Of a stretch of DNA of 64,000 nt, positions 1-64,000 are shown in pieces. The translations under genes were made by a program, and so were the position numbers. The notes under the pieces are model-generated. The model was given only the letters and a program-made list of their open reading frames with translations, was not told the origin of the DNA and did no database searches. The stretch covers positions 501,458-565,457 of the forward strand of contig JAUSGT010000002.1 of the NCBI GenBank assembly GCA_030648835.1, written 5' to 3'. Source of the DNA: Candidatus Moraniibacteriota bacterium. GTDB taxonomy: Bacteria; Patescibacteriota; Minisyncoccia; Moranbacterales; UBA1568. Each line of letters starts with the position of its first letter. Position 1 is the stretch's first letter.

Positions 1-2
1 AC

Positions 3-1574
3 GTTGGAGGGAAAATTTGTTCCTCACGCGTACCGAAACTGGAATACACCCCGGAGCTAATAATTGATGGCGACGGGACAGTCGTGGCTCCGAGCGCTCT
101 GGCGATGAGTACGAGTAGCTCGAATATTTCGCGTTGGTGGGTGGATCTGTTTAGATATGGTGACGATAATATTATTGGGCGAAAACACGCTAGTATTCTT
201 GAGGTTTTTGAATTAAGGGATTTCATCAAAGACAATATTTTGACTCAATCCGTTACTACGCTTCCTAAATATATCTCAGATTCAGAACCTCCAATAAGTT
301 CTGAAAAACGTCTCCGTTACTTTCTCCACTCACCACTGGCTCTTTCCGCTCACGATGATGCCGGCAATGAAATCAGCGCTTCTATCGCAACCATTCCCGG
401 CGCGGAGTACAGGCGCTTTGGCGAAGTCCAGTATGTTTCGCTTCCCGCGGCAAGCCATCCGACAGTCGTGTTGGATGGACAAGAAGATGGATCATTCACG
501 CTTGAGGTGCAAGAAGTGACAGGTGATACAGTGACGGCAACGACCACTTTCTCCGGCATCCCGAGCTCCGCGGATACGCAAGCCACTATGGATTTTTCGG
601 ATGGCACGATAGCTGACGCCTCGGCGCTCACAGTCGATTATGATGGCAATGGGACAGCTGATTTCTCGCTTGAGCCAAGCCCTGGTGAGACAGTGCTGTT
701 TGATATCACTCCTCCGGTAACCACCGCTTCAGTAACCGGTACCACGGGGACCAATGATTGGTACATGAGCGACGTTTCAATAACCCTTACCGCTCAAGAT
801 GAAGCGAATGGGAGCGGCGTGGCGGAGACAACCTACTCTCTCGATAACGGTGTCAATTGGCGCACATACACTGCTCCGGTAGTGATTTCTCAAGAAGGAG
901 CGACCAGTATTCTCTACGCTTCTACCGATAAACAGGGAAACAAGGAGGATATAAAGACAGAGAGCGTCAAAATAGACAAAACCGCTCCGGAAGGGAAAAT
1001 TGTTTTCAATCCGCTGACACAGAAACTCGACATCATCGGAACAGATAATCTTTCAAAGAATGTCTCCGTTACGACAATGGAATCCGTCGTTCCCAGCGTT
1101 GTTCCGAGCGAGAGATTAGGAGAAGAAAAAGAAACGAAAGAATCAGACAGGGAAGGAAAAGATGTCCGGATAAAAAGTGTGACATCCATCACTGACGAAG
1201 CGGGACATGCTACAATACTGACACTGGTGATGTCGAAAGACAGAGAGCGGCGTATACTTCGTTCGGTGGAGTCCATATCTTACGACGGTGTGCTAAATTT
1301 GATTGCGAATACGGCTCTCCAATACAAATGGAACTTAGAAAAAAAGAAAAATACCTACAGTATGTTCGCTTCCAATATGAGAACCGTTTCGAAAACGATT
1401 GAATCTCACTACTTGCCCAAGAAAAACATCACCATCATTATGCAGAAGCCGATAAACTTGGATGAGAGAGATGAGGATAGTGATGTCGAATCAAGGCCGG
1501 TAAAAGAAAAACTTTCCGGAATGATCATCCCGGGACTCATAACGGAGAAAGGGAGTGTGAAAGTAAATTATTAA
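3..1574 (+). CDS. Secreted/surface protein with bacterial Ig-like repeat segments (5' partial; frame stays open to the window edge)
   Basis: No in-frame stop between position 3 and the first ATG at 84. Repeated 'D(I/V)T(P/A)P...Y(S/T)xD.G..W...Y...V' segments typical of bacterial Ig-like surface domains. Ser/Thr-rich. Lys/Glu-rich C-terminal tail. Confidence 0.45.
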   Translation, partial: VGGKICSSRVPKLEYTPELIIDGDGTVVAPSALAMSTSSSNISRWWVDLFRYGDDNIIGRKHASILEVFELRDFIKDNILTQSVTTLPKYISDSEPPISSEKRLRYFLHSPLALSAHDDAGNEISASIATIPGAEYRRFGEVQYVSLPAASHPTVVLDGQEDGSFTLEVQEVTGDTVTATTTFSGIPSSADTQATMDFSDGTIADASALTVDYDGNGTADFSLEPSPGETVLFDITPPVTTASVTGTTGTNDWYMSDVSITLTAQDEANGSGVAETTYSLDNGVNWRTYTAPVVISQEGATSILYASTDKQGNKEDIKTESVKIDKTAPEGKIVFNPLTQKLDIIGTDNLSKNVSVTTMESVVPSVVPSERLGEEKETKESDREGKDVRIKSVTSITDEAGHATILTLVMSKDRERRILRSVESISYDGVLNLIANTALQYKWNLEKKKNTYSMFASNMRTVSKTIESHYLPKKNITIIMQKPINLDERDEDSDVESRPVKEKLSGMIIPGLITEKGSVKVNY

Positions 1575-1602
1575 GTTTCTAAAATCCTAATTTTTAAGAA
1601 TT

Positions 1603-2019
1603 ATGACAAAGAAAAACGTCTTGATGTTATCTTTGATAGGAGTAATGATATTTGTTGTTTCAATGTACTCAGTTGATTTCGGAGTTTGCAAAGATGTTAG
1701 TTATGATTGTAGAAAAACAGCTGATTCAGTGCAGACAATTTTTAGTATTTTTCTTTTGTTATCTCTCTTCTCTCTCATCACTTACAAAATGCAGGAGGAA
1801 GTTTTTCAGGCGTGGTGGAGATTTGCGCGCTGGTTTGTCCCGATTATCATTATCGTTACATATCTCTTGAATACAAGCCACGAGCAGAGTGGTTTCGGCG
1901 GAGTCGCTCAGGGAGCTTTCGATTTCCTCATCCTTATCGTTCTCTACATCATTTTCATCATCACTTCGCTTGTCAGAATCATCCTTGCCTACAGAAGGGT
2001 GAAAAATGGGAATTATTAG
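1603..2019 (+). CDS. Small polytopic membrane protein, hypothetical
   Basis: 138 aa ORF with 3-4 hydrophobic helices. No recognisable motif. Confidence 0.35.
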   Translation: MTKKNVLMLSLIGVMIFVVSMYSVDFGVCKDVSYDCRKTADSVQTIFSIFLLLSLFSLITYKMQEEVFQAWWRFARWFVPIIIIVTYLLNTSHEQSGFGGVAQGAFDFLILIVLYIIFIITSLVRIILAYRRVKNGNY

Positions 2020-2138
2020 GGAGAAAAGAGAGAAAGAGAGAGGTGAATAAAAGATGGTGTATAATGATAGGGTAGTTCGTACACAATGTGGTGAATAGTT
2101 GCTTTTGTAGCCCATCCCGGGCTGTAGAGGAGGTCTCA

Positions 2139-2294
2139 ATGTTGAAGATTTTCGGCGTTATGATGGTAGCTACATCGCTCGTGGTGTTCCGGGTCGAAAA
2201 TCACGGGCGTACGGCCGAAGAGCGGCCGATCAAGCTCGATCTGAAGTGTGATGCCTTGTTTGTACTCGGTCTCATACTAGCCGTGGTTGGATGA
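2139..2294 (+). CDS. Candidate small (51 aa) membrane protein in a GC-rich segment
   Basis: GGAGG Shine-Dalgarno 7 nt upstream of ATG at 2139. Two hydrophobic segments. Local GC is much higher than in the flanks. Could instead be part of a structured RNA. Confidence 0.25.
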   Translation: MLKIFGVMMVATSLVVFRVENHGRTAEERPIKLDLKCDALFVLGLILAVVG

Positions 2295-2431
2295 AGAGGG
2301 GACGACCATGGAGCCAATAGGAAACAAGCGGTGGAGGCTCAAAAGTCTTCACCGCGTATTATTTCTGTAGGTATCAAATGGGGTATGAGAAAAGTGGTAT
2401 ACTGGAGGGGTAATTTTCTAACTAAAATTCT

Positions 2432-2776
2432 ATGCTTTTATTCAAATGGTTGGTGAGCGCGTTGGCGTTTCTGGCGTTGCCGTACATCGTAGCGGGGATT
2501 AGCGTGCAGGGCTTCGGGACGGCGCTTATCTTGGCGCTTCTGTGGGGGCTGCTCAATATCACTATCCGGCCGGTACTGCTCCTTCTGGCGCTGCCTTTCA
2601 ATCTGCTGACGTTTGGCATCTTTACTTTTATTATCAACGGCTTCCTTCTGTGGCTGCTCGGAGGCCTCATCAAAGGTTTCGAAGTGCAGGGTTTCTTAGC
2701 GGCTATTCTCGGCGCTCTGGTGCTTTCGGCCGTCAGCTCTCTTACCCACTGGGTACTTCACAAAAGCGAAATGTAA
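2432..2776 (+). CDS. DUF360 / phage-holin-family-4-like small membrane protein
   Basis: 114 aa, four TM helices, Gly/Leu-rich pattern (LLWGLLNITIRP...LTFGIFTFIINGFLLWLLGG) typical of the DUF360 family. Confidence 0.5.
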   Translation: MLLFKWLVSALAFLALPYIVAGISVQGFGTALILALLWGLLNITIRPVLLLLALPFNLLTFGIFTFIINGFLLWLLGGLIKGFEVQGFLAAILGALVLSAVSSLTHWVLHKSEM

Positions 2777-2825
2777 TTTTTGGTATAAAAAACCCGCACG
2801 AAGTGAGCGTTGGTTTGTATTGTCT

Positions 2826-4124
2826 ATGAAACGAATAGCCGCTATTTTTCAGGAAAATATTTTTGTCAGGAATAGTATCGTTCTTTTTTCAGGAACGATG
2901 GTGGTGAACGTGCTCAATTATATTTTTCATCTTGTCGTCGGAAGAATGGTAACCCCGAGCGCTTATGGAGAAATAGAGTCGCTTATCTCGCTTCTTGCCA
3001 TCATCTCGGTGCCGGCCTCGACGCTCACGCTCATTGCTACCAAATATGCGGCGGATATGAAAGCGGCGGGGAATTTTCGAGGGACATTGTCCTTGTCGAA
3101 ATATCTCACCGCCAAAGTTTTCTTGTATGGCACCCCTTTGTTTCTCATCGTTTTGCTTTTTACACCGCTGGTAAAAAGTTTTCTTAATATTGAGAACAGC
3201 CTGCCCATCCTGCTTCTCTGGTGCGTGATGTTTTTTTCTTTTCTCAGCGCGGCTACTTCCGGGATCCTTACCGGGTGGCAGAAGTTTTCCAAGATGAATC
3301 TCGTCGGCATACTTTCCATTGTTCTGAAGCTTTTGTCGGTGATACTTCTTCTCCGGCTTGGTTTCGCGGTGAGCGGTGTGGTCGGAAGCTATGTCCTTTC
3401 GACGCTCTTTATCTACCTGATGAACTTGTTCCTTCTCAAGAAATTTTTTCAAAGTAACTCATCCGGAGAAGAGGAGACAACCACTCTTTCATTTGCCACT
3501 CTCAAGAGTTATATTATCCCGGTCTTTTATGGGACTCTTTCCGTGGCAATTTTGGGGAATGCGGATATGATATTTGCCAAGCATCATCTCGACGCGGCCC
3601 TCTCCGGCGGATATGGAGCTCTCTCAATCGCGGCCAAGACGATTTTCTTTGTCACCGGGGTGTTTACAACAGTACTGTTTGCTATGTCAGCCGAAGAGAG
3701 TAACCACAGCAAAAAAGATTCGCGAACCTTCCGTTTAGCTGTCTGGCTAATGGTTCTCGTTGTATTTTTTTCCGTGACCTTTCTCTCTCTTTTCCCCGAA
3801 TTTGTCGTTTCGGTTCTTTTTGGCGAAAAATATCTCTCGGTAAGTCATTCTTTGGGTTGGTTCGCTCTGGCAGCCGGTATTTATTCGCTTGCCAACTTCT
3901 TTCTCCAATATTTGCTTTCTTTGCGCGAAACAAAAATTACCCTCTTCTTTTTGGCTTTATCCGGGCTTGAAATAGCCGTACTTTTCTTCTTTGGAGAGAC
4001 TTTTTATGCTATAATCGGCATAACGATTGCCACACAGATTTTGGCGGTACTTTTGGGACTCTGGTTCGTTTTGAAAAGAAAACACTATGGCGAAGAAGAT
4101 CTCGGTAGTTATACCGGCATATAA
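2826..4124 (+). CDS. Wzx-like oligosaccharide/polysaccharide flippase (MOP superfamily)
   Basis: About 12 predicted TM helices. N-terminal pattern 'NSIVLFSGTMVVNVLNYIFHLVVGRMVTPSAYGEIESLISL' is typical of polysaccharide biosynthesis flippases. ATG at 2826; the track ORF begins at an upstream TTG. Confidence 0.7.
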   Translation: MKRIAAIFQENIFVRNSIVLFSGTMVVNVLNYIFHLVVGRMVTPSAYGEIESLISLLAIISVPASTLTLIATKYAADMKAAGNFRGTLSLSKYLTAKVFLYGTPLFLIVLLFTPLVKSFLNIENSLPILLLWCVMFFSFLSAATSGILTGWQKFSKMNLVGILSIVLKLLSVILLLRLGFAVSGVVGSYVLSTLFIYLMNLFLLKKFFQSNSSGEEETTTLSFATLKSYIIPVFYGTLSVAILGNADMIFAKHHLDAALSGGYGALSIAAKTIFFVTGVFTTVLFAMSAEESNHSKKDSRTFRLAVWLMVLVVFFSVTFLSLFPEFVVSVLFGEKYLSVSHSLGWFALAAGIYSLANFFLQYLLSLRETKITLFFLALSGLEIAVLFFFGETFYAIIGITIATQILAVLLGLWFVLKRKHYGEEDLGSYTGI

Positions 4125-5049
4125 TGAAGAGAAGAATATTCCACTTGTCAGTCAGGCGATTGTGGATGTTTTTTCGTCGCTCCCGTATGCATATGAGATT
4201 ATTTTCGTAAATGATGGCAGTTCTGACAATAGCCTTCTTGAATTATTGCGTCTTGGTCAGAGCGATCATCGGATAAAGTGTCTGGATTTCTCGAGAAATT
4301 TTGGCAAAGAATCGGCGACATCGGCCGGGTGTCACGTGGCACAAGGTGATGCGATCATTACGATGGATGCCGATTTGCAACATCCGCCGGCGCTCATTTT
4401 GAAATTCCTCCAGTTGTGGGAGCAGGGTGCGGAAGTCGTCTATACCGTGCGGAAAGAAAATAAGGGCTCCAGTTGGATCAAGAAGATTTTTTCCAAGCTT
4501 TTCTATTTTATCTTCAACCGGGTTTCGGGAATGCGGACAGAGTCCGGATCGACTGATTTTCGTTTGATGGACAAAAAAGTCATCGAGGTGTTCCGTAAAT
4601 TTCCCGAGCGGGAACGGATGTTCCGGGGGATGATCGATTGGATGGGATACAAACGTGAAAAAGTGGAATTTGTCGCCCCGGAGCGAATCCACGGCAACGC
4701 GAATTATTCCTATAACAAGCTTTTCCAGCTGGCGTTGAACAGTTTCACGTCTTTCTCGCTGCTCCCGCTTCGTTTGGCGGGGTATTTCGGCATTTTCATT
4801 ACTTTCGTGAGCGGTCTCTTGCTTGCGATAATGCTCATCACAGATTGGTTTTTCAACCCGACTACATTCACTCCGATCGCCATTCTTGGAGTGAGCAACA
4901 TGTTCTTGATCGGCATCGTACTCATCTCACTCGGCTTTATCGCTCTCTATATCGCCCGTATTCACAATGAGGTCATCAATCGCCCGTTGTATATCGTGCG
5001 GGAAAAAGTGAATTTCGATGGCGAGGAAAAAGTTGATCAATTAATGTAA
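4087..5049 (+). CDS. GT2 polyprenyl-phosphate glycosyltransferase (GtrB/ArnC/DPM1-like) with C-terminal TM helices
   Basis: '[12 protein letters not shown]...[12 protein letters not shown]...RNFGKESA...[11 protein letters not shown]' GT-A DxD core followed by two C-terminal TM helices. Overlaps the flippase gene by 38 nt. Confidence 0.8.
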
Positions 5050-5058
5050 GCGTGTCCT

Positions 5059-6030
5059 ATGGAAAAGAAAAAGATCTTGGTGACGGGAGGGGCGGGTTTC
5101 TTGGGCTCGCATCTCTGCAAGCGGTTGCTCGATGACGGGCACGAAGTCGTCTGTCTGGACAATTTTTTTACCGGCAACAAGGATAACGTCATTGAGCTCA
5201 TGTCGAATCCGCGTTTCGAGCTTCTGCGCCACGATGTGACGTTCCCTATTTATTTGGAAGTGAATCAAATTTACAATCTCGCCTGTCCCGCCTCCCCGAT
5301 CCATTATCAATTCGATCCGGTCCAGACGACCAAGACTTCGGTGCATGGGGCGATCAATATGCTGGGACTGGCCAAGCGGACCAAGGCCCGCATTCTTCAG
5401 GCCTCCACTTCGGAAGTGTATGGTGATCCGCAAGTTCATCCGCAGACAGAAGATTACTGGGGGCACGTCAACCCCATCGGTTTCCGTTCCTGCTATGACG
5501 AGGGCAAGCGTTGCGCCGAGACGCTCTTCTTCGATTATTATCGTCAGAACCAGCTGGACATCCGTGTCGTGCGGATTTTCAATACCTACGGTCCGAATAT
5601 GCATCCTAATGACGGCCGAGTAGTATCCAATTTTATCGTCCAGGCTCTGAAAAATGAAGACATCACCATCTATGGAGATGGTTCACAGACACGGAGTTTT
5701 CAGTATGTGGATGATCTGATCGAGGGAATGGTGAGGATGATGAATCAGGACGGTTTCATCGGGCCAGTGAATTTGGGTAATCCTCATGAGTTTACTATTA
5801 AAGAGCTCGCTGAAAGAGTACTTCACCTTATTCCAGAAAGCAAAAGTAAAATCATTTATAAGCCCTTGCCGGAAGATGACCCGCTGCAGCGTCAGCCGGA
5901 TATTACTCTGGCTAAGACAAAGCTTGACGGCTGGGATCCGAAGATCCAGTTGGAAGAAGGGTTGGCTCGGACCATTGGTTATTTCCGCGAGTACTTTGAA
6001 AAAGATGAGAAAAAAGTGGCTTCTTGTTGA
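5059..6030 (+). CDS. uxs: UDP-glucuronate decarboxylase (UDP-xylose synthase)
   Basis: '[32 protein letters not shown]', '[19 protein letters not shown]', '[26 protein letters not shown]', '[16 protein letters not shown]' are near-identical to characterised UXS enzymes. Confidence 0.9.
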
Positions 6031-6054
6031 TGCTGTTGTCTTTGAAAGATAAAT

Positions 6055-6747
6055 ATGAAAGCGTTTGTGTTGGCAGCGGGAGTAGGAAGCCGTATGATGC
6101 CTTTAACAAAAGAGGTACCCAAGCCTATGTTAAAGCTTCTTGGTAAGCCCTTATTACAATATATTCTCGAATATCTCCCTCAAGAGGTGAGTGAAATTAT
6201 TCTTGTGGTTGGGTATAAAAGGGAAATAATCCAAAGTTATTTTGGAGAATCATTCAAAGGAAAAAAGATAACGTATCTTATACAAGAAAACCCAACAGGG
6301 ACCGCAGATGCTCTAAAAATATGTCGCCCATATCTGACGGATGGTGAGCGTTTTTTACTTACCTTCGGAGATGATATTTATGATAAAGAAAGTGTTGCTC
6401 GCTGCTTGCTTCACCCATACGCTTTTTTAATAGGTGAAGTTGCTGATCCGAGGCGCTATGGTGTTGTTGTTCTTGAGAAAGACGAAACGATTTTAGAAAT
6501 AGAAGAAAAGCCCCAGCAACCAAAATCAAACCTTGTCGCTCCCGGTTTGTATATTATTGATACCACTATTTTTGATTATGAAAGCTATGTCGATTTGTCT
6601 CACGAGTGTTATTTGACGCCTCTACTTAACCAGTTTGTGAAAAGGAAATCAGTTTTTGTCGAAAAGGTTGATTTTTGGCTTACTTTTGCCTATCCTGAGG
6701 ATTTACAAAAAGCAGAAAAAATCCTCAAATCACATGAGAAGGGTTGA
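6055..6747 (+). CDS. Sugar-phosphate nucleotidyltransferase (NTP_transferase family, short form)
   Basis: 'MKAFVLAAGVGSRMMPLTKEVPKPMLKLLGKPLLQYILEYL' is the canonical G-x-G-x-R nucleotidyltransferase N-terminus. Substrate not assignable. Confidence 0.7.
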   Translation: MKAFVLAAGVGSRMMPLTKEVPKPMLKLLGKPLLQYILEYLPQEVSEIILVVGYKREIIQSYFGESFKGKKITYLIQENPTGTADALKICRPYLTDGERFLLTFGDDIYDKESVARCLLHPYAFLIGEVADPRRYGVVVLEKDETILEIEEKPQQPKSNLVAPGLYIIDTTIFDYESYVDLSHECYLTPLLNQFVKRKSVFVEKVDFWLTFAYPEDLQKAEKILKSHEKG

Positions 6748-6772
6748 CATAAATGCTAAAAGAGAGTATAAT
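6744..6772 (+). promoter_or_regulatory. Consensus sigma-70-type promoter (TTGACA-17 nt-TATAAT) upstream of the Nudix gene
   Basis: TTGACA at 6744-6749, 17-nt spacer, TATAAT at 6767-6772. GGGGG Shine-Dalgarno before ATG 6852. Confidence 0.6.
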
Positions 6773-6851
6773 ACTACGTTACTCTATTTTTGAGTGATCA
6801 GTTATAATTTGTTGTAACTGTAATGTATTTTTTACATTTAGAGGGGGCCAC

Positions 6852-7562
6852 ATGGCTGCAACAAAGAAGTTGTCAGGAGTTCCCGGCTATAGGCCTGGTT
6901 GGAGGCTGACAGTAGACGGAATGTCTGTCGAGGGCGAATGGAAAATTATTTCGCCATTTGGATCGGTAGAAACCGCCGTTGTACTCCATGCCGATGGCAG
7001 TCCGAATTTTGATCGGCCAGCGTATCGAGAGGCGCCACACGTGAATTGTGTTGTGTGGGGCCGGGACAAGGATGGCGTGGCGAAGTTCGCTGTTATCCGT
7101 CAGCCACGTCCGCATGCCGATGACCCGGAACAGTCAGGAAATGATCATCAGTCGGTAGTGTTTGGGCAGACTCCTATGGGGTTTCTCGAAAAAATTATCG
7201 GCAAGGATCTTATTCCCAGGCTCGAGGATGTGGAACATGCCGCAGAGCGTGAAGCGTTGGAAGAGGCTGGTGCGCGGGTGGTGCTCAATGTCGAGCGTCC
7301 GCCATATCCGTGGCACAATCCGAACCCGACCTTCGTCGCCACGTGGGCGGATATCGTTTTCATCGAAGTCGATCTTGCCAAGATTGCTGAACTGAAGCCC
7401 GACCGTAGCGAGCCCATCTTTTCGGCAGAGTATGTCACGGTCGGAGAGCTTCGTCATCGGATTGCAGCAGGAAAGGATGAAGCGGGTGCGGTATATCGAG
7501 GCTGCACTTCAAACTCGGTATGGCTGATATTCTTTGCCCTCCATCCCGAACTTTGGCAGTAG
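6852..7562 (+). CDS. Nudix hydrolase
   Basis: Nudix-box core 'EHAAEREALEEAGA' (REUxEExGU). GC-rich relative to neighbours. Driven by its own consensus promoter. Confidence 0.7.
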   Translation: MAATKKLSGVPGYRPGWRLTVDGMSVEGEWKIISPFGSVETAVVLHADGSPNFDRPAYREAPHVNCVVWGRDKDGVAKFAVIRQPRPHADDPEQSGNDHQSVVFGQTPMGFLEKIIGKDLIPRLEDVEHAAEREALEEAGARVVLNVERPPYPWHNPNPTFVATWADIVFIEVDLAKIAELKPDRSEPIFSAEYVTVGELRHRIAAGKDEAGAVYRGCTSNSVWLIFFALHPELWQ

Positions 7563-7713
7563 ATACAAGGAGACTTGTGGAACTTTTTCTTAGCAACGGC
7601 TACGGAAAGGACAAGGCGTTTACCCGCAAGGGAGACGCCTTTTTTCTGCCCATTTTCTTTTCTAAGTAAGGAACCTTTGCTATACTGCAAGGGATAGATT
7701 TTTTAAAGTTTCT

Positions 7714-8691
7714 ATGATCAGATATAGTTTCATTATCCCGGTCAAGGCTATCAATGATTATATCCATGAAGCCGTACCAAAAATCCTCCAGATCGAGCGG
7801 GATGATTACGAGATTATCATTTATCCTGATAGAGCAAACGATGAGTCGTGGCGGAAGACGAGGCAAATCGCTACCGGACATTGTGGCCCGGCGGAGAAAA
7901 GGACGAGAGCCATTCATGACGCGCTGGGTGAGATTCTTATTTTCGTCGATGATGACGCGTATCCGGAAAAAGATTTCCTCGATCATTTGGAAGAAGATTT
8001 CCGAGACCTTGGCATTACGGCAGTCGGCGGACCGGCCATCACGCCAAAGCATGATTCTTTTTGGCAGAAAGTATCCGGCGCGGTATTTCTCAGCTTTCTT
8101 TCCGGTGGCTCACCGGAGCGCTATGTGTCGGTGGGGAAGAAACGGCTGGTGGATGACTGGCCCAGTGTGAATCTTTCGATACGCAAGGATGCCTTTATAG
8201 CTCTGAATGGTTTCGATTGCGAATTTTGGCCGGGAGAAGATACAAAACTCTGTCTCGATATCATCAAGAAGATCAAGGGGAAAATCCTCTATGACCCGGC
8301 TCTTATCGTGTATCATCACAGGCGCGAGGGTTTGTGGCGGCATATGAAGCAAGTCGCAGGCTACGGGTTGCATCGGGGATTTTTTGCCAAGAGATACCCG
8401 GCAACATCGCTCCGGTGGAAATATTTTCTCCCCACGTTCTTTTTCCTGTTTGTGAGTTTCGGAACAGTCGCGGTTCTTCTTGACAGAGATTTTCTTATCT
8501 GGTATTTGGCTCTATGGAGCCTTTATTTTGTAGGTCTCCTGAAATCCGCGGTAGATATTTATCGTTATGAACAAAATATTGCTATCATAAGCCACGCTCT
8601 TTATTATATTTTTTTCACCCATCTCGCGTACGGTTTTTCTTTTCTCAGGGGTTTTTTGTGGACTTGGAAACTCAAGAGCAAACTTCGCTAA
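7714..8691 (+). CDS. GT2 glycosyltransferase with C-terminal membrane domain
   Basis: 'SFIIPVKAIN...YEIIIYPD', 'IFVDDDAYP' DxD motif, 'ED' motif, four C-terminal TM helices. Confidence 0.7.
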   Translation: MIRYSFIIPVKAINDYIHEAVPKILQIERDDYEIIIYPDRANDESWRKTRQIATGHCGPAEKRTRAIHDALGEILIFVDDDAYPEKDFLDHLEEDFRDLGITAVGGPAITPKHDSFWQKVSGAVFLSFLSGGSPERYVSVGKKRLVDDWPSVNLSIRKDAFIALNGFDCEFWPGEDTKLCLDIIKKIKGKILYDPALIVYHHRREGLWRHMKQVAGYGLHRGFFAKRYPATSLRWKYFLPTFFFLFVSFGTVAVLLDRDFLIWYLALWSLYFVGLLKSAVDIYRYEQNIAIISHALYYIFFTHLAYGFSFLRGFLWTWKLKSKLR

Positions 8692-8802
8692 ATTTACCCT
8701 GTTACCTATTCAGGGAAAATTAAACGTTACGGAAACTGTAAGACGAAGTCGCCTTATGGCACCAGTGAACAATAGCTTGAAAAGCTTCGTCAAATAGGTG
8801 AT

Positions 8803-8832
8803 AGGGGGTTTTGACCAAGACCCCTTTTTTTG
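8803..8832 (+). terminator. Rho-independent terminator candidate
   Basis: AGGGGG-tttgaccaaga-CCCCT stem-loop followed by a T7 run. Confidence 0.5.
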
Positions 8833-8900
8833 GTATCCTGAACCAGCGATAGAGGTTGATCATTGGTTACTTGTTATCGGAATTTGGTTATTGTTTATTT

Positions 8901-9155
8901 ATGGAACAAACGGAAAACGTTCAGGCAGTAAAAAAAGATGATATTGAGATACGAATTTTTCGGGAAAAATGCATCGGTGCCGCTACGTGTGTTGTCTATG
9001 GTCCATCTACTTTCGATTTGGATGAAAAGAGCATCGCCGTCGTGAAAGAGGGGCAGTGGGATGAGTTGGAGAAGATTATTTCCGCGGCCCAATCCTGTCC
9101 GGTGACAGCTATAGAAATTTATCAAAATGGGAAAAAAATCCATCCCACTACGTAA
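8901..9155 (+). CDS. Small mono-cluster [4Fe-4S] ferredoxin-like protein
   Basis: 'CIGAATCVVYGPSTFDLDE...AAQSCPVTAI' matches the C-x-G-x3-C...C-P pattern of divergent single-cluster ferredoxins (Fer4_13-like). Confidence 0.5.
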   Translation: MEQTENVQAVKKDDIEIRIFREKCIGAATCVVYGPSTFDLDEKSIAVVKEGQWDELEKIISAAQSCPVTAIEIYQNGKKIHPTT

Positions 9156-9178
9156 TCCCAATTATCAAACAAAAAGGT

Positions 9179-10870
9179 ATGAATCTTGAGTCAAAAAATG
9201 CCAAGAGACCGCTTGAGAAAGAAATCATAGTCGTCGTCGGATATCCTCCGATCAAGTCGGACAAGGGAGTGGCGCTTCTCAGTCAGAATCGCCAATTTCA
9301 ATATTTCAATGCCCCGACGTATATTTATCCGATGGTTCCGGCGTATGCCGCGTCATTGCTTCAGGAGGAAGGATATCGAGTGTATTGGATGGATGGTATT
9401 TCCGAGCACAAGAGCTACGATCAGTGGGTAGATGAGTTGCGAGCGACGGGCGCAGAGTATCTCATGGTGGAATCCAAGTCTCCGATTATCAAGACACACT
9501 GGAAGCAAATCAATGACCTGAAGGAAAAGTTGCCGCATCTGAAACTCATCTGGGTAGGCGACCACGTGACATTTATGCCACTGGAGCAATTCGAGCATAG
9601 CCGGGTGGATTATATTCTTCGCGGTGGGGATTACGATTTTCTTGTCACCAATCTGCTCAATCATATTCACAGGGGAGAAGAGCTGGAGGGCGGTGTCTTT
9701 TGGCGCGAAGGAAACACGGAAATCAAGGCCGTTCCGAAAGAAACATCCGCTTTGCCTACGGGTGAAAAAGTACATTCATCCGGCGCGGATTGGGTGCGTC
9801 ACAATCTCGATACGTTGCCGTTCGTCGACCGTGATCTGACGCGCTGGGAGCTGTATGCCTACGAAAACGGGAATTACAAATATACGCCGGGGACCTATAT
9901 GTACAGCGGGCGCGATTGTTGGTGGAATCGCTGCACATTCTGCGTGTGGGATCATACTATCAATCCCATCGGAACCTACCGCAGTTTTTCACCGGAGCGT
10001 CTGTTTGCCGAAGTGAAACACGTGGTGGACAAATACGGCATCAAGGAGATCTTTGACGATGCCGGAACGCTTTTCATCGGGCCGAAGCTCAAAAAATTCT
10101 GCGAACTTTTGATTGAGAGCGGTTACAACAAAAAAGTGATTTATGGCTGTAATATGCGTTTCAACGCCTTGAATCAGGAGTATTACAATCTGATGGCCAA
10201 GGCTGGTTTTCGCTTCATTCTTTATGGTATGGAGTCAGGCAATCAGAAAACGCTCGATAAGCTGGACAAGGGCACGAAGGAGGCGGATACGATCAATGGC
10301 TCACGTATGGCATCGAAAGCCGGGCTGGAACCACACGCGACCATTATGCTCGGCTATCCATGGGAAGACTATGAAGACTCCAAACGTACCATCGCTGTCG
10401 CCAAATATTGTTTCAAGAAAGGCTATTTCAGTACGATGCAGGCCACCATCGTCGTGCCATACCCGGGAACGCCGCTTTGGAAGGAATGCAAGGAGAAGGG
10501 CCTGCTCTTGACCGAAGATTACGATGATTACGATATGCGCGGATCGGTGATGAAGATCCCCATTACGCAAGAACAGCTTTTGCATCTTACCCAGGACCTC
10601 TACTCGGCATTTCTCTCGCCTCAGTTCATCTTCCGCAAGATCATCAGTATCCGCAGTTTTGATGACATCAAGTTTTTCATTTCGGCCGGGAAAAAATTGC
10701 TTGGACACTTGCTCGATTTCGATCCCAATCAGACCAAGGTCGGTTTCGCTTCCAAGAAATTTTGGAAGAATGCTTTTGGCAAGCTGACTGGCCATTTCGT
10801 GGCTTCAAAAACGACGGTGGATGCCGAGAAAGACAAGGTTCGTCTGGAAGATAGCGCCGTCAATCGCTGA
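9179..10870 (+). CDS. B12-binding-domain radical SAM enzyme (class B-like)
   Basis: N-terminal Rossmann-like cobalamin-binding region, then 'GRDCWWNRCTFCVWDH' Cys triad. Spacing here is Cx4Cx2C rather than the usual Cx3Cx2C. Confidence 0.7.
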   Translation: MNLESKNAKRPLEKEIIVVVGYPPIKSDKGVALLSQNRQFQYFNAPTYIYPMVPAYAASLLQEEGYRVYWMDGISEHKSYDQWVDELRATGAEYLMVESKSPIIKTHWKQINDLKEKLPHLKLIWVGDHVTFMPLEQFEHSRVDYILRGGDYDFLVTNLLNHIHRGEELEGGVFWREGNTEIKAVPKETSALPTGEKVHSSGADWVRHNLDTLPFVDRDLTRWELYAYENGNYKYTPGTYMYSGRDCWWNRCTFCVWDHTINPIGTYRSFSPERLFAEVKHVVDKYGIKEIFDDAGTLFIGPKLKKFCELLIESGYNKKVIYGCNMRFNALNQEYYNLMAKAGFRFILYGMESGNQKTLDKLDKGTKEADTINGSRMASKAGLEPHATIMLGYPWEDYEDSKRTIAVAKYCFKKGYFSTMQATIVVPYPGTPLWKECKEKGLLLTEDYDDYDMRGSVMKIPITQEQLLHLTQDLYSAFLSPQFIFRKIISIRSFDDIKFFISAGKKLLGHLLDFDPNQTKVGFASKKFWKNAFGKLTGHFVASKTTVDAEKDKVRLEDSAVNR

Positions 10871-10890
10871 CAGATTTCGGAAAGAAATGA

Positions 10891-12633
10891 TTACGGTATT
10901 TTCCCTCGGATCACTTGCAAGTTTTCTTGCAAGTTTTTGTTTTGTGGGTCGATTTGCAAAGCTTGCTCTATATATTCCGAGGCCTTTTGAAAATCGCCTT
11001 GATTGAAAGAAATAGCGGCTAGATTCTGATACGACTGCCATAAACGCGGATTGAATTCCAAGGCTTTCTGATAGTTTTCTATAGCCAAATCGATTTTTCC
11101 CATATCACGATATGTGTTGCCCAAATTATGATAAGCATCGGCATAACGAGGGTTTATTTCAACGGCTTTCTTGAATTCTTCCACCGCTTTTTCCGGATTG
11201 CCTTGTCGGGCATAGACATCGCCTAAATTGTTGTGGATAACTTGTCCGGAAGGTGACGTCTTGGCCGTGGCAATCCAAAGTGTATCTTCATTTTTCCAAT
11301 CCATACCTCGGATAATTGTTCGGATAGAGAGGGATAAAATTATAATCACGAAAAGAGCTACAAGCGCGTGCTTATACTTTTCGTTTTTCTCTTGCGCTTT
11401 TTCCCAAACCCAATTAAAAAATATCGCCACGACGACAAAAATTCCGATGGATCCCAGGTAAACATAGCGCTCGGCGACAATCCAGGAAACACCAAGTGGT
11501 GTGAGTGTCGGAGAAAGAGCAATAAGAAAAAAAGATAACCAGAAAAAAACTGTCTTATTCTTTTTCCAAGTGAAAATAATCGCTGCTAAGAATAAAATAA
11601 AAATAAACAGCATAAAAATATAGGTTCCGGAAGAAAATGACATTTCAGTGTGGTATAAAGAGAGTTTGTCCGGCCACAGCAGAAGCTTCAGATAGTTGAT
11701 AATGGCAATCGGTATTTGGACAAAAATCGAATGGATATTTGTATCTTGGTATTCCTCAGTTTTGATAGAGGCCATTCTTTGCCCGATTTTAGAGATATAT
11801 ATAATTGCCCAAATAAAACTCAATCCGGCGTAGGGCAATAGCTTCTTCCAATTATTTTTGAGATTCCCCCAGATAAACTCAAAAATTATAAAAATCAAAA
11901 ATAGCGGTATTATTTTTTCGGAAGCAATAAGCGCTAAAAAAAAGAAGAAATATGACGCAAATAGTCTTTTTTTGTTTATTCTCGTGATAAAAAGAAAAAA
12001 GGAAATTAAAAACATAAAAACCGATAGGGCATATGGCATAGCGGAAATCCAAACAACTGTTTCGGTCAGAACAGGGTGGACAGCAAAAAGAATTGCCGCG
12101 AAAACAGCAATTCTTTTTTTTGAAATAATACTTAAAATAGAAAAGATAAGAAAAACTGAACCGATATGAGAAATAACATTGATTAAGCGAAAGAAGAAAG
12201 GAGATAATCCAAATAAACTAACAATGGTAAAATGAAAGAAGCGTTGCAGGCTCCCCAGTAGTGAAGGATCCAGTATATTGCTAAAATTTTTAATAGTAGC
12301 AGTGCTGCCTGAAATGACCGGGATATCATCCGATACAAAGCCGCTTCCCAGAGAATTGAAATAAATCACAAAAATCAAGAAAAACAATCCGATGAAAATA
12401 AACAAGTTTTTTTGAAAAAATTCGGCAAAAACAAAATCTGTTTGCCGGTTTTCCGGAATATCTCCCGGTGTATTGTTCCGGGTATATTTATTATATTTTT
12501 CTAAGCGCCAGATTTTTTTTAGATATTTTTTGATTATTTCTTGTTCAACGTCCAAGTTCTCAGCAAGCGTTTCTATAGGGAAATGCTTGATGTTTTTATG
12601 GATATATTCTTTCTGTTTCGATGTCAGACCCAT
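10891..12633 (-). CDS. GT-C membrane glycosyltransferase (PMT_2/DUF1736-like, 'FVSDDIP' motif) fused to C-terminal TPR repeats (TMTC-like architecture)
   Basis: About 10 TM helices. Extracytoplasmic 'FVSDDIPVI' acidic motif after TM1. C-terminal TPR units 'AYHNLGNTYRDMGKIDLAIENYQKALEFNP...'. Confidence 0.6.
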   Translation of the reverse strand: MGLTSKQKEYIHKNIKHFPIETLAENLDVEQEIIKKYLKKIWRLEKYNKYTRNNTPGDIPENRQTDFVFAEFFQKNLFIFIGLFFLIFVIYFNSLGSGFVSDDIPVISGSTATIKNFSNILDPSLLGSLQRFFHFTIVSLFGLSPFFFRLINVISHIGSVFLIFSILSIISKKRIAVFAAILFAVHPVLTETVVWISAMPYALSVFMFLISFFLFITRINKKRLFASYFFFFLALIASEKIIPLFLIFIIFEFIWGNLKNNWKKLLPYAGLSFIWAIIYISKIGQRMASIKTEEYQDTNIHSIFVQIPIAIINYLKLLLWPDKLSLYHTEMSFSSGTYIFMLFIFILFLAAIIFTWKKNKTVFFWLSFFLIALSPTLTPLGVSWIVAERYVYLGSIGIFVVVAIFFNWVWEKAQEKNEKYKHALVALFVIIILSLSIRTIIRGMDWKNEDTLWIATAKTSPSGQVIHNNLGDVYARQGNPEKAVEEFKKAVEINPRYADAYHNLGNTYRDMGKIDLAIENYQKALEFNPRLWQSYQNLAAISFNQGDFQKASEYIEQALQIDPQNKNLQENLQVIRGKIP

Positions 12634-12733
12634 AGTATTGTGGCTTTAAAGCAACGTTTCTGCTAGTATTATAGTATATTGCAAACATAAAATCTATAAT
12701 CCGAGTGGGATCAGAGAGAGTACTCTCTTGCCT

Positions 12734-13231
12734 ATGAGTTTACCTATACATTTATTCATTCATTTCTTCTTTGCTTTTGTGGCCGGGGGCATTTCTTGGT
12801 TCTTTTTTGGTAATCCGGTTTTATCCTTTATTTCAGGATTTCTTGGCGGAGTGCTCATTGATTTGGATCATCTTATTGACTATTTTCTGGCTTTTGGCTC
12901 TCGCTGGAATCTCAGTTATTTTATCCGCGGATATCAGTTTTTGAAAAGCGACAAAGTGTATGTATTGTTCCATGGTTGGGAATACGTTATACTGCTGGCA
13001 ATCGTTGTTTGGGCAGTTGGAGCGCAGTCAAGCCTGGGAGTGGCTTTGTTCGCGTTGGGATTAGGGGGATTGTTTCATCTGATTGCGGATACGCTGATCA
13101 ATCACGGGATGTCATTTCGGGCGTACTCGATCCTCTATAGATTGGTGAACAAATTTGAAGTAGAAAAAATAGTGACCCCTGAACATTATCTGGAGCATAT
13201 GAGAGAAAAGCAATCAACTCGTTTTGAATAA
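12734..13231 (+). CDS. Membrane-bound metal-dependent hydrolase-like protein (YdjM/DUF457-like)
   Basis: Polytopic. 'GGVLIDLDHLIDY' and 'HLIADTLINHG' His/Asp clusters resemble DUF457. Confidence 0.45.
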   Translation: MSLPIHLFIHFFFAFVAGGISWFFFGNPVLSFISGFLGGVLIDLDHLIDYFLAFGSRWNLSYFIRGYQFLKSDKVYVLFHGWEYVILLAIVVWAVGAQSSLGVALFALGLGGLFHLIADTLINHGMSFRAYSILYRLVNKFEVEKIVTPEHYLEHMREKQSTRFE

Positions 13232-13235
13232 AAAT

Positions 13236-14093
13236 ATGCTTGTTTCAGTCATTATCACGACTAAGAACGAAGAGAAGAATATAGAGAACTGTCTAAAATC
13301 AATCAAAGAGCAGGGTTACCCTCAAGAATTGATTGAAGTTATTGTTGTTGATAATAATTCTACCGACAAAACAAAAGAAATTGCTCTTCGTTATACTAAC
13401 CAGGTTTTTGATAAGGGCCCGGAAAGATCCGCCCAAAGGAATTTTGGCGTTGAGAAGTCCAAGGGGGAATATTTTCTCTATCTGGATGCGGATATGACTT
13501 TGCATAAAGATGTTATCAAACATTGTGTAGAAAAAATTTCTGTCATTTCCGCTACCTCTCTTGTCATTCCCGCGGAGGCGGGAATCCAGGTTAGTAATCC
13601 CGACATTGTCGCCCTCTATATTTCAGAAATCGTGATGGGCAAAAAGTTTTTTTCCCAAGTTCGCAGGTTTGAACGAAGTTTTTATGACGCGACGGTTATT
13701 GACTGCGCGCGTTTTATCAAGAAAAGCGCTTTTCAAAAAGTAGGAGGCTTTGATGAGAATCTGACTGGTCCGGAAGATTGGGATTTGGATAAAAAATTGC
13801 GGAAAATCGGAACGACAGCTCTCGTGAAGACACCAATATATCATAACGAAGCAGAGTTTGAATTGAGGAAGTATCTGGACAAAAAAGGGTACTATGCCAA
13901 GAAATTTGATACCTATATCGCCAAATGGGGAAAAAATGATCCAGACTTGCAAAAGCAATTCGGCTTGTACTACCGGTTTCTTGGAGTTTTTGTGGAAAAA
14001 GGGAAGTGGAAAAAAATGTTTGCTCACCCACTACTGACTTTTGGCATGTTTTTTCTTCGATTTCTCGTCGGATTGAAGTTTGTGTTGAGATAG
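13236..14093 (+). CDS. GT2 glycosyltransferase
   Basis: 'VSVIITTKNEEKNIENCLKSI', 'EVIVVDNNSTDKT', 'YLDADMTLHKD', 'PEDWDLD'. Confidence 0.7.
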   Translation: MLVSVIITTKNEEKNIENCLKSIKEQGYPQELIEVIVVDNNSTDKTKEIALRYTNQVFDKGPERSAQRNFGVEKSKGEYFLYLDADMTLHKDVIKHCVEKISVISATSLVIPAEAGIQVSNPDIVALYISEIVMGKKFFSQVRRFERSFYDATVIDCARFIKKSAFQKVGGFDENLTGPEDWDLDKKLRKIGTTALVKTPIYHNEAEFELRKYLDKKGYYAKKFDTYIAKWGKNDPDLQKQFGLYYRFLGVFVEKGKWKKMFAHPLLTFGMFFLRFLVGLKFVLR

Positions 14094-14171
14094 GATATTT
14101 TATAAAATAGGTAAGGAAAGTATTCCTGGCTTGGTTAAAGCAAATTCGAACTTTCTTTGGAAAGAAATACT

Positions 14172-15152
14172 ATGCACGAACTACCTATTCAGAAAAAACA
14201 TATCGTTCAACAAAGAGAACTTCCTTCTGAATACGCATCCTATAAACGCGAAGATCTCCCGACTGTTCAAGAAATATGGGAGCAAATTCAGGCTGTCAAC
14301 GGCGAGGTCAATAGAGCTCGAGAGCATAAAAATTTTCAGGAAATACCTGCGGATCAACTGCACCAATGCATTGAGGATTGTCTCAATGAAATCGATGCTA
14401 TAGAGCGAGCGGCTAGAAACAAAGAGAAATGGAAAATTTCTGCAGAAATGGCACAGCGAAGGCATCTGATAGTAAACCTTGCTGCGCCTGGAACCTATTA
14501 TCTGTCATCGAAAAATGATAAATATCGGGATAAGCCATGGGCGACCCTTTTGGATCGGGAAAGAGCGGATACCTCAGCTATCTTGGGGATACAAATTGCC
14601 GCTCAAACAACCGGTCAAAACCATTCTTTGTTTACAAAGTCGCGCATTCTCGATGGTCTTGATCCGGATCTGAACAGGCTCCGCCCTGATGTGCACGAAA
14701 GTATCGAAGCATCTGGGACACATTTTTTGTATATTGGGACTGAACAAGAGGGGGACGCCATTAGAAAAGTTCTTGCCTCACCGACTTCTTTCATTCCTGA
14801 AGATGTGGTCACGATCATTGATCAGTCTATCGGGAATACGCTCGATTCGATACACGCCCTGAAGCAATTTTTGCAGAGTTCCTACCCACCTGGAGAAACA
14901 ACTCACGGAAAGCCTTTGAGTATTGACTTCGTCATGGGAGCTCAGGCTTTGAGGACTTTGCGGATGTGCAATAAATTTGATGTTATTCCTTCAGAGGCTC
15001 TAGTCAACCTTTTTCCGATGGCGACTCCTCAAAGTGGCATAAGAGAATACCCGAAAAATGAAATAAGTGGTACCATCTACTATGCCTTGACAAACGATGC
15101 TTCCTTGAAGCCGGTTCCCTACTCGTTGATGGGGGAAGATAACATCTTATAA
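14172..15152 (+). CDS. Hypothetical protein, possible DUF218 (YdcF/ElyC-like) domain
   Basis: 'EDVVTIIDQSIGNTLDSIHALKQFL' resembles the DUF218 C-terminal motif. Weak. Confidence 0.3.
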   Translation: MHELPIQKKHIVQQRELPSEYASYKREDLPTVQEIWEQIQAVNGEVNRAREHKNFQEIPADQLHQCIEDCLNEIDAIERAARNKEKWKISAEMAQRRHLIVNLAAPGTYYLSSKNDKYRDKPWATLLDRERADTSAILGIQIAAQTTGQNHSLFTKSRILDGLDPDLNRLRPDVHESIEASGTHFLYIGTEQEGDAIRKVLASPTSFIPEDVVTIIDQSIGNTLDSIHALKQFLQSSYPPGETTHGKPLSIDFVMGAQALRTLRMCNKFDVIPSEALVNLFPMATPQSGIREYPKNEISGTIYYALTNDASLKPVPYSLMGEDNIL

Positions 15153-15164
15153 TGGTAAAAAGTT

Positions 15165-15962
15165 ATGAAAGTAGTCATACTAGCTGGAGGTTTGGGGTCA
15201 CGTTTAAGTGAAGAAACGTCAATAAAACCGAAACCGATGGTGGAAATTGGGGGAAAGCCAATTTTGTGGCATATCATGAAAATATATTCCCACTATGGAT
15301 TCAATGATTTTGTCATTTGTTTGGGATACAAGGGCTACTATATAAAAGAATGGTTCAACAACTATTACCTGCATAATAGCGATGTGACATTCGATTTGGA
15401 AAAAAACAGTATACAGTACTGTAAAAATTGGGCGGAAAAGTGGAAAGTGACACTGGTGGATACCGGCGAAGATACTATGACAGGTGGACGCATAAAGAGG
15501 ATCCAAGAATATGTCAATAATGAGACCTTCATGTTGACGTATGGTGATGGTGTGGCTGATATAAATATTATGGAGCTTCTTCAATTTCACAAACAGCATA
15601 AAAAGATAGCGACGGTGACAGCAGTCGTTCCGGAGGGAAGATTTGGCACCCTAAAAATAAATAAAGAAGGTGGTGTCACAATTTTTGGGGAAAAGAAAGA
15701 TAATAAAAATAGAATTAATGGGGGTTTCTTTGTTCTTGAGCCGAAATTTTTTGACTATTTGAAAAATGATGAAACAGTACTTGAAAAAACGCCTCTTGAA
15801 ACACTCGCGGAAGAAGGTGAATTGAAAGCTTTTTTCCATGACGGATTTTGGAAACCTATGGACAGTTTAAAGGATAGGCATACTCTTGAGGGATTATGGG
15901 AAAGCAAACAAGCTCCCTGGAAAATGTGGGAAAATACTCATGATCACTGCAAACATGAATAA
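15165..15962 (+). CDS. rfbF: Glucose-1-phosphate cytidylyltransferase
   Basis: 'MKVVILAGGLGSRLSEETSIKPKPMVEIGGKPILWHIMKIYSHYGFNDFVICLGYKGYYIKEWF' is near-identical in pattern to RfbF/DdhA. Confidence 0.9.
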   Translation: MKVVILAGGLGSRLSEETSIKPKPMVEIGGKPILWHIMKIYSHYGFNDFVICLGYKGYYIKEWFNNYYLHNSDVTFDLEKNSIQYCKNWAEKWKVTLVDTGEDTMTGGRIKRIQEYVNNETFMLTYGDGVADINIMELLQFHKQHKKIATVTAVVPEGRFGTLKINKEGGVTIFGEKKDNKNRINGGFFVLEPKFFDYLKNDETVLEKTPLETLAEEGELKAFFHDGFWKPMDSLKDRHTLEGLWESKQAPWKMWENTHDHCKHE

Positions 15963-17022
15963 TTTTTTCAAAGATAAAAAAGTACTTATTACGGGGCACA
16001 CCGGATTCAAGGGATCTTGGCTTACTCAAGTGTTGTTAAACTGGGGAGCCGAAATCACCGGAGTGGCGCTTGTACCCAGTACGCAACCGAACCTATTTAC
16101 CATCCTGAAGCTCGAAAAAAGAATCAGGAATAATTACTTGGATATTCGAGACTTTCAAAAAGTGAAAGACCTCTTGATGAAGGAAAAACCTGAGATTCTT
16201 TTTCATTTTGCGGCCCAGCCGATCGTGCGAGACAGCTATGACGACCCTTTGAAAACATATACCACCAATACTTTGGGAACAGCCAATGTCTTGCAAGCGA
16301 TCAAAGAAACCGGGTGTGTGAAGTCTGCGGTTATCATTACTACCGATAAAGTATACGAAAATAAAGAATCGCACCATCCGTATAGGGAGAATGATCCGTT
16401 GGGAGGCTATGATCCGTATAGCGCCAGCAAAGCGGCTGCTGATATCATTGCCCAATCCTATATCCGGTCTTTCTTCCATCCGGACGATTTTGGTACAAAA
16501 CACAGCACGCTGGTTGCCGTAGCGCGTGCCGGAAATGTCATCGGAGGAGGCGATTGGTCTCCCTATAGGTTGGTTCCCGACATTGTGAGATCTATTTATG
16601 AAAAAAAAGAAAGAATTATCATCAGGAATCCACAAGCTATCCGTCCATGGGAACATGTGCTGGAACCGCTTTCGGGGTATCTGATGTTGGCGGAGAAGCT
16701 GTATAATGGTGAAAAAAGTATCTCTGGCGCCTGGAATTTCGGTCCGGACGAAGAAAGCTTTGTTTCTGTCGAAAAGCTGGTTGATGAAGCCGTACGAATC
16801 TTGGGGAAAGGGGAGATACAAATCAGCCCAGACGATTCCAAGCATGAAGCCGGTATTCTGAAACTCGATACGAGCAAGGCAAAGAATCTTCTCAGTTGGA
16901 AACCGAGACTCTCTTTCAATGAGAATCTGTCACTGACTTTCGAATGGTATAGAAACTACTATGAAAAAATCGAGGACCCGATTGAATTTACAAATACCCA
17001 GATAGATTCTTTCTTCAAGTAG
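15955..17022 (+). CDS. rfbG: CDP-glucose 4,6-dehydratase
   Basis: 'KKVLITGHTGFKGSWLTQVLLNWGAEITGVAL', 'YSASKAAADII', extended SDR fold. ATG at 15955 overlaps rfbF by 8 nt. Confidence 0.9.
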   Translation: MNNFFKDKKVLITGHTGFKGSWLTQVLLNWGAEITGVALVPSTQPNLFTILKLEKRIRNNYLDIRDFQKVKDLLMKEKPEILFHFAAQPIVRDSYDDPLKTYTTNTLGTANVLQAIKETGCVKSAVIITTDKVYENKESHHPYRENDPLGGYDPYSASKAAADIIAQSYIRSFFHPDDFGTKHSTLVAVARAGNVIGGGDWSPYRLVPDIVRSIYEKKERIIIRNPQAIRPWEHVLEPLSGYLMLAEKLYNGEKSISGAWNFGPDEESFVSVEKLVDEAVRILGKGEIQISPDDSKHEAGILKLDTSKAKNLLSWKPRLSFNENLSLTFEWYRNYYEKIEDPIEFTNTQIDSFFK

Positions 17023-17055
17023 TAATTATTACCTTTTTTGCATCGTAAGGCGGCA

Positions 17056-17084
17056 TTGACATAACTTGTAAAAAATGCTATAAT
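17056..17084 (+). promoter_or_regulatory. Consensus sigma-70-type promoter (TTGACA-17-TATAAT) upstream of a GC-rich inserted gene
   Basis: TTGACA at 17056-17061, 17-nt spacer, TATAAT at 17079-17084. AGGTGA Shine-Dalgarno before GTG 17144. Confidence 0.6.
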
Positions 17085-17143
17085 GGACTTTACCTAAATA
17101 GGTAAAAATGTCCGTTCCAAATTCAATAGAGAAGAGGTGAAAA

Positions 17144-17737
17144 GTGGATAAATTTGCAATAAAGGCTTTAAAGAGCCTTGCAATCGGGCTGGAAACGAAT
17201 TCAGCTACGAAGGACGAGGTGAAAGCAGCCGCCGTGGCAGTACTTGGTTTGGTTGACCCGCGGGAACCGTATGGTTCGGCTCTCTTCAATGCTTTGGCAC
17301 GACTAACCATTTCCGTGTGTGTGGAGATGGTGATCTTGCGAAAAGCTGCGGATTCATCGCAAGAGGTGCTTCTCCGCAAGCGGGGAGCCGACGAGGTCTA
17401 CGCTCATCAATGGCACGCGGTAGGCTCGTCGTTCCGTCCCGGTGACCCAGTAGCCAAAACGAGCGCTCGGGCGCTTCGGGAATTGGGGAATATACCCCTT
17501 CCGTCACCCGTTTTTCGTGGGCACTTCAACTGTCTCACCGAGGAGCGCGGGCACTACGTCCAGTTGATTTACGCCATCGACGCCACGGGTGTGGAAATAC
17601 CCACAATGCCGGGGCATATCGAATGGTTTTCCACTGAGGCCTTGCCCCAAGACCTCGTCGAGAACCACCGCGAAGTAGTGCTTCCGGTGGCTCTCGGACA
17701 CTATGACTCACGCGACATGGAAAGCTTCGTTCGCTGA
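17144..17737 (+). CDS. GC-rich hypothetical protein with degenerate Nudix-like segment
   Basis: GTG start. 'VCVEMVILRK...EVLLRKRG...GSSFRPGDPVAKTSARALRELGN' resembles a Nudix box lacking the catalytic Glu pair. Inserted between rfbG and rfbH with its own promoter. Confidence 0.4.
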   Translation: MDKFAIKALKSLAIGLETNSATKDEVKAAAVAVLGLVDPREPYGSALFNALARLTISVCVEMVILRKAADSSQEVLLRKRGADEVYAHQWHAVGSSFRPGDPVAKTSARALRELGNIPLPSPVFRGHFNCLTEERGHYVQLIYAIDATGVEIPTMPGHIEWFSTEALPQDLVENHREVVLPVALGHYDSRDMESFVR

Positions 17738-17897
17738 TCAGGCGGGGATCGATTCGGCCTTGTGCAAGATATTTGCGCAAGGCCGTTTTATTTATCATAA
17801 AATCTCAGATTTTGAAGAATGACGTATTTGCCGTCTTTTATTGGTTTTTCCTTTCAAACCGTGTATACTATGCATACTAATTACTGAGAGCGGTCCC

Positions 17898-19202
17898 ATG
17901 GATACGTCTTTAAAGGATTCCATAAAAGCAGAATATAACAAGAGATTTCCTCAAAAAAAGTTTATTCCTGGGGAATCGGTAGTGCCCGTTTCAGGGAAGA
18001 TTTTCGATGCACAAGAAATGATTGGAATGACCGAGGCTGTTTTGGAAGGCTGGTGGACTGAGGGCCACGTTGCCGAGGAATTCGAGAAGAAATTGGCTGA
18101 ATTTGTCGGAGTGAAATTCTGTACCACGGTCAACTCGGGTTCTTCCGCCAACTTGACTGCCTTCACCGCCTTGACTTCGCCTTGGCTTGGAGAAAAAAGA
18201 ATCAAAGCGGGTGATGAAGTGATCACAATCGCGGCGAGCTTTCCGACAACTGTCAACCCCATTATTCAAAACGGGTGTGTTCCCGTGTTCGTCGATATCG
18301 AGATGAAGACCCTCTCTATCGATACCTCGCAGATGAAGAAAGCCTTGAGTAAGAAGACACGCGCGGTGATGGTGGCTCATACTTTGGGAAATCCTTTCGA
18401 GGTGAAAAAAGTCCGAGATTTTTGTAAAAAACATCGTCTCTGGTTTATCGAAGATAATTGTGATGGTCTTGGTAGCGAATATGACGGGCAAAGAACCGGT
18501 TCTTTCGGCGATATTTCGACACTCAGCTTTTATCCGGCACATCATATCAGTACTGGTGAAGGGGGCGCTATCTTCACGAACAACGCTCTGCTTCACAAGG
18601 CCATTCGGTCTATCCGTGACTGGGGAAGGGATTGCTGGTGCCCGACGGGGAAAGAAAATACCTGCGGAGTGCGTTTCAATTGGAAACTAGGCGAATTGCC
18701 TCAGGGCTATGATCATAAATATATTTATTCCCATATCGGTTATAACCTCAAGATGACCGATATTCAGGCCGCTTGCGGATTGGCTCAGCTGAAAAAATTG
18801 GACTCATTCATACGGCAGAGGCGAGAGAATTATGCCTCTTTGCGGAAAAAGTTAGCCAAGTTCCATACGTACTTCGATATCGTCGAAGCAACAGAGAAGA
18901 GTAAGCCCAGTTGGTTTGGGCTATTGCTTACTTTGAAAGATGACTGCGGTTTTCAGCGCAAGGACTTCACGCAATACTTGAATACCAAGAAAATAGGCAC
19001 CCGTCTTCTTTTTGCTGGCAATATCACCAAACAACCGTATTTTATCAACTATCAGGTACCCTATCGCAAGATTGGAGATCTCAAGAATACGGATAAAGTG
19101 ATGAACCAAACACTCTGGCTTGGGGTGTATCCGGGCATAACTGAAGAAATGATTGATTGGATTGCCCAATCCTTTGAAGATTACTTTGAACAGTTCAAAT
19201 AA
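17898..19202 (+). CDS. rfbH: CDP-6-deoxy-D-xylo-4-hexulose 3-dehydrase (E1, PMP-dependent, DegT family)
   Basis: 'TVNSGSSANLTAFTALTSP', 'GDEVITIAASFPTTVNPIIQNG', 'SFYPAHHISTGEGG' (His replaces the PLP Lys, the E1/DdhC hallmark), 'RDWGRDCWCPTG', 'GYNLKMTDIQAACGLAQL'. Confidence 0.85.
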   Translation: MDTSLKDSIKAEYNKRFPQKKFIPGESVVPVSGKIFDAQEMIGMTEAVLEGWWTEGHVAEEFEKKLAEFVGVKFCTTVNSGSSANLTAFTALTSPWLGEKRIKAGDEVITIAASFPTTVNPIIQNGCVPVFVDIEMKTLSIDTSQMKKALSKKTRAVMVAHTLGNPFEVKKVRDFCKKHRLWFIEDNCDGLGSEYDGQRTGSFGDISTLSFYPAHHISTGEGGAIFTNNALLHKAIRSIRDWGRDCWCPTGKENTCGVRFNWKLGELPQGYDHKYIYSHIGYNLKMTDIQAACGLAQLKKLDSFIRQRRENYASLRKKLAKFHTYFDIVEATEKSKPSWFGLLLTLKDDCGFQRKDFTQYLNTKKIGTRLLFAGNITKQPYFINYQVPYRKIGDLKNTDKVMNQTLWLGVYPGITEEMIDWIAQSFEDYFEQFK

Positions 19203-19207
19203 AAAAT

Positions 19208-20977
19208 ATGAAAGCATCAGATTATATTATTGATTTTATTCATGAACAAGGCATTGATCATGTTTTCGGCTATATCGGAGGGGCCATTACTCACTTGGTA
19301 GATTCCATGGATAAGTCAACGACCGTCAAATATATTCAGGTGTATCACGAGCAGACAGCGGCATTGGCAGCCGAAGGGTACGCAAAAAATTCCGGAAAAA
19401 CAGGCGTAGCCATGGCAACGAGTGGTCCCGGCGCTACCAATCTCATGACAGGAATAGCGGATGCCTATTTCGATTCCATCCCGACCGTCTTTATCACCGG
19501 CCAGGTCAACACGTACGAATTCAAATATGACAAGCCGATCAGACAGCAGGGATTCCAGGAGACGGATATCGTAAGCATCGTCCAATCAATTACCAAGTAC
19601 GCCACTATCGTCAGTGACCCGAAAAAAATCCGCTATGAGCTTGAGAAAGCGTTTTATATGGCCAAGGAGGGCAGGCCGGGGCCGGTAGTCATCGATATTC
19701 CTATGGATATCCAAAGAACGGACATTGATCCTGAAAAACTTGAGGGTTTCAGCCCAGAGAAAGAAGGGACGCAGGCCGAAGAGGTTTCTGAGGAAGCTTT
19801 TCAGGAAATTATCGCCCTGCTCAAGCGAAGCAAGCGGCCTATCATACTTGCCGGAGGCGGGATTATTCGCGGAAAAGCGGAAAAAGAACTCCTGCAATTT
19901 GCAAAAAATAACCATATTCCTGTAGTCGCGTCACTCATGGGCAAGGGGTGTTTCCCCGAAAATGATGATTTATTCGTGGGTGTTATTGGCGCTTACGGGA
20001 ATCGTTGTGCCAACATCACACTGGCAAATGCTGACCTCTTGTTCGCGCTCGGCTCGAGAATGGACACGAGACAGATCGGTACGCTATTAAAAAGTTTTTT
20101 ACGGGGTGGAAAGATTATTCATATTGATTTGGATAAGAATGAGATTGAATACCACCGGCTTGAAGGCAGGATAAAAATAAGAGCTGACGTAAAAATTTTC
20201 TTGGAAAAGATGAACAATCATCAGGATGCGAAAGAAGCGCAGGAAGAATGGCTCAGTTACATGAGAAAAATCAGAGAAAAGTATTCTCAAGTCAAGGAAG
20301 TTGAAAAGAATTGTGCCAATAAGCTTCCTTACGAAATGATATGGCTCATCGATAAAAATGCCAAAGAAGACCAGATCTATTGCGTGGATGTCGGGCAGAA
20401 CCAGATGTTTGCCTTCCAAGCGCTTCAAATACGCGCTGGTCAGAAATTCTTTACCAGCGGCGGATTGGCACCCATGGGTTGTGCTGTACCATTTGCCGTG
20501 GGGGCGAGTTTTAGCGATGAGAAGAAAAAGAACATCGTGGTTATTACCGGGGACGGTGGACTCCATATATCCGTCCAGGCTCTGATGCTTATTTCCCAAT
20601 ACGATTTACCTATTAAAGTCGTCGTACTGAACAACTATGCTCTGGGTATGATCACTCAGTTTCAGGATCTCTATTTCGACAAAAAAAAGGTGGGTACAAC
20701 AAAAAAGGGCGGCTATGTGGTTCCGAATTTCAAAGCTCTCGCCAGAGCCTACCACCTTCCCTATTACAGGATCGATAAGAAAAACCTCGCAACGTACGGT
20801 GAAATAGTAGGAAAACCCGGACCATGTTTTATAGAGGTCGTCATTCGCGGAACAACGGAGGTCTATCCAAAATTGGAAGTGAATAATCCCATTGAAGATA
20901 TTAGCCCAAAACTCAGCCGGGAAGAGTTAAAGGAAAGTATGATCATCGATCCGATCAGCACTGAAGCCGCCTTCTAA
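19208..20977 (+). CDS. Thiamine-diphosphate-dependent enzyme, acetolactate-synthase-large-subunit-like (candidate YerE-like C-branching enzyme)
   Basis: TPP_enzyme N, central and C domains: 'GYIGGAITHLVDSM', 'GVAMATSGPGATNLMTGIADAYFDSIPTVFITGQV', 'ITGDGGLHISVQALM...VVLNNYALGMI'. Sits directly after rfbFGH. Confidence 0.75.
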   Translation: MKASDYIIDFIHEQGIDHVFGYIGGAITHLVDSMDKSTTVKYIQVYHEQTAALAAEGYAKNSGKTGVAMATSGPGATNLMTGIADAYFDSIPTVFITGQVNTYEFKYDKPIRQQGFQETDIVSIVQSITKYATIVSDPKKIRYELEKAFYMAKEGRPGPVVIDIPMDIQRTDIDPEKLEGFSPEKEGTQAEEVSEEAFQEIIALLKRSKRPIILAGGGIIRGKAEKELLQFAKNNHIPVVASLMGKGCFPENDDLFVGVIGAYGNRCANITLANADLLFALGSRMDTRQIGTLLKSFLRGGKIIHIDLDKNEIEYHRLEGRIKIRADVKIFLEKMNNHQDAKEAQEEWLSYMRKIREKYSQVKEVEKNCANKLPYEMIWLIDKNAKEDQIYCVDVGQNQMFAFQALQIRAGQKFFTSGGLAPMGCAVPFAVGASFSDEKKKNIVVITGDGGLHISVQALMLISQYDLPIKVVVLNNYALGMITQFQDLYFDKKKVGTTKKGGYVVPNFKALARAYHLPYYRIDKKNLATYGEIVGKPGPCFIEVVIRGTTEVYPKLEVNNPIEDISPKLSREELKESMIIDPISTEAAF

Positions 20978-21026
20978 CTACCCATTCCTATTTACCGGTA
21001 ATGAAATACAGGCAGTTGAACATCAT

Positions 21027-21953
21027 ATGAGAAATATAGCCATACTGGGTGCTACAGGATATATTGGAAAGTCTTTGGTTCAGCACTTATCTAGACAAAA
21101 AGAAGATAAGTTTTTTTTATTTGCCAGATCACAGGAAAAGTTGAAAAAACTTTTGTATGTCACTGATCGTAATCCGCTATTTACCACCGGATCATTCCAG
21201 AAATTTTCTGCCGGCCACTATGATGTTGTGATAAATTGTGTTGGGATGGGTAATCCGAATGAGGTAAGGAAGTCAGGAATGAAAATTATTCAAGTTACGG
21301 AAAAATTTGATAATTTGATTTTAAAATACTTAGAGAAGCACCCGAACACACTGTATATAAATTTGAGTAGCGGGGCAGTGTATGGAAAAATAATTGAGAA
21401 GCCTCTGGAAATTACTTCACAATCTGTTATCGACATAAACAACCTTGACTCTGGTGATTATTATGCTATCGCCAAAATGAACTCAGAGGCAAAGCACAGG
21501 GCATTGCCAAATTTCAATATTGTTGATATTAGGGTTTTTTCTTTTTTCAGCCATTTTATTGACTTATCTTCCGGTTATCTCCTGGCTGATATTATAAACT
21601 CTTTGCGGTATAAAAAGGAACTGATAACGAGTCCGGATGATATTATTCGTGATTATGTCGGTGCGGTCGAGCTTTGGGATCTGATGAAACTAATAATGAA
21701 AAAAAGAACGGCGAATGATGTCTTCGATATTTATAGCGCTAAGCCGGTATCGAAATTTGCATTGCTTAAATACTTAAAAAGAAGATACGGATTGCAATAC
21801 TCGATAGTGAAAACTTCTCGGAAACAAAGCCCTACCGGTATCAAAAAATTTTACTATTCAAAAAATAGAAAAGCCAAAAACATAGGCTATTCCCCAAAAA
21901 AAACTTCTTTAGAAATAGTTGATGATGAAATTAAGTACTGTTTACTCCCATGA
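21027..21953 (+). CDS. NAD(P)-dependent epimerase/dehydratase/reductase family protein (candidate YerF-like ketoreductase)
   Basis: 'MRNIAILGATGYIGKSLV' Rossmann motif, 'SSGAVYG'. Atypical SDR fold. Confidence 0.6.
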   Translation: MRNIAILGATGYIGKSLVQHLSRQKEDKFFLFARSQEKLKKLLYVTDRNPLFTTGSFQKFSAGHYDVVINCVGMGNPNEVRKSGMKIIQVTEKFDNLILKYLEKHPNTLYINLSSGAVYGKIIEKPLEITSQSVIDINNLDSGDYYAIAKMNSEAKHRALPNFNIVDIRVFSFFSHFIDLSSGYLLADIINSLRYKKELITSPDDIIRDYVGAVELWDLMKLIMKKRTANDVFDIYSAKPVSKFALLKYLKRRYGLQYSIVKTSRKQSPTGIKKFYYSKNRKAKNIGYSPKKTSLEIVDDEIKYCLLP

Positions 21954-22648
21954 ACATCGAAAAATACTCGGAAGTAGCCCCCCAATATTACCAGGAGGAG
22001 GTTCCTCAACTTCTTGATAAGTACTTACTGAGTACCAAATTTTCGAATATTTTGGATTGTGGATGTGGGGATGGGCCTTTGCTGTATGCTCTCTGCAGGC
22101 GGGAGGATTTTGGCACAAAGAAAATATTTGCCATAGATCTCTCACAAAAACGAATAGAGCTGGTGAAAAAAATAAGCACCAATATTATTGCCACGGTGGA
22201 TAGCGCTGAAGAGATGGACACCATTGCTGACCAAAGCATCGATTTTTTCATCTCTACGCAAGTAATAGAACACGTAGATGACAAAAAAATGATAATGAAA
22301 ATAGCTGAAAAAGTGAAAAGCGGGGGAACAATCTATGTATCCACTGTATTTAAGAAGTGGTATGGCTGGTATTTCTACCGAAATCACGGAACGTGGGTTC
22401 TGGATCCGACTCATTTGAGAGAATACTCTTCCGATGAACAACTCTTGGACTTATTTGATAAGAGAGAATTTGTGTTGTTGGAGAACAGGAAACAACTGCA
22501 ATGGTTTCCTGTTTCTGATTTCTTCATAAAAAGATTGGGGTTGAAAGACAGGAAGCTATATGAAAATAGGCTTATGCAGATCATCCGAAAAGTGAAAATA
22601 CCGATTTTAGGCTATTATAATTGGGAAATTGTCATGAGAAGAGTATGA
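21950..22648 (+). CDS. Class I SAM-dependent methyltransferase
   Basis: 'ILDCGCGDGPLLYAL' motif I, 'STQVIEHVDD', 'KSGGTIYVS'. Confidence 0.7.
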   Translation: MNIEKYSEVAPQYYQEEVPQLLDKYLLSTKFSNILDCGCGDGPLLYALCRREDFGTKKIFAIDLSQKRIELVKKISTNIIATVDSAEEMDTIADQSIDFFISTQVIEHVDDKKMIMKIAEKVKSGGTIYVSTVFKKWYGWYFYRNHGTWVLDPTHLREYSSDEQLLDLFDKREFVLLENRKQLQWFPVSDFFIKRLGLKDRKLYENRLMQIIRKVKIPILGYYNWEIVMRRV

Positions 22649-23700
22649 TGTCTGGCCAAGAACCATTGACAATAAGCGTGGTTATTCCGACGTATAATAT
22701 GGCGCATGTTATTGGTGATACGATCAAGAGCGTCCTCAATCAGTCATACGGAAATTTTGAAATAATCGTTCAAGATAATGATTCTCAGGATAATACCGCG
22801 ACCGTAATCCGATCTTTTGCCGATCCTAGGATCAAATACTTCAAAAACAGCGCTAATCTCGGGTATGCCAAAAATCTTATTGCCGGATGGAAAAATTGCA
22901 CTGGTGATATTCTCTATTTCTTGGGGGCGGATGATGTATTATCAAAAAACGCTCTCAAAGAAACAAGCGCGGCTTTTATGAGAGATGAAAACATCGGAGC
23001 GGTGACGCGGTCGTATTTCTGGTTTCAAGGCTCTACAGAGCATATACGGACTCCGATAAGGGTAACCCCGATACTCAATGAACATCAGGATGAAACAATT
23101 GATATTCATAATATTCAAAAAGCGATGTATGTTATGCATAATGAGATTTTGGGTCAGTTATCAGGCCTGGCTTTTCGGATACAATACTTACAAGAGAGTT
23201 TCTTCACCAGAGAGAACAATTGGATAGCGCATGGATACCCGTTTCTTCATATTTTTAAAAAGCACCCGGTAGTTTTTTTGAAAAATCATCAGGTAGCGGT
23301 GAGAATAGGGGAAAACACGATACGACAAAAAGGGAATACGTTCTATCTCATATCGCCCACAAAACGGTGGATCGAAATGCTGGACGAAATATTGTATGAA
23401 GATGAATTTAAGGAATTAAAAACATGTTTCATTAAAAAAATTATTGCTTCCAATTACGTTGGTCTGGTTCAAATCAAATCCTACGCGGGTATGTATTTCC
23501 TCCTCCGAGAAATTGGTTATTTGCTGAAATATAGGATATCAAATATCTTGAGTGTCAGATTCTGGTTTTTTTCTCTGGGGAGCATAGTGGTTCCCGGCTT
23601 TCTTTTGGGGAGAATGGCTGACTACTACAAAAATCGAATCAACAGTAAAATTATGAAGGAAATTCATTTTGAGTACGATCTAAGCAGTAAACAAACATAA
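22645..23700 (+). CDS. GT2 glycosyltransferase
   Basis: 'ISVVIPTYNMAHVIGDTIKSVLNQSY..FEIIVQDNDSQDNT', 'LGADDVL'. Confidence 0.7.
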   Translation: MMSGQEPLTISVVIPTYNMAHVIGDTIKSVLNQSYGNFEIIVQDNDSQDNTATVIRSFADPRIKYFKNSANLGYAKNLIAGWKNCTGDILYFLGADDVLSKNALKETSAAFMRDENIGAVTRSYFWFQGSTEHIRTPIRVTPILNEHQDETIDIHNIQKAMYVMHNEILGQLSGLAFRIQYLQESFFTRENNWIAHGYPFLHIFKKHPVVFLKNHQVAVRIGENTIRQKGNTFYLISPTKRWIEMLDEILYEDEFKELKTCFIKKIIASNYVGLVQIKSYAGMYFLLREIGYLLKYRISNILSVRFWFFSLGSIVVPGFLLGRMADYYKNRINSKIMKEIHFEYDLSSKQT

Positions 23701-23704
23701 TAGT

Positions 23705-24613
23705 ATGGGATTGACCTCATCCAATTTGAAATTTATCCTAAAGAAAAGCAAGAAGTATGCATTTACCGGCCCTCTTCTGACTTTTGGAAATCAGGATATC
23801 TATGCCACTGCGGAGAATATCAGGCGTTGGGCGAAAGAAGACGATATTCTTTTGTCTCAACCAGAGAAGATTCTGCTTTCGACGAGCGGAGATGTGCCTA
23901 CCATCAACAAAGAGGCGAAAGAGTATATCCATGCCAAAACTTTCTTTGAATTTTTGGGGATCCGAGAAGCTGACTATTACGACATTGACAAATTTGATTT
24001 TGATCGGCCCAAGATCATTCACGACCTGCAGTACCCGGTTGATGCCAAGTATCATGATTTTTTCAATCTTATTGTAGATAGTGGAACATTGGAGCATATC
24101 TTTGACGTGAGAGCGGTGATGGAAAATACCGTGAAAATGACCAAAGTAGGGGGGTATGTGCTGCAATTTATACCCGCTCAAAACTTCTTGAATCACGGAT
24201 TCTATCAATTTTCCCCGACATTTTTTTATGACTTTTTTACAGCCAATGGCTTCGAAATCGTTGAATCTTATCTGATAGAAGTCCGAGGCAGATCGGACAG
24301 ATACCACTCATATGATCAGGAAAAAGATTATACGGGGGTATTTTTCAATCCGCGGAACCGACTGGTGAATTGCTTTCTCTCGAGAAAGGTCAAAAAGGTG
24401 GATCACATAGAACTTCCTGATCAATTCTTTTACAAAAAGCTGGCCGAAGATACGAAAAAAGTTGCACAAGATTTCCGGAAGTCCGGGTTCGACAAGGTAA
24501 GCACGTATTTTCGCTCCTTGATCCCCATCAGATTTCACGGCTTATTTTTTGGATTGTATACGTTTTTGAAAAGGATGTCGTCAAAAAGAAAGTACATTGA
24601 TATAAGAAAATAG
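23705..24613 (+). CDS. Hypothetical protein, possibly divergent SAM-methyltransferase fold
   Basis: 'FNLIVDSGTLEHIFDVRAVMENTVKMTKVGGYVLQFIPA' resembles MTase motifs II-III. No clear GxGxG. Confidence 0.35.
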   Translation: MGLTSSNLKFILKKSKKYAFTGPLLTFGNQDIYATAENIRRWAKEDDILLSQPEKILLSTSGDVPTINKEAKEYIHAKTFFEFLGIREADYYDIDKFDFDRPKIIHDLQYPVDAKYHDFFNLIVDSGTLEHIFDVRAVMENTVKMTKVGGYVLQFIPAQNFLNHGFYQFSPTFFYDFFTANGFEIVESYLIEVRGRSDRYHSYDQEKDYTGVFFNPRNRLVNCFLSRKVKKVDHIELPDQFFYKKLAEDTKKVAQDFRKSGFDKVSTYFRSLIPIRFHGLFFGLYTFLKRMSSKRKYIDIRK

Positions 24614-24614
24614 T

Positions 24615-25838
24615 ATGGAGAACAATGTTCCTCATCTGGCTAAGAAAAAAATAATTTTCATAGCCAATCTTGATACCGGCCAAGGGATGAGCGGTGGGAG
24701 TAGAATCTATTTCGAGTTGCTGAAAAAAATTCCCGAGAATTTTGAGACTTTTTTCTTTGGTTCTCGTGGTACTATCAAACGCCTACAGCAGGAGAACGTG
24801 AAGAATACTACGTTTTTTGAGACGGATAAAAGTGATAAAACGAATCTCTATTCATTGTTTGGTGTTTTCTATCACTCTCTCACAAGGCTTATTAAAGGTA
24901 TTAGTATTGTGAGAAAAGAAAAAGACATAATAGAGAACGCAAACTACGTATTTTCGACTTCAGACTTTCTGCCTGATGTTATTCCGGCGATATTTCTCAA
25001 ATGGAAGCAGCCTCACACAAAATGGATTGCGGCTTTTTATTTTTTTGCACCAAAGCCGTGGCAGAAGGTCAATCCTTACGCGACTTCTATTGCCAGAAGA
25101 ATCATGGGAGTTGGATATTGGCTGACACAGTTACTCAGCTATTGGTTGATAAGAAAATGGGCTGATTTGGTTATTTCCTGTAATGAACTTGACAGGAAAA
25201 TTTTCACACAGGAGGGATTCCCCGCAGAAAAAATCATATCAATCTATGGGGGGGTGGATCTGGATTTTATAAATAGTGTTCCGGCTCCGCAGGAAAAGAG
25301 CTACGACGCTGTATTTATGGCTCGCTTTCATCCCCAGAAAGGACCTTTGACAGCCGTACGGGCTTGGGAAGAGGTTGTGAGAAGTATGCCGCATGCCCAA
25401 TTGGTGATGATTGGCAATGGTTCGGAAGAAGCTCAAGTCATTTCTTTTATTAAAGAAAAACATCTGGAGCAAAATATCACATTGGTAGGCTTTAAGGATG
25501 GAGTAGAGAAGTATACTCTTCTAAAATCCGCTAAAATTTTCCTCCACTCAGCTATTTATGAAACCGGTGGGATGGCGGCAGCCGAAGGCATGGCATGTGG
25601 GCTTCCGGTGGTTGCTTTTGACCAAGAAGGTTTTGAGTATTGCTATCCACAGGGGCTCTTAGCAGTGTCTCCTATAGGGGATTATCGCAAAATGGCGGAG
25701 GCAGTCCTGCAACTGTTGTATAACGAAGAAAAATATAGTACCCTTAAGAACGATGCTCTGGAGCTCGTTTCACGGGAATGGGATTGGAAGAAAAGGGTCT
25801 CTTTTATTCTGGATAAAATGAGAAATTTAGGAGATTAA
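24615..25838 (+). CDS. GT4 glycosyltransferase
   Basis: C-terminal 'FLHSAIYETGGMAAAEGMACGLPVVAFDQEG' (E-x7-E region of GT-B retaining enzymes). Confidence 0.8.
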   Translation: MENNVPHLAKKKIIFIANLDTGQGMSGGSRIYFELLKKIPENFETFFFGSRGTIKRLQQENVKNTTFFETDKSDKTNLYSLFGVFYHSLTRLIKGISIVRKEKDIIENANYVFSTSDFLPDVIPAIFLKWKQPHTKWIAAFYFFAPKPWQKVNPYATSIARRIMGVGYWLTQLLSYWLIRKWADLVISCNELDRKIFTQEGFPAEKIISIYGGVDLDFINSVPAPQEKSYDAVFMARFHPQKGPLTAVRAWEEVVRSMPHAQLVMIGNGSEEAQVISFIKEKHLEQNITLVGFKDGVEKYTLLKSAKIFLHSAIYETGGMAAAEGMACGLPVVAFDQEGFEYCYPQGLLAVSPIGDYRKMAEAVLQLLYNEEKYSTLKNDALELVSREWDWKKRVSFILDKMRNLGD

Positions 25839-25857
25839 TTGGTTTAACTGTTTTTGT

Positions 25858-27105
25858 ATGAAAAGGCAACCGGTAAAAATAGCCAAGCACTGCAGAACAT
25901 GCAAATCGTCGGATTTGGAGAAGATTCTCTCATTAGGCGATATGCCGATGGTGAATAATTTTTTGACTTCGTACCAGTTAGATCAGCCTGAATTGAAGTT
26001 TCCTTTGACAGTCGTTTTTTGTCCGAAGTGCGGTATGGTCGAGACACTGGAAGTGGTGAATCCATCTCTCATGTATACCAACTACGTCTATATCTCGACA
26101 TTCTCCAAAACTATGGCCGATCACTTTGATACGTTGGCCAAGTCGCTTATAGAGCGATTCGGGATGACATCGCGTTCATTGGTGGTAGAGATGGGGAGCA
26201 ACGACGGACTTTTTTTGAAAAAGTTCAAGAAATACGGTGTAAAGGTCCTGGGTGTGGATCCTGCCAAAAACCTTGCGAAAATCGCCAATCAGGAAGGTAT
26301 CGAAACTTTAGATACATTTTTCAGCAAGAAGATCGCCGGTAAAATCGTCAAAGAAAAAGGTCGGGCCTCTCTGGTAATCGGCACCAACGTGTTCGCACAT
26401 ATCGATGATCTTGACGACGTTCTGAAAGGTTTGAATACCGTTTTGAAAAAAGATGGTATTTTTGTTGCAGAATTTCCCTACCTTGTTGATCTGGTTTCCG
26501 GCGTGCAATTCGATACTATCTATCATGAGCACCTGAGTTACTTTTCGATGAAACCATTGGCGCACCTGTTCAATCGTTTCGATCTGGAACTTTTTGATGT
26601 GGAACGAACCCCGGTACATGGCGGATCGGTGATAATCTATGTGAAAAGAAAGGGGATAAAATCGGCGCAAACTGCGCGGCTGAAGCGTTTGTTGGCGGAA
26701 GAGGAAAGGCTAGGAATCCACAAGAAGAAGACTCTTGATGTGTTCGCAAAAAAAGTGCTCGTTATCAAAAGGGATCTCAACAAGCTTCTTGCCAGCTTGA
26801 AGAAAAGAAAAAAGAAGGTTGTGGGTTTTGGAGCTCCGGCCAAAGGCAACATTCTTCTCAACTACTGCGGCATTGATGGCAAACTCATTGATTACTTGAC
26901 GGACAACATCCCGTACAAGCATGGGCTCTATGCGCCAGGAACACATTTGCAAGTTTTCCCAGAGGAGAGAGTAGCGGAAGAACAGCCGGATTATCTCCTT
27001 CTTCTTCCATGGAATTTTAAAAAAGAAATACTTCGTAAGTTGGGGAATTATAGAAAAAAGGGTGGGAAGATTATCATTCCTGTACCAAAAGTTGAAATCA
27101 TTTAG
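25858..27105 (+). CDS. SAM-dependent C-methyltransferase, TylC3/NovU-like (N-terminal Zn ribbon + MTase + C-terminal C-methyltransferase domain)
   Basis: 'CRTCKS....CPKCGMVE' four-Cys zinc ribbon, 'VVEMGSNDGLF' motif I, 'GFGAPAKGNILLNYCGI' C-terminal domain. Confidence 0.6.
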   Translation: MKRQPVKIAKHCRTCKSSDLEKILSLGDMPMVNNFLTSYQLDQPELKFPLTVVFCPKCGMVETLEVVNPSLMYTNYVYISTFSKTMADHFDTLAKSLIERFGMTSRSLVVEMGSNDGLFLKKFKKYGVKVLGVDPAKNLAKIANQEGIETLDTFFSKKIAGKIVKEKGRASLVIGTNVFAHIDDLDDVLKGLNTVLKKDGIFVAEFPYLVDLVSGVQFDTIYHEHLSYFSMKPLAHLFNRFDLELFDVERTPVHGGSVIIYVKRKGIKSAQTARLKRLLAEEERLGIHKKKTLDVFAKKVLVIKRDLNKLLASLKKRKKKVVGFGAPAKGNILLNYCGIDGKLIDYLTDNIPYKHGLYAPGTHLQVFPEERVAEEQPDYLLLLPWNFKKEILRKLGNYRKKGGKIIIPVPKVEII

Positions 27106-27139
27106 AAGTAAAAAATTCAAGGTATAAAAATTTGCTGCA

Positions 27140-28069
27140 ATGAGCGAGCTTAAGTGTAAAGTATGTGTTTCCTCGAGTAACCGTAAGCTATTTACTTCAA
27201 AAAATGTTCATGGCCGGCATCTTTTGGGGGACGAGAAGTTCTCGGTCATTGAATGTTTGAAGTGCAAGACTGTCTTCACGGATGTCGTCGTCGATGCCGG
27301 TTATTATAAGAAGTATTATCTTGAGGACTATTATGATCCTACGTCAGCAACGGATAACGTTGTAGCACGAGCTGTTTTGGGATGGGTGGATTTCTTGGGA
27401 CACTGGCGTCGCATGAGGACAATAAAAAAATTCGCGCAAAAAGGGAAAAAGTTATTGGAAATAGGCTGTGGACGTGGCGCATTTCTGGCTCGATTACCGA
27501 AGTACTTTGAGAAGTACGGGGTGGAAATCAATGACGACGGCGTTTCTTACATCAAGGCGCATTATCCGGATGTGACGGTATACGGCGAGAAAATCGACTT
27601 GCCCGGATTTTCGGGAAATCGGAAGTATGATGTGATTATAATGTGGCATGTTTTGGAGCATATTGACGATCCGAATAGTTTTTTTCAGGCCTTGAGAGGA
27701 CTCCTCGCCCCGAATGGCGTTTTCATCTGTGATATACCGAACAGAGATAGCTTGGGGTTTACCATTACAAAGAGCAATTGGTTTCATCTTGACACGCCGA
27801 GGCACCTTTTCTTTTATAATTATACAAGCCTCAGGGCGTTACTTAAGAGACATCAATTAGAAATAATTTCTTTTTCGGCTGATCCTTACTATTACTTTCA
27901 TGATTTATCTGCCAGTTTCTATGGAAAGTTTAAATGCAATAATCGGTTTATCAATAGAGCGCTGTTTATTCTCATTGTGCCACCGATGCTGGTAGTGAGA
28001 TTTATCATTTCGATACTTCTGCCCCGAAAGGCAGAAATAAATACATATGTAATTGCTCACTCGAATTAG
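27140..28069 (+). CDS. Class I SAM-dependent methyltransferase with N-terminal Zn ribbon
   Basis: 'CKVC....CLKCKTVF', 'LLEIGCGRGAFLARL', 'IMWHVLEHIDDP'. Confidence 0.65.
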   Translation: MSELKCKVCVSSSNRKLFTSKNVHGRHLLGDEKFSVIECLKCKTVFTDVVVDAGYYKKYYLEDYYDPTSATDNVVARAVLGWVDFLGHWRRMRTIKKFAQKGKKLLEIGCGRGAFLARLPKYFEKYGVEINDDGVSYIKAHYPDVTVYGEKIDLPGFSGNRKYDVIIMWHVLEHIDDPNSFFQALRGLLAPNGVFICDIPNRDSLGFTITKSNWFHLDTPRHLFFYNYTSLRALLKRHQLEIISFSADPYYYFHDLSASFYGKFKCNNRFINRALFILIVPPMLVVRFIISILLPRKAEINTYVIAHSN

Positions 28070-28070
28070 T

Positions 28071-30803
28071 ATGTCCAGTGTTCAAAATTTCTTTTCTAGA
28101 GTAAAAAGTATACTCAACCAACGACCCCTAGTTATTCTACTGGGATTTTGTTTTTTATTGGTTTCTCTCATTATCCTTTATTCCAAAAACTTCATTCTCC
28201 TAGGCGGGGAGGGCAACTACTTCACAAATACCCTTCTGACAAAAGAACTATACGATTTCGCGTGGGTTTCAGTGAATAATGGCACGGGTTTTTCCAATCC
28301 TATATTAAATTTTACGGTTGGTGTTTTCAATGTTTTTTACTGGCTTCAGTTTTTTGGGTTCTCACTGAAATTTGTGAATACTCTGAGTATTTTTCTCATA
28401 TATGCGCTGCCTTTCTTTTCGATGCTGTGGCTTTTGAAAAATATATTCAGACAGGACTTCAGATTGGCATTTTTACTCTCTCTGTTTTACATTATTAATC
28501 CATTTTCTACCTATCACCTCCATAGCATGATGTTTTGGAACGTTGCGCCGTTATTTGTTCTACCGCTTCTCTTCGGCGTAATTTATAAATACTATTTTAA
28601 AAGTTTGCAGTTATTTATCATTTTTGGATTTTTAACTGTGCTACTATCTTATTCGTTTGCGAATGTCCCTTATTTAGGAGTTTTTCATATTTTTTTGCTG
28701 ATTTCGGTTATAGTAATTTACTACTTTCGATTTGAAAAATCCAGAGAGACTAGCTACTGGTTAATGATAAAGAACTTCTTTCTTCTAGAATTAAGCTTTA
28801 TTCTCTTCAACGCTTGGTGGTTTATTAATCTCGTAAGGTTTCAACAGCAAGATTTAGGTCTTTATACTAAAAATTTTGCCATCAATTGGACTAAATATTC
28901 TGATAATGACGAAGGTATCATTGGAAGAATATTCTCGCTAAAAACTTTGACACCGGATAGTGACAGTAGTTTTTTTTCAGTTTTCTACAATAATATCCCA
29001 ATGGATATTATCCTTCTTATTCCGTTTGTTTTGATTATTTGGAATTTGTTTGTATATAGAGATAACCAAAGGAAAGAGTATCAAAAAAAATATATTATAG
29101 TTGCCGGTTTCGCTTTGTTGGTGCTTTTTCTTAATAAAGGTATCAATCAACCGTTTAAGGATGCTTATCTATGGATGTTAAACAATATTCCCTTTTTTAT
29201 TATTTTCAAAAGTCCTTTGGAAAAATTTAGTGTCTTACTAGTGTTTCTATTAACCCTTGTTCTGATTCCTATTCTAGCTGACAAAAAACGCAAATGGTCT
29301 TACTACGCGTTTATTATTTATTTGGTAGCTTGCAGTATTCCTTACCTGACGTTGAACTTTATCCCGGATTTCAAAATTGATGAAGACAAGTATGTATCGA
29401 GAAGATACCTCTATAAGGAAAACTACTTCAATGCCATGAAGGAATTGAATACCGACAAACTCGATTACCGGTACTTGAGCTTGCCGGGGTCTCTCAATTA
29501 TCAGGTAACCATACTGAGTCACAACGGCAACAGATACTATCGAGGTATGGATCCTTTGATTTACTCTATCAACAAACCTTTTATAGCGGCCTATTCGGCG
29601 CTTTCTCCGGAGTTTGATTCAATCTTCGATAATTTTTCAAACGACTTGATTGATACCTCGTTGGATATGTATAGCATAAAGAAGATTGTCATCAATCAAG
29701 ACATCTACCCATCATTCGGAGTGAGGGAGAAGGAGAAGGTAGAAACTTTACTCGATATATTTTCCCAAAAAGATGAGAAGATAGAATTTGATCCGATAAC
29801 TGTTTTTGATAGAGGGATGTTTCTCCCGCATTTTTATACCGCGAAAAGAACAATTGTTTCCAACAGTTCTATCGACCAGATGCCGATTCTTCTCTCTGGC
29901 GATAATCAGGCAGGGCGTTCAGTGGCTTATATAAAAAATCAAAATATTGGAAAAGAGGTAACATTGGAACAGCTACAGGAGGGCATGAAGGGAGATGATG
30001 AAGCCCCAGTATTAGAATTCAAAAAAATTAATCCAACAAAATATCGAGTAAAAATTCATTCAGCAAATGGACAATTTCCGTTGGTTTTTTCGGAAAGTTT
30101 TCATGAGGGATGGAAAATGTACTTGGTGGAGTCCGGACTGGATTCCCGCCGGATGTTTATCCGCCAACTGGAGGACGGGAATGGCAATGTAGGGGATTAT
30201 AAAATATTAGACGGGAATGAGGATGATCAGGCAAGTAAGGATGAGTTAAATAACTACATAAATAATGGTTGGGTAACGACTCTAGGAGATAATAGTGACA
30301 AAGAAATAAAGCATAAGAAATGGGAAAACAATGGTGAAAAATTAGATTATATTGAGAAATACAGGATTGACTTTATTTCCAAGAATTTTCAGGGGACAAT
30401 CCAAAACGATAACTTACCAGAGGATCATTTTTGGGAAACATGGTTCAAAAAACCGATTGATGACAATGCCAATCACTTGATGGCCAACGGTTATGCCAAT
30501 AGCTGGATTATTGATACGAGCGAAGTCTGTAGTCCCGCACTTGATGCGGGATCCAGTAGATTCCGGCTCGGAGACCGGAATGACAATGAGAGTTTTTGTA
30601 TAAAGAACTCAGATGGAAGTTACGATTTCGAAATCATAGTCGAGTTTTGGCCAGAGAGGCTCTATTACCTTGGCTCAATTATTTCGATCACTACCTTGAT
30701 TTTCTGTCTTTTATGGATGGGGATTTTACGGATAAAAGGTCGTGGAAGCAATAAGGTAGTCTTTATGACAAAAGCCGATGATTCTGCTAAAATGGAGCAA
30801 TAA
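28071..30803 (+). CDS. Giant polytopic membrane protein (900+ aa), GT-C-like (YfhO/AftD-like?) with large extracytoplasmic C-terminal region
   Basis: More than 12 TM helices in the first ~430 aa. 'ILLGGEGNYFTN' motif after TM1, paralogous to the 32473 gene. Final C-terminal TM. ATG at 28071. Confidence 0.45.
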   Translation: MSSVQNFFSRVKSILNQRPLVILLGFCFLLVSLIILYSKNFILLGGEGNYFTNTLLTKELYDFAWVSVNNGTGFSNPILNFTVGVFNVFYWLQFFGFSLKFVNTLSIFLIYALPFFSMLWLLKNIFRQDFRLAFLLSLFYIINPFSTYHLHSMMFWNVAPLFVLPLLFGVIYKYYFKSLQLFIIFGFLTVLLSYSFANVPYLGVFHIFLLISVIVIYYFRFEKSRETSYWLMIKNFFLLELSFILFNAWWFINLVRFQQQDLGLYTKNFAINWTKYSDNDEGIIGRIFSLKTLTPDSDSSFFSVFYNNIPMDIILLIPFVLIIWNLFVYRDNQRKEYQKKYIIVAGFALLVLFLNKGINQPFKDAYLWMLNNIPFFIIFKSPLEKFSVLLVFLLTLVLIPILADKKRKWSYYAFIIYLVACSIPYLTLNFIPDFKIDEDKYVSRRYLYKENYFNAMKELNTDKLDYRYLSLPGSLNYQVTILSHNGNRYYRGMDPLIYSINKPFIAAYSALSPEFDSIFDNFSNDLIDTSLDMYSIKKIVINQDIYPSFGVREKEKVETLLDIFSQKDEKIEFDPITVFDRGMFLPHFYTAKRTIVSNSSIDQMPILLSGDNQAGRSVAYIKNQNIGKEVTLEQLQEGMKGDDEAPVLEFKKINPTKYRVKIHSANGQFPLVFSESFHEGWKMYLVESGLDSRRMFIRQLEDGNGNVGDYKILDGNEDDQASKDELNNYINNGWVTTLGDNSDKEIKHKKWENNGEKLDYIEKYRIDFISKNFQGTIQNDNLPEDHFWETWFKKPIDDNANHLMANGYANSWIIDTSEVCSPALDAGSSRFRLGDRNDNESFCIKNSDGSYDFEIIVEFWPERLYYLGSIISITTLIFCLLWMGILRIKGRGSNKVVFMTKADDSAKMEQ

Positions 30804-30904
30804 ATCCAGCACCTTCCAGAATACCTTGTGGTCTTGTCACGGGGATGAGTGGAAACATCAATCCTTTCCACAGGACTTAATACCTTGTGGTGAAGGTGCT
30901 GGAT
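30804..30904. repeat. Palindromic ~100-nt repeat element, family A, copy 1
   Basis: 12-bp terminal inverted repeat ATCCAGCACCTT / AAGGTGCTGGAT enclosing a conserved core. Begins on the base after the TAA stop of the upstream gene. Two more copies at 41115 and 48858. Confidence 0.7.
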
Positions 30905-30917
30905 AAATGCGTTTTTG

Positions 30918-32438
30918 ATGACTATGGAACCAAAAGTTATTTTTGATAAAACTATCTCGTTTTTGAGGAAGAAACCGCGCTATCTTCTCGTTTTTTTTGT
31001 ATTTATTTTTGCTATTTTCTATTACCATTTCATCATCCCTCCCCAGGCATCAAAAGGGAACAAAGCGTCGAAAGAAAAGGTACAAACTGTGCAGCCGGAC
31101 TTGGATGTGAAGCGTTCGGAAAAAATATACTCGCATATACTTCAGTCTCAAGCCGGTGATGTTTTCCGGGTGGGAGCTTTTGCCGATACCAAGAATACCG
31201 AAGATATTGAGATTTTTGCGGAGTCGGAGCTGAACGAAGTCTTGAAAATAGGTGAGTGGCACCTCGAGCCATCGGAAAACGGAGAGTACAAAGAACTGTT
31301 TTTTTCCGCACCGGGACGTTATGAAAATATCGTACTCCGTCTTCAAAAAAATGAAGAGCGGGATGCTGCCGTATCGGAACAGAATAAAACTACGATTCAC
31401 AAGAAGTGGGATGATTCAGCGGTGTATATCCGTTCATTTTTTGTATCGCGCGTAGAGGCAAGAGACGCTCTAGAATTGCGTAATTTGACCCCGACTGTTT
31501 TTGGCATCTCTTCACTGAAAAGAGATATTTTGCAGAGAGAGGAAGATGCCGGCAGGGATGCGAAAGAACAGAGCAATCTTACAGAATGGGTGTTTCAATC
31601 AAATGGAGATTCTCTTCAAGCGTTGGAGTTTAGCGGCAAAAAAGTTGGTAGCGGAAGGCAGGAATATGTTTTCAGTCTTAGACGCTATTTTCCTGACAAG
31701 AAAGAGAAAGAGGGCGAATTATTGCATACAGCGGCGTTTGTTCTTGACGCGCTTGACGATTTGTTGGTATCTATGGGGAATTACCGAATACCGTTTCCTT
31801 TTCCTCTTGTACAGGGAGAATGGTACAAAATGACTTTGGCGAAGACACCCTCAAAAGATAAAGACAATTCCTTTACTGTCGGTCCCTTGGAGGCGGATGT
31901 TGCGACCAATACTGATTCGACCGGTGATTTGGCACTCTTGATACGAGAACGCTTGCGCGCGAAGAATGATGCCAGCTTTCCCGACGGAGCCAAATTCGAA
32001 GACCTCGGGGAAAGATTCTTCTATTTTTTCTCCCTCAATGGAACACCGCTGGATTTTGCCAATGTTTTTGACGCGAGTGGGAGCATACGCTATGACGTGA
32101 AGAAACATCTGGTTACAGGCGGTCAGAAAAACAAGGAATATCTTATCTACAAATTCAATATGCCGTACCCGTTCAATCGATTCGTTCTCGAGGCGACGCA
32201 GGAAGGCAATGATGAAAAAGAAATAAAATTGGAATACTCATTTGACAACGCATTTTGGAGAGAGATCGCTTTCACTCAGGAGCCTGGCGATGCGCAGGAG
32301 TTTCTGCTTACGCTGGAGGGGGATGACAAGTCGCGTACAGTCTATGTCCGTGCCAGTTATACTGGTCCAGAGAAGAAGTCAGGATTCTTTGCATTGAAGG
32401 CGTTGAATGTTACCGCATCTATAGGGAAGACGCGATGA
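30918..32438 (+). CDS. Hypothetical exported/membrane-anchored protein (single N-terminal TM)
   Basis: N-terminal hydrophobic anchor 'LLVFFVFIFAIFYYHFII', remainder hydrophilic. No recognisable motif. Sits between two paralogous giant membrane proteins. Confidence 0.4.
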   Translation: MTMEPKVIFDKTISFLRKKPRYLLVFFVFIFAIFYYHFIIPPQASKGNKASKEKVQTVQPDLDVKRSEKIYSHILQSQAGDVFRVGAFADTKNTEDIEIFAESELNEVLKIGEWHLEPSENGEYKELFFSAPGRYENIVLRLQKNEERDAAVSEQNKTTIHKKWDDSAVYIRSFFVSRVEARDALELRNLTPTVFGISSLKRDILQREEDAGRDAKEQSNLTEWVFQSNGDSLQALEFSGKKVGSGRQEYVFSLRRYFPDKKEKEGELLHTAAFVLDALDDLLVSMGNYRIPFPFPLVQGEWYKMTLAKTPSKDKDNSFTVGPLEADVATNTDSTGDLALLIRERLRAKNDASFPDGAKFEDLGERFFYFFSLNGTPLDFANVFDASGSIRYDVKKHLVTGGQKNKEYLIYKFNMPYPFNRFVLEATQEGNDEKEIKLEYSFDNAFWREIAFTQEPGDAQEFLLTLEGDDKSRTVYVRASYTGPEKKSGFFALKALNVTASIGKTR

Positions 32439-32472
32439 GATAATCAGAAGATGCTTGTATCCGTACTACAGT

Positions 32473-34647
32473 ATGCTTTTTTTCAAGAATTTTTTTGTGG
32501 AGTATCGATGGGAAGCTCTCGGAGCTCTTGTGCTTCTTTTTGTCGTGTTTATAAACCGTTTTCCATCCGGATATATTTTTCTCGGCGGAGATGTTCTCCA
32601 GCCGATAAACATGGCAAAGAGTTTCTTTTCTTACTACTACGAGCTATTTGGGAGCGCTTCTCTGTTTTTTGGCATTTTCTATTTGCTTGACGTGCTGCGA
32701 GTGAGTGATACGGCGCAACTCTCTTGGTATCTGGGGATATTCCTGTTCGGGTCGTACGCGTCTTTTCTTACTTTTTCTTTCTTGGTTTTCCCTCAAGTGT
32801 CGAAATTGACGCGGACGATTGTGGCGCTTTTCTATGCGATGAACCTCTACACCCTGTATATCTTCACGGCCTCCTGGGGGTTTTCGCATTACCAGATAGT
32901 GTATATTTTTATTCCGATACTGACGGGTTTGTACATTAGGGTTTTGGAAACAAAGAAAGCTGTTTACGTCTTTTTCTTTTTCCTCGCTATGTTTTTTGCT
33001 TCAATGAGCTTTAGCAATCCGGCTTTTGCTCTGTCTCTTGGCATATACTTTTTTTTACTGACAATTCTCCTTTTTCTCTTCCACTTCGTCAAACCGGACA
33101 AGAGAGTTATCAAATTGATAGCCATTGTGGCAATCGGATCATCTCTCTTGAATGCCTACTGGGTACTACCGCTTTTACCACAGTTGCGTAGTGGTATCCA
33201 GGGAGTCTATGCATCAGAATTTGTAGATCTTTCAGAACGACTGGAAAAAACGTCGAACGCCATCTTCGACACCATCCGCCTCTTGCCGACGAGCGAGCAG
33301 AGCCGCTATTACCCGGCGAACTTTCCGTATCCGAATTTTTCTTGGTTGAAAAAATACCTCGTTTTTCTCGCGTTTGCTCCGTTTTTCTTGGTTCTCATCG
33401 GCTATATGAGGAAGAAAGATACAAGGGAGCGGAGACTCTATGGGACATTCTTCGTGTTGTTTGTCATTTTCACCGCACTAGTGGCTCGGGTACGCTTCCC
33501 ATTCGACACGATAAATAATTTTTTATTTCATCTCCCCGGTTTTAACGTTCTCAGGAGTTGGGACAAATTGGCAACTATCGTACCATTCCTTTTATCCATG
33601 CTTCTTCTTTTGGCGCTTGCAACGCAGGAGGGGAAACGCTATTTCAAAACCGTTCTAGCTTCCTTCGTCATCGTAGCTATTCTGCTCGCGTTGCCGTTTT
33701 ATGCCGGAGGTATTCAGACGAAACTGAGTTATATTTTTTCTACTCAGAAAGCCAAAGATTTTCGCACGGCAAAACTGAGCGCCCTCGTGAAAGTTCCTGA
33801 GGAATATTATGCCGTTACCAAAGTCATTCAGGCTGACAGGGCGGATAACAAAATCGCTATGTTGCCATTTTCTCCCGGGTCGAGCACGGGGAGGGTCAAT
33901 CTTCCGAAATGGAAAGTGAACGGACCCGACGCTACCAGTGTTTTGTATAGCAAAAAGTATGTCGAGCTGTATTCTTATTATATCCCCGGGTGGATGTTTG
34001 CCCAAGACTTCGAAAATGCCCAATATGATCCGCAGTGGATAGTTGACTTGTACGGACTCATCGGTGTGAAATATATCTTGTATCATAAGGACGCCAAGCC
34101 TGACAGCATCGAGAAAATGGAACCAGCCAGAAAATATTTGGAAAATATCGGATCAATGAAGAGTATAGATGACAACCGATTCTTCACGCTCTATACTATC
34201 GATGAAGACCGGATATTCCCGTATGTTTATGTGACGGATGAGTCGAATGTGTTTATTAAATCTAGTCCCGAGGGGCTTTCTGAGAAAGCGCAGGATTTAC
34301 ATAAGAAAGTATCTGTACCAAATTATGAACGGCAGAATCCGAAGAAAACCGTAGTGGCTGTTGATAGACTCGCGAGTCAGTCACATATATTTTTGAACGA
34401 AAAATATGATCCACTTTGGAGAGCGGAATATACAGCGCTTGATGGAAAGCGCGTCATGCTCGAGAGGGATGAAAATGTGAAGTATGCCAATGCCTGGAAG
34501 GTAGCTGATAATCTTCCAGGAGGAAGCATCGAGATATATTATGCGCCGCTCAAGCTTTTTTACATCGGACAATGGATATCGGGGATAGCACTGTTACTCA
34601 CTGTTTTCGGAATAGTGGTTACATTGCGAAAAAAGAATAATTCATAA
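32473..34647 (+). CDS. Giant polytopic membrane protein (about 725 aa), paralog of the 28071 gene, GT-C-like
   Basis: 'IFLGGDVLQPINM' after TM1 parallels 'ILLGGEGNYFTN'. More than 12 TM helices. C-terminal soluble region plus terminal TM. Confidence 0.45.
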   Translation: MLFFKNFFVEYRWEALGALVLLFVVFINRFPSGYIFLGGDVLQPINMAKSFFSYYYELFGSASLFFGIFYLLDVLRVSDTAQLSWYLGIFLFGSYASFLTFSFLVFPQVSKLTRTIVALFYAMNLYTLYIFTASWGFSHYQIVYIFIPILTGLYIRVLETKKAVYVFFFFLAMFFASMSFSNPAFALSLGIYFFLLTILLFLFHFVKPDKRVIKLIAIVAIGSSLLNAYWVLPLLPQLRSGIQGVYASEFVDLSERLEKTSNAIFDTIRLLPTSEQSRYYPANFPYPNFSWLKKYLVFLAFAPFFLVLIGYMRKKDTRERRLYGTFFVLFVIFTALVARVRFPFDTINNFLFHLPGFNVLRSWDKLATIVPFLLSMLLLLALATQEGKRYFKTVLASFVIVAILLALPFYAGGIQTKLSYIFSTQKAKDFRTAKLSALVKVPEEYYAVTKVIQADRADNKIAMLPFSPGSSTGRVNLPKWKVNGPDATSVLYSKKYVELYSYYIPGWMFAQDFENAQYDPQWIVDLYGLIGVKYILYHKDAKPDSIEKMEPARKYLENIGSMKSIDDNRFFTLYTIDEDRIFPYVYVTDESNVFIKSSPEGLSEKAQDLHKKVSVPNYERQNPKKTVVAVDRLASQSHIFLNEKYDPLWRAEYTALDGKRVMLERDENVKYANAWKVADNLPGGSIEIYYAPLKLFYIGQWISGIALLLTVFGIVVTLRKKNNS

Positions 34648-34659
34648 ACGAAATCTTAT

Positions 34660-35022
34660 ATGGACAGCACTAAAGAAGAGGTGCATTCAATTGAAACCTT
34701 TGTAAAGGGGAGAAAGCTGGATATGGGTTTTCTTCTGGCGGGGGTACTTCTCGGCATATTCTTTAGTTGGAATATCGTGGAAATTGCCATTTTTGCCGTA
34801 TTTATCTGGTCGATTATCGGTCCTATACAAAGTCGCTATTTGGCGTGGCCCGCTCTCTTTTTCTTGGCATTCACTCCCATACTGCTTACATTGGGGCGGA
34901 AGGTCCAGGCGGAGGAATTTGCCATCTATGCCTACTATTTCCTCGTGATGGCCGTCATCCGCGGCATCATCGAAGTCCGTTCCGAGTCGGATGATGACAC
35001 TCAAACCTCAGAAAAGCCCTAA
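34660..35022 (+). CDS. Small membrane protein, hypothetical
   Basis: 120 aa, three hydrophobic helices, acidic C-terminus. Confidence 0.3.
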   Translation: MDSTKEEVHSIETFVKGRKLDMGFLLAGVLLGIFFSWNIVEIAIFAVFIWSIIGPIQSRYLAWPALFFLAFTPILLTLGRKVQAEEFAIYAYYFLVMAVIRGIIEVRSESDDDTQTSEKP

Positions 35023-35102
35023 TTTGCCTGTTTTGGGAGGGTACGTTACAATATCAATAACAATTAACAAGCAACAATTAGCATTTTAGAGAACATTTTT
35101 CT

Positions 35103-36044
35103 ATGTCTGAAAATCAACCTTATTTATCCGTTGTTGTCCCGCTCTACAATGAAGAGGGGAATGTCGCAGAGTTGTATCGGAAAATCAAAGAGGCGGTCCA
35201 GAAAATCGGACTGCCGTTTGAAATTATCTTTATCGATGACGGATCCCAGGATGGCACGCTGGATGCCGCGAAGGGATTGACGCCCTTGAAACTTATCGCT
35301 TTTCGTAAGAACTTCGGTCAAACGGCGGCGTTTGACGCCGGTATCAAGGCTGCCAAGGGTGAGATTATCATCACGTTGGATGGCGACCTGCAGAATGACC
35401 CAGCGGATATCCCGCTCCTCTTAGCCAAGATGGATGAAGGCTACGATGTTGTTTCCGGGTGGCGCGTGAAACGCCAGGATCCTTGGAGTAAGAAAATCCC
35501 TTCCCGCATTGCCAATCTGCTCCGCAAAATTTTGATTCACGACAATATTCATGACTCCGGATGTAGTCTTAAGGCCTATCGCCGAGAATGTTTCAAAAAT
35601 GTCGATTTGTTCGGTGAAATGCATCGTTTTATTCCTGCTATCCTCGAACTGGATGGTTTCAAGGTATCGGAAGTGGCAGTGTCGCATTATCCGCGTATTC
35701 ATGGAGTGACGAAATACAACTGGAAACGCGGAATCAAAGGATTTGTGGATATGCTTTCCATTTGGTTCTGGCGCAAGTATTCCTATCGGCCGCTCCATCT
35801 GTTTGGCGGCGGTGGAGTGTTCTTGTTCACTATCGGGAGCGGTATTCTCGTCTGGATGCTGGTGGAAAAAGTTTTCTTTGGGGCATCGCTTGCTGAGCGC
35901 CTTTGGCCGCTCATCGGCATCTTTTTCATCCTGATCGGTGTGCAACTCTTCGTCTCCGGTCTCCTGGCTGATATGGTAGTGCGTAATTATTATCAGTCAC
36001 ACAATCGGATGAATTACTCTATACGCGAGACGCGGGAACAGTGA
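35103..36044 (+). CDS. GT2 polyprenyl-phosphate glycosyltransferase (GtrB/ArnC/DPM1-like)
   Basis: 'LSVVVPLYNEEGNV', 'IIFIDDGSQDGT', 'RNFGQTAA', 'ITLDGDLQNDPADI', two C-terminal TM helices. Confidence 0.8.
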   Translation: MSENQPYLSVVVPLYNEEGNVAELYRKIKEAVQKIGLPFEIIFIDDGSQDGTLDAAKGLTPLKLIAFRKNFGQTAAFDAGIKAAKGEIIITLDGDLQNDPADIPLLLAKMDEGYDVVSGWRVKRQDPWSKKIPSRIANLLRKILIHDNIHDSGCSLKAYRRECFKNVDLFGEMHRFIPAILELDGFKVSEVAVSHYPRIHGVTKYNWKRGIKGFVDMLSIWFWRKYSYRPLHLFGGGGVFLFTIGSGILVWMLVEKVFFGASLAERLWPLIGIFFILIGVQLFVSGLLADMVVRNYYQSHNRMNYSIRETREQ

Positions 36045-36153
36045 TAACTTGTAGTAAGTATCAAGTATTGAGTATAGTGTATAGAATCGGTATAAAAATC
36101 CGACATGCATTTTTATACATAATACGTGATACATAATACCTAATGCATATTGT

Positions 36154-37464
36154 ATGAAAATAACTTTTCTCGGGACGGGATATGTGGGATTGGTATCGGG
36201 CGCCTGTATGGCGGAAATCGGACACGAGGTGATTTGCGCGGACATCGACAAGAAAAAAATTGGGCTTTTGAAGAAAGGCGGGATTCCTATTTATGAAATC
36301 GGTTTGGAAGAAATCGTCGCGCGCAATGTCAAAGAAGGGCGCCTGAGCTTCACTACCGATCTGAAAAAAGCCATCCAGGAATCCGAGGTGGTGTTTATGG
36401 GAGTGGGGACTCCGGAGGACAAGGTGACCGGTCAGGCTGATCTCCAGTACGTATTCGCGGTGGCCGAGACCTTCGGCAAACATTTGAATGGTTACAAGGT
36501 GTTCGTGGACAAGTCTACCGTGCCGGTGGGAACGGCAGAAAAAGTAGAGGAAATCATCAAGCTTGCGTCCAAAGGGAAACATCCTTTCGATGTTGTTTCC
36601 AATCCGGAGTTCTTGCGCGAAGGAGCCGCCGTGAAGGATTTTCTCAACCCTGATCGCGTCGTGGTGGGCACCAAATCAACCAAGGCCCGCAAGCTGATGG
36701 AGCAGATCTATCGACCGTTGGCGCGCAGCGGCCGACCGATTATGTTTACCGATATACGCAGCGCGGAAATCATCAAATACGCCGCCAACGCCTTCTTGGC
36801 GATGAAAATCACCTTTATGAATGAGGTGGCGAATTTCTGCGATGTCGCCGGTGGCAACGTGAAAGAAGTGTCCAAGGGATTGGGCTATGACTCGCGCATC
36901 GGTGGGCGCTTTCTCTATGCCGGTATCGGGTACGGTGGTTCTTGTTTCCCCAAAGATGTGAAGGCATTTCTCGAATCCGGACGTGAGTACAATTCACATT
37001 TTCATATTATGGAGACGGTCTACGATGTGAATGTTGCTCAGCGCATCAAACCGTTTGTGAAACTGAAAGTTGAATTTAATAACCAGCTGAAAAACAAGAC
37101 TATCGCCGTGTGGGGACTAGCTTTCAAGCCGCGTACGGACGATATTCGCGAAGCGCCCGGAGTCGAAAACATCAAACTTTTTTTGGAGGAGGGATCGAAA
37201 GTGAGGGCATTCGACCCGGTGGCGATGCCCAATACCAAGAAAGTTCTTCGTCACAAGAATCTGACGTATACCAAGAAAGCGATCGATGCCTTGAAAGGCG
37301 CTGATGCACTGGTCATCTGCACGGAGTGGGATGAATTCCGCGTGATGGATTACAAAGAAGTGAAGAAATTGATGAAGGGCAAGATTATCTTCGATGGGCG
37401 CAACGTCTTGGAACGCAGTGAGGCGGAGGGTGAAGGCTTTACCTATTTTGGCATTGGAGCATGA
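36154..37464 (+). CDS. ugd: UDP-glucose 6-dehydrogenase
   Basis: 'MKITFLGTGYVGLVSGACMAEIGHEVICADID', 'GGSCFPKDV', 'GLAFKPRTDDIREAP'. Confidence 0.9.
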   Translation: MKITFLGTGYVGLVSGACMAEIGHEVICADIDKKKIGLLKKGGIPIYEIGLEEIVARNVKEGRLSFTTDLKKAIQESEVVFMGVGTPEDKVTGQADLQYVFAVAETFGKHLNGYKVFVDKSTVPVGTAEKVEEIIKLASKGKHPFDVVSNPEFLREGAAVKDFLNPDRVVVGTKSTKARKLMEQIYRPLARSGRPIMFTDIRSAEIIKYAANAFLAMKITFMNEVANFCDVAGGNVKEVSKGLGYDSRIGGRFLYAGIGYGGSCFPKDVKAFLESGREYNSHFHIMETVYDVNVAQRIKPFVKLKVEFNNQLKNKTIAVWGLAFKPRTDDIREAPGVENIKLFLEEGSKVRAFDPVAMPNTKKVLRHKNLTYTKKAIDALKGADALVICTEWDEFRVMDYKEVKKLMKGKIIFDGRNVLERSEAEGEGFTYFGIGA

Positions 37465-37588
37465 GTCTAATTTTCAATTTCCATTTTCCAATTTTCAATA
37501 AATTTTCAAAAAAAGAATTTTCAAGTTATTTGAATATTGAGAATTGATTATTCAATGAAAATTGTGAATTGATAATTGATCATTGAAT

Positions 37589-38755
37589 ATGAAGGTATTA
37601 TTTCTCAATTATGAATATCCTCCACTTGGGGGTGGGGCGAGTGTGGCGACAGAAGCGATACTGAAAGAGTGGTCCGCTCTGCTTGATATGGAGGTGCATT
37701 TGGTGACTGCATCCGTAGGTGCTGTTTTGGAACAGAGCCGGCTTGGCAACAATGTTCACATCCATCGCGTACCGATCGGAAAAAATCCGCAAAAACTGCA
37801 TTCCCAGTCACTCAAGGATATCTTGGTTTATAGCGTGAAGACCTGGTTTTTTTTGCGGACGTTTCTTCGAGAGGAATGTAAAAAGCAGAAGTTTGACGTG
37901 ACTTTGGCATTTTTTACGGTGCCTTGTGGGTTCATCGCTTACCTGGTTAAACTTTTCTATCGTATCCCGTATGTGGTGTCGCTCCGCGGCGCGGACGTGC
38001 CGGGATTCAGCGAAAAGTATGATACGTTTTATCTTTTTGCCAAGCCGTTGGTGCGTTTTCTTTGGAAACATGCGGAAAAAGTGATCCCCAATAGTATCGG
38101 TATCCGTGACTTGGCACAAAAAACAAGCGCGCATCAGCCGATGGAAGTCATCGAGAACGGTGTCAATACGGAGACCTTTCACCCGAAAAACGAGGGAAAA
38201 TCTTTCTCTCCGGTAATTTTTCTTTCCACTTCGCGCCTGACACCGCGCAAGGGCATTCATTCCCTCATCGAAGCCTTCGCCTTAGTGATCAAATATGCCA
38301 AAGTACCGGTTGAACTTCATCTCATCGGAGAGGGGGAACAGAAAGAACCGCTTGAGGCGCGAGTGAAGGAACTCGGGATAGAAAATCAAGTCAAATTTTT
38401 CGGGCGCGTGGAACATCGGCTCCTCCCACAGTTCTATCAAAAGGCGCATGTGTTTGTCCTACCATCGAAGAACGAAGGGATGAGCAATTCCGCCTTGGAA
38501 GCTCTGGCAAGCGGGCTGCCGCTCGTGGTTTCCGGTACCGGAGGGATGCAGGAGTTGGTGACGGAGGGCAAGAACGGATTTTTCATCGATCCGGAGTTGA
38601 CAGCTCCTTTTGCGGAAACGCTTCTCAGCCTGGTGCAGAATCAGGGGAGTCTCATCGCCTTCGGCCGAGAAAGCCGCCAGCGGGCGGAACTGCGTGGCTG
38701 GGACAAAGTCGCTCTGCATTTCAAAAACGCTCTCGAGCAAAGTATCAGAAAGTAG
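37589..38755 (+). CDS. GT4 glycosyltransferase
   Basis: 'YPPLGGGASVATEAI' N-terminus, 'PSKNEGMSNSALEALASGLPLVVSGTGG'. Confidence 0.8.
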   Translation: MKVLFLNYEYPPLGGGASVATEAILKEWSALLDMEVHLVTASVGAVLEQSRLGNNVHIHRVPIGKNPQKLHSQSLKDILVYSVKTWFFLRTFLREECKKQKFDVTLAFFTVPCGFIAYLVKLFYRIPYVVSLRGADVPGFSEKYDTFYLFAKPLVRFLWKHAEKVIPNSIGIRDLAQKTSAHQPMEVIENGVNTETFHPKNEGKSFSPVIFLSTSRLTPRKGIHSLIEAFALVIKYAKVPVELHLIGEGEQKEPLEARVKELGIENQVKFFGRVEHRLLPQFYQKAHVFVLPSKNEGMSNSALEALASGLPLVVSGTGGMQELVTEGKNGFFIDPELTAPFAETLLSLVQNQGSLIAFGRESRQRAELRGWDKVALHFKNALEQSIRK

Positions 38756-38779
38756 ACTGAATATTTTTTTAGGAAATTT

Positions 38780-38818
38780 AAAAGCCGGATGGAACGTAGT
38801 TATCGTTCACCGGCTTTT
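38780..38818. terminator. Bidirectional hairpin terminator candidate between convergent genes
   Basis: AAAAGCCGG ... CCGGCTTTT 9-bp stem flanked by A-run and T-run. Confidence 0.5.
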
Positions 38819-38833
38819 ATTGTGCGTCGCGTT

Positions 38834-39811
38834 TTACGCAACAACACTTGTTTGGCGGTATTTTTTCATGACACCTTTTCGGATGCGGCTGATGTCGGTG
38901 TGCATCATATAGGCCCAGTTCTGCATCCGTTGCCATTTGGTGCCCATCTTATTGACGAAGCGGGCGTAGGCCATCGGATCTTTCTCCGGGTCAGGTTTAT
39001 TCCAATCTCCGGTACCCGGAATGGGAGCGATGAATTCGAAGCCGTCTTCTCCTTCACCGAAAGCATCGAGCAGCTTGATGAGCGTGGGGACTTCTTCGAC
39101 CCCGTGTTCATCGTATTCATAATCCGCGGGTAAGATGTTGCCGGCTTTGTCACGCCGTTCATCGTCCCAGGCAGGGATGGTAGAGCGACGAGGATCATCG
39201 AGGCGCCGCTGCTCACACATCGTGTCGAAGCCACCGACCTGCATAAGAGAAATATTATGCCAGAGTGAGCACGTATTCATGATGTAGCCTTGCATCACGT
39301 ATGGCTTGATGGCGTCGAAGCCGAGGCCCGTGACGAGCGCGCCTTCGTCGAGCGCACCGAGCATACACGCGAAGGAATCGTGCGTAATGTTGGAGTCGGC
39401 CTCGCTTGAAAGGATGAGTGAATGACTGCAGCCTTTGACAAGCTGGACGGCGACTGCCCGATTCAGAATCTGACAGAAAATATCGCCGTGTTTCATTTCG
39501 TGAACCCAGACATTGGGTATATCACGTTCAATGATTTCGACGACCAGCGCCTCGGCGAGTTTCCCACAGTCATGGTCCTTGCGCGCTCTGTCAGACGCTA
39601 CCCAGATATCCACCCGTTTGATGGTATTCTTTTCCGGGTGGTGTCTCAAGGTTTGCAACATTTCGACGGTGCCAAGCAATTGCTTGACGCGCGCCGGGAC
39701 ACTTTCCTGTGTTCCGGCAAATCCGCGGAGGATGGCGCCAACAGTATTCTTTTCGAGGAAGTGTGCCGCGCCGCGTTCGTGGACTGCATTGCTGCGTATG
39801 TCTTGTATCAT
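38834..39811 (-). CDS. GC-rich hypothetical protein, GT-A-like fold candidate; paralog of the 60063 gene
   Basis: 'LSSEADSNITHDSFACMLGALDEGALVTGLGFD' aligns with 'CLDDNEHSFLSALDLLEKIEQGYLGAIGT' of the 60063 protein. AGGAGA Shine-Dalgarno. Own consensus promoter. Confidence 0.4.
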   Translation of the reverse strand: MIQDIRSNAVHERGAAHFLEKNTVGAILRGFAGTQESVPARVKQLLGTVEMLQTLRHHPEKNTIKRVDIWVASDRARKDHDCGKLAEALVVEIIERDIPNVWVHEMKHGDIFCQILNRAVAVQLVKGCSHSLILSSEADSNITHDSFACMLGALDEGALVTGLGFDAIKPYVMQGYIMNTCSLWHNISLMQVGGFDTMCEQRRLDDPRRSTIPAWDDERRDKAGNILPADYEYDEHGVEEVPTLIKLLDAFGEGEDGFEFIAPIPGTGDWNKPDPEKDPMAYARFVNKMGTKWQRMQNWAYMMHTDISRIRKGVMKKYRQTSVVA

Positions 39812-39942
39812 GAGTTTTCTCCTGAGGTTGGTAGACCTTTAGGCCCGGAGCTTTTTCAGGTATCCCAGAGGGTGAAATTGTCAAAGTACCCATACTACCG
39901 GGTACCGAGACCCAGTGTCGCGCATTTTTAGCTCGACCATAC

Positions 39943-39971
39943 ATTATACACCTTTTTAGTGATTTTGTCAA
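39943..39971 (-). promoter_or_regulatory. Consensus sigma-70-type promoter (TTGACA-17-TATAAT) on minus strand for the 38834..39811 gene
   Basis: Reverse complement reads TTGACA-aaatcactaaaaaggtg-TATAAT. Confidence 0.55.
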
Positions 39972-40025
39972 GAAGAAAATTAAGACGATTTATGTTAGAG
40001 TAAAGCAGAAATCATTTTATAGTGA

Positions 40026-40162
40026 CATGCCCGGTAGTGAAATTTCGACTAAGTTTTATTGGCCTAGCTATATAAGGGCTAGTGTTTGGTTTTTAAATAT
40101 AAATGTTTATTGAGTTTTTTTGACATAATGCAAATGTCGAAATTCTACTACCGGGTATGCGT
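40026..40162. repeat. Inverted-repeat cassette, family B, copy 1 (25-bp IRs about 110 bp apart; right IR contains the ATG of the downstream gene)
   Basis: CATGCCCGGTAGTGAAATTTCGA ... TCGAAATTCTACTACCGGGTATGCG. A degenerate extra box lies at 39871-39905. Confidence 0.6.
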
Positions 40163-41089
40163 AAAAACCTCCTGACCGCGGGGAAAATCCTCATAACGTT
40201 GGCACTGGTATTCTGGCTGATTGAGCGCGTCGATTGGCGGGGGGTATTGGCGCAGCTCTCCTCCATCACCTGGCCGCTCTTGTTTCTCTATGTCGTTTTT
40301 CAGCTGCTCGGTAATCTTATTTCCGCCAAGAAATGGCAGACTATCGGACGTTTTAAAGGGCTCGACTTCAGTTTGCGAGAAGCGTTCTTCGCTTATTTGG
40401 CAGGGACATTCATCAACAACTTCTTGCCATCCACCATTGGTGGCGATGCCTACCGTACTATTTGGTTGGTGAAGCGCTCCGGCGCGCGCGCGGCCGCTCT
40501 TTCCACGGTTATTTTTGATCGTTTCATCGGACTGTGGACGATCGCTCTTTTGGCACTCTTGTTCAGTCCGGTGTTGTTTCCTTTTATGAAAGAAAGTCTC
40601 CCGCTTTCTCTCTCCTACATCACCCTCGTCGTTTTTTTCGTGGTAGATCTCGTCATCACGTACGCGTACTGTCAAGCATGGTTTCATACTCTCGTGGCGC
40701 GCCTACCGTTTCACAAACTGCGCCGCTTTTTGGAAGAGATTATTTTTTACACCAAAAAACACATCTGGCTCAAAACCAGTCTCTGGTCAGCTCTCTTCAT
40801 CTTTGTCGGCTTGGTACTTTCCAACTTTACCTTGTTCCACGCTCTGGGAAGTGATATTGGGATTCTTCCCTTTGCGAGCGTCATGTTCCTTGTGGCCATC
40901 GTCGCGTCTATCCCGATCTCGATCAATAATATCGGTATCAAGGAGTGGGCTTATATCACCTTCTTTGGCCTGGTCGGGGTGAGCGTAGAAACGGCCGTGA
41001 CGGTGGCGCTCCTCTCCCGCTTCATCCAGATGCTTCTCTCTTTCATCGCTTTGCCGCAATACTTGAGGAAAGAAGATACCAAACAATAG
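40157..41089 (+). CDS. UPF0104 flippase-like membrane protein (lysyl-PG synthase TM-domain family)
   Basis: 'FINNFLPSTIGGDAYRTIWLVKRSG' family signature. 8 TM helices. Confidence 0.6.
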   Translation: MRKNLLTAGKILITLALVFWLIERVDWRGVLAQLSSITWPLLFLYVVFQLLGNLISAKKWQTIGRFKGLDFSLREAFFAYLAGTFINNFLPSTIGGDAYRTIWLVKRSGARAAALSTVIFDRFIGLWTIALLALLFSPVLFPFMKESLPLSLSYITLVVFFVVDLVITYAYCQAWFHTLVARLPFHKLRRFLEEIIFYTKKHIWLKTSLWSALFIFVGLVLSNFTLFHALGSDIGILPFASVMFLVAIVASIPISINNIGIKEWAYITFFGLVGVSVETAVTVALLSRFIQMLLSFIALPQYLRKEDTKQ

Positions 41090-41114
41090 ATATTTTTAAA
41101 AAGATTTTTCGTTT

Positions 41115-41209
41115 ATCCAGCACCTTCCAGAATACCCCGTGGTCTTGTCACGGGGGTAAATGGAAACATCAATCCATCCTGCGTGGTTCAATACCCTAAG
41201 GTGCTGGAT
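41115..41209. repeat. Palindromic repeat element, family A, copy 2
   Basis: ATCCAGCACCTTCCAGAATACCCCGTGGTCTTGTCACGGGGG...AAGGTGCTGGAT. The last 5 codons (NPAP*) of the convergent minus-strand gene are encoded inside it. Confidence 0.7.
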
Positions 41210-43034
41210 TTACTTTGACGACCTTGATAAAGTTTCCTTGACGGTTGCCGATAAAAAGTTGCCAAGCCGGATTGGGCGCGTTGTAATATCGGTACGCCGT
41301 GAGCCCCGATTTTTCTTCCCAGCGATCGTATTTCGGCATATAGCGGATCTGTCCGCGGCGCGTGAGGACGTAGTAATCCGGGTGGAGCGTTTCTTTATCG
41401 AATGAGTAGGCCGTGAGGCAACGCCCGACAAAAAATTCGCAGACGCCGTAGTAATCCGACCAGACGGTGAGCCGCTCTGCGTTTGGGAGACCATTCAGGT
41501 AGACCGCGGCTTCGTAGCCGCCATAGCCCCAGGCATCACTGATGAGGGCGTTTTGAGGGAGGAGGAAATTGGTGTAATTGAAGTAGAAAGGTTTGATGGT
41601 GATGAGACTGGCAAGCGAGCCCAAGAAAATGATGGAGGTTATGAAAAACGGCGTCCATCGTGGGGTGAACTTTTCACAGATAAACCAGAAACCAAGGGCT
41701 GCCAAAAAAGCGAAAAGAGGATAGAGGAAAACGCTGTAGCGCGGCGTCGAGAGGACATTGGAAAAAAGAAGGAGAAGTGTGTACGCGAGAGCGAAAAGGA
41801 GTAAACCGGAAGAGAAAAACGAATAGTTGTTTTTCTTTTTTACTATAAGCGTGGTGAGGAGAGCCGTCAGTCCCAAGAGTACGAGTGGCGTGAGTGAAAA
41901 GATTATCGGGTTCCATTCCAGAAGCAAGGCTTCCAAAAAGCGGGGAGTGTCCGTATAGTAGCGGGCGTTGGAAAGGTCTTTGATGTCGAAAGGGATGAGC
42001 GCGAAGATTCTCCACCCGGCAAAAAAGTTTCGGGCGATGATGAGGAAGAAAAAAATACCCAAAAACAGAAATGGTAGCGCGCGCGAGAGAGGAACAAGAA
42101 ATTTCCGGTAAAGGGTACGGACAAAGAAGAGGAACTTGTTTTTGAAAATGAAGGTGTCGAGGGCGAGCACGCCAAGGAGGAGTCCTCCACTTGAAAAGAA
42201 GATCAGTTTATGGGGAAGGGCAAGGAAGAAGGCATCTCGGGCGCTCGGACTGATGAGAAGAGCGGGAAGAAAAAGGCACAGAAGAATGAGCGCGCCAAAA
42301 ACAATTATGGTCCATTGGATGAGAGATTTCTTCAAAGCGCTCCGCAGAGTTTCATCGGTCGTCTCATCGGCACGCAAGAAGCGGAAAAGAATAAGCGCCA
42401 AGAAGAAAGGAAAGAGAATAAGTGCCGTGTATTTGGAAAGGAGTGCCAAGCCGGTACAGACGACAGTGAGCCACAGGAATTTCTTTTCTTCGGATTTTAA
42501 GAGGGCGAAAAAAGAAAATATCGCCACCATACCGAAGGACCAGAGGAGACTGTCGGGATTCACGATTTGCGAGATGCCCAGCAGAATCGGTGAAAGGGCC
42601 GAAAGGAGAGTAGTCCAGAGAGCGATCCAAGGATTCGTCAGTTTGACAATGAGAAAAAAGAGAAGGAAGAGAAGGCATCCGTTCAAAATGAGAAGAGGGA
42701 GACGAAAGTCTCTGTATATCGCCTCTACCCGATTCGTTTGGCAGGTGAGTATTTTGGCGTTGCTTTCGACGCATAGTGTCTTGGAATCGGGGTCGAGAAA
42801 GTAGCCTATGCCGGAAACCAAAGCCAGACTCACGCCGGGCTTGTCGTTGATAAAGGTTTTCTTCCATTTGCTGTTGGCTACGGCATCCCAGTATTGCGGG
42901 ACGCGTTCATAGACCCAGTAGTGCTCGTCCGCGGTGATGAACTTTCCCAGGTGTTGGAGGCCAAAGAAAAAATACGCGGAGAAAACAAGCGCCAATGAGA
43001 TATGGAAAAAATATCTGTTGAGAAAACCAAGCAT
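41196..43034 (-). CDS. GT-C polytopic glycosyltransferase, ArnT/PMT (GT39/83)-like
   Basis: 'FITADEHYWVYE' DE-motif in first extracytoplasmic loop, 'DKPG', about 13 TM helices, C-terminal soluble domain. Confidence 0.6.
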   Translation of the reverse strand: MLGFLNRYFFHISLALVFSAYFFFGLQHLGKFITADEHYWVYERVPQYWDAVANSKWKKTFINDKPGVSLALVSGIGYFLDPDSKTLCVESNAKILTCQTNRVEAIYRDFRLPLLILNGCLLFLLFFLIVKLTNPWIALWTTLLSALSPILLGISQIVNPDSLLWSFGMVAIFSFFALLKSEEKKFLWLTVVCTGLALLSKYTALILFPFFLALILFRFLRADETTDETLRSALKKSLIQWTIIVFGALILLCLFLPALLISPSARDAFFLALPHKLIFFSSGGLLLGVLALDTFIFKNKFLFFVRTLYRKFLVPLSRALPFLFLGIFFFLIIARNFFAGWRIFALIPFDIKDLSNARYYTDTPRFLEALLLEWNPIIFSLTPLVLLGLTALLTTLIVKKKNNYSFFSSGLLLFALAYTLLLLFSNVLSTPRYSVFLYPLFAFLAALGFWFICEKFTPRWTPFFITSIIFLGSLASLITIKPFYFNYTNFLLPQNALISDAWGYGGYEAAVYLNGLPNAERLTVWSDYYGVCEFFVGRCLTAYSFDKETLHPDYYVLTRRGQIRYMPKYDRWEEKSGLTAYRYYNAPNPAWQLFIGNRQGNFIKVVKVNPAP

Positions 43035-43163
43035 ACCCAGTAGTGAAACTTCGATAGTTTTTTAGGAAAACTATCTCTGTGTATCAAATGTTATTTTTTA
43101 TCAATGCTTCTTATGAAAGATTCCACCATAATACTTAATCGAAGTTCTACTACTGGGCATAGC
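43030..43163. repeat. Inverted-repeat cassette, family B, copy 2
   Basis: AGCATACCCAGTAGTGAAACTTCGA ... TCGAAGTTCTACTACTGGGCATAGC. Left IR overlaps the ATG (on minus) of the 41196..43034 gene. Right IR abuts the stop of the 43163..45433 gene. Confidence 0.6.
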
Positions 43164-45433
43164 TATTGTTCAAAACGGAACACTTTGACGAAGTGCGACG
43201 GACGATTATTGATGAGGATGTGGAAGAGCGGATTGGTTTTCGTGTAGTACTGATCAAAACGGATGATTCCGGGTTTATTATTGGCGATATCTCCGCCCAT
43301 CATCTTGGTTGTTCGACTCTGGCGGCCGGCAGAAACGACGATATAGTCGAGCCCGTTTTCCCGCATCATCGCATAGTTCCGACTGCTTGAGCATCGGCCG
43401 ACGAAGAATTTGCATACTCCATCTTTGTCCGTCCAAATGAGCATATTTTTGGCCTCAGGCAAGGAGTTCAGATACTGGGCGGCCTCATAGCTCCCCGCGC
43501 CCATATCTTTCACGTCAACGCTGTATTTGGCCGGCAGGAGCGCTGAGGCATAGCTCAGGGGAAAGGGTGTGAGAAAAAGCGTCAGCCCTCCCAAGAGGAT
43601 AACGAGAGAAGTCACGAAGACCGGTGTCGGCATTTCTTTGAGGGAGAATTTTTTGTGGATGGCAGTCAGACAATGTTCGAGAGTAATCCCGGCGATAATG
43701 GCGGCCAGGGGGAAGATGATAATCTGGTAACGGACAATCGCTCCCACGTGATTGACGGTTGTTCCGAGATAGTAGAGGAGAGTGAAGACGATGAGGTAGA
43801 AAGAAGTGCGCAAGGCGACCGATTCCGCAAAATGTTTTTTGAGAAAGAAAAAGGGCGCGATAATAAGAAAGAGGAAAACGAGCGGAGTGATACCGAAAAG
43901 GAGCGGGTAGAAATTCGTGAGGTAGGCGCCGATGAAATCGCTTTTGTCGGCAATCGTCTTGGGCGAGGCGAGGAGTTCCATAAAGTGATAGGGTGTCATA
44001 CCGAGCCACGTATCGAGAAGAGTGAAGGAAACAGCCGTAAAAAATATTCCACCGATGACCCAGGCGAGAGTGTGTTTTAGTTTTTGGAACAGGCTCAAAA
44101 TGACGCCGGTGAAACGGGATGCGTTCAGCCATTGATCGAGAAGAATGAGAAGCGTGACCACCAGAAAGAGAGGAGCCACTTTTTCAAAGGCTTGGCTTCC
44201 GAGGGTGGAGGTGAAGAGTTTCATTGGTTTGATCCACACGGCTGGAAAGAGAATGTAAAAAGTGGTGAGCGCCGCAAAGGTGAGGAGGGCAAGATGCTCA
44301 AGCGATTTTTTCAGGTAGCGAGTGAAAGGAATGAGCGCCTGTTTGGGATGGTAGAGATATTCGAGGAAAATGAGACCGAGGAAAAAAACAAAAAGAATAT
44401 TGGCGACATACTTGGTGAGGAGCGCCAAACCGAGAAAAATTCCGGAGAAGATGAGATAGCGAAACGAGCCACGTTTCTGAAATACAAGGTACGAGAGGAG
44501 CGAAAGCGGAGCAAAGACCCAAAGCAGCGAATCAGGGTTGATGATTTTGGTTATACCGATCAAGACCGGGGAAAGCGCGATAAAAGCGAAGCCGAACACA
44601 GCGTGTCTTCTCCCGAGCAGGCGTTCCAGAAAAAAGTAGAAAAGCGGCAGGAAGAGCGTGACAAAGAGAAGCTGTGGGAGACGGAAAGCGAAGTAATAGC
44701 TTTTTACATCGTTTTTGAGGTTGAGAACCTCACCTTGGTAGTGCGTGGTACGGTACTCTTTGGTCGATTTGAAAAATGTGCCGGGCCCGGTTACCAGAGC
44801 CACGGTAATACCCGGTTTATCGCTGATACCGGTGCCTTTCCAATCGCGCTCCCCGATATTTTTCCAGTATTTGGCGATGCGACCATCGATCCAGAGTGGT
44901 TCATCGACTGCGGCATACTCTGTGAGGCGGGAGAGTCCGAAAACAAAAAACATTCCTGTTACGATGAGGATGAGGAGAAGCGTCGGCAACCCTTGGGCGA
45001 TGAACCAATTCTTGCAGGTCAGCGCTTCACTGTCGATTCTGTTTTCAGCGGCGCGTTCTTTGCCAATGAACAGGGCGGAAACGAGTACACCGCTCGCGAT
45101 AACGTACATCCCAAGCGCTATCCAGAAAATATAGTGAAAATGACGAGAGGCGCTGAGGCCATAGGCCAAAATGAGTATGCCCGGAAGCCAGATGAGGAGC
45201 AGCCGGGAAAGCCACTTTTTCCAATCGAATTGCGAAGAAAAATAGGCAACCGCGCCTAAAGAAAGTACGCCGGCAATGGCGAAACCGAGATAAAATGGAT
45301 TGTTGCTCGAAGCGAGACGAAAGAGCGCGAGAGAATTTACTTGAAGAGAAACAAAGAGAAGTGTAAGCAATGCGTTGCAGACTGTCAAAATCCCGTAGAC
45401 ACGTTTTTCTTGGTTATCGAAAAAAGCCAACAT
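43163..45433 (-). CDS. GT-C polytopic glycosyltransferase, ArnT/PMT-like (tandem paralog)
   Basis: 'AAVDEPLWIDG' DE-motif, 'DKPGITVALVTG'. More than 14 TM helices. Confidence 0.6.
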   Translation of the reverse strand: MLAFFDNQEKRVYGILTVCNALLTLLFVSLQVNSLALFRLASSNNPFYLGFAIAGVLSLGAVAYFSSQFDWKKWLSRLLLIWLPGILILAYGLSASRHFHYIFWIALGMYVIASGVLVSALFIGKERAAENRIDSEALTCKNWFIAQGLPTLLLILIVTGMFFVFGLSRLTEYAAVDEPLWIDGRIAKYWKNIGERDWKGTGISDKPGITVALVTGPGTFFKSTKEYRTTHYQGEVLNLKNDVKSYYFAFRLPQLLFVTLFLPLFYFFLERLLGRRHAVFGFAFIALSPVLIGITKIINPDSLLWVFAPLSLLSYLVFQKRGSFRYLIFSGIFLGLALLTKYVANILFVFFLGLIFLEYLYHPKQALIPFTRYLKKSLEHLALLTFAALTTFYILFPAVWIKPMKLFTSTLGSQAFEKVAPLFLVVTLLILLDQWLNASRFTGVILSLFQKLKHTLAWVIGGIFFTAVSFTLLDTWLGMTPYHFMELLASPKTIADKSDFIGAYLTNFYPLLFGITPLVFLFLIIAPFFFLKKHFAESVALRTSFYLIVFTLLYYLGTTVNHVGAIVRYQIIIFPLAAIIAGITLEHCLTAIHKKFSLKEMPTPVFVTSLVILLGGLTLFLTPFPLSYASALLPAKYSVDVKDMGAGSYEAAQYLNSLPEAKNMLIWTDKDGVCKFFVGRCSSSRNYAMMRENGLDYIVVSAGRQSRTTKMMGGDIANNKPGIIRFDQYYTKTNPLFHILINNRPSHFVKVFRFEQ

Positions 45434-45526
45434 AGGAGGTTGCTTCAGAGCTTAAAATGGTTTAAAATGAAGGAAAGTTTACTTGTATCCTAGCCTAATT
45501 TAGGGAAAAAAGAAAGGCTGAAAAGT

Positions 45527-47314
45527 GTGTTTCAATTTTCTTCAAAGCAACTGGTAATTATCTCCTTGATAGCCATCATTTTATTTGGGGGTTTTTTGCG
45601 TACGTATCATTTTTCCGACTGGCTTCATTTTGAATTGGATCAGGCGCGGGATGCGCGCGTCGTCGATGACGCTCTTTCCCTGGGACCGGGTGAGTTGACG
45701 CTTTTGGGACCGAAGGCTGGCGGGACAGCGCTTCGTCTGGCGCCGGGATTTTATTATCTGGAGTATGTGAGCGCGCTCGTATTTGGTGGAACGCCCGCCG
45801 GTATGGCGGCGTTTGTGATGATCTTTTCCGTTCTTTCCCTTCCGCTTTTTTACTTTTTGCTCCGGAGGTTTTTCCCTTGGAAATTTTCTCTGGCGTTGAC
45901 ACTGCTTTTTGCCGTTTCGGAATACGCGGTGATGTACGGACGGTTCGCGTGGAATCCGAACCTTATCCCATTCTTCTCACTCTTGGGGTTCTACGCGCTT
46001 CTCCGATCGGTCGATCACGAAGAATCAAGGAAGAGTGGATGGTTCCTTGTCTCGGTTTTTTCCCTTACTTTGGCGACCCATTTTCACTTTCTCGCTTTTC
46101 TCGCCTTGCCGGCTATTTTTGTGCTTTTTCTTGTTTTTCGTCGGCCGCGTTTTCCTTGGAAAACATGGGTTTGGGCCGGAATAATTGCTCTCTGTCTCTA
46201 CGCGCCGCTTCTTTTGAATGAAATGGAAACCGGCGGCGCCAATACGCGTGAATTTTTCAAAGCGGTGACCGAAAAATCAAATAACGAAAAGCATTCTTTG
46301 ATTGAAAAGGCTCTTCGTGACGTATCGGGGCACGCGCTTTCCGGTATGGTTATCACGACCGGTTTTGAAGGGGGTACATTTCCGGCGGTGGTTGTCGCGA
46401 AGGAAGGTAAATGGATAGACTGGACCTGCGATAACCGCTGTGATAAGGGGAAATGGTATGGGATAGCGGCCACGCTCGTTTTCATAGCCAGTCTTTTTTC
46501 GCTTGGGTGGCTGTGGTTCAGGACAATGGAACGCAAACGACTCGATTTTCTGCTCCTCTGTGGGATATGGTTCGGTGTTACTTTTACTCTTTTCTTGCCG
46601 CTCGCGTATGATATCGTTCCGAGATTTTTTCTCCTTTCCCTTCCGCTTTTCTTTATTTTTATCGGGTTTGTTTTATTCTCCATAAGAAAGCTTTTCGGTG
46701 CCAGTCGAATCGTACGCCAGGCGGTATGGATACTGCTTGCTCTTCTTGTCGTTTCCAATCTTTTTTTCCTGACGCAGCGTTTTGACGAATTGTCGCAAGC
46801 CGGGAGCGCGGCCATCGATAGCCCGCCGGATCGTATTTTGAAGGAACGCATTCGTGTGACACTGGAGCAACAGAATGCGATTGTAGATTTTCTCGGGGAG
46901 CGTTTCCAAAAAACGGGCTACCCGGTGTTTATGTGGAGCGAACCTCAGCACCGTCGCGCGCTCAAGTACCTCTTGGAAAAACGTGGAATAGAGAATGCCG
47001 TCTTGGGTTTTGATGGGGTATATCGGCAAGGCGTTTACTATCTTATTTTACGGGCCCAATCCGATCTTGAGGACGCGCTCAAGAAATATCGCGCAAGCTA
47101 CACAGTCGGGAAGACGACCTCATTCGGGACGCTGGTTGTGATCGAACTCATGCCAAAACCGGAAGCTATCATGGGTGAACGCAGGGATTTTTCGGCGGCG
47201 AAACCTGTGGAAATCAAATCTTCACCGCGCTATACCTGGCGGGAATATTTCAGTCGCAATTTTTCTCAACCTGAGAACATAAAAGAGGATATCGAAGACG
47301 CAGAAGATAATTAA
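45527..47314 (+). CDS. GT-C-like polytopic membrane protein (ArnT/DUF2029-like)
   Basis: GTG start. 'FELDQARDARVVDD' acidic loop after TM1. About 11 TM helices plus C-terminal soluble domain. Confidence 0.45.
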   Translation: MFQFSSKQLVIISLIAIILFGGFLRTYHFSDWLHFELDQARDARVVDDALSLGPGELTLLGPKAGGTALRLAPGFYYLEYVSALVFGGTPAGMAAFVMIFSVLSLPLFYFLLRRFFPWKFSLALTLLFAVSEYAVMYGRFAWNPNLIPFFSLLGFYALLRSVDHEESRKSGWFLVSVFSLTLATHFHFLAFLALPAIFVLFLVFRRPRFPWKTWVWAGIIALCLYAPLLLNEMETGGANTREFFKAVTEKSNNEKHSLIEKALRDVSGHALSGMVITTGFEGGTFPAVVVAKEGKWIDWTCDNRCDKGKWYGIAATLVFIASLFSLGWLWFRTMERKRLDFLLLCGIWFGVTFTLFLPLAYDIVPRFFLLSLPLFFIFIGFVLFSIRKLFGASRIVRQAVWILLALLVVSNLFFLTQRFDELSQAGSAAIDSPPDRILKERIRVTLEQQNAIVDFLGERFQKTGYPVFMWSEPQHRRALKYLLEKRGIENAVLGFDGVYRQGVYYLILRAQSDLEDALKKYRASYTVGKTTSFGTLVVIELMPKPEAIMGERRDFSAAKPVEIKSSPRYTWREYFSRNFSQPENIKEDIEDAEDN

Positions 47315-47326
47315 AAATCCATACTT

Positions 47327-48847
47327 ATGCATTGGAAACAAACTGTGACTGTACTCGCGATCATTGTCGTTGTAGGAACGGCACTCCGTTTTTCCGGACT
47401 GGGCGGCAACTCTTTTGTAGCGGATGAATTTTTGGATATGAATTCGGCGTATGGATATTCGCAAACGGGGCAGTGGAAGGCTTGGGATTTCAACTTCGGC
47501 ACATTGTCCGAAATCAACATTAACGCTCCACGTGATGAACGGGCGGTCGTCTATAAATGGCAGGTAGCACAGATCTTCCATTTTTTGCCACCGACTGAAG
47601 CTGTCGCGCGTTCTGTCAGCGTTCTCTGGGGAATCGTTTCCTTTCTCGTGGTTTTTTGGGCGGCGTACACGATGACGAAACGTCGGGAAATCGGACTGAT
47701 CGCGGCTTTTCTGTTTGCCGTTTCGGTGAGTGGTATTGTACTTGATCGGACGCTCCGGATGTACGCGATGTTCTTCCCGCTCTACCTTGCGACAGCTACG
47801 TTCGCGTTTCTCGCTTTGGAGAGAATGTATGTCGGAAAAATGCGCTTTTGTCGGTACGTGTGGGAAAAATGCGGCATCCATATACATTTCGCGTTGGCGG
47901 CCGGAGCATTCTTTCTTCTTTCGCTTTTGACACACCAGCTGACGGGAACGTTTGTTTTCGTCCTGGCCGCGTACCTTCTGGCGGGGGCACTCTTAGCATA
48001 CCGACAGGGGCAAACCCTCAAGAACAAGTATTTTATTTTACTGTGCGTTCTCTTCGTCAGCGTGGCAGGTATAGCGATTTTTTTCCCGAAATTTTTCCGC
48101 TCTTTCGCTTCCGGGCTGGTTTTCTTCGACAATCATTACGGTTATGTGGGTTACGTTCTCCGTGATTACTACCATCCTCTTTTGGCGACTCTGCTTATTC
48201 TTTTCGGTGGGTGGTGGATTGCCAAGCGTGAGCATATGCCGAAAGAATCGCTCTGGCTCACTCTCTCGCTTCTCATACCGCTTATGATGGCGATATGGAT
48301 GTGGCGGCGCAATGTCGGAGCGCAGTATATATTTTTTGTCCAGTCGTTTGCCCTGATACTGGTTTCCGGGGGTATTTTTGGCTTCTGGAGGCTTATTCAG
48401 GAGAAATGGAGCCTCAAGGCAAGAGCAATGTCTTTACTTGTTCTCGGTGTCATATTGCTCTTGGTACCGAACTGGGGCTATTTTGGTGAGGAAAATAACA
48501 CATATCACGAGACCTCGTCCGGAGACAACCCGAATTATCGAAAGGTCTTCACCTATTTCAAGAAAAATCATCAAGTGACAGATGTCCTGGTAACGCGTAA
48601 CGTTCGCAATTACTACTTTAGCGGCGCGAAAGTGCCTGTCTACGACCTCGGGGATGAGATTTCACAGACGCATCTGACGCAGACAGATTTAGAAAGGTTG
48701 ATGACGGAATATCAAACCGGTTGGGTGATCCTTTCGGACAATGACTATGACTATGTCGGCAAAGGAGTGAAAGAATTTCTGAACAAGAATCTGATTCGTG
48801 TCAGCAATGATCAGGTGCGCGGTATGATCGATGTGTACCGCTGGTAA
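47327..48847 (+). CDS. GT-C polytopic glycosyltransferase, ArnT/PMT-like
   Basis: 'GGNSFVADEFLDMNSAYGYSQTGQW' DE-motif loop. About 11 TM helices. Confidence 0.6.
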   Translation: MHWKQTVTVLAIIVVVGTALRFSGLGGNSFVADEFLDMNSAYGYSQTGQWKAWDFNFGTLSEININAPRDERAVVYKWQVAQIFHFLPPTEAVARSVSVLWGIVSFLVVFWAAYTMTKRREIGLIAAFLFAVSVSGIVLDRTLRMYAMFFPLYLATATFAFLALERMYVGKMRFCRYVWEKCGIHIHFALAAGAFFLLSLLTHQLTGTFVFVLAAYLLAGALLAYRQGQTLKNKYFILLCVLFVSVAGIAIFFPKFFRSFASGLVFFDNHYGYVGYVLRDYYHPLLATLLILFGGWWIAKREHMPKESLWLTLSLLIPLMMAIWMWRRNVGAQYIFFVQSFALILVSGGIFGFWRLIQEKWSLKARAMSLLVLGVILLLVPNWGYFGEENNTYHETSSGDNPNYRKVFTYFKKNHQVTDVLVTRNVRNYYFSGAKVPVYDLGDEISQTHLTQTDLERLMTEYQTGWVILSDNDYDYVGKGVKEFLNKNLIRVSNDQVRGMIDVYRW

Positions 48848-48857
48848 AAACGAATAA

Positions 48858-48959
48858 ATCCAGCACCTTTCACCACAGGGTATTAAAACCCGTGGGAGGG
48901 ATTTATATTTTCATTCATCCCCATGGCAAGACCACAGGGTATTTTGGAAGGTGCTGGAT
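48858..48959. repeat. Palindromic repeat element, family A, copy 3 (inverted orientation)
   Basis: Reverse complement aligns base-for-base with copy 1 over about 100 nt. Sits between convergent genes. Confidence 0.7.
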
Positions 48960-49014
48960 AAAAAAGAAAACGCTCGAGGCCGGTGGAGCTTCGAGCGTTT
49001 TTCTTTGCGAAAAA

Positions 49015-50481
49015 TTATGATTTTTTGAAAAGTTTGAGAAAAGGGGCGATGTCTTCGTCTGCCAATTCGCCAAAAAACCTGAGTATTCCGAAGTAAGCGA
49101 TAAAGAGTACGGCGCCGGAAATGATGAAGCTGTACGCGCCATGCGGGAGAAAGCGTGAGAAAAAGAGTATGAGGAGGATGCTTGTCAGCGAGAACAGAAG
49201 AGTTTTTATCGGTATGTGGACATTGAAATGGCGTTTGGTGTAGACAAGGATACCGATTGTCAGAGCGAGACAAATGAGTGTGGTGGAAAGGGCGGCACCA
49301 ACGAGCTGCCACTTGGGTATGAGGAGAAAATTGAGTACGATCATGCCGAGGAATCCGAAGAACGCCAGTTTCATGGGGATTTTGACCAGTCCGGCGCCAT
49401 TCAGAGCAAAGCTTAATACGTAAAAAATTGTGAGAAATCCGACACCAACGGCATAGATACTCATCGGAGCGGCAGCGGCTTCGTATCTTTCTCCATAAAA
49501 GAGAGAGAGCACTTGGGGGGCATACAGAGCGAGCAGTGTCACCAGCGGGAACAACAGCAGTGTCAACAGGCGCAAAGAGCGATTGACGAGGTTCTCGGTT
49601 TCTCTCATGTTGTTTTCGGCGGTTGTTTTGGCGATCGCCGGCAGGAGAATGATGGCCAGCGCGTAAAACAAATAGTAAGGAATACGGCCAACGGTAATGG
49701 CGGCGTTGTAGATGCCGGTCTGGTAGTCGCTCTGGAGCAAACTTTTCACGAAGTACAGATCAAAGGTAAGAATACATTCATAAAAAAGGAGGAAAACGGT
49801 AAGTGGCCAAGCGTAGCGAAGGAGTGTCCGGTAGGGAAACGTGGAAGTGGTCTTGGCAGTATGCGCCGCGGGAAAGTATTTTTTCATCAGCATCTCTTCA
49901 AGCAAGAAACCAACCAGAAAAACGACGAGAGGGGACAGAATGTTTCCTGATATGGCGCCTTTGACGCCGAAGATGTAGGCGAGAGCAATAATAAAAAGCA
50001 CTCTCCCGAGAGAGCGGATAATTTTCAGTATGGCTTGAAGGCGGAAAAAATGCAGACCAACAAAGAAGTAGAGATTGAAAGAGGCCGCCGCGAAAGTGGG
50101 GATGACGAGAGCCGAGAGTTGAAACAAAGGAGTGAGACTCGGATCATGAAGAAGCCAGGCGATCGCTGGAGCCGAGAAAAAGAATACGAGCGTGACTACT
50201 CCCATGATGATGGCCTGGAGCTTCATGGCGGAGAGCCGGATGCCGAAGATTTGTTCGGGACTTTTTTCGAAGGCGGCACTCAAGTACTTCGACATGGTAG
50301 TGGGGATACCGTTGCCGATAAGCACGATGACCATCGTCGTGAGAGTGATGACGAGGCCGTAGCGTCCGTAGGCTTCCGGTCCCAAGATGCGGCCGGTAGC
50401 CGAATGGACGATGTAACCGGAGAGATTATAGATGATCTCAGCCACCGTGAGCCAGGCGAGAGATGATGAGAAGTTTTTCAT
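49015..50481 (-). CDS. Wzx/MurJ-like polysaccharide flippase (MOP superfamily)
   Basis: 14 TM helices. 'LTVAEIIYNLSGYIVHSATGRILGPEAYGRYGLV' N-terminal pattern. Confidence 0.7.
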   Translation of the reverse strand: MKNFSSSLAWLTVAEIIYNLSGYIVHSATGRILGPEAYGRYGLVITLTTMVIVLIGNGIPTTMSKYLSAAFEKSPEQIFGIRLSAMKLQAIIMGVVTLVFFFSAPAIAWLLHDPSLTPLFQLSALVIPTFAAASFNLYFFVGLHFFRLQAILKIIRSLGRVLFIIALAYIFGVKGAISGNILSPLVVFLVGFLLEEMLMKKYFPAAHTAKTTSTFPYRTLLRYAWPLTVFLLFYECILTFDLYFVKSLLQSDYQTGIYNAAITVGRIPYYLFYALAIILLPAIAKTTAENNMRETENLVNRSLRLLTLLLFPLVTLLALYAPQVLSLFYGERYEAAAAPMSIYAVGVGFLTIFYVLSFALNGAGLVKIPMKLAFFGFLGMIVLNFLLIPKWQLVGAALSTTLICLALTIGILVYTKRHFNVHIPIKTLLFSLTSILLILFFSRFLPHGAYSFIISGAVLFIAYFGILRFFGELADEDIAPFLKLFKKS

Positions 50482-51095
50482 ATTTTACTCAAAATTTCTT
50501 CAGAAATAATTTCCTTTTCTCTATTTGCATCGATAACAATCATTTTCCACTGGGGAATCTTCTGTTGGAAAAGTGCCTGTTTCACTCGGAGATATTCAAT
50601 ACCCTGTTCCGGCGTCCGTTCGCGAGACATGATAGTTTCGGGGGAGATGTCAAAATAGAACGCAATGTCTGCTTTCGGCATCCATTTTACCAAAATTTTC
50701 GTACCAAAATTAAGTATTGACTTCAAAGAGGAAACTTTTTGTGTTAGATATTCGATATTGATGATCGAGTCATAGAAAAAACGATCAGAAAGGAGGTAGT
50801 CGTAGTTCTCCTTGCGGAGTTTCTTGCGCAGAAACCAGAAGCGCACCATGTCGATAAACAAAAATTTGAGGCGCGTATGGAGAGTGAACCATGAAGCGTT
50901 GATTGAAGCCTTTTCTTTACCCGGTTGAAAGCTTTTTTGACCTTTGAAAAATCGGGCGACCCGGTTAGCCAAAGAGAATTCGACGGCATGAAAATAGGCT
51001 ATCTTTCTGCCTTCCCGTTCCAATTTTTCTCGCAAAAGGTTCAACTGGGTCGATTTGCCTGAGCCATCAACACCGGAAAAAGTAATAAATTTCAT
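50478..51095 (-). CDS. tmk: Thymidylate kinase-like P-loop kinase
   Basis: 'ITFSGVDGSGKST' P-loop, 'LSDRFFYDSI' DRY/F motif, 'FYFDISPE'. Confidence 0.55.
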   Translation of the reverse strand: MKFITFSGVDGSGKSTQLNLLREKLEREGRKIAYFHAVEFSLANRVARFFKGQKSFQPGKEKASINASWFTLHTRLKFLFIDMVRFWFLRKKLRKENYDYLLSDRFFYDSIINIEYLTQKVSSLKSILNFGTKILVKWMPKADIAFYFDISPETIMSRERTPEQGIEYLRVKQALFQQKIPQWKMIVIDANREKEIISEEILSKI

Positions 51096-51101
51096 GGTGT
51101 T

Positions 51102-52607
51102 TTAATACATAATAACTGAAATTGGCTGCATTTTTACCACGACCTTTCCGACATTATTCGCGGTGACATTTTCAATCACTTCTTCCCCGCGTTTGTAGTG
51201 AGAAGCATCCTGTTCGATGACATGCGATGAGCGGCCATTGTAGAGTTTTACGCCTTTTGTTTTGAGTTTTTCGTGGAGTTCTTCTTTGTTTTGTGGGATG
51301 ACGGTATCTGTTTTTTCCGTTGCGCGGCCCGCGCCGTGATTGCTGGAATAAAAACTGGATTGGTTGTCATCTTGGCCGACACAAAGGTAGGCTTCACTAC
51401 TCATAGAAATCGGGATAAAGGCCGGCTCACCGGTACTTCCGAAGAGGGGGTGATTCTCCATACGTGACTTTCCATACGCGCGGGATGTCCCGTTGCGATG
51501 GACCCAGATTTTTTTGCCGTAGTGTTCTTCCTGTGAAACGAGGATGTGCGGCATATCATAGAGGAGATCCATTTCCGGATCGCGGCCAAGGACTTTCTTG
51601 ATAGTTTCGGAGATGTTGTGAGTAATGGTAGCCCGGTTGGCGTGGGCAAAGTTGGAGCAGGCGTTGCGGGCGGCCATATAGAGCTGGCCATCTTCGGCGC
51701 TTCCGTCAAAAGTAATCAGTGGCTCTTTTTTTCCAAAATCCGATTGGCGAATTTTTTTCGCGATTTGGGCGACGGTTTTTTTGAAGGGCGTTCTCCAAAA
51801 AAAGCGGCCGATATTCATAAGGATAGCGGTTGATAAGTGTTCCCTCTTCTTGGCGGTATACATGTACATCGTGTACTGGCCAAGAATGCCGGAGCCGCAA
51901 TGTACCATAAAGACGTATTGACCCCGTTCTAAACCGAATTTTTTGGCTGTTTCTTCATCGACGACTTCGGTGATTTTCATCAGATCGAGGAAATGATTGC
52001 CGGCTGCCCCGAGTACACCAGCCCGAATTTGGGCGAAAAAAAGAAACAATTTTGGGATGACATTGAAAATATCTTTGGCTGTCACCTCTCGACTGAAGAA
52101 ATTGCCTCTCTCAATGCAGTTCAAGGTTTCATTCTTCGTTTTTATTCCCAAATATTTGATAAGCGGGGCAATACCCAGGCGGCAGATATCCACGACGACC
52201 GAGAAGGGGAGGTAGGTGCCGATGAATTTTTTGGTTGGTACGGTCTTTGTCAACTCTCGGAAGAGTTTGCCCAACTCATCTTCGGTAATATTGGTATCGT
52301 TCAGATTGGTACGGACAAGACGCATACCGCAGGCCGGATCAGAATCATTCACCTGAGGGAGGATATATTTTTCTGAAGTCACCGTCGTACCGGTGGCATT
52401 TTTGCGACCGGGCTTGGAATGCACATCGGCCATCGCGGCGATGTGATGGAAGACACAATCGTTTGAAGCGACGCTTTCCAATTGTGTGAGTGTAGCGGTT
52501 TCCGGCATCAGTTTCTCTTCCATATGAAAAACGACCGGGACTTTCATCTTGTCGGTCTTCATTTCGCTTTTATATGGAGAGAGTTTGGTAATATTGTCTT
52601 TGTACAT
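51102..52607 (-). CDS. rtcB: RtcB-family RNA ligase
   Basis: 'DPACGMR', 'SSNHGAGR' signature motifs. Confidence 0.8.
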   Translation of the reverse strand: MYKDNITKLSPYKSEMKTDKMKVPVVFHMEEKLMPETATLTQLESVASNDCVFHHIAAMADVHSKPGRKNATGTTVTSEKYILPQVNDSDPACGMRLVRTNLNDTNITEDELGKLFRELTKTVPTKKFIGTYLPFSVVVDICRLGIAPLIKYLGIKTKNETLNCIERGNFFSREVTAKDIFNVIPKLFLFFAQIRAGVLGAAGNHFLDLMKITEVVDEETAKKFGLERGQYVFMVHCGSGILGQYTMYMYTAKKREHLSTAILMNIGRFFWRTPFKKTVAQIAKKIRQSDFGKKEPLITFDGSAEDGQLYMAARNACSNFAHANRATITHNISETIKKVLGRDPEMDLLYDMPHILVSQEEHYGKKIWVHRNGTSRAYGKSRMENHPLFGSTGEPAFIPISMSSEAYLCVGQDDNQSSFYSSNHGAGRATEKTDTVIPQNKEELHEKLKTKGVKLYNGRSSHVIEQDASHYKRGEEVIENVTANNVGKVVVKMQPISVIMY

Positions 52608-52620
52608 AGCAAGCTTTTCA

Positions 52621-52720
52621 AATTTCTAATATCCAATACCTAATTTCTAATGAATACTTTAATATCAAATTCCTAAATTCAGTATTTTATTTGGTATTAG
52701 GAATTAGATATTAGGTATTT
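52621..52720. promoter_or_regulatory. AT-rich palindromic region upstream of rtcB containing AATACCTAAT / ATTAGGTATT inverted copies
   Basis: Left arm AATTTCTAATATCCAATACCTAATTTCTAATG, right arm TTGGTATTAGGAATTAGATATTAGGTATT. Confidence 0.3.
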
Positions 52721-53842
52721 TCACGAAAGTGAAGTATAGATTTCTTCGTACTGCTTAGCCGTATTTTTCAGATCAAGGTGTTGTTCTACAAAGGCTCTGG
52801 CTTCGCGACCGAGTGATTCGCAAACCGCCTTATTATCCTTTAGATAAGCCACAGATTCGATAAGTTTCGTCCCTGAATCTTTTGGAATAGTAACACAAAT
52901 ACGTTCATTGGCAAACTCTCGGAACTCCAGTAGATCGGAAAGAATGACCGGTTTTCCACAGGCATAGGCTTCAATAATCACCAGCGGCACATCGAATTTT
53001 CCTTTCAGATCGGCGACGGGAAAAATGATAAGATCGGAGGAATTGTAAAAACCGACAACATCGGTAATGGTATTCGCCGGGAAATAGGCGTAATGAAGGA
53101 GGTTGGCATGAGCGAACTGTTTTTCAATGTTGGCTTTTTTTTCTGCATCAGCGGTGTTTTTCACACGGCCGGGAAATACGATACGGATATTTGTTTCCGG
53201 ATTTTTCCGAAAAAAATCAATAAATGTTTTCGCGATCATATCGGTTGCGCCGAGGCGCGCATATTCGCCGACATAACTTACGATGAAATGTTCCTCAGTA
53301 AATCCCAGTTGTTTCAAGAGAGGAAGATTCTTTGGTTGCGGATGGAACTTATTTAAGTCAATGCCAGGATAGATGTGAGTCACATTGGTAAATCCCAACT
53401 TCTCAAGCTTCTGTTTTGCCGTATCGGTATAAACGACGAGCTGGTCGGCAAAAAAGAACGAACGTAACTCATCGGGGGAGTAGAGGTCATCGCGGAGTGT
53501 GGCAATGGTCTGGAGCGTTTTCCCTCTGGTCGGTTTGGCAAACCATTTGATAAGATTTGTGTTTTGTTTGGTCGGGGTAAAGAGGTAGTGTGTAATGTCG
53601 AATCGAGCACGCGCTTGACGAAGATAAGAGAACAATTCATATTTTGTTCTGAGATAAAAACGACCGCTTGAGAAAATTGATTCTTGACGGACGCTCTCCG
53701 GTAACTTCGAAAGAGGCTCTTTTGTCGTGAGGAGGGTCAGGGAATGATTTTTCACCTCTCTTCCAAGAAAATAGGCGAAATTTTTGGAAGCTTCATCCCA
53801 AGGAGGGACAAGTGGTCGGGTAGCGAGGAGTATTTTTTTCAT
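52721..53842 (-). CDS. GT4 glycosyltransferase
   Basis: GT-B fold. 'IIEAYACGKPVILSDL' C-terminal motif. Confidence 0.7.
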   Translation of the reverse strand: MKKILLATRPLVPPWDEASKNFAYFLGREVKNHSLTLLTTKEPLSKLPESVRQESIFSSGRFYLRTKYELFSYLRQARARFDITHYLFTPTKQNTNLIKWFAKPTRGKTLQTIATLRDDLYSPDELRSFFFADQLVVYTDTAKQKLEKLGFTNVTHIYPGIDLNKFHPQPKNLPLLKQLGFTEEHFIVSYVGEYARLGATDMIAKTFIDFFRKNPETNIRIVFPGRVKNTADAEKKANIEKQFAHANLLHYAYFPANTITDVVGFYNSSDLIIFPVADLKGKFDVPLVIIEAYACGKPVILSDLLEFREFANERICVTIPKDSGTKLIESVAYLKDNKAVCESLGREARAFVEQHLDLKNTAKQYEEIYTSLS

Positions 53843-53853
53843 AATATTTTACA

Positions 53854-54207
53854 TTATCTATAGATTTCTTTCTTTTCATTCCCAGTCGTGACGGTGATTT
53901 TTACGCGTTCTTTTTGTTTCGCGATGGACGGAGGCGTAACGATTGTCTTTTCTCCACGCTTCGCGATGAATGTATCTTTCGAAATAATCTCTTTCCCTAC
54001 GGCAATTTCATATTGAAAATCGGTCTTGTCGCTATGGTTTTCTAGAGTAAAACTGAGACTCTCTTCCCGTTCCGGCGCAGTGAACGAAAATGTCCACCAG
54101 TTTTTCCCTTGGTCGGGATCCAATTCACGCTCATTCTGCCAGAAAAGGAATACCGTAGTGGCGGTGAAAAAAAGAAACAAGCCGATAACGAGGTGTTTTT
54201 GTGGCAT
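53854..54207 (-). CDS. Small exported/membrane-anchored protein, hypothetical
   Basis: Start at internal Met ('MPQKHLVIGLFLFF'), which gives a signal-anchor and avoids overlap with the upstream gene. Confidence 0.3.
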   Translation of the reverse strand: MPQKHLVIGLFLFFTATTVFLFWQNERELDPDQGKNWWTFSFTAPEREESLSFTLENHSDKTDFQYEIAVGKEIISKDTFIAKRGEKTIVTPPSIAKQKERVKITVTTGNEKKEIYR

Positions 54208-54208
54208 A

Positions 54209-56176
54209 TTACTTTTTGCGTTGATAGATATGGATGTCATCGGAGGCGTAGATACGGGAAAACTGTTCTGATTTTTCGAATTGGGTCGTATCGAAATGAG
54301 GATTGATGATGACGAAGTTGACATCGAGATCAGCATAGCATTTTTCCCCGCGAGCCGTATTGGGTATGGAAATCATAAGAAGGGTACACTGTTCGCGATT
54401 GGGATTGTCTTCATAGCGTTTGAAGAAACCGCGCGAAAGCGGGTAGGCGTAGTCACGGAGAAAAAAGAGCTTTATCCAAGAATCGGCCGCGATGTAATTG
54501 TGATCTTTGAGAATGTTTTTCCCTTCACTGTGTTCCGCGAGATAGCGTGAGGCGGAAAACGTTTGGAGAAGAGAGAGCGCTTTGCTTTTGGGAAGAAGCG
54601 TCTGATTGTTATCGAGGGATCCGTTACCGAGAGAAAAAACGAAGAGAGTCAGACTCATAATGAGGATAACCATGCCTGGTACGCGCAATTTCGACTGGGC
54701 GTTACGAAGCGTGGCAAAAAAAGTGATGGTCGCAAACGCCGAGAGGAGACCGATGGGAAAGGAAAAGTAGGTTACGATGCGATTGGAGGGAATGTCGATG
54801 AAGAGCCATTGTGGACGGAGAGTCATAATGAGGAGAATGGCACACCATCCGATGAGAAAAGCTCCGGCATAGCGTCTCTGTCGGCGCAAACCTGCCAAAA
54901 TGGCCAACCCGACCAGACCGAGGGCAATGCGCGCCTCTCCTCCTGAAGAAGCCAGTTGAAAAAAAGAAAGTCCGGTACGCGTGGTTTTTGTTGGTGTCCC
55001 GATCGCGGTAACGACGGCATTCGTTTCGATATAGGTCGGCATAGCTACTCCGAAAAAGAAAACGATAGAGAGACAAGCGACGAGAAGCGGTCCCGGGGAA
55101 GAAACAAGTTTCCACCAGGAAGAGAGGAGGGTTTCAAGAGTGTCATAATGGGTGATCAAATACAGAAGCATTGAAGCAACCAGTACGAAAAGAAGAATGA
55201 GTGTGCTCAGATGATGTGTGTAGGCGAGAACGAAGGTGAGAAAAAAACCAAGCGCGAGAAAACCGGGACGTTTCTCTCTGAATGCCCGGTAGAGGACAAG
55301 GAGAATGAGCGGGATGAAAAAATTGCCTATGACGTTGCCCACTACGCCACCGGAAACAAATTTGGCTTGCGGTGAGGCAAGCGTGAAGAGCGGACCAAAG
55401 AAGAAAAGTGTTGCGAGAGCGATGTTTTGCGGTGTTAGAGCGTTTTTCGGAAGAAGTGGACTTTGCATGCCGGAGGCAAAACGGAGAGCCAGGATGGAAA
55501 GCGTGAGCAGGCTCAAAACATTGATAAGTAAGAGGAAAACCACCGGAAAGGCGGAGAGGAAATCAAGTCCCGTAAACAGAGAGAGAGCCGCAAAAGGCAG
55601 GTGTTCGCCGATAATGAAGTCGGGGATCGGTTCCGGTTCCGTTAGTCTATAGATGCCATCCGTGCCCGTAATGATCTCTTGTTTGGCATAGGAAGGCAGC
55701 GTTCCTGTTGTAACAATCAATTTAGACCAGTACATATGGTGCCCGAGATCAGTGGCCGTGGGAAGTATCGCATGCGTCAGATAAATCACCTTGATAAAGA
55801 GTGTCAGAGCGATGAGAATGATAAAGAGTGTGCCTTGCCGCCTACTGAAAGAAAATGTTTGTTCCGGTATTTCTTCCGTTCTCGTCTCGTTTTTTTTCAG
55901 GCGCTTTGTTATGAATGTTGCGTTGACAAGGAGAGCAAGGGTGGCAATCATCCCGACAAACAGTGAGAAAATATTGATCGCGATACCGAGTTTTCCGATG
56001 ATGATCATGAGAAAATCAATCAATCCGAGACTGATGCCGAAAGAAAGAATGAGCCTTTCCAAAGGGGAAAAGAGACTTTGTTTTTTGAAAAACACACGGA
56101 GAAGGGTCCAGCCGGGAAGATAGAAAAGTATCCCGGTAGCGAGAAAAAAAACAAATGTATCAATGAGTGGGCGCAT
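54209..56176 (-). CDS. Large polytopic membrane protein, GT-C-like/DUF2298-like
   Basis: More than 14 TM helices. Periplasmic-type loop with Asp/His residues. C-terminal soluble region. Confidence 0.4.
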   Translation of the reverse strand: MRPLIDTFVFFLATGILFYLPGWTLLRVFFKKQSLFSPLERLILSFGISLGLIDFLMIIIGKLGIAINIFSLFVGMIATLALLVNATFITKRLKKNETRTEEIPEQTFSFSRRQGTLFIILIALTLFIKVIYLTHAILPTATDLGHHMYWSKLIVTTGTLPSYAKQEIITGTDGIYRLTEPEPIPDFIIGEHLPFAALSLFTGLDFLSAFPVVFLLLINVLSLLTLSILALRFASGMQSPLLPKNALTPQNIALATLFFFGPLFTLASPQAKFVSGGVVGNVIGNFFIPLILLVLYRAFREKRPGFLALGFFLTFVLAYTHHLSTLILLFVLVASMLLYLITHYDTLETLLSSWWKLVSSPGPLLVACLSIVFFFGVAMPTYIETNAVVTAIGTPTKTTRTGLSFFQLASSGGEARIALGLVGLAILAGLRRQRRYAGAFLIGWCAILLIMTLRPQWLFIDIPSNRIVTYFSFPIGLLSAFATITFFATLRNAQSKLRVPGMVILIMSLTLFVFSLGNGSLDNNQTLLPKSKALSLLQTFSASRYLAEHSEGKNILKDHNYIAADSWIKLFFLRDYAYPLSRGFFKRYEDNPNREQCTLLMISIPNTARGEKCYADLDVNFVIINPHFDTTQFEKSEQFSRIYASDDIHIYQRKK

Positions 56177-56179
56177 AGC

Positions 56180-57313
56180 TTACTCTGTTTTTTTGATAAA
56201 AGTTTGGAGCGCTTCCGTGTAGAGACGCGCGATGATATTCCAGTGATAATGCGTTTCCGTATAGCGAAGTGCCCGCTCTCCCAGAGCATGGCATTTTTTC
56301 TCGTCTCTCGTAAGTGACAGAATAGCTTCTTTGAAAGCCTCGGCGTTTTCCGGATCCACAAACAGACCATTTTCATCGTGGCGGATGGCATCTTTCAACC
56401 CTTCGAGATTCGCGGCGATAACCGGCCGCCGACAGGCAGCCGCCTCGATAACCGCGATGCCGAACCCTTCCATATCTCCAGAAATATGGATATTTGGCTG
56501 AATGAAAATATCAGCCGTGTTCAAAAGAAGGTTGCGCTCCGTGTCAGTGACACGACCGAGCATTTTGACTTGTTTTTCTTTGTGTGTATCTTGTATGGCT
56601 GTTCTGATGTTTTTTTCTTCCGGCCCGGCTCCGGCGAGTACGTAGATTACTGTTTCCGGCAAAGATGGCAGGACTTCACGAATGAACCACTCGGCGCCTT
56701 TGCGTTTGGCGAGACGTCCGGTAGTGAGGAGCACGTGTTTTTTCGCGAGATCTTCACCCAGTAGTTTTTCCAAATCTTTGCGAACATAGTCTCCTTGCAA
56801 CGCTTCTATTTCGACGCCGTTGGGGATGACAACAATTTTTTCTTCCGGAATATTTTTTGTGATGGCGGTGGCGAGTGTTTCTCGACTCACGGCGATCAAC
56901 CCATCGAGCGTTGGGAGGAAACATCTCACCCAAAAAGCCTGATAGAAACTATTTCCATACGTGAGGTCGAGGCCGTGAATGACTGAGACGACGGGTTTTT
57001 TTGGATAAAAAAGTTTGATGAAAAATCCCACGACAGCCAGCACTCCATCGCCCAGAAGCACGACATCATATCGAGAAACGCTCAAAAGCGCTCGGAGCGT
57101 ACTGTAAGGAAGAAAAAACGGCAGGACTTTTTTCCCATAGTGATTGGCGATGGTCGTGACAGAATGAGAGCGCTTGAGCCATACGGAAAGGGCGTGATTC
57201 TGATTTTCAATGCCGCCGACGACGGGGGGATAAGCGCGTGAGATGAAAAGAATATTCATTGATTTGGTCGTTGTAAGATCCCTCAACAAGTTTGGGATGA
57301 CACTTTGTGTCAT
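56180..57313 (-). CDS. GT4 glycosyltransferase
   Basis: 'ILFISRAYPPVVGGIENQ', 'GDMEGFGIAVIEAAACRRPVIAANLEG'. Confidence 0.8.
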   Translation of the reverse strand: MTQSVIPNLLRDLTTTKSMNILFISRAYPPVVGGIENQNHALSVWLKRSHSVTTIANHYGKKVLPFFLPYSTLRALLSVSRYDVVLLGDGVLAVVGFFIKLFYPKKPVVSVIHGLDLTYGNSFYQAFWVRCFLPTLDGLIAVSRETLATAITKNIPEEKIVVIPNGVEIEALQGDYVRKDLEKLLGEDLAKKHVLLTTGRLAKRKGAEWFIREVLPSLPETVIYVLAGAGPEEKNIRTAIQDTHKEKQVKMLGRVTDTERNLLLNTADIFIQPNIHISGDMEGFGIAVIEAAACRRPVIAANLEGLKDAIRHDENGLFVDPENAEAFKEAILSLTRDEKKCHALGERALRYTETHYHWNIIARLYTEALQTFIKKTE

Positions 57314-58260
57314 TTCTTGTATTTCTCTTTTTTTACGAGATACATCAGATCTTCGGTCAGCTTGCGACTCGATTTGATCATATCGGCGATGAGCGAAAAA
57401 ACAAAAAACTGCAAGCCGATGAGAAGTGTAACGGCGGCAAAGAGCAAGTAGTTGCGGTAGGGAGAAATCTTGAAGTCCTGAAAGTAGAAAAAGAGGAAAC
57501 CGATGAATATTCCGAGCGAGACGAGGATGAGGAACAGCCCCGGAACACCGAAAAATTTCATGGGCCGCACGTCGCGTACCGCTTTCAGGATGATACGGGA
57601 ACTGTTGTTGACGTAGTTGAAAACACTTTTGACAACGCGTGACTTACGCCCTTCAAAATAGGTCACTTCCACCGGAACCCACTTGATTTTCAGATCTTTT
57701 CCGATAGCATCAATGATCGTTTCTTGGGTATAGGTAAAGCCTCCCGGGAGATTCAAGCGTAGGAGTGTTTCACGATTGTATCCGCGGAATCCGCAGGTGA
57801 GGTCTTTGATCGAAGTATCCATGAATCCGCTGATGATTTTGGCGGCTATGCGGTTGAGAATATTTTTGAGGAAAGGGATGTTTTTGGCTTTCAAGCGATC
57901 GAAGCGATCGGCGCTTACCATATCGGCTTCCTTCGCGAGGAGAGGCGCGATAATTTTCCGGATATCGGCAGGATCAAATTGCCCATCCGCATCGATATTG
58001 ACCATGATATCGGCGCCGTTTTCCAGCGCTTGCTCCACAGCGTGGCGGAATGTTCTGCCAATGCCGCGATTGATGCTGTTCTGATACACGAAGTCCGCGC
58101 CCGTTTCTTTGGCGACAGCGACAGTCCGATCTGTCGATCCATCGTCGATGACTTGCACCAGTATTTCATCAACACCATCCAAAACACGAGGGATTCTTTT
58201 TAGGGTATTTCCTATTTTTGCTTCCTCATTGAAAGCCGGCAGATTGACTACAAGACGCAT
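57310..58260 (-). CDS. GT2 polyprenyl-phosphate glycosyltransferase (GtrB/DPM1-like) with C-terminal TM helices
   Basis: 'VNLPAFNEE', 'VQVIDDGSTDRT', 'NIDADGQFDP', two C-terminal TM helices. Confidence 0.8.
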   Translation of the reverse strand: MRLVVNLPAFNEEAKIGNTLKRIPRVLDGVDEILVQVIDDGSTDRTVAVAKETGADFVYQNSINRGIGRTFRHAVEQALENGADIMVNIDADGQFDPADIRKIIAPLLAKEADMVSADRFDRLKAKNIPFLKNILNRIAAKIISGFMDTSIKDLTCGFRGYNRETLLRLNLPGGFTYTQETIIDAIGKDLKIKWVPVEVTYFEGRKSRVVKSVFNYVNNSSRIILKAVRDVRPMKFFGVPGLFLILVSLGIFIGFLFFYFQDFKISPYRNYLLFAAVTLLIGLQFFVFSLIADMIKSSRKLTEDLMYLVKKEKYKK

Positions 58261-58267
58261 AGATTTA

Positions 58268-58504
58268 TTATTTTTTCCGGATTAAAATACTCGGATCGAC
58301 GCATTGAAAATCGCATTTCTCTCTGGCGCCTTGGATACCGCCCTGGATCAGATCGCCCCGACACTGCAGAAGCTTTTCTTGGCAGACGGCTTTGCGTTCA
58401 TTCCAGTAATTGGTATTCACTTCATAGCCAAAATAGGGGAGGACAAAATAGGCGATAACCAGAACGCCAGCCAGCCAGATAATGAGTTTGATAATTGAAA
58501 ACAT
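58268..58504 (-). CDS. Small N-terminally anchored Cys-containing protein, hypothetical
   Basis: One TM helix, then a Cys-rich tail (CQEKLLQCRGD...CDFQC). Confidence 0.3.
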   Translation of the reverse strand: MFSIIKLIIWLAGVLVIAYFVLPYFGYEVNTNYWNERKAVCQEKLLQCRGDLIQGGIQGAREKCDFQCVDPSILIRKK

Positions 58505-58522
58505 AGTGTTATTGAGGAGTAT

Positions 58523-58590
58523 GTAGCAAGTAGTATGTAGTAAGGGAGCTCACGGGGCAAAGAGTTTGTCTTTTATACCTTGCTACTTAC
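58523..58590. repeat. Inverted repeat between two minus-strand genes
   Basis: AGCAAGTAGTATGTAGTAAG ... CTTGCTACTTACTGC. No T-run, so not a classical terminator. Confidence 0.3.
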
Positions 58591-58613
58591 TGCTTATCAC
58601 TTGATTCTTCATT

Positions 58614-59900
58614 TTACCGGCCGATACCTTTATAAGTAATCCCGGCTTTTTTGAGAGCGTCTTTATTGAGGCAGTTTTTCCCATCAACGATGACCTTGAT
58701 ACCATGTTTTTTCAACAGGGCTGGAGTAAGGGATTCCGTAAATTCTTTGTGGCTGGTAGCAAGGATCAAGGCTTGGGATTTTTTCAGAATCGCCTCGAGG
58801 GATTTCATACTGGACTGACTTTTGACATACGGATCAAAGGTCTCCACTTTGCAGTAGTGTTTCTTCAAAAGCTCAATGATTTCAAACGCCGGCGATTCAC
58901 GCAAGTCGTCTATATTGGCTTTGTAGGCCAGTCCCAAAACTCCCACCACCGTATCTTTCATCGGCATCCGATTCTCATTGAGCGCGTCCTGCAAGCGCTC
59001 TACCGTGTAGGTCGGCATATCGTTATTTGTCTTGATAGCCAGTTTGAGGAATTCATGGTTGAAGCCGGATTCCTTGGCCCGTTCCACGAGGTAATGCGGA
59101 TCGACAGGGATGCAATGCCCCCCCACACCGCAAGAAGGGTAATGCGCCATAAAGGCGAATGGCTTCGTCGCCGCTCCTTGAATGACATCTTTGACATCAA
59201 TATCCATCTTATCGAATGAGCGAGCGATTTCATTGACGAAAGCGATGTTGATATTGCGGAAAGAGTTTTCAAGAATCTTGACCGCCTCGGCCTCACGGAT
59301 GGTTTTCATCGGACGGATATCGGCATCCACAATACTTCGGTAAAACTGGAGTGACATTTCCAAACCCTTTTTATCGAAAGCGCCGACGACACGGGGGATG
59401 TTGGTGACATTCCACTTCGGATCTCCGGGATTGATGCGTTCCGGGCAGTGAGAGATAAAAATATCTTTGCCAACCGTAAAACCGGCTTTTTCAAAAATCG
59501 GCTTTACCACTTCTTCGGAAACATACGGATTGACCGTTGATTCGAGGACTACCAAAACATTCTTTTTACAATGAGCGGCTACCGTCTCCGACGCGCTGAT
59601 AACCGGAGCGAGATCCGGATGATGTTTGCTGTCTACCGGCGTCGGCACGCAAATGATATGGATGTCAGCCCCGGTGATATCTTTGGGATTGTCGGTTACC
59701 TTGAACGGATATTTCAAGAGATTTTTTTGCAGAAAAGTGTCTTTGAAAACATGCTGTCCTTTTTTCAGCAGACCGACTTTCCTTTTGTCGGTATCGAAAC
59801 CAATGACAGAATACCCCTTTTCTTTAGCTCGCATCGCGAGTGGCAGTCCGACATATCCGAGTCCGATAACCGCTACCGTTTTAAAGTCATATTTTGCCAT
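58614..59900 (-). CDS. UDP-N-acetyl-D-glucosamine/mannosamine 6-dehydrogenase family (nucleotide-sugar dehydrogenase)
   Basis: 'VAVIGLGYVGLPLAMRAKEKGYSVIGFDTD', 'CPERINPG', 'GVGGHCIPVDP', 'GLAYKANIDDLRESPA'. Confidence 0.8.
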   Translation of the reverse strand: MAKYDFKTVAVIGLGYVGLPLAMRAKEKGYSVIGFDTDKRKVGLLKKGQHVFKDTFLQKNLLKYPFKVTDNPKDITGADIHIICVPTPVDSKHHPDLAPVISASETVAAHCKKNVLVVLESTVNPYVSEEVVKPIFEKAGFTVGKDIFISHCPERINPGDPKWNVTNIPRVVGAFDKKGLEMSLQFYRSIVDADIRPMKTIREAEAVKILENSFRNINIAFVNEIARSFDKMDIDVKDVIQGAATKPFAFMAHYPSCGVGGHCIPVDPHYLVERAKESGFNHEFLKLAIKTNNDMPTYTVERLQDALNENRMPMKDTVVGVLGLAYKANIDDLRESPAFEIIELLKKHYCKVETFDPYVKSQSSMKSLEAILKKSQALILATSHKEFTESLTPALLKKHGIKVIVDGKNCLNKDALKKAGITYKGIGR

Positions 59901-59977
59901 ATTTAAGCCCTGAGAATAAGAATTAACCACTAGCTCCCATTGTAGAGAAAATCACCATTTTTGGCAAACATTTGCTA

Positions 59978-60006
59978 TTGACTTTCTCTCTTTTTTATGC
60001 TATCAT
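59978..60006 (+). promoter_or_regulatory. Near-consensus promoter (TTGACT-17-TATCAT) for the 60063 gene
   Basis: Spacing exactly 17. AAGGAGAG Shine-Dalgarno before GTG 60063. Confidence 0.45.
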
Positions 60007-60062
60007 ATAAGGTCCATAAAATTGGGCACTTGGTGCCTTAACAATTCCTTAAGGAGAGAAGA

Positions 60063-60926
60063 GTGAAGACACTCCACTTACTTATGCCGACGGTCAATCA
60101 GAAACCGGGGATACTTTTCAAGAAGGCGAAAGATATTGAAAACCTCCGTATCTTGCTTGAGCGGCGTGGTATGGAACTTCGGGTTTTGATAGCCGACGAT
60201 GGAAGTCAGGCAGAACATTCGACGCCACTTGTTTTGGCTCGGATGAAAGACCAGCTTGGGGATATGTTCGATTACACAACATATCCCAAAAACGTTGGAA
60301 AAACAGTGACCGTCATTGAAGGATTGCAGCAGCTGATGGCTGACGCTTCAAGCGAAGACCTCATTGGTTGTCTCGACGACAACGAACATTCGTTTTTGTC
60401 GGCTCTCGATCTGCTCGAAAAAATCGAACAGGGTTACTTGGGTGCGATCGGCACTATCAAATATCCGGACGAATTCCTCAGCTACATCGATCGGCACGCG
60501 ATGCCGGCGGTAGGTGCTATCGAATCCGAGATCATGGGACTCAAAGGTAAGCTGTGCATCTATGCCTCCGGGTATTGGATCCAGCATATCGGTATCGTGA
60601 AAGAGTCCCTCGTCCTTTATCCGAAGTACCAGAAATTATTTCGAGAGCTCTTTCCTAACGAGGCCATCGCGATTCCGAAGTGGGGGACACCGACCCTCAT
60701 GCAGGAGCTGATGAACTGGGTTCTTAAAAACCGGCAACCTTGGAGCGAGGTAGATGAAGAACATCGGAGGATGGCAGTCAGCTACCTACCTTGCATCGAA
60801 GTGCCGGCTTTGACTCCACTGGGGCGAGCCACGGAAAAGGCTCTCAATCAGCTTCGAGCACTCGTTTTGAATGGCATTGTGCTTGATGTTCTTCTTGGCG
60901 TAGATCGCAGGAAAGCGATCGACTAG
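60063..60926 (+). CDS. Hypothetical GT-A-like protein, paralog of the 38834..39811 gene
   Basis: GTG start. 'LRVLIADDGSQAEH', 'CLDDNEHSFLSALDLLEKIEQGYLGAIGT'. Confidence 0.4.
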   Translation: MKTLHLLMPTVNQKPGILFKKAKDIENLRILLERRGMELRVLIADDGSQAEHSTPLVLARMKDQLGDMFDYTTYPKNVGKTVTVIEGLQQLMADASSEDLIGCLDDNEHSFLSALDLLEKIEQGYLGAIGTIKYPDEFLSYIDRHAMPAVGAIESEIMGLKGKLCIYASGYWIQHIGIVKESLVLYPKYQKLFRELFPNEAIAIPKWGTPTLMQELMNWVLKNRQPWSEVDEEHRRMAVSYLPCIEVPALTPLGRATEKALNQLRALVLNGIVLDVLLGVDRRKAID

Positions 60927-61053
60927 CTACCCATCAACGGGTAATAGTCACGATGCGGGCAATTAATAGGGAAGGAATGTATGTGAAACTGCATACGTTC
61001 CGACCCTGTTTTTTATTACCCAAGTCTAAAATTACTGGTATAATAGAGGGGCT

Positions 61054-62241
61054 ATGACAATCGGCATCAATGTTTCATTTTTACGCAAGCCTGGAACGGG
61101 GATCGGACAGGTGACGCACAACGTTCTTCGAACGTTAATTTCTAATACCCAATACCCAATACCTAATGAACATGAGTTTTTTGTCTATTGTGAGGAGGAG
61201 CCGATACTCGATTTCAAATTACCGGAAAATTTTCATATACGCACATTTCTTCCTTTTTGGAAACGAGATGATGTACTGCGCAAGTGGCTCTGGGAAAAAC
61301 AATTGGCAAAGGAAGCGGTAAAAGACGGATGTGATGTATTTCTCAATCTCTACCAGTCAGCTACTTCCTTTGAGAAATATAAGCTACAAACTACAAGCTA
61401 CAAGCTACCTCGGCACGTAATGGTGGTACATGATGTTATTCCTGAGCTTTTTCCGGAGTATTTGAGGAAGTTTTCACAACGTATGCATTGGCGAGCGGTC
61501 AGGAAGGCCATTCGGAAAGCAGACGCGATCGTTGCCATATCGGAATCGACCAAACATGATCTGATGCGACTTGGCATACGAGAAGAAAAAATTACGGTAG
61601 CCTATCCAGACGTGGCGCCCCAATTCCGCCAACCTACTTCAGAAGAGAATGTTTCGCAAATACTGAAGAAATATTCTTTGGAGCGGGGATATATTTATCA
61701 TGGCGGGGGATTGGAAGTGCGCAAGAATGCGGAAAGGTTACTCCGAGCATATGCAAGTATGACTAAAAGCCCTTCGACTGCGCTCAGGGCGGAGATACCA
61801 ATACTTGTTATCTCCGGAAAAGTATTCGATAAGTCCAACAAGTTAGCAACGGATGTGGAAGGATTGATAAAAGAATTGTATCTGGAAGAAAAAGTAAAGC
61901 TTCTGGGTTTCGTACCGGATGAAGATTTGCCGGCATTGTATAAAGGAGCGTTGTTCTTTGTTTACCCGTCACTTTATGAGGGTTTCGGCCTTCCGGTACT
62001 CCAAGCGCTTTGTCAGAGTGTACCGGTTTTGACCGCCGGCAATTCATCGCTTCCTGAAGTCGGCGGAGAGGCAGCACTGTACGTCGATTCCAACGATACG
62101 GAAGCTATCGCTACTCAAATGGAGCATCTCTTGATTGATGAGACACTCCGCACGAACCTTGTTTCCCACAGCAACGCGCAAGCGGAAAAGTTCCATTGGG
62201 AGCATTTCGTACAGAAAATTTTAGCCACTCTAAAACAGTAA
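61054..62241 (+). CDS. GT4 glycosyltransferase
   Basis: 'YPSLYEGFGLPVLQALCQSVPVLTAGNSSLPEV'. Confidence 0.8.
   Translation: MTIGINVSFLRKPGTGIGQVTHNVLRTLISNTQYPIPNEHEFFVYCEEEPILDFKLPENFHIRTFLPFWKRDDVLRKWLWEKQLAKEAVKDGCDVFLNLYQSATSFEKYKLQTTSYKLPRHVMVVHDVIPELFPEYLRKFSQRMHWRAVRKAIRKADAIVAISESTKHDLMRLGIREEKITVAYPDVAPQFRQPTSEENVSQILKKYSLERGYIYHGGGLEVRKNAERLLRAYASMTKSPSTALRAEIPILVISGKVFDKSNKLATDVEGLIKELYLEEKVKLLGFVPDEDLPALYKGALFFVYPSLYEGFGLPVLQALCQSVPVLTAGNSSLPEVGGEAALYVDSNDTEAIATQMEHLLIDETLRTNLVSHSNAQAEKFHWEHFVQKILATLKQ
61144..61167 (+). repeat. 7-nt tandem repeat (AATACCC)x2 + AATACCT inside the GT4 coding sequence
   Basis: Direct reading. Unit length is not a multiple of 3. Confidence 0.6.
61383..61410 (+). 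repeat. 7-nt tandem repeat (GCTACAA-ACTACAA-GCTACAA-GCTACCT) inside the GT4 coding sequence
   Basis: Direct reading. Encodes KLQTTSYKL. Confidence 0.6.
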
Positions 62242-62244
62242 CCT

Positions 62245-63825
62245 ATGCCACTTCTTTTTGGATGGAGCACGAACAAACTACTGCTGGTCTGTTTCAACGT
62301 ATTGGCGGGCATTGCCCTCATCGGTATTTCGCATACATCCGTATTGCCGCTTGGCTCGGTCAATTTCTTTTTCTTTTCTTTCGTCGGTTTTCTTTTCGCG
62401 CTCTACCGGCCGGGATGGGTTTTTCTCCTTCTCATCGGTATGCTCCCGTATGAAATCATCAATATCGCACCAGTTAGTTTTGGTATCGCCATAAGACCAT
62501 ATCAGTGGCTTCTCGTCTTGGTCACGTTGGCCCTTCTTGTCCGCCTCATGCTCAAACGTTTTCCACTCGAGAAATTCATTCCGAATTTTTGGGATGTCAC
62601 TTTGGTCATTCTTGGTTTGGGTTCGTTTCTTTCCGCCCTTATAAGCGATCAAAAAGTCGTGGCAATGAAACTCACTATTATTCTCTTCTCATTTCTCCTT
62701 CTTTACTTCATCTGTCGAATTTTTGTACGTTCGACCGACGACGCGCGGATGCTCTTGCCGTTTCTCTTTTCTTCTTTTTTGGTAATTGTCGTCTATGCCA
62801 TATGGCAAAATATTTTTTTTCAGAGCGGTCAAGAGAGCTTTGAAGTGATGGCCGGCCGCCCCAACGCGACTTTCCCAGAAGCCGATTGGCTGGGAGGATA
62901 CGTGGCGGCAATAATCACAGTGTTGGTATCACTTATCGTTTCCCCGGCGCTCGTTTCGAAGTATGCCTCAATCAGGCAGACTCGGCTGATAGCCGGAGCT
63001 TTGCTCTTTCTTGGTTTTATCGCACTCATTATCACGGTCAGCCGGAGCGCGTGGCTTGCGACCCTGGTCGGCATAACGACGGCGCTGGTTCTTTTTGGCT
63101 GGCAACGAGGCATATTTGATGCCCTCTACTGGCGCAATAAGCAGGTTCTCAAGAGAGCCTTGTATGTGAAGCTCTTCATTTCGATTCCGTTTCTACTATC
63201 GCTTTTGGCGGTCTTTGTTTTCGGTTTGAGCCCGTTTGATCTCATGGATCGTAGTAAGAGTGTCGCTTCAGGGGAGCAAAAAATCACCGTCGCCTGTGAA
63301 AAGGAGACACCTCTTCCGGAAAAAATCGGTTCTCTGGAAGAACTTCAGAATTTTGGCTGTCGACACATCCGTTTGGAAAGTATTGAAGAAGAGCGTGTGG
63401 CTGGGCGGTATGTGACGGAAGTGTCACGTGACGATCCCAATGTGAAGATCCGTCAAAATACGTACACGAAAATCAGTCTCCTCCTCAAAGAACACTGGTT
63501 CTTCGGTATTGGGTTCGGCGCGGTTTCGCGGTATCTCGGGGAGGATGAGCGGGGGGTGGGATTGAATGCCAGTAATATCTTTTTGGAAGTATGGCTCGGA
63601 GCTGGGCTCGTCGGGTTTCTCGCTTTTATATTTTTCTGGTTTGGGCTCGGTTTCAAATGGCTTTTTATGGCTTACAGAGGAAATTCACCGCTGGCTCTCG
63701 TTCTCGGATCGGTGTTTGTTTCCATAACTGTCTTCAATCTTTTTAATTCCGGATTGTTTCTCGCTTGGTTTTTCGTTTTTCTGGCTTTTCTCGTCATTCC
63801 TGTTTCGGAAACTTCTCATGAATAA
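62245..63825 (+). CDS. O-antigen ligase-family (Wzy_C) polytopic membrane protein
   Basis: 'ITVSRSAWLATLVGI' ligase motif in the large periplasmic loop region. About 12 TM helices. Confidence 0.65.
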   Translation: MPLLFGWSTNKLLLVCFNVLAGIALIGISHTSVLPLGSVNFFFFSFVGFLFALYRPGWVFLLLIGMLPYEIINIAPVSFGIAIRPYQWLLVLVTLALLVRLMLKRFPLEKFIPNFWDVTLVILGLGSFLSALISDQKVVAMKLTIILFSFLLLYFICRIFVRSTDDARMLLPFLFSSFLVIVVYAIWQNIFFQSGQESFEVMAGRPNATFPEADWLGGYVAAIITVLVSLIVSPALVSKYASIRQTRLIAGALLFLGFIALIITVSRSAWLATLVGITTALVLFGWQRGIFDALYWRNKQVLKRALYVKLFISIPFLLSLLAVFVFGLSPFDLMDRSKSVASGEQKITVACEKETPLPEKIGSLEELQNFGCRHIRLESIEEERVAGRYVTEVSRDDPNVKIRQNTYTKISLLLKEHWFFGIGFGAVSRYLGEDERGVGLNASNIFLEVWLGAGLVGFLAFIFFWFGLGFKWLFMAYRGNSPLALVLGSVFVSITVFNLFNSGLFLAWFFVFLAFLVIPVSETSHE

Positions 63826-64000
63826 TACGCAAAAAACAATCGCTATTGATATCCGCCTCTTGGGTAAAGAACGGACCGGGGATGAGACGGTTTTTTTTCA
63901 TTTGACGAAAGAAGTGCTCAAGCTCGATAGAAAAAATCAATATCGTCTTCTGACCGATGAGACGGTGATGGAAAAGATAGCCTCGCTCTCTCTCCGTCTC
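63818..64000 (+). CDS. Glycosyltransferase (GT4-like) N-terminus, 3' partial
   Basis: 'KTIAIDIRLLGKERTGDETVF' is a typical GT4 N-terminal strand. Overlaps the upstream stop by 8 nt. Runs off the window. Confidence 0.4.
   Translation, partial: MNNTQKTIAIDIRLLGKERTGDETVFFHLTKEVLKLDRKNQYRLLTDETVMEKIASLSLRL

Follow-up and report, generated by a model that had tools for sequence, protein, structure and literature searches.

We analysed a stretch of 64,000 nucleotides from a Candidatus Moraniibacteriota bacterium (the window), in which a Nudix hydrolase gene stands behind genes for a sugar-1-phosphate nucleotidyltransferase (NTP-transferase) and an SDR-type NDP-sugar epimerase or dehydratase. The Nudix protein matches the Pfam NUDIX family (PF00293) over residues 104–209 with 26.6 bits (gathering cut-off 21.1), and the REALEEAG motif by which an earlier note on this DNA had recognised the gene occupies its residues 133–140. 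Two further units of similar build lie in the window. The coordinates of all features are listed in Table 1.

Table 1. Features of the Nudix locus and of the two other perfect-promoter units (window coordinates)
Feature	Coordinates	Strand	Remarks
SDR-type NDP-sugar epimerase/dehydratase gene	5059-6030	+	part of the conserved neighbourhood
NTP-transferase gene	6055-6747	+	directly upstream of the Nudix gene
Sigma-70-type promoter of the Nudix gene	6744-6772	+	12/12 match to consensus
-35 element	6744-6749	+	TTGACA, followed by a 17-nt spacer
-10 element	6767-6772	+	TATAAT
Inferred 5' untranslated leader	6779-6851	+	~73 nt, start assumed ~7 nt past the -10 element
Shine-Dalgarno sequence	6840-6847	+	AGAGGGGG, upstream of the Nudix ATG
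Nudix hydrolase gene	6852-7562	+	236 aa
Intrinsic terminator of the Nudix gene	7613-7647	+	GC-rich hairpin AAGGCGUUUACCCGCAAGGGAGACGCCUU, then UUUUUU; region z = -4.0
Second unit	17056-17795	+	perfect TTGACA-N17-TGcTATAAT promoter at 17056-17084
Nudix-fold gene of the second unit	17144-17737	+	197 aa, degenerate Nudix box
Terminator of the second unit	17755-17795	+	hairpin plus U-run
Third unit	38780-39971	-	perfect TTGACA-N17-TATAAT promoter at 39971-39943
Conserved leader of the third unit	39936-39812	-	~130 nt; promoter and leader 85% identical in loci L038 and L041
GT-A-fold gene of the third unit (ORF325)	39811-38834	-	325 aa; AlphaFold2 pLDDT 83
Terminator of the third unit	38818-38780	-	hairpin plus U-run

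The -35 hexamer of the Nudix promoter shares bases with the TGA stop codon (6745-6747) of the NTP-transferase gene. Scanning the 64-kb window with at most one mismatch allowed yielded exactly three promoter matches, all three of them perfect, whereas dinucleotide shuffles (n = 100) contained 0.37 matches on average and none of the 100 reached three. The consensus promoter reported in the earlier note is therefore real and above shuffle expectation. The strong Shine-Dalgarno sequence is likewise present, with 7 nt between the end of its GAGG core and the ATG; homologues carry GGAG or GGAGG at an equal distance from their start. The putative leader is AT-rich and can fold into three small hairpins (MFE -22.9 kcal/mol, z = -3.6 against shuffles). 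The idea of a conserved regulatory leader was dropped: the distance from the -10 element to the start ranges from 28 to 79 nt among homologues, and because neither length nor sequence of the leader is conserved, no conserved regulatory RNA was assigned. Rfam gave no match anywhere in the window at the gathering threshold. PADLOC defence models gave no match either. The terminator downstream of the gene had been absent from the earlier list of features.

The Nudix box of the protein reads G117-x7-E125-x7-R133-E134-x2-E137-E138-x-G140 and is followed by A141. It deviates from the consensus GX5EX7REUXEEXGU in that the glycine is located 8, not 6, residues before E125 (G-x7-E). The catalytic residues are intact: among 49 homologues from many CPR lineages, R133, E134, E137, E138 and G140 never vary, while E125 is conserved in at least 90%. 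Further invariant residues in this set are H88, Q106, N156, P157 and E187.

An AlphaFold2 model of the protein (pLDDT 89, pTM 0.84) places β-strands of residues 19–60, forming an N-terminal domain, in front of the Nudix domain. Foldseek searches of the PDB with this model returned 155 matches at E ≤ 1e-3, the best 50 of which are all Nudix enzymes; the predicted structure is accordingly of the α/β/α Nudix type. The top matches are NudF from Klebsiella and E. coli, NudK/YffH (3o61) and human NUDT5 (E ~3e-10 to 8e-9), with TM-scores on the target of 0.61–0.75 over 208–230 columns that include the N-terminal domain and cover nearly whole targets. The predicted structure thus shares the two-domain fold class of NudF, NudK and NUDT5. 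Identity to any characterised Nudix enzyme is only 14–20%; phmmer found no Nudix match for the protein in the PDB, and the family profile gave nothing significant against the same database (1g0s, E = 0.56; 1viq, E = 0.62). As judged from the model, the resemblance to characterised two-domain pyrophosphatases is at the level of the fold only. NCBIfam has no model for the Nudix gene or for either of the other two GC-rich genes described below, and a literature search for Nudix together with Patescibacteria or candidate phyla radiation retrieved nothing relevant. The protein belongs to a small, Patescibacteria-specific, uncharacterised subfamily of two-domain Nudix proteins. Since this subfamily is small and isolated in sequence, one enzymatic assay would annotate all its members.

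Among characterised enzymes, the GDP-mannose pyrophosphatase NudK of E. coli (YffH; 3o61, 3o52) resembles the window protein in its two-domain Nudix fold, which includes a β domain at the N-terminus (Foldseek E ~1e-9, TM on target 0.70–0.75, ~213 columns), and its NDP-sugar substrate class suits a protein encoded in a glycan cluster. However, the two are only 14–15% identical and are not connected by sequence searches, and the window protein differs from NudK in having G-x7-E in place of G-x5-E and the family-specific invariant stretches FDRP, QPRPH, GQxPMGF and HNPNPTF. The nudK gene is not known to be part of a glycan cluster. The best structural matches (E 3e-10, 18–20% identity) are NUDT5 and NudF (E. 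coli 1g0s; Klebsiella 9dre/9b20), which share with the window protein both the REx2EE catalytic core and the division into two domains; the window protein is encoded among nucleotide-sugar and glycosyltransferase genes and not in a context of NAD or ADP-ribose metabolism. WcaH (NudD, Gmm), to which the earlier note had likened the gene, provides a parallel in gene location, as its gene lies inside a polysaccharide cluster (colanic acid) and the enzyme is thought to regulate the nucleotide-sugar pool. Membership of this GDP-mannose mannosyl hydrolase family was rejected: WcaH is a single-domain protein of ~160 residues, whereas the window protein has 236 residues in two domains, and every one of its best 50 structural matches is a NudF/NudK/NUDT5-type pyrophosphatase, with no Gmm among them. 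WcaH cleaves at C1 of the sugar, giving GDP and mannose; the general chemistry of Nudix enzymes on nucleotide sugars yields NMP and sugar phosphate (PMC7729866).

Homologues of the Nudix protein (50–82% identity) occur in diverse Patescibacteria and also on contigs binned as Aenigmatarchaeota and as ‘uncultured archaeon’. The gene is present in sample SRR13727527 as well. Glycan genes were recognised near the Nudix gene in at least 18 of 27 loci; the remaining ~9 loci showed none with the limited query set used. The link to glycan genes is thus frequent, not universal. In approximately half of the homologous loci the gene just before the Nudix gene, or just before an NTP-transferase–Nudix pair, encodes an SDR protein. 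An orthologous NTP-transferase gene immediately precedes the Nudix gene in loci L008, L047, L048 and L002/L004, and L008, L047, L048 and L002 retain the -35 TTGACA at the equivalent place. Two layouts recur. Lloydbacteria, as well as MAGs labelled Saccharibacteria, Paceibacteria or Azambacteria, have the order SDR–(NTP-transferase)–Nudix–three GT4 genes; the order resembling that of the window, flippase–GT2–...–Nudix–GT2/UGDH–radical SAM, is seen in L032 and L028. The proposed link to nucleotide sugars is supported by these conserved NTP-transferase, SDR epimerase/dehydratase and glycosyltransferase neighbours and by the predicted fold, which is that of NDP-sugar and ADP-ribose pyrophosphatases.

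The signals that set the gene apart are conserved as well. Of 26 homologous loci, 13 have an exact TTGACA in the 150 nt before the gene; among control genes, taken as other genes preceded by a gap of 60 nt or more, the rate is 14% (Fisher p = 1.7e-4). Matches to the full promoter reach 12/12 in L018 and 11/12 in L002, L027 and L048, and a hairpin followed by a T-run is found 3' of the gene in at least 14 of 26 loci. The ‘independently expressed’ gene of the earlier note is accordingly upheld as regards its own promoter, Shine-Dalgarno sequence and terminator. Its separation is nevertheless partial: the NTP-transferase gene ends inside the promoter and no terminator stands between it and the Nudix gene, so operon read-through is possible.

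We next consider base composition. The three genes behind the perfect promoters are the three GC-richest of the 50 genes in the window (6852-7562, ~0.544; 17144-17737, 0.559; 38834-39811(-), 0.537; mean of window genes 0.453 ± 0.049), and all three end in terminators, in agreement with the earlier description of two other GC-rich genes of the same arrangement at 17144 and 38834. The Nudix gene lies 9 points above the window mean. An excess of ~15 points over both neighbours, as originally described, is found upstream (16 points over 0.384) but not downstream (only 8 points over 0.465). Nor is the operon as a whole ‘AT-rich’: its other genes have 44–49% GC, and the neighbouring NTP-transferase gene is its sole AT-rich member. 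That gene is the real synonymous-site outlier of the window, with the lowest residual of the 50 genes (-0.069) and a GC3 of 0.32.

A GC-rich gene in an AT-leaning genome can be a strongly constrained native gene, and decomposing GC into the component due to amino acids and the synonymous component distinguishes such a gene from one gained by horizontal transfer. Amino-acid composition accounts for ~90% of the Nudix GC excess: the value expected from the protein with pooled window codon usage is 0.537, versus 0.546 observed. With the genes of the 64-kb window as host reference, the synonymous GC residual is +0.010 (rank 20 of 50), GC3 is 0.536 as against 0.508 ± 0.078 (z = +0.4) and the codon log-likelihood difference (dLL) has a z of -0.6, which reveals no foreign synonymous-site composition. 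The protein ranks first of 50 in GARP and 49th in FYMINK amino acids. Its high GC reflects a conserved protein rich in Gly, Ala, Arg, Pro, Asp and Glu, not foreign codon usage. Uniform codon usage had been named beforehand as speaking against a lateral origin, and it is what we found in the window.

Across the family the picture has a second component. In 25 hosts, GC3 of the Nudix gene follows host GC3 with a slope of ~1.0 and a constant offset of about +0.12; the excess (mean +0.125) is positive in 25 of 25 loci and is not explained by amino-acid composition, and homologues are nearly always GC-richer than their neighbour genes. Because the offset is constant and the slope is 1, the excess is a property of the family and not the mark of a recent import. 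The value in the window (dGC3 +0.028) is the second smallest of the 25.

These data bear on the possibility that promoter, gene and terminator were recently acquired together, as a moron-like cassette, from a GC-richer donor and inserted into the glycan operon. Phage morons are autonomous promoter–gene–terminator units inserted between operon genes, and the Nudix unit has their anatomy: a promoter and a terminator of its own make it self-contained, and its GC is unlike that of its neighbours. Such an origin would also suit the 9-point GC excess, the occurrence of 50–82% identical homologues in distant CPR classes and on archaeal-binned contigs, GC3 values 0.25–0.32 above the neighbours in L002, L019, L025, L029 and L034, and a third-position excess symmetric in C and G, as a donor-composition signal would give. 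Nudix identity is moreover uncorrelated with that of the adjacent SDR or GT4 proteins (rho ~0.08), a comparison that is weakly informative because the Nudix identities span only 0.54–0.74 and the SDRs form two paralogue groups. Unlike morons, however, the unit lies outside a prophage, has host-like synonymous codons and keeps its position across genera. Related genomes likewise have the gene directly behind the orthologous NTP-transferase gene, and in the nearest relatives the NTP-transferase–Nudix junction again carries the -35 element at the end of the upstream gene; where the earlier note had envisaged same-locus homologues lacking the promoter, homologues are found at that locus but have retained it. 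The GC3 slope of 1 argues for long residence in each host. Flanking repeats and an integrase are missing around the unit, a search of IMG/VR viral contigs with the family alignment returned no relatives, and the window contains no tRNA genes, the commonest kind of island-integration site. For this genome the earlier note's description ‘laterally acquired cargo’ is not sustained, and we regard recent acquisition as quite improbable.

We also considered selection for very high expression, in which codon or mRNA optimisation would account for both GC richness and consensus signals and would carry no information on origin or function. Common to the three genes, unrelated as they are, are the perfect promoter, the strong Shine-Dalgarno sequence, the terminator and the top GC1 and GAVDE content of the window, and their orthologues elsewhere retain promoter and GC excess. 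Translational selection usually favours C over U. In the family, however, C- and G-ending codons rise alike (C/(C+T) +0.104, G/(G+A) +0.105), and in the window the C/(C+T) of the Nudix gene (0.43) is below that of its neighbours (0.48). Translational-selection codon bias is thus unsupported as the cause of the GC3 excess, and this explanation as a whole seems to us very improbable.

We consider it probable that the gene encodes a native, separately transcribed pyrophosphatase of the NDP-sugar type that trims nucleotide-sugar pools in Patescibacteria glycan clusters. The product is predicted to be a catalytically competent member of the two-domain class, which would convert nucleoside-diphosphate-X compounds (ADP-ribose, GDP-mannose, UDP-glucose) to NMP and sugar phosphate. 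Hallmarks of this class are Mg2+-dependent hydrolysis and a domain-swapped dimer. On this reading the gene is native; it is a strongly conserved part of the glycan-biosynthesis clusters of Patescibacteria (CPR), where it usually follows immediately on the gene for a sugar-1-phosphate nucleotidyltransferase and/or an SDR epimerase/dehydratase and precedes glycosyltransferase genes. The upstream NTP-transferase, which is AglF/RmlA/HddC-like and scores under every equivalog cut-off, is the likely source of the substrate. The Nudix enzyme may act on the NDP-sugar that this neighbour supplies, or on a by-product or intermediate derived from it; such hydrolysis would restrict or clear the pool of nucleotide sugars and return NMP and sugar-1-phosphate for reuse. 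The gene appears to form its own transcription unit, as it has a sigma-70 promoter of consensus sequence, a strong ribosome-binding site and an intrinsic terminator, so that its level could be set separately from that of the surrounding biosynthetic genes and would probably be higher; the consensus signals suggest high expression. Patescibacteria have tiny genomes, do not make many nucleotides themselves and need surface glycans for contact with their hosts. A Nudix pyrophosphatase of this kind would give such cells a simple valve for the supply of nucleotide sugars and a recycling route for NMP and sugar-1-phosphate.

The main competitor of this interpretation is a housekeeping Nudix enzyme, either an ADP-ribose pyrophosphatase or part of CPR nucleotide salvage, that has no relation to the surrounding glycan pathway and is for that reason transcribed separately from its own promoter and terminator. 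ADP-ribose diphosphatases are the best structural matches, although the GDP-mannose hydrolase NudK scores equally with NudF. Dunn et al. are said to have reported in 1999 that a proline ~16 residues downstream of the Nudix box marks ADP-ribose pyrophosphatases; the invariant P157 lies 16 residues after A141, in a stretch that is generally proline-rich (P150, P151, P153, P157, P159). The very high conservation across CPR would fit a core function, and in roughly one-third of the loci no glycan neighbours were recognised. Against this, upstream NTP-transferase or SDR genes and downstream glycosyltransferases recur in the two layouts in many lineages, which is hard to ascribe to accident, and the family was found in just 25 of 185,579 species representatives and in 136 representative clusters, too sparse for a core CPR gene. 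On balance, a housekeeping role is rather unlikely.

The two other perfect-promoter units show that the arrangement is not confined to the Nudix gene. More speculatively, the Nudix unit, perhaps with these two, could belong to a set of self-contained promoter–gene–terminator modules that move among Patescibacteria and DPANN archaea and insert themselves into glycan clusters, kept GC-richer than every host by recurrent transfer or GC-biased recombination and acting as an autonomous control or salvage layer for the nucleotide-sugar supply of surface glycans in these episymbionts; we hold this to be distinctly doubtful. The two Nudix-like genes of the window are not paralogues (BLASTP E = 16; hhalign probability 0.35%). 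For the leader of ORF325, Rfam at E ≤ 1 gave only a chance snoRNA match, and a metagenome scan with the leader motif GGGATACCTGANAAAGCTCCG gave four matches, which we take as chance because all lie in one unrelated coding region. The ORF325 product finds GpgS and PcManGT as Foldseek matches (E ~3e-6). The second unit lies between the genes for CDP-glucose 4,6-dehydratase and RfbH/DdhC, and its orthologue in L010/L011 occupies an equal position, with the same perfect promoter and with terminators on both sides.

The Nudix gene of this Candidatus Moranbacteria (Patescibacteria/CPR) metagenome-assembled genome is preceded by a promoter and followed by a hairpin and U-run, and therefore constitutes a promoter-to-terminator unit (see table). 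The -35 hexamer overlaps the TGA stop codon of the preceding NTP-transferase gene. The earlier note had described an independently expressed gene; its promoter and Shine-Dalgarno sequence were borne out, and the terminator had been missing from that description. Just 3' of the terminator lies a weaker promoter candidate (7658-7686, +; TTTTCT-N17-TGcTATACT, extended -10), from which transcription of the downstream GT2 gene (7714-8691) would start anew.

A search of the 64 kb for TTGACA-N17-TATAAT with at most one mismatch yielded exactly three matches, all of them perfect; 100 shuffled sequences gave a mean of 0.37, and none gave three. The perfect promoters stand before the three GC-richest of the 50 genes in the window (mean gene GC 0.453 ± 0.049), and terminator hairpins are located 3' of all three genes. 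The observation of a GC-rich Nudix gene behind a consensus promoter of its own is real and statistically sound. Perfect promoters were also found, far above chance, at four unrelated genes in the other CPR loci fetched, indicating that the consensus motif is the usual strong promoter of these bacteria and not a foreign signal. In these CPR genomes, a textbook sigma-70 consensus promoter seems to be nothing out of the ordinary for a monocistronic gene.

Coordinates of the Nudix unit, the two further GC-rich units and comparable features in homologous loci from other genomes (L numbers)
Feature	Sequence	Position	Strand	Details
Nudix gene (GC-rich gene 1)	window	6852-7562	+	236 aa, contains REALEEAG; Pfam NUDIX 26.6 bits (cut-off 21.1); GC 0.544
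Nudix promoter	window	TTGACA 6744-6749, TATAAT 6767-6772	+	17-nt spacer; upstream of ORF
Shine-Dalgarno AGAGGGGG	window	6840-6847	+	GAGG core ends 7 nt before Nudix ATG
Nudix terminator	window	7613-7647	+	GC-rich hairpin, then UUUUUU
GC-rich gene 2	window	17144-17737	+	GC 0.559
Second unit	window	17056-17795	+	Nudix-fold gene, 197 aa; perfect TTGACA-N17-TGcTATAAT promoter, flanking terminators
Orthologous second unit	L010	4610-5400		conserved promoter, terminators, GC excess
Orthologous second unit	L011	5914-6700		conserved promoter, terminators, GC excess
GC-rich gene 3	window	38834-39811	-	GC 0.537
Third unit	window	38780-39971	-	325-aa gene, perfect promoter, ~130-nt leader
Third-unit orthologue	L038	878-2014		promoter and leader conserved
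Third-unit orthologue	L041	1270-2426		promoter and leader conserved
Perfect TTGACA-N16-18-TATAAT, unrelated gene	L019	66-94		other CPR locus
Perfect TTGACA-N16-18-TATAAT, unrelated gene	L035	10170-10197		other CPR locus
Perfect TTGACA-N16-18-TATAAT, unrelated gene	L037	10543-10572		other CPR locus
Perfect TTGACA-N16-18-TATAAT, unrelated gene	L039	5987-6015		other CPR locus

The earlier note had taken the Nudix unit for laterally acquired cargo, about 15 percentage points richer in GC than its neighbours on both sides within an AT-rich operon. The difference holds upstream (neighbour GC 0.384) but not downstream (0.465, only 8 points), and the remaining operon genes, at 44-49% GC, are not AT-rich. 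For each gene, we calculated the GC content expected from its amino-acid sequence if synonymous codons were used as in the remaining 49 window genes taken together. The Nudix gene has an expected GC of 0.537 and an observed GC of 0.546, a synonymous residual of +0.010 (rank 20 of 50), with a codon log-likelihood z of -0.6 and a GC3 of 0.536 versus a window mean of 0.508 ± 0.078. The excess sits in codon positions 1 and 2 (GC1 0.658, GC2 0.439); of the 50 gene products, this one ranks first for G, A, R and P, whose codons are GC-rich, and 49th for F, Y, M, I, N and K, whose codons are AT-rich. At synonymous sites it is the NTP-transferase gene (6055-6747, +; residual -0.069, GC3 0.32) that deviates most within the window, so that the sharp GC step is largely due to this neighbour. 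Uniform codon usage had been named beforehand as evidence against acquisition, and with the 64-kb window as reference it is what we found.

The Nudix family is small and isolated, with 136 of 1.84 billion representative proteins matching at E ≤ 1e-3 and 49 at E ≤ 1e-30. Relatives at 50-82% identity occur across many CPR lineages, among others Lloydbacteria, Minisyncoccia, Paceibacteria, Nealsonbacteria, Azambacteria, Magasanikbacteria and MAGs labelled Saccharibacteria. Homologues at 58-59% identity (L024, L036 and P0110) come from a few contigs assigned by binning to Aenigmatarchaeota or 'uncultured archaeon' (DPANN), reflecting either CPR-DPANN cross-domain transfer or mis-binning. At least 18 of the 27 loci have recognised glycan genes adjoining Nudix. 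The commonest layout comprises a TrwB-like ATPase, an LTD/PKD protein, a large SDR, sometimes an NTP-transferase, Nudix and three GT4 genes; the order in the window (flippase, GT2, SDR, NTP-transferase, Nudix, GT2, radical SAM) recurs in L032 and L028. The TrwB/TraG-like (coupling-protein-like) ATPase module with an SDR of ~500 aa was seen in L002, L005, L008, L013, L016, L018, L020, L023 and L031.

In the nearest relatives, L047 (82% identity), L008 and L048 (both 80%), the Nudix gene again directly follows an orthologous NTP-transferase gene, TTGACA lies at the end of that gene or just past it (-10 matches of 4/6, 3/6 and 5/6, respectively), and the 3' terminator is conserved. An exact TTGACA is present within 150 nt upstream of Nudix in 13 of 26 loci, compared with 14% of other genes preceded by a gap of 60 nt or more (Fisher p = 1.7e-4) and with 4% of random windows; promoters matching at 11-12 of 12 positions occur in L018, L002, L027 and L048, and a 3' terminator in at least 14 of 26 loci. 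Since related genomes carry the gene at the same locus with its promoter kept, its autonomy is old and conserved and not the scar of a recent insertion. Together with the host-like codon usage, this leaves lateral acquisition unsupported for this genome.

Across the family, the Nudix homologue exceeds its neighbours in GC in 24 of 25 loci and in GC3 in all 25. Nudix GC3 follows host GC3 with a slope of 1.01 and an intercept of +0.12 (r = 0.78; 25 loci, L002-L037; hosts of 28% to 63% GC), and the third-position excess is equal for C/(C+T) (+0.104) and G/(G+A) (+0.105). The slope of one points to long-term residence of the gene in each of its hosts. A constant offset speaks against simple amelioration, and equal C and G excesses speak against ordinary translational selection; the offset is explained neither by recent transfer nor by ordinary selection on codons. 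Larger offsets of +0.25 to +0.32 in L002, L019, L025, L029 and L034 could stem from genuine transfers; that of the window copy, +0.028, is the second-smallest. The step from a low-GC3 NTP-transferase to a high-GC3 Nudix gene is conserved in orthologous pairs; NTP-transferase orthologues in L008, L004, L047 and L048 have GC3 values far below those of the adjacent Nudix genes. What stands out most is that, across Patescibacteria, these small genes keep both their GC offset and their autonomy.

Arg133, Glu134, Glu137, Glu138 and Gly140 are invariant in 49 homologues, as are family-specific residues such as His88, Gln106, Asn156, Pro157 and Glu187; the protein is accordingly predicted to be an active, strongly constrained enzyme. 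In its Nudix box, seven residues rather than five separate the glycine from the glutamate. Neither PDB nor NCBIfam yielded anything useful in sequence and profile searches. AlphaFold2, given the alignment of 49 sequences, produced a confident model (pLDDT 89, pTM 0.84), and the PDB structures that match it best are without exception two-domain NDP-X pyrophosphatases (E ~3e-10 to 8e-9, ~210 columns, 14-20% identity), namely NudF (the Klebsiella and E. coli ADP-ribose diphosphatase), NudK/YffH (the E. coli GDP-mannose hydrolase) and human NUDT5. Nudix enzymes of this type split nucleotide sugars to NMP and sugar phosphate (PMC7729866); this chemistry, the fold matches and the conserved NTP-transferase/SDR/glycosyltransferase neighbourhood suggest that the protein most likely hydrolyses a nucleotide sugar made in the cluster, or an off-pathway derivative, which would control the nucleotide-sugar pool and recycle its parts. 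ADP-ribose is a serious alternative substrate. An independently expressed Nudix enzyme tuning nucleotide-sugar pools, as first proposed, is the reading with the best support. The protein is a new member of an uncharacterised subfamily, a putative NDP-sugar or ADP-ribose pyrophosphatase in a polysaccharide cluster and a probable functional analogue of WcaH/NudK.

The second unit encodes a Nudix fold unrelated to the first, with very few relatives (4 proteins). Its degenerate Nudix box keeps one of the three REx2EE glutamates, so classical hydrolase activity is unlikely; the protein may instead bind a CDP-sugar without hydrolysing it. The gene is flanked by CDP-glucose 4,6-dehydratase and RfbH/DdhC genes of a CDP-3,6-dideoxyhexose pathway, which runs on with a TPP enzyme and an SDR. 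The L010/L011 orthologue occupies the same position, with the same extended -10. Judged by its genes, the region 15165-21953 (+; Glc-1-P cytidylyltransferase, CDP-glucose 4,6-dehydratase, Nudix-like gene, RfbH/DdhC, three-domain TPP enzyme, SDR) resembles a pathway to a CDP-3,6-dideoxy branched sugar (yersiniose-like), something unusual in a CPR bacterium; an E3 reductase (AscD/DdhD-type) was not recognised alongside these genes.

The product of the third unit has no Pfam match and a GT-A glycosyltransferase-like predicted fold. Promoter and leader are 85% identical across the window, L038 and L041, against a protein identity of only 67-72%. Sequestration of the Shine-Dalgarno sequence by the leader is conceivable. 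A leader structure is weakly supported, with a single compensatory pair seen and a folding energy of the window leader no lower than that of shuffled sequences (z = -0.6); the leader has no Rfam match, and a metagenome scan gave no further copies.

All three units are predicted to encode soluble proteins of nucleotide-sugar metabolism, each self-transcribed inside a >40 kb glycan supercluster. Most of the 64-kb window belongs to this glycan-biosynthesis supercluster, which shows marked GC heterogeneity; the stretch at 21-31 kb is AT-rich with negative synonymous residuals. The window also contains, with coordinates of 10891-12633 (-), 41196-47314 and 54209-56176 for the group as a whole, several large membrane proteins of the PMT_2/GT-C type, one of them fused to TPR repeats, as well as two flippase-like genes and two UDP-glucose dehydrogenase genes.

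Follow-up and report, generated by a model that had tools for sequence, protein, structure and literature searches.

A cassette that probably directs the synthesis of a yersiniose-type CDP-sugar (we put the chance at about 0.7) lies in a surface-glycan island of Candidatus Moranbacteria (Patescibacteria). The window, by which we mean the whole 64-kb stretch of a MAG that was analysed, carries at 15165-21953, on one strand (+), genes for RfbF, RfbG, RfbH (E1), a three-domain ThDP enzyme and a 308-aa Rossmann reductase (Table 1). The original prediction of a yersiniose-like branched 3,6-dideoxyhexose pathway is largely supported: its five genes were all recovered at the positions and in the single orientation it gave, E1 has the expected His, the ThDP enzyme is not an acetolactate synthase (AHAS), the gene in the yerF position is a YerF homologue, and the gene order agrees with that of known loci except for ddhD. 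The ddh trio is not contiguous as had been supposed, as a 197-aa Nudix-fold ORF, overlooked in that first reading, separates rfbG from rfbH.

Gene content of the cassette

Table 1. Positions of the cassette genes and flanking features in the window.
Feature	Coordinates	Strand	Length (aa)	Evidence
rfbF/ddhA, glucose-1-phosphate cytidylyltransferase	15165..15962	+	265	TIGR02623 equivalog
rfbG/ddhB, CDP-glucose 4,6-dehydratase	15940..17022 (gene caller start)	+		TIGR02622 equivalog
Putative sigma-70-like promoter (TTGACA, 17 nt, TATAAT, TG extension)	17056..17084	+		consensus match only
Nudix-fold accessory gene, modified Nudix box	17144..17737	+	197	PF00293, AF2/Foldseek, synteny
Terminator-like hairpin (14-bp stem and T run) after the Nudix-fold gene	17755..17785	+		pattern match only
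rfbH/ddhC, E1: PMP- and [2Fe-2S]-dependent CDP-4-keto-6-deoxyglucose 3-dehydrase	17898..19202	+	434	NF011936
YerE-like ThDP-dependent carboligase	19208..20977	+	589	PF02776, PF00205, PF02775
YerF-like NAD(P)H-dependent side-chain ketoreductase	21027..21953	+	308	homology to yerF-position genes
SAM methyltransferase, class I	21950..22648	+		Methyltransf_23/31/11
GT2 glycosyltransferase	22645..23700	+		PF00535, 9e-32

The family matches of the five cassette genes are far beyond chance. RfbF reaches 408.5 bits against its model (cut-off 300) and is 87% identical to the orthologue in L005, one of the related loci compared here, while RfbG reaches 464.7 bits (cut-off 278); the rfbG ORF has its mechanical start at a TTG at 15886, ahead of the gene-caller start. 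With E1 these make up a CDP-3,6-dideoxyhexose core in which DdhA, DdhB and DdhC are all present. Downstream, the start of the methyltransferase gene overlaps the stop of the reductase gene; it is kept in L002-L004 and missing in L005, and its product possibly O-methylates the sugar or the glycan. The GT2 enzyme is a candidate transferase for the CDP-sugar. A GT2 gene after the reductase gene is also found in L005-L007, L009 and L014, and in L015 it follows the ThDP gene with a GtrA gene in between and an SDR upstream. Pfam/NCBIfam scans showed that the island also holds a B12-radical-SAM enzyme, a sugar C-methyltransferase and three further methyltransferases. The first two of these could alter the final product.

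In the proposed pathway RfbF would make CDP-glucose, which RfbG would oxidise and dehydrate to CDP-4-keto-6-deoxyglucose, and E1, using PMP and its [2Fe-2S] cluster, would remove the 3-hydroxyl, yielding CDP-4-keto-3,6-dideoxyglucose. The two electrons for this step, whose donor is not encoded in the window, may come from a general ferredoxin/flavodoxin system, by analogy with SpnQ. The YerE-like enzyme is predicted to decarboxylate a 2-oxo acid and to add the acyl-anion equivalent to the ketone carbon C-4 of the CDP-sugar, leaving a tertiary alcohol with an acetyl branch, and the YerF-like reductase would then convert the branch ketone into a 1-hydroxyethyl group. The product would be a CDP-yersiniose-like 4-C-branched 3,6-dideoxyhexose, which the neighbouring GT2 enzyme would pass on and which the methyltransferases may modify. 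The substrates and the stereochemistry of this scheme are, like the final acceptor glycan, presumptive.

The ThDP enzyme and the side-chain reductase

Each of the three Pfam domains of the ThDP enzyme is matched at about 1e-35 to 1e-37, and the cofactor motifs are in place: GDG at residue 448 followed by NN, and HEQ at residues 47-49 with the catalytic Glu. Against the AHAS model TIGR00118 the enzyme scores 485.7 bits and does not reach the cut-off of 538.35; it is far below the cut-offs of all other AHAS models in NCBIfam. As controls, E. coli IlvI scored 946.7 and the YerE-family proteins of Yersinia and Pseudomonas 391-407. Since the latter also fall under the AHAS cut-offs, we count the score in favour of a sugar enzyme. 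In a PDB search the best match was 5ahk (388 bits), which we take to be P. protegens YerE (PpYerE) and which proteins of several Yersinia species match at 68% identity; the ThDP enzyme of the P. protegens locus (L010) is 83% identical to 5ahk. Arabidopsis AHAS scored 324 bits and JanthE (8rph, an identity confirmed in the literature) 297. As JanthE, a characterised YerE-like enzyme, scores under the plant AHAS, 'YerE-like' does not denote a tight sequence family.

The syntenic counterparts in Y. bercovieri and P. protegens stood in for YerE and YerF of Y. pseudotuberculosis. With characterised YerE the window enzyme shares about 38% identity, and with the Y. bercovieri homologue 37%. In an NJ tree, with AHAS represented by three sequences (IlvB, IlvI and the Arabidopsis enzyme), it was split from AHAS together with the Yersinia/Pseudomonas YerE clade in 200 of the 200 bootstraps. 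It belongs there to a clade that is sister to the YerE clade, is without a characterised member and contains Spirochaetes proteins. Eleven signature columns, RQQGFQE among them, are common to both sugar clades and different in AHAS. By sequence, the enzyme is nearer to characterised YerE than to AHAS, glyoxylate carboligase or pyruvate oxidase, and its gene adjoins those for CDP-4-keto-3,6-dideoxyglucose and for the side-chain reductase. Given the identity of about 38% and the sister-clade position, both the donor acid and the precise identity of the sugar are predictions.

The reductase has a Pfam Epimerase fold (1.2e-14), with GATGYIG at residues 8-14 of the translation and the YxxxK motif, as YAIAK, at about 146-150. 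The comparison with YerF that the original prediction had proposed for this protein revealed full-length homology to the products of the yerF-position genes of Y. bercovieri (39% identity, E 1e-71) and P. protegens (35%, E 2e-66). When it was used as the query, the sole match in each of 7 loci was the gene directly after the ThDP gene; a sequence search of the PDB returned nothing below E 0.39.

The donor is most probably pyruvate, and the branch one of two carbons, because no aldolase gene is present. Pfam/NCBIfam scans of nearly all large non-nested ORFs detected no aldolase-family protein in the window, and none is encoded beside the cassette in L005-L007, L014 or L016. [quoted passage not shown] We regard this as unlikely. 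In its favour, the clade of the window enzyme is distinct from the pyruvate-using Yersinia/Pseudomonas clade and includes Spirochaetes proteins, aurantose, a functionalised branched sugar, is a product of S. aurantia (review), the donor range varies widely among YerE-like enzymes (PMC9306805), and the island has the radical-SAM and methyltransferase genes listed above. However, in every described long-branch cluster a pyruvate aldolase gene adjoins the ThDP gene (PMC9306805), and this is the gene that neither the window nor the related cassettes contain.

The E1 dehydrase and its electron donor

E1 scored 683 bits against NF011936 (cut-off 423) and 545 bits against 3bcx, the structure of E1 from Y. 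pseudotuberculosis. Its Schiff-base position, at which a Lys had been named in advance as evidence against the pathway, is occupied by His (H220, within SFYPAHHI), and all four [2Fe-2S] ligands are present (C193, C251, C253 and C261 in Yersinia numbering). H220 and the four cluster Cys are invariant across the ten loci compared, including every locus that is devoid of E3.

No DdhD-type E3 is encoded in the window, as the original prediction had stated, and two approaches agree on this. Tblastn with the Yersinia and Pseudomonas DdhD proteins gave no match in the window or in L001-L008, and the Pfam/NCBIfam scans of nearly all large non-nested ORFs of the window gave no Fer2/FAD_binding_6/NAD_binding_1 protein; the Pfam lists of L014-L018 contain no E3 either. 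Altogether, E3 was not found in ten related non-gammaproteobacterial loci, and the Yersinia and Pseudomonas loci have one. With no E3 present the turnover of E1 is unproven, which we count against the pathway; for the host, the search covered the 64-kb window, and a donor may be encoded elsewhere in the genome.

If C-3 deoxygenation were incomplete for lack of E3, the ThDP enzyme could branch CDP-4-keto-6-deoxyglucose and yield a 4-C-branched 6-deoxyhexose, or E1 could be a transaminase. We think this very unlikely. The lack of DdhD in the window and the ten related loci would fit, and SpnQ in the absence of a reductase acts as an aminotransferase (PMC8987622), but transamination was not observed for E1 itself (PMC8987622). 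In addition, H220 and the cluster Cys are kept in the E3-less loci, which argues that redox chemistry is retained, and the 64 kb covered leave the rest of the genome to supply a donor.

For the full 3-deoxygenation that we favour, the precedent is SpnQ, an E1-type dehydrase served by general reductases (ferredoxin or flavodoxin reductase pairs) (PMC8987622). The candidate donor of the original prediction, a ferredoxin at 8901-9155, fares poorly. The ferredoxin gene lies 8.7 kb from that of E1 and adjoins the B12-radical-SAM gene, a pairing kept in L002, L003 and L005, and it is missing from the E3-less loci L006-L008 and L014-L018. It was therefore rejected as a dedicated substitute for E3, and as an electron donor for E1 it is a weak, non-specific possibility. 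The repeated absence of E3 outside the gammaproteobacteria poses a well-defined question, namely which electron donor serves E1.

Distribution in other genomes

Patescibacteria (L005, L006 and L014), WS2 (L007) and Spirochaetes (L016) have the same cassette, and L008 and L015 a rearranged form; cassettes related to it are present in further Patescibacteria and in MAGs of Spirochaetes and Planctomycetia. The original prediction had named a place of the ThDP enzyme firmly among true acetolactate synthases as evidence against the pathway. That the enzyme is such a synthase, serving branched-chain amino acid biosynthesis and merely lying beside sugar genes, is effectively refuted: its best NCBIfam/Pfam names are AHAS-like and its relatives are often annotated 'acetolactate synthase', but it is under every AHAS cut-off, far from the IlvI control, it separates from AHAS in every bootstrap, the scans of nearly all large non-nested ORFs detected no ilvN, ilvH or ilvC in the window, and in several phyla the gene keeps company with ddhABC and a gene for a YerF homologue.

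The clade of the window enzyme offers a pool of uncharacterised, predicted ketone-accepting ThDP carboligases for biocatalysis. For two predicted YerE relatives, RhopE and SpirE, acceptance of ketones in vitro has not yet been shown (review).

Our search found no literature linking Patescibacteria with these dideoxyhexose sugars and, to our knowledge, none of their glycan structures has been reported, so that the expectation of a sugar new to the lineage is true, if trivially so. Cell-surface contact is central to the episymbiotic lifestyle of Patescibacteria, and with no glycan structure described the locus therefore provides a concrete, testable prediction of surface chemistry. In this genome-reduced Candidatus Moranbacteria, at least 64 kb are given over to glycan synthesis, a cassette for a rare branched 3,6-dideoxyhexose probably included.

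The Nudix-fold gene between ddhB and ddhC

PF00293 matches 35 of the 40 members of the family of the intervening gene, and an AF2 model of the protein (pLDDT 72.7) gave a Foldseek probability of 1.0 to Nudix folds. The family consensus box is the same R-L-x3-E-[LF] as in E. coli Gmm, a tentative link given by hhalign (92%) and by a family profile match to the PDB with an E-value of only 0.005; in the window copy the box has one residue fewer. The gene has a GC content of 0.56, against about 0.42 in its flanks. The putative promoter ahead of it is the sole 12/12 match in 12500-28500, and the hairpin behind it is the top-ranked terminator-like site of the same interval. These features suggested a cassette, and a chance or foreign insertion without function was considered. 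That idea was rejected: the gene is syntenic in L002-L006, L014, L017, L018 and L022, other Patescibacteria have divergent homologues (about 33% identity) in this slot, and in L022 two paralogues lie in tandem. The same-slot homologues and the tandem paralogues thus mark the ORF as a conserved accessory gene. A second Nudix gene lies in the window at 6852-7562, and no homology between the two was found.

The gene travels with E1 whatever the back end, be it YerE/YerF as here or an epimerase and a reductase as in L017 and L018. A universal replacement for E3 it is not, as the E3-less loci L008, L015 and L016 are without it. A speculative reading, which we hold to be quite doubtful, is that in Patescibacteria the DdhA-DdhB-E1 front end lost E3 and gained a dedicated Nudix-fold partner with a Gmm-like box, perhaps a new CDP-hexose glycosyl hydrolase or a sugar-nucleotide-binding factor, that is needed for, or controls, E3-independent 3-deoxygenation. 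If this were true, ultrasmall episymbionts would carry on their surface a yersiniose-like branched sugar made via a variant pathway.

Comparison with known systems

The yersiniose A pathway of Yersinia pseudotuberculosis O:VI was reportedly described by Chen, Guo and Liu in 1998, with the genes in the order ddhD-ddhA-ddhB-ddhC-yerE-yerF, which is also the order that we find in the Y. bercovieri locus (L009). Compared with the Yersinia and Pseudomonas yersiniose loci, the window has the same succession of ddhA, ddhB, ddhC, ThDP enzyme and reductase, then GT2. Its E1 is about 60% identical to theirs with the same cofactor residues, and the ThDP enzyme (37-39%) and the reductase (35-39%) align with their counterparts over the full length. 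It differs in being without ddhD, in having the Nudix-fold gene with its own putative promoter and terminator between ddhB and ddhC, and in a ThDP enzyme that belongs to the sister clade. A CPR host is of the monoderm type and has no LPS, which rules out an O antigen as the acceptor.

Among the acyl-sugar clusters with long branches are those of ErwE/ErwF (Pectobacterium atrosepticum, erwiniose), MMAR_2332 (M. marinum, caryophyllose) and MyGE (M. gastri) (PMC9306805). Compared by description, they follow the scheme proposed here, in which CDP-4-keto-3,6-dideoxyglucose is passed to a ThDP carboligase and then to an NAD(P)H reductase, whereas the pyruvate aldolase with which they build a long donor has no counterpart in the window. 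With SpnQ of the forosamine pathway of spinosyn, E1 shares the character of a PMP/[2Fe-2S] 3-dehydrase encoded without a partner reductase; SpnQ, however, acts on a TDP-2,6-dideoxy substrate and belongs to an actinomycete secondary-metabolite cluster, while the E1 described here is a homologue, at about 60% identity, of the CDP-specific E1. Gmm (WcaH), the GDP-mannose mannosyl hydrolase of the E. coli colanic-acid cluster, resembles the intervening protein in being small and Nudix-fold, in being encoded in a nucleotide-sugar cluster next to a 4,6-dehydratase, and, tentatively, in the modified box R-L-x3-E-L/F that replaces R-E-U-x-E-E. At its N terminus the protein here has an additional helical region, its copy in the window has lost one more box residue, and its putative substrate would be a CDP-sugar. 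Taken as a whole, the pathway and its chemistry are known, and the novelty lies in the host and in the architecture.

Cassette genes

The five cassette genes, rfbF, rfbG and rfbH (ddhA, ddhB and ddhC) followed by those for a ThDP enzyme and a reductase, are all on the plus strand, as originally predicted. The predicted rfbF-rfbG-rfbH run holds for these genes but had missed a 197-aa ORF between rfbG and rfbH. The rfbH product, the 3-dehydrase E1, aligns with the Yersinia pseudotuberculosis E1 structure 3bcx at 545 bits; the expected replacement of the Schiff-base Lys by His in 'SFYPAHHI' is present (His220), and the cluster ligands C193, C251, C253 and C261 are all retained. Immediately upstream of rfbF, a soluble 331-aa ORF has no Pfam or NCBIfam match and lacks a counterpart in the patescibacterial comparison locus L005, where GT2 and rfbF almost adjoin.

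Features of the window, in window coordinates
Feature	Position	Strand	Evidence or remark
SDR dehydratase/epimerase	5059-6030		second nucleotide-sugar module (5059-7562)
Nucleotidyltransferase	6055-6747		same module
NUDIX-domain protein	6852-7562		same module
Fer4_13 single-cluster ferredoxin	8901-9155		directly upstream of radical-SAM gene
B12-binding radical-SAM enzyme	9179-10870		563 aa
Polytopic membrane protein	10891-12633	-	C-terminal TPR repeats; weak GtrII match
Soluble ORF	14157-15152		331 aa
rfbF	15165-15962	+	TIGR02623, 408.5 bits (cut-off 300)
rfbG	15886/15940-17022	+	TIGR02622, 464.7 bits (cut-off 278)
Promoter-like site	17056-17084		TTGACA-17-TATAAT; only perfect match in 12500-28500
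Nudix-fold ORF	17144-17737	+	197 aa
Terminator-like hairpin	17755-17785		after 197-aa ORF; strongest in 12500-28500
rfbH (E1)	17898-19202	+	NF011936, 683 bits (cut-off 423)
Three-domain ThDP enzyme	19208-20977	+	ORF listing, profile search
Rossmann reductase	21027-21953	+	308 aa; ORF listing, profile search
TylC3-type NDP-hexose C-methyltransferase	25858-27105		Methyltransf_13 zinc domain, Methyltransf_14
Polytopic protein	28053-30803		916 aa
Polytopic protein	32455-34647		730 aa
PMT/PMT_2 GT-C proteins	41196-47314		three in a row

The ThDP enzyme and the reductase

The ThDP enzyme could be of the YerE kind or an acetolactate synthase (AHAS). Its top score on the NCBIfam AHAS models (485.7) lies under the cut-off of 538.35, and it stays below the cut-off on every other AHAS model. 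In the control run, E. coli IlvI scored 946.7, a Yersinia YerE-family protein 407, 5ahk 391 and two further members of the window clade 494 and 472. Among solved structures the best match was 5ahk (388 bits), which we take to be P. protegens YerE and which shares 83% identity with a P. protegens protein and 68% with proteins from five Yersinia species; Arabidopsis AHAS (324), E. coli IlvB (312) and the YerE-like JanthE (8rph, identity confirmed; 297) scored lower. A neighbour-joining tree (48 sequences, 563 columns, rooted on E. coli Gcl, 200 bootstraps) did not place the enzyme within AHAS: the window clade and the Yersinia/Pseudomonas YerE clade were together split from IlvB, IlvI and Arabidopsis AHAS in 200/200 replicates. 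Inside this sugar-linked group the YerE clade was monophyletic in 200/200 and the window clade in 132/200, and the window enzyme therefore falls outside the characterised clade. It is ca. 38-39% identical to YerE versus 33-35% to AHAS; 11 alignment columns, including RQQGFQE, are conserved in both sugar clades and different in AHAS, whereas 5 columns show the reverse pattern. Close homologues are named from Patescibacteria, Bacteroidales, Spirochaetes, Clostridia and Cetobacterium, so the clade is widely spread.

The reductase has no sequence relative in the PDB. As predicted, it resembles YerF: it aligns over its full length with the gene at the yerF position in Y. bercovieri (39%, E 1e-71) and P. 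protegens (35%, E 2e-66), two homologues that share only 44% identity with each other. Searched by tblastn against eleven sequences, it matched only the gene directly 3' of the ThDP gene and never other SDRs.

The erwiniose, caryophyllose, gastriose and R. palustris clusters carry, beside the ThDP gene, a pyruvate aldolase that makes a long donor (PMC9306805). Profile scans covering nearly all large, non-nested window ORFs detected no aldolase-family protein, which, on the retro-biosynthetic logic of that study, would favour pyruvate as the donor and a C2 branch.

Electron donor for E1

The predicted lack of a DdhD-type reductase (E3) was borne out: Yersinia and Pseudomonas DdhD queries gave no tblastn match in the window or L001-L008, and the Pfam lists for L014-L018 hold no Fer2/FAD_binding_6/NAD_binding_1 protein. 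All E1 proteins from E3-less loci keep His220 and the four cysteines, and thus still require one-electron donors. SpnQ, which works with general ferredoxin or flavodoxin reductase pairs, is a published precedent for an E1-type enzyme served in this way (PMC8987622).

The ferredoxin encoded at 8901, originally proposed as a candidate for this donor, is a weak one. Its gene adjoins that of the radical-SAM enzyme; L002, L003 and L005 keep the two side by side (radical-SAM enzyme 94% identical in L005), and the remaining E3-less loci have no such ferredoxin. A partnership with the radical-SAM enzyme is the simpler explanation, and the pair may C-methylate a sugar of the same glycan.

The Nudix-fold gene

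The 197-aa ORF has a GC content of 0.56 against ca. 0.42 in its flanks. Its family comprises 624 cluster representatives (E <= 1e-3), and 35 of 40 members match PF00293. The AF2 model (pLDDT 72.7) resembles Nudix folds with a probability of 1.0, among them the non-catalytic NrtR, MUTYH and AraR, and CDP-Chase over the full length. The family box, R-L-x3-E-[FL], is modified in the same way as that of E. coli GDP-mannose mannosyl hydrolase, Gmm (ERLTMAELG; hhalign 92%).

Homologues of ca. 33% identity occupy the rfbG-rfbH interval of L002-L005; in L006 and L014 they lie downstream of the cassette, at a distance of 2-3 kb, and in L022 two paralogues stand in tandem. The Logan contigs L017 and L018 (SRR22387922, SRR22387773) hold a 70% homologue in the same slot, within an rfbG-Nudix-E1 front end 70-75% identical to the window. 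In both, genes for an RmlD-like SDR and an RmlC-like epimerase come after E1 in place of YerE/YerF, a classical 3,6-dideoxyhexose back end; front and back ends appear to be exchanged as modules. From these positions, in Patescibacteria the gene accompanies the DdhA-DdhB-E1 front end. A role as general E3 substitute was rejected, since the E3-less L008, L015 and L016 lack the gene. We prefer to read the product as a putative Gmm-like CDP-hexose hydrolase or binding protein.

Glycan island and host

In Pfam/NCBIfam scans, glycan biosynthesis occupies nearly all of the 64-kb window, with more than ten GT2 and GT4 glycosyltransferases, the PMT/PMT_2 proteins, two flippase-type proteins, one Wzy_C protein, two UDP-glucose dehydrogenases and several SAM methyltransferases. 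The many candidate extracytoplasmic glycosyltransferases suggest that lipid-carrier-linked sugars are transferred outside the cell, possibly to surface proteins. The 916- and 730-aa polytopic proteins have no Pfam match. Judging by the TylC3-type C-methyltransferase, the same glycan may contain a second sugar, one with a methyl branch; the enzyme is 93% conserved in L005 and also found in L018. The NUDIX-domain protein of the second nucleotide-sugar module is unrelated to the Nudix-fold gene.

The host is a Candidatus Moranbacteria bacterium, from a lineage placed within the Parcubacteria and Patescibacteria groups, and we know of no described glycan for this lineage. Among GTDB genomes, the ThDP enzyme has its closest match in a Patescibacteria MAG, with 91% identity at the amino-acid level and synteny at ca. 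78% nucleotide identity.

Comparison with known loci

The yersiniose order is reportedly ddhD-ddhA-ddhB-ddhC, then the ThDP enzyme and reductase genes. The Y. bercovieri (L009) and P. protegens loci match it, both with a 310-aa SDR after the ThDP enzyme, and both carry ddhD, unlike the window. In L009, genes for GtrA, GT2 and a DUF7024 membrane protein follow (11632-15267), a Gtr-like three-component glycan-modification layout rather than an O-antigen polymerisation cluster; GT2 and GtrA genes also adjoin the cassette in L014 and L015. The order rfbF-rfbG-rfbH-ThDP-reductase(-GT2) recurs in Patescibacteria (L005, L014), a Saccharibacteria MAG (L006), WS2 (L007) and Spirochaetes (L016), and is rearranged in a Planctomycetia MAG (L008) and a 3.2-Mb genome (L015). 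Altogether, these results support the original interpretation of the locus as a further case of the known YerE/YerF branched-sugar kind; what is new here is the host lineage, the missing E3 and the conserved Nudix-fold accessory gene.

Follow-up and report, generated by a model that had tools for sequence, protein, structure and literature searches.

Genetic organization of the rfbG-rfbH interval

The locus described here is part of a 64-kb stretch of Candidatus Moraniibacteriota DNA, the whole of which is referred to as the window, and consists of a single gene located between rfbG and rfbH together with the elements predicted to direct its expression. The features are as follows.

15967..17022, + strand: rfbG, CDP-glucose 4,6-dehydratase (TIGR02622, 1.9e-139), the upstream neighbor
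17004..17929, + strand: replaced segment, the sole stretch from rfbF to the GT2 gene without nucleotide similarity to L023 (blastn)
17056..17084, + strand: sigma-70-type promoter, -35 TTGACA at 17056-17061, 17-nt spacer, -10 TATAAT at 17079-17084
17089..17106, + strand: small hairpin TTTACCT-AAAT-AGGTAAA at the predicted transcript 5' end, read from the sequence
17133..17139, + strand: Shine-Dalgarno site AGAGGTG, 4 nt 5' of the GTG at 17144
17144..17737, + strand: coding sequence of 197 aa with a GTG start, its translation comprising three N-terminal helices followed by a Nudix fold
17755..17795, + strand: intrinsic terminator, stem at 17755-17785 followed by a T-run, where the monocistronic unit ends
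17841..17869, + strand: separate promoter of rfbH, TTGGTT, 17 nt, TATACT, read from the sequence
17898..19202, + strand: rfbH, CDP-6-deoxy-D-xylo-4-hexulose-3-dehydrase (E1; NF011936, 1.2e-205), the downstream neighbor

Judged from these elements, the Nudix gene is a self-contained transcription unit composed of a consensus promoter, a short leader, a GTG-start open reading frame and a terminator. An earlier note on this DNA had claimed a perfect TTGACA-17-TATAAT promoter and a GTG-start gene between rfbG and rfbH, and both are borne out: the promoter hexamers match the consensus at 12/12 positions and are joined by an extended -10 element (TG at 17076-17077), while the reading frame has both a Shine-Dalgarno site and a terminator of its own. 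Exact TTGACA-N17-TATAAT matches occur three times in the window, compared to a mean of 0.00 in 100 dinucleotide-preserving shuffles, and in each of the loci L001-L007 the perfect promoter occurs once and is always that of the cassette. Its hexamers are invariant in L001, L006 and L007, where the spacers vary, and the GTG start codon is likewise invariant across the four aligned loci. The hairpin of this strong terminator (14 pairs, 8 of them G-C) is conserved in position in the same three loci with compensatory changes in the stem. Short hairpins of differing sequence are located at the place analogous to 17089..17106 in L006 and L007, and this element is possibly an mRNA-stabilizing 5' stem-loop. 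The separate rfbH promoter is conserved in L001 and L006, and the rfbH start codon, ATG 17898, yields the 434-aa RfbH recorded at NCBI, a protein with 6788 homologs at E<=1e-150.

Composition and selection

The product is identical to the NCBI entry 'MAG: hypothetical protein Q7S04_03645 [Candidatus Moranbacteria bacterium]', and the substitution pattern of its gene (dN/dS 0.1-0.23) indicates that it is a real protein under purifying selection. At 0.559, the GC content of the reading frame exceeds that of rfbG and rfbH (0.44-0.45) and that of the window as a whole (0.448). This excess resides mainly at codon positions 1 (0.646) and 2 (0.429), whereas the GC3 of 0.60 is only about 1.25 sd above the window's average and within its range, and recent horizontal transfer was therefore rejected as a conclusion to be drawn from GC3 alone. 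Among the window, L001 and L006, the divergence of the Nudix gene keeps in step with that of rfbG and rfbH, which implies that its acquisition is older than the split of these three lineages. The window has another Nudix gene (6852-7562), and paralogy with it was rejected as well, as the two share no similarity.

A Nudix fold with a remodeled box

The protein has a Nudix fold with an N-terminal helical extension. The AF2 model (pLDDT 94.1, pTM 0.86) has helices at residues 3-17, 23-34 and 44-54, followed by a Nudix domain with the alpha/beta/alpha arrangement of about 130 residues that is typical of the superfamily, and the chain ends approximately 15 residues beyond this domain. Foldseek returned 366 PDB matches at E<=1e-3, and each of the 50 that are listed is a protein or domain with a Nudix fold, at a probability of 1.00. 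The structure prediction that the earlier note had suggested as a check thus returned a Nudix fold rather than an unrelated one, in agreement with its description of a Nudix-like stretch. The Pfam NUDIX model PF00293 scores the window protein at 18.5 bits (E = 0.0021), under the gathering threshold of 21.1 bits, whereas the relatives P0003 and P0005 reach 32.6 and 39.2 bits, respectively, and 64/80 family members match the model at E<=0.01.

Residues 94-115 of the translation (GSSFRPGDPVAKTSARALRELG) form the Nudix box, which reads G94-SSFRPG-D101-x7-R109-ALR-E113-LG. The canonical box GX5EX7REUXEEXGU (E53, E56 and E57 in MutT) is found in neither the window protein nor its family. The equivalents of E53 and E56 are Leu/Ala and Arg/Lys in 95/95 sequences examined, and the retained glutamate aligns with Glu69 in GDP-mannose mannosyl hydrolase (GDPMH), at the MutT E57 position. 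The loss of the catalytic glutamate pair that had been claimed from the window protein is consequently correct and extends to the family as a whole, in that the canonical REUxEE set is no longer intact. It is not correct that such a box is degenerate in the sense of decay. The substitutions occur throughout the family, are maintained under purifying selection and reproduce the modified signature of GDPMH in both spacing and pattern of glutamate loss, which is indicative of conservation. The clade of the window protein does lack one residue of the box helix (RALRELG compared to RLxxxEFG), which renders the assignment of the retained glutamate ambiguous there; as aligned, the deletion may misplace the remaining glutamate.

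An uncharacterized family of NDP-hexose operons

At E<=1e-3, a family profile search recovered 624 cluster representatives (187 at E<=1e-10), and every organism-named member belongs to the Patescibacteria. The family is uncharacterized, although some members are labeled 'ADP-ribose pyrophosphatase YjhB' at JGI. Identity to the window protein is only 25-40%. Residues E61, R80, H91, G94, R98, E101, R109, E113, R135, G136, W161 and H175 are near-invariant, and the box consensus is PGSxxRPGE-x7-RLxx[RK]EFG, with either F or L at the penultimate position in the wider form RLxx[R/K]E[F/L]G.

Across the 14 distinct genomic contexts examined, it is evident that operons for the modification of NDP-hexoses have family members among their regular accessory genes. 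Such clusters account for 11/14 contexts and contain genes for NTP-transferases, 4,6-dehydratases, DegT/RfbH proteins, TPP or transketolase proteins, methyltransferases and glycosyltransferases. In three NDP-sugar contexts the family gene is on the opposite strand, which again makes it a transcription unit of its own. No sugar cluster is visible around the gene in L007, L008 or L009: it adjoins ribosomal protein genes in the latter two, and in L007 a gene of the window's GC-rich type has two rve transposase genes as neighbors. The stand-alone relative in L009 is about 37% identical and also GC-rich relative to its locus (0.64 versus 0.46). In L011 the family gene follows that of a UDP-glucose dehydrogenase.

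Xenologous displacement at the rfbG-rfbH slot

Comparison with relatives places the window gene in a different light than the novel insertion that had been proposed to split otherwise contiguous rfbG and rfbH genes. An 8.5-kb cluster of L023 is colinear with the window save for 17004-17929; by blastn, the matches span window positions 15156-17003 (73%) and 17930-23693 (79%) and leave the interval between them uncovered. The corresponding slot of L023 is 650 bp and encodes a family member only 34% identical to the window protein. This resident gene has native GC, starts 13 nt past rfbG and has a stop codon that overlaps the rfbH start (ATGA). A gene of the same 34%-identity type is located directly upstream of rfbH in L022, at a contig end, where RfbH is 90% identical to that of the window. 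In both loci the distant type is operonic and of native GC. The GC-rich type, for its part, is present at this position in three lineages.

As relatives have a distant homolog at the same spot, the window gene is a replacement and not a new insertion: in the lineage of the window, the operon-embedded resident was displaced by a distant (34%) copy of foreign composition, with a terminator and a very strong promoter of its own, in a case of xenologous displacement. The direction of this replacement, that is, which of the two types is ancestral, is one that we infer. Conservation and synteny among relatives, which the earlier note had itself taken as contrary to its proposal, are essentially what is found. 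Its description of a GC-rich insert nonetheless stands insofar as a GC-richer reading frame with its own promoter is located between rfbG and rfbH; what does not stand is the implication of an interrupted gene pair, as the slot normally holds a homolog. A mobile element with defined ends was rejected, as no convincing direct or inverted repeats, whether as terminal repeats or as target duplications, flank the cassette.

The locus accordingly represents a clean natural case of xenologous displacement, with one gene swapped in an otherwise colinear 8.5-kb operon, by a 34%-identical homolog whose consensus promoter and terminator either came with it or were acquired. This should make it a useful example of how foreign genes get wired into reduced genomes.

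Proposed function and competing explanations

The best explanation overall, which we favor tentatively and with somewhat less than even confidence, is that the separate unit encodes a xenologous GDPMH-like Nudix protein that hydrolyzes a CDP-sugar. By analogy, the window protein is likely a one-metal CDP-sugar hydrolase or a controller of the CDP-sugar pool. Its ligand would be a CDP-hexose (CDP-glucose, or else the CDP-4-keto-6-deoxyglucose produced by RfbG), bound via the conserved arginines R80, R98, R109 and R135 and via one Mg2+ coordinated by E101/E113. Hydrolysis of the sugar-nucleotide would follow, plausibly through cleavage of the glycosidic C-O bond, like that catalyzed by GDPMH, with release of CDP. 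In this way, the CDP-sugar pool might be trimmed or purged and the nucleotide recycled, while the gene's own promoter would uncouple the protein level from that of the biosynthetic genes.

Two of the three box glutamates are lost family-wide; from their absence in the window protein, the earlier note had suggested a non-catalytic binding or regulatory role, or a decoy. That loss does not imply such a role, because GDPMH has the same signature and is an active enzyme. Even so, a non-catalytic sensor or partner is still a live rival, albeit an unlikely one: its Nudix fold would only bind the CDP-sugar, in the manner of NrtR/AraR Nudix domains that take up effectors but do not hydrolyze them, and the protein would modulate or chaperone an enzyme of the pathway, for instance RfbH. 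Among its best matches in sequence and fold are the NrtR-type 2fml and 3gz5/3gz8 and AraR 5bs6, and the overlap of the L023 resident's stop codon with the rfbH start is what one would expect of stoichiometric partners. Conversely, the window gene is transcriptionally uncoupled from rfbH, its product has no DNA-binding (wHTH) domain, and the active-site-type residues E61, H91, R98, E101, E113, R135 and H175 are near-invariant in a family with just 25-40% identity. The position of the gene, exactly between those of a 4,6-dehydratase and an E1 homolog in clusters for the synthesis of branched or deoxy sugars of unusual kinds, could also be accounted for by a non-hydrolytic enzyme catalyzing a 2,3-dehydratase-like or keto-isomerase step upon the CDP-4-keto-6-deoxyglucose of RfbG. 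In trideoxysugar pathways, the NDP-hexose 2,3-dehydratases EvaA and SpnO act ahead of an E1-type 3-dehydrase. Such Nudix-superfamily enzymes do use NDP-4-keto-6-deoxyhexoses, and one of them, SpnO, belongs to the pathway of the E1 homolog SpnQ (PMC8987622). Such an activity is improbable for the window protein, a member of a family of single-domain proteins of 165-200 aa, as opposed to the two-domain EvaA type, with no sequence similarity to PF03559/EvaA even at E<=10 and a position that is not fixed in the wider family (L011, L008, L009).

An ordinary house-cleaning Nudix diphosphatase, an NDP-X or NTP pyrophosphohydrolase acting upon CDP-X or ADP-ribose, for instance, and residing in the cluster by chance, would fit the YjhB annotation of some members. 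It is a poor candidate: the E53/E56 equivalents are replaced in every sequence examined, the similarity to the CDP-Chase family, which keeps KEUxEExGU, is slight, and chance can hardly account for 11/14 NDP-sugar contexts. Least credible, and largely refuted, is the proposition that the locus is a mobile cassette, selfish or moron-like, with no functional link to the sugar pathway, or a structured RNA without a protein gene. It is true that the unit has its own promoter, terminator and deviant composition and that the same cassette neighbors the transposase genes of L007. However, the gene that it displaced is a homolog, which implies that a function was kept rather than added, and the repeats of a mobile element are missing from its flanks. 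A phage or defense origin was likewise rejected, as no viral relatives were found in IMG/VR, no matches among PHROGs or in PADLOC, and only generic Nudix matches in BFVD. The folding of the whole transcript (z = -11.4) appears to favor an RNA, but this value is due to mixed composition and the terminator; the coding sequence alone folds weakly (z of -3.5 to +0.8 across six homologs), its antisense strand folds equally well (-3.8), the flanking genes are near 0, and no Rfam match was found at E<=1. Together with the dN/dS of the gene, this led to the rejection of a structured RNA.

The recurrent presence of a conserved GDPMH-type Nudix protein in NDP-hexose operons points either to the control or recycling of activated sugars or to an unrecognized step in deoxysugar synthesis. 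Patescibacteria (CPR) have tiny genomes, salvage their nucleotides and invest heavily in surface glycans, the genes for which are mostly annotated by analogy alone. It is conceivable, even if doubtful at present, that the family is an unrecognized and widespread part of patescibacterial CDP-/NDP-deoxysugar operons, responsible for a dedicated step beyond the textbook pathways. One possibility for this step is a one-metal Nudix enzyme cleaving CDP-sugars at carbon, and another is a minimal Nudix-fold dehydratase/isomerase of CDP-4-keto-6-deoxyglucose. In either case, an in situ replacement by a foreign copy under a maximal-strength promoter would underline the importance of the step.

Comparison with known Nudix systems

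The genomic logic of the window gene is the same as that of the EvaA/SpnO/TylX3 proteins (PF03559), which are Nudix-superfamily non-hydrolases that use what an NDP-hexose 4,6-dehydratase produces (PMC8987622). Membership in this group was rejected based upon the single-domain structure of the window family and its lack of sequence similarity: PF03559 matched none of 10 family members at E<=10 or of 80 at E<=0.01, and the EvaA chain (4J7G) is not among the best 60 of 91 PDB sequence matches at E<=10. Comparable in overall architecture are the CDP-Chase/UDP-X diphosphatases (B. cereus 3Q1P/6NCI and S. pneumoniae SP_1669), with a similar length of about 200 aa and an N-terminal three-helix domain preceding a C-terminal Nudix domain, an arrangement also seen in the model of the window protein. 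They are the top Foldseek match and align over the full length (6nci, 3q1p), though with just 13% identity, a TM of 0.48 and an rmsd of about 11.7 A. The CDP-Chase family hydrolyzes NDP-X cell-wall precursors, is described only in Gram-positive bacteria and is defined by a box ending in EX3KEUXEEXGU as well as YxTP and LPxLS motifs (PMC3655063). The window protein has a remodeled box without the canonical KEUxEExGU, and of the CDP-Chase motifs it has neither KE..EE nor YxTP; only L167-P168 resembles LPxLS.

Among solved structures, the best sequence matches of the family are the NrtR/AraR-type Nudix domains (2FML, 3GZ5/3GZ8 and 5BS6), which have '(D/E)xRG' and C-terminal 'xH(R/K)xxI' motifs in common with the window protein. 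Some domains of this type bind effectors without catalysis. They carry a C-terminal winged-helix DNA-binding domain, unlike the window protein, in which Pfam detects no HTH domain, and 2fml retains a canonical REtkEE box, unlike the family. In overall sequence, NrtR/ADPRase-like and MutT-like Nudix proteins (4.5e-11 for 2fml) are nearer to the family than GDPMH is (2e-3), and for this reason the box that it shares with GDPMH could be convergent.

There are several differences from GDPMH (Gmm/WcaH/NudD of E. coli; PDB 1RYA/2GT2). Overall similarity is weak (E = 2e-3 in a profile-to-sequence search, 19% identity), the curated NCBIfam GDPMH model NF011963 does not match the window protein, and its matches to 15/80 family members are weak (best 1.6e-5, far below equivalog level). 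The window protein is extended at its N-terminus by one or two helices, its clade has a box deletion that is not in GDPMH, the E56 position is Arg/Lys in the family rather than Ala, and invariant H91, R98, R135 and H175 are specific to the family. The general-base loop of GDPMH (QH, His123 in NP_416555.2, the His-124 of literature numbering), which comes before the last strand, corresponds to a gap in the family profile. The window protein's His158 varies even among its closest relatives, with Glu or Lys in P0003 and P0004; another, conserved histidine (H91 or H175) could perhaps substitute as the general base. The contexts differ as well, with a CDP-sugar pathway for the window gene and a GDP-sugar pathway for GDPMH.

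The parallels to GDPMH extend from fold to operon. GDPMH hydrolyzes an NDP-sugar at the sugar C1 to yield NDP and free sugar. It has the Nudix fold in common with the window protein (target-normalized Foldseek TM of 0.65-0.68), as well as an N-terminal F..v.R..P/T helix-strand. The one-metal signature spacing E-x7-R-L-x3-E-[L/F]-G, in which Leu stands for MutT E53 and E56 is missing, is found in both GDPMH (E-L-G) and the family, from which the window's own clade deviates (R-A-L-R-E-L-G). In an hhalign comparison of the family to E. coli Gmm (probability 87%, E = 4e-6), RLTMAELG is in register with the family box, and D21, R36, R64 and E69 of GDPMH (record numbering) align with E61, R80, R109 and E113. 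GDPMH is also encoded within an NDP-sugar operon, gmd-fcl-gmm-wcaI-cpsB, where its gene adjoins that of a 4,6-dehydratase, as does the window gene. If the window family does indeed cleave the C-O bond of CDP-sugars, it would constitute the second known C-O-cleaving Nudix lineage and would extend beyond GDP-sugars a mechanism of cleavage at carbon that is as yet established in just one lineage.

Results

A Nudix-fold gene with its own transcription unit between rfbG and rfbH

In the window, part of a Candidatus Moranbacteria (Patescibacteria/CPR) genome assembled from a metagenome, rfbG (15967-17022, + strand) and rfbH (17898-19202, + strand) flank an ORF, termed X here, whose product is identical to the NCBI entry 'MAG: hypothetical protein Q7S04_03645'. 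Its GC content is 0.559 versus 0.44-0.45 for rfbG and rfbH, an excess lying mainly at codon positions 1 (0.646) and 2 (0.429), as GC3 (0.60) is only about 1.25 sd over the mean of the 48 window ORFs. The promoter, the GTG-start ORF and the GC-richness described in the earlier note are all present, together with an intrinsic terminator that it did not mention.

Features of the X locus, from the sequence (ORF from its translation)
17056-17084, + strand: promoter; -35 TTGACA (17056-17061), 17-nt spacer, -10 TATAAT (17079-17084), with TG at -15/-14 (extended -10)
4 nt upstream of the GTG at 17144, + strand: Shine-Dalgarno sequence AGAGGTG
17144-17737, + strand: X, 197 codons, GTG start
17755-17785, + strand: intrinsic terminator, 14-bp stem followed by a T-run
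17841-17869, + strand: rfbH promoter, TTGGTT-17-TATACT; rfbH starts at ATG 17898

Perfect TTGACA-N17-TATAAT promoters occur three times in the window and not once in 100 dinucleotide-preserving shuffles. When 5.8 billion proteins were searched by word index, only three other close relatives of X turned up (70%, 70% and 54% identical), and the anatomy of the gene is the same in all close-relative lineages. The promoter hexamers and their 17-nt spacing are invariant, with the spacer and leader free to vary, and this promoter is the sole perfect one on each of L001-L007, contigs of relatives. The GTG start is likewise conserved, and the terminator stays in the same place while its stem varies by compensatory changes. 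Pairwise dN/dS values are 0.1-0.23, and synonymous sites are saturated. Wherever rfbH follows X (window, L001 and L006), a separate conserved promoter precedes it. X is a real protein gene under selection, monocistronic and strongly promoted. At the predicted 5' end of its transcript, three of four lineages have a short AU-rich hairpin (window 17089-17106, L006 ~1465-1484, L007 ~2160-2176), conserved in position and different in sequence, which could be an mRNA-stabilising stem-loop.

X is flanked by genes for CDP-sugar synthesis. rfbF encodes glucose-1-phosphate cytidylyltransferase, rfbG encodes CDP-glucose 4,6-dehydratase (TIGR02622, 1.9e-139), and rfbH (NF011936, 1.2e-205) is followed by genes for a TPP enzyme, an SDR, a methyltransferase and a GT2. 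The gene set resembles the yersiniose-type branched 3,6-dideoxyhexose route of Yersinia. At 13224-23700, RfbH (E1), the TPP enzyme, the SDR and the methyltransferase are all present, and the scanned ORFs included no AscD/RfbI-type E3 reductase; the 331-aa ORF at 14157-15152 had no family match whatever.

Genomic contexts and probable replacement of the resident gene

Clusters for NDP-hexose modification account for 11 of the 14 distinct contexts of the X family that were examined.

Sugar-cluster contexts of family members (L numbers, contigs of relatives)
Window, L001/2/3, L006: rfbG-X-rfbH
L023: rfbF-rfbG-X-rfbH-TPP-SDR-MT
L022: X-rfbH-rfbF-...-TPP
L011/12/15/16: NTP-transferase, dehydratase, UDP-glucose dehydrogenase, X
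L013, L019: clusters with TPP enzyme, DJ-1, HAD and a second Nudix gene
Locus of homologue P0023, L020, L021: X on the opposite strand, among NTP-transferase/dehydratase/SDR genes

Elsewhere the gene lies beside rpmA (L008), a ribosomal-protein operon (L009) or, on a contig of 2.9 kb (L007), a pair of rve transposase genes. On this last contig, at 117-2831, a GC-rich X cassette with perfect promoter, leader hairpin, GTG and terminator adjoins the two divergent rve-family genes, a possible clue to its mode of movement. Two different Nudix genes share one sugar cluster in L013 (1-154 and 6001-6519) and L019 (5001-5615 and 6600-7136), a pattern also seen in the window with the genes ~10 kb apart.

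Among the window, L001 and L006, identities are 70/70/66% for X, 71/73/65% for rfbG and 75/83/72% for rfbH; X has thus diverged about as far as the genes on either side, and the rfbG-X-rfbH block is old. The earlier note regarded X as an insert splitting otherwise contiguous genes, a view that does not survive comparison of the loci. L023, whose RfbH is 75% identical to that of the window, is colinear with it at the nucleotide level (73% over 15156-17003, 79% over 17930-23693) and has no blastn similarity between 17003 and 17930, yet a homologue fills this very position. That homologue is 34% identical to X, matches its locus in GC (0.416), starts 13 nt past the rfbG stop, and its own stop overlaps the rfbH ATG. 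In L022 (RfbH 90% identical to the window's), a member 65% identical to that of L023 and 34% to X lies directly upstream of rfbH; no perfect promoter was found before it within the available sequence, the gene being cut by the contig end. The rfbG-rfbH slot is thus regularly filled by the family. The resident gene of L023 (5466-6003) has an apparent frameshift in an A9 run (~5502-5510), which may reflect either misassembly of the homopolymer or a truly variable tract, and the gene caller gave only a 73-aa fragment.

On this comparison, X of the window lineage is a xenolog with its own promoter and terminator, the resident type presumably having been the one displaced. In a neighbour-joining tree, the window clade groups with P0065, P0007, P0161 and others; P0161 (L009), ~37% identical to X, has a GC of 0.64 in a locus of 0.46, and a Parcubacteria genome of 61% GC carries a 34-35% homologue at native composition. 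These observations and the excess at GC1/GC2 fit a possible origin in a GC-rich CPR donor. As an evolutionary event, the exchange of an operon member for a homologue that is 34% identical and has a perfect promoter is neat rather than startling.

Fold, family and Nudix box

An AF2 model from a four-sequence alignment was mediocre (pLDDT 71.6), and one from 80 family members reached pLDDT 94.1 and pTM 0.86, predicting N-terminal helices (3-17, 23-34 and 44-54) followed by a Nudix fold. Foldseek matched it to Nudix structures at probability 1.0, bearing out the Nudix-like stretch seen earlier. The best match, aligned over the full length (13% identity, TM 0.48), was CDP-Chase, which shares the architecture of N-terminal helices plus Nudix; MUTYH C-terminal domains, AraR/NrtR, MutT-like proteins and GDP-mannose mannosyl hydrolase (GDPMH) followed. 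By family profile, the nearest solved proteins were 2fml (4.5e-11), MutT, and NrtR- and AraR-type proteins, with GDPMH at 2e-3. X scores 18.5 bits against Pfam NUDIX, below the threshold of 21.1, and most relatives score above it. An exhaustive profile search at E<=1e-3 gave 624 cluster representatives, 187 of them passing E<=1e-10; most are 160-220 aa and match profile positions ~25 to 188. All named members belong to Patescibacteria (Moranbacteria, Staskawiczbacteria, Kerfeldbacteria, 'Parcubacteria group' and 'Patescibacteria group'), and full-text literature searches found no description of the family.

Across 95 sequences the family box reads W-H-x-P-G-[ST]-x-x-R-P-G-E-x7-R-L-x-x-[R/K]-E-[F/L/Y]-G. 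Equivalents of MutT E44, R52 and E57 are kept, the E53 position is always hydrophobic, that of E56 never holds an acidic residue and usually has Arg, Lys or Asn, and that of E41 is an invariant Arg; E61, R80, H91, R135-G136, W161 and H175 (X numbering) are also nearly invariant. In the window clade (window, P0002 and P0003) a deletion has shortened the box helix by one residue (RA[LI][RK]E[LC]G); P0004, the 54% relative, retains the family spacing. hhalign pairs E. coli gmm with the family profile (probability 87%, E = 4e-6), placing GDPMH PGGRVQKDE-x7-RLTMAELG in register with the family box, its N-terminal EDFATVVRSTP with ALFNALARLT, and its D21, R36, R64 and E69 (record numbering) with E61, R80, R109 and E113 of X. 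According to Gabelli et al. 2004 and the Mildvan laboratory, who reportedly number these residues one higher, they are said to be the leaving-group activators and the single Mg2+ ligand, and loss of two Glu to accompany cleavage of the sugar C1-O bond by a one-metal mechanism. The general-base His loop of GDPMH faces a gap in the family profile. Key Nudix motif residues are lost in GDP-sugar glycosyl hydrolases, consistent with a divergent mechanism (PMC5389931). The box had been called degenerate for want of the catalytic Glu-Glu pair: the loss holds family-wide, and by the alignment the box is a conserved GDPMH-type remodelling.

Other perfect-promoter cassettes

6744-7650, + strand: second cassette; perfect TTGACA-17-TATAAT promoter (6744-6772), GC-rich ORF 6852-7562 (236 aa), terminator-like hairpin near 7611-7645
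38834-39971, - strand: third cassette; perfect promoter (39943-39971), GC-rich 325-aa ORF 38834-39811

The second cassette lies directly 3' of an NTP-transferase gene (6055-6747), with an SDR at 5059-6030; its ORF has a canonical Nudix box, EHAAEREALEEAGA (Pfam NUDIX 26.6 bits), and is unrelated in sequence to X. The third ORF, antisense between a GT4 gene and a membrane-protein gene, had no match in Pfam, NCBIfam, PDB sequences, PADLOC or PHROG. Only 3 of 48 window ORFs exceed the mean GC by more than 1.5 sd, and these are exactly the ORFs behind its only three perfect promoters, all within glycan clusters; foreign-looking composition goes with maximal promoters here.

Discussion

The descriptive account of X, comprising its fold, family, association and replacement, is highly probable as a whole. 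The family, tied to NDP-hexose operons, has conserved a box with one Glu, and its invariant Arg, His and Glu residues form a cluster. With regard to chemistry, X may bind a CDP-hexose diphosphate via its arginines and one Mg2+ held by E101/E113, and would hydrolyse the sugar-nucleotide, most plausibly as GDPMH does, to CDP and free sugar. Such activity could limit or purge CDP-glucose or CDP-4-keto-6-deoxyglucose and return nucleotide to the pool. Most organisms of this kind are not known to synthesise nucleotides de novo, and we speculate that this return would be valuable to such a host. Operon-independent expression, as in the window X and the divergently oriented copies of the P0023 locus, L020 and L021, would make sense if X were a safety valve or regulator. 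We offer this chemistry tentatively, at somewhat less than an even chance, and regard description and chemistry taken together as only just short of even.

Translational coupling to rfbH in L023 favors a role without catalysis, in which X binds a CDP-sugar or acts as a partner of RfbH; we consider this unlikely but a serious contender. A non-hydrolytic sugar-modifying role is more doubtful still; Nudix-superfamily 2,3-dehydratases do use the same kind of substrate (PMC8987622), but a search for sequence similarity to them found none. That X should be a canonical diphosphatase seems decidedly improbable. A selfish cassette or structured RNA is barely credible, the latter having been tested and rejected (no Rfam match; CDS-alone folding z -3.5 to +0.8).

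Compared with gmm/wcaH, the X family, whose members we favor as sugar-nucleotide hydrolases, represents a different lineage in a different nucleotide context, without the GDPMH base loop; it also has an N-terminal helical extension, and its residue at the E56 position is basic. Nudix-type hydrolases of NDP-sugars that are encoded within NDP-sugar operons are already known from gmm/wcaH, and the X family is an uncharacterised variant.
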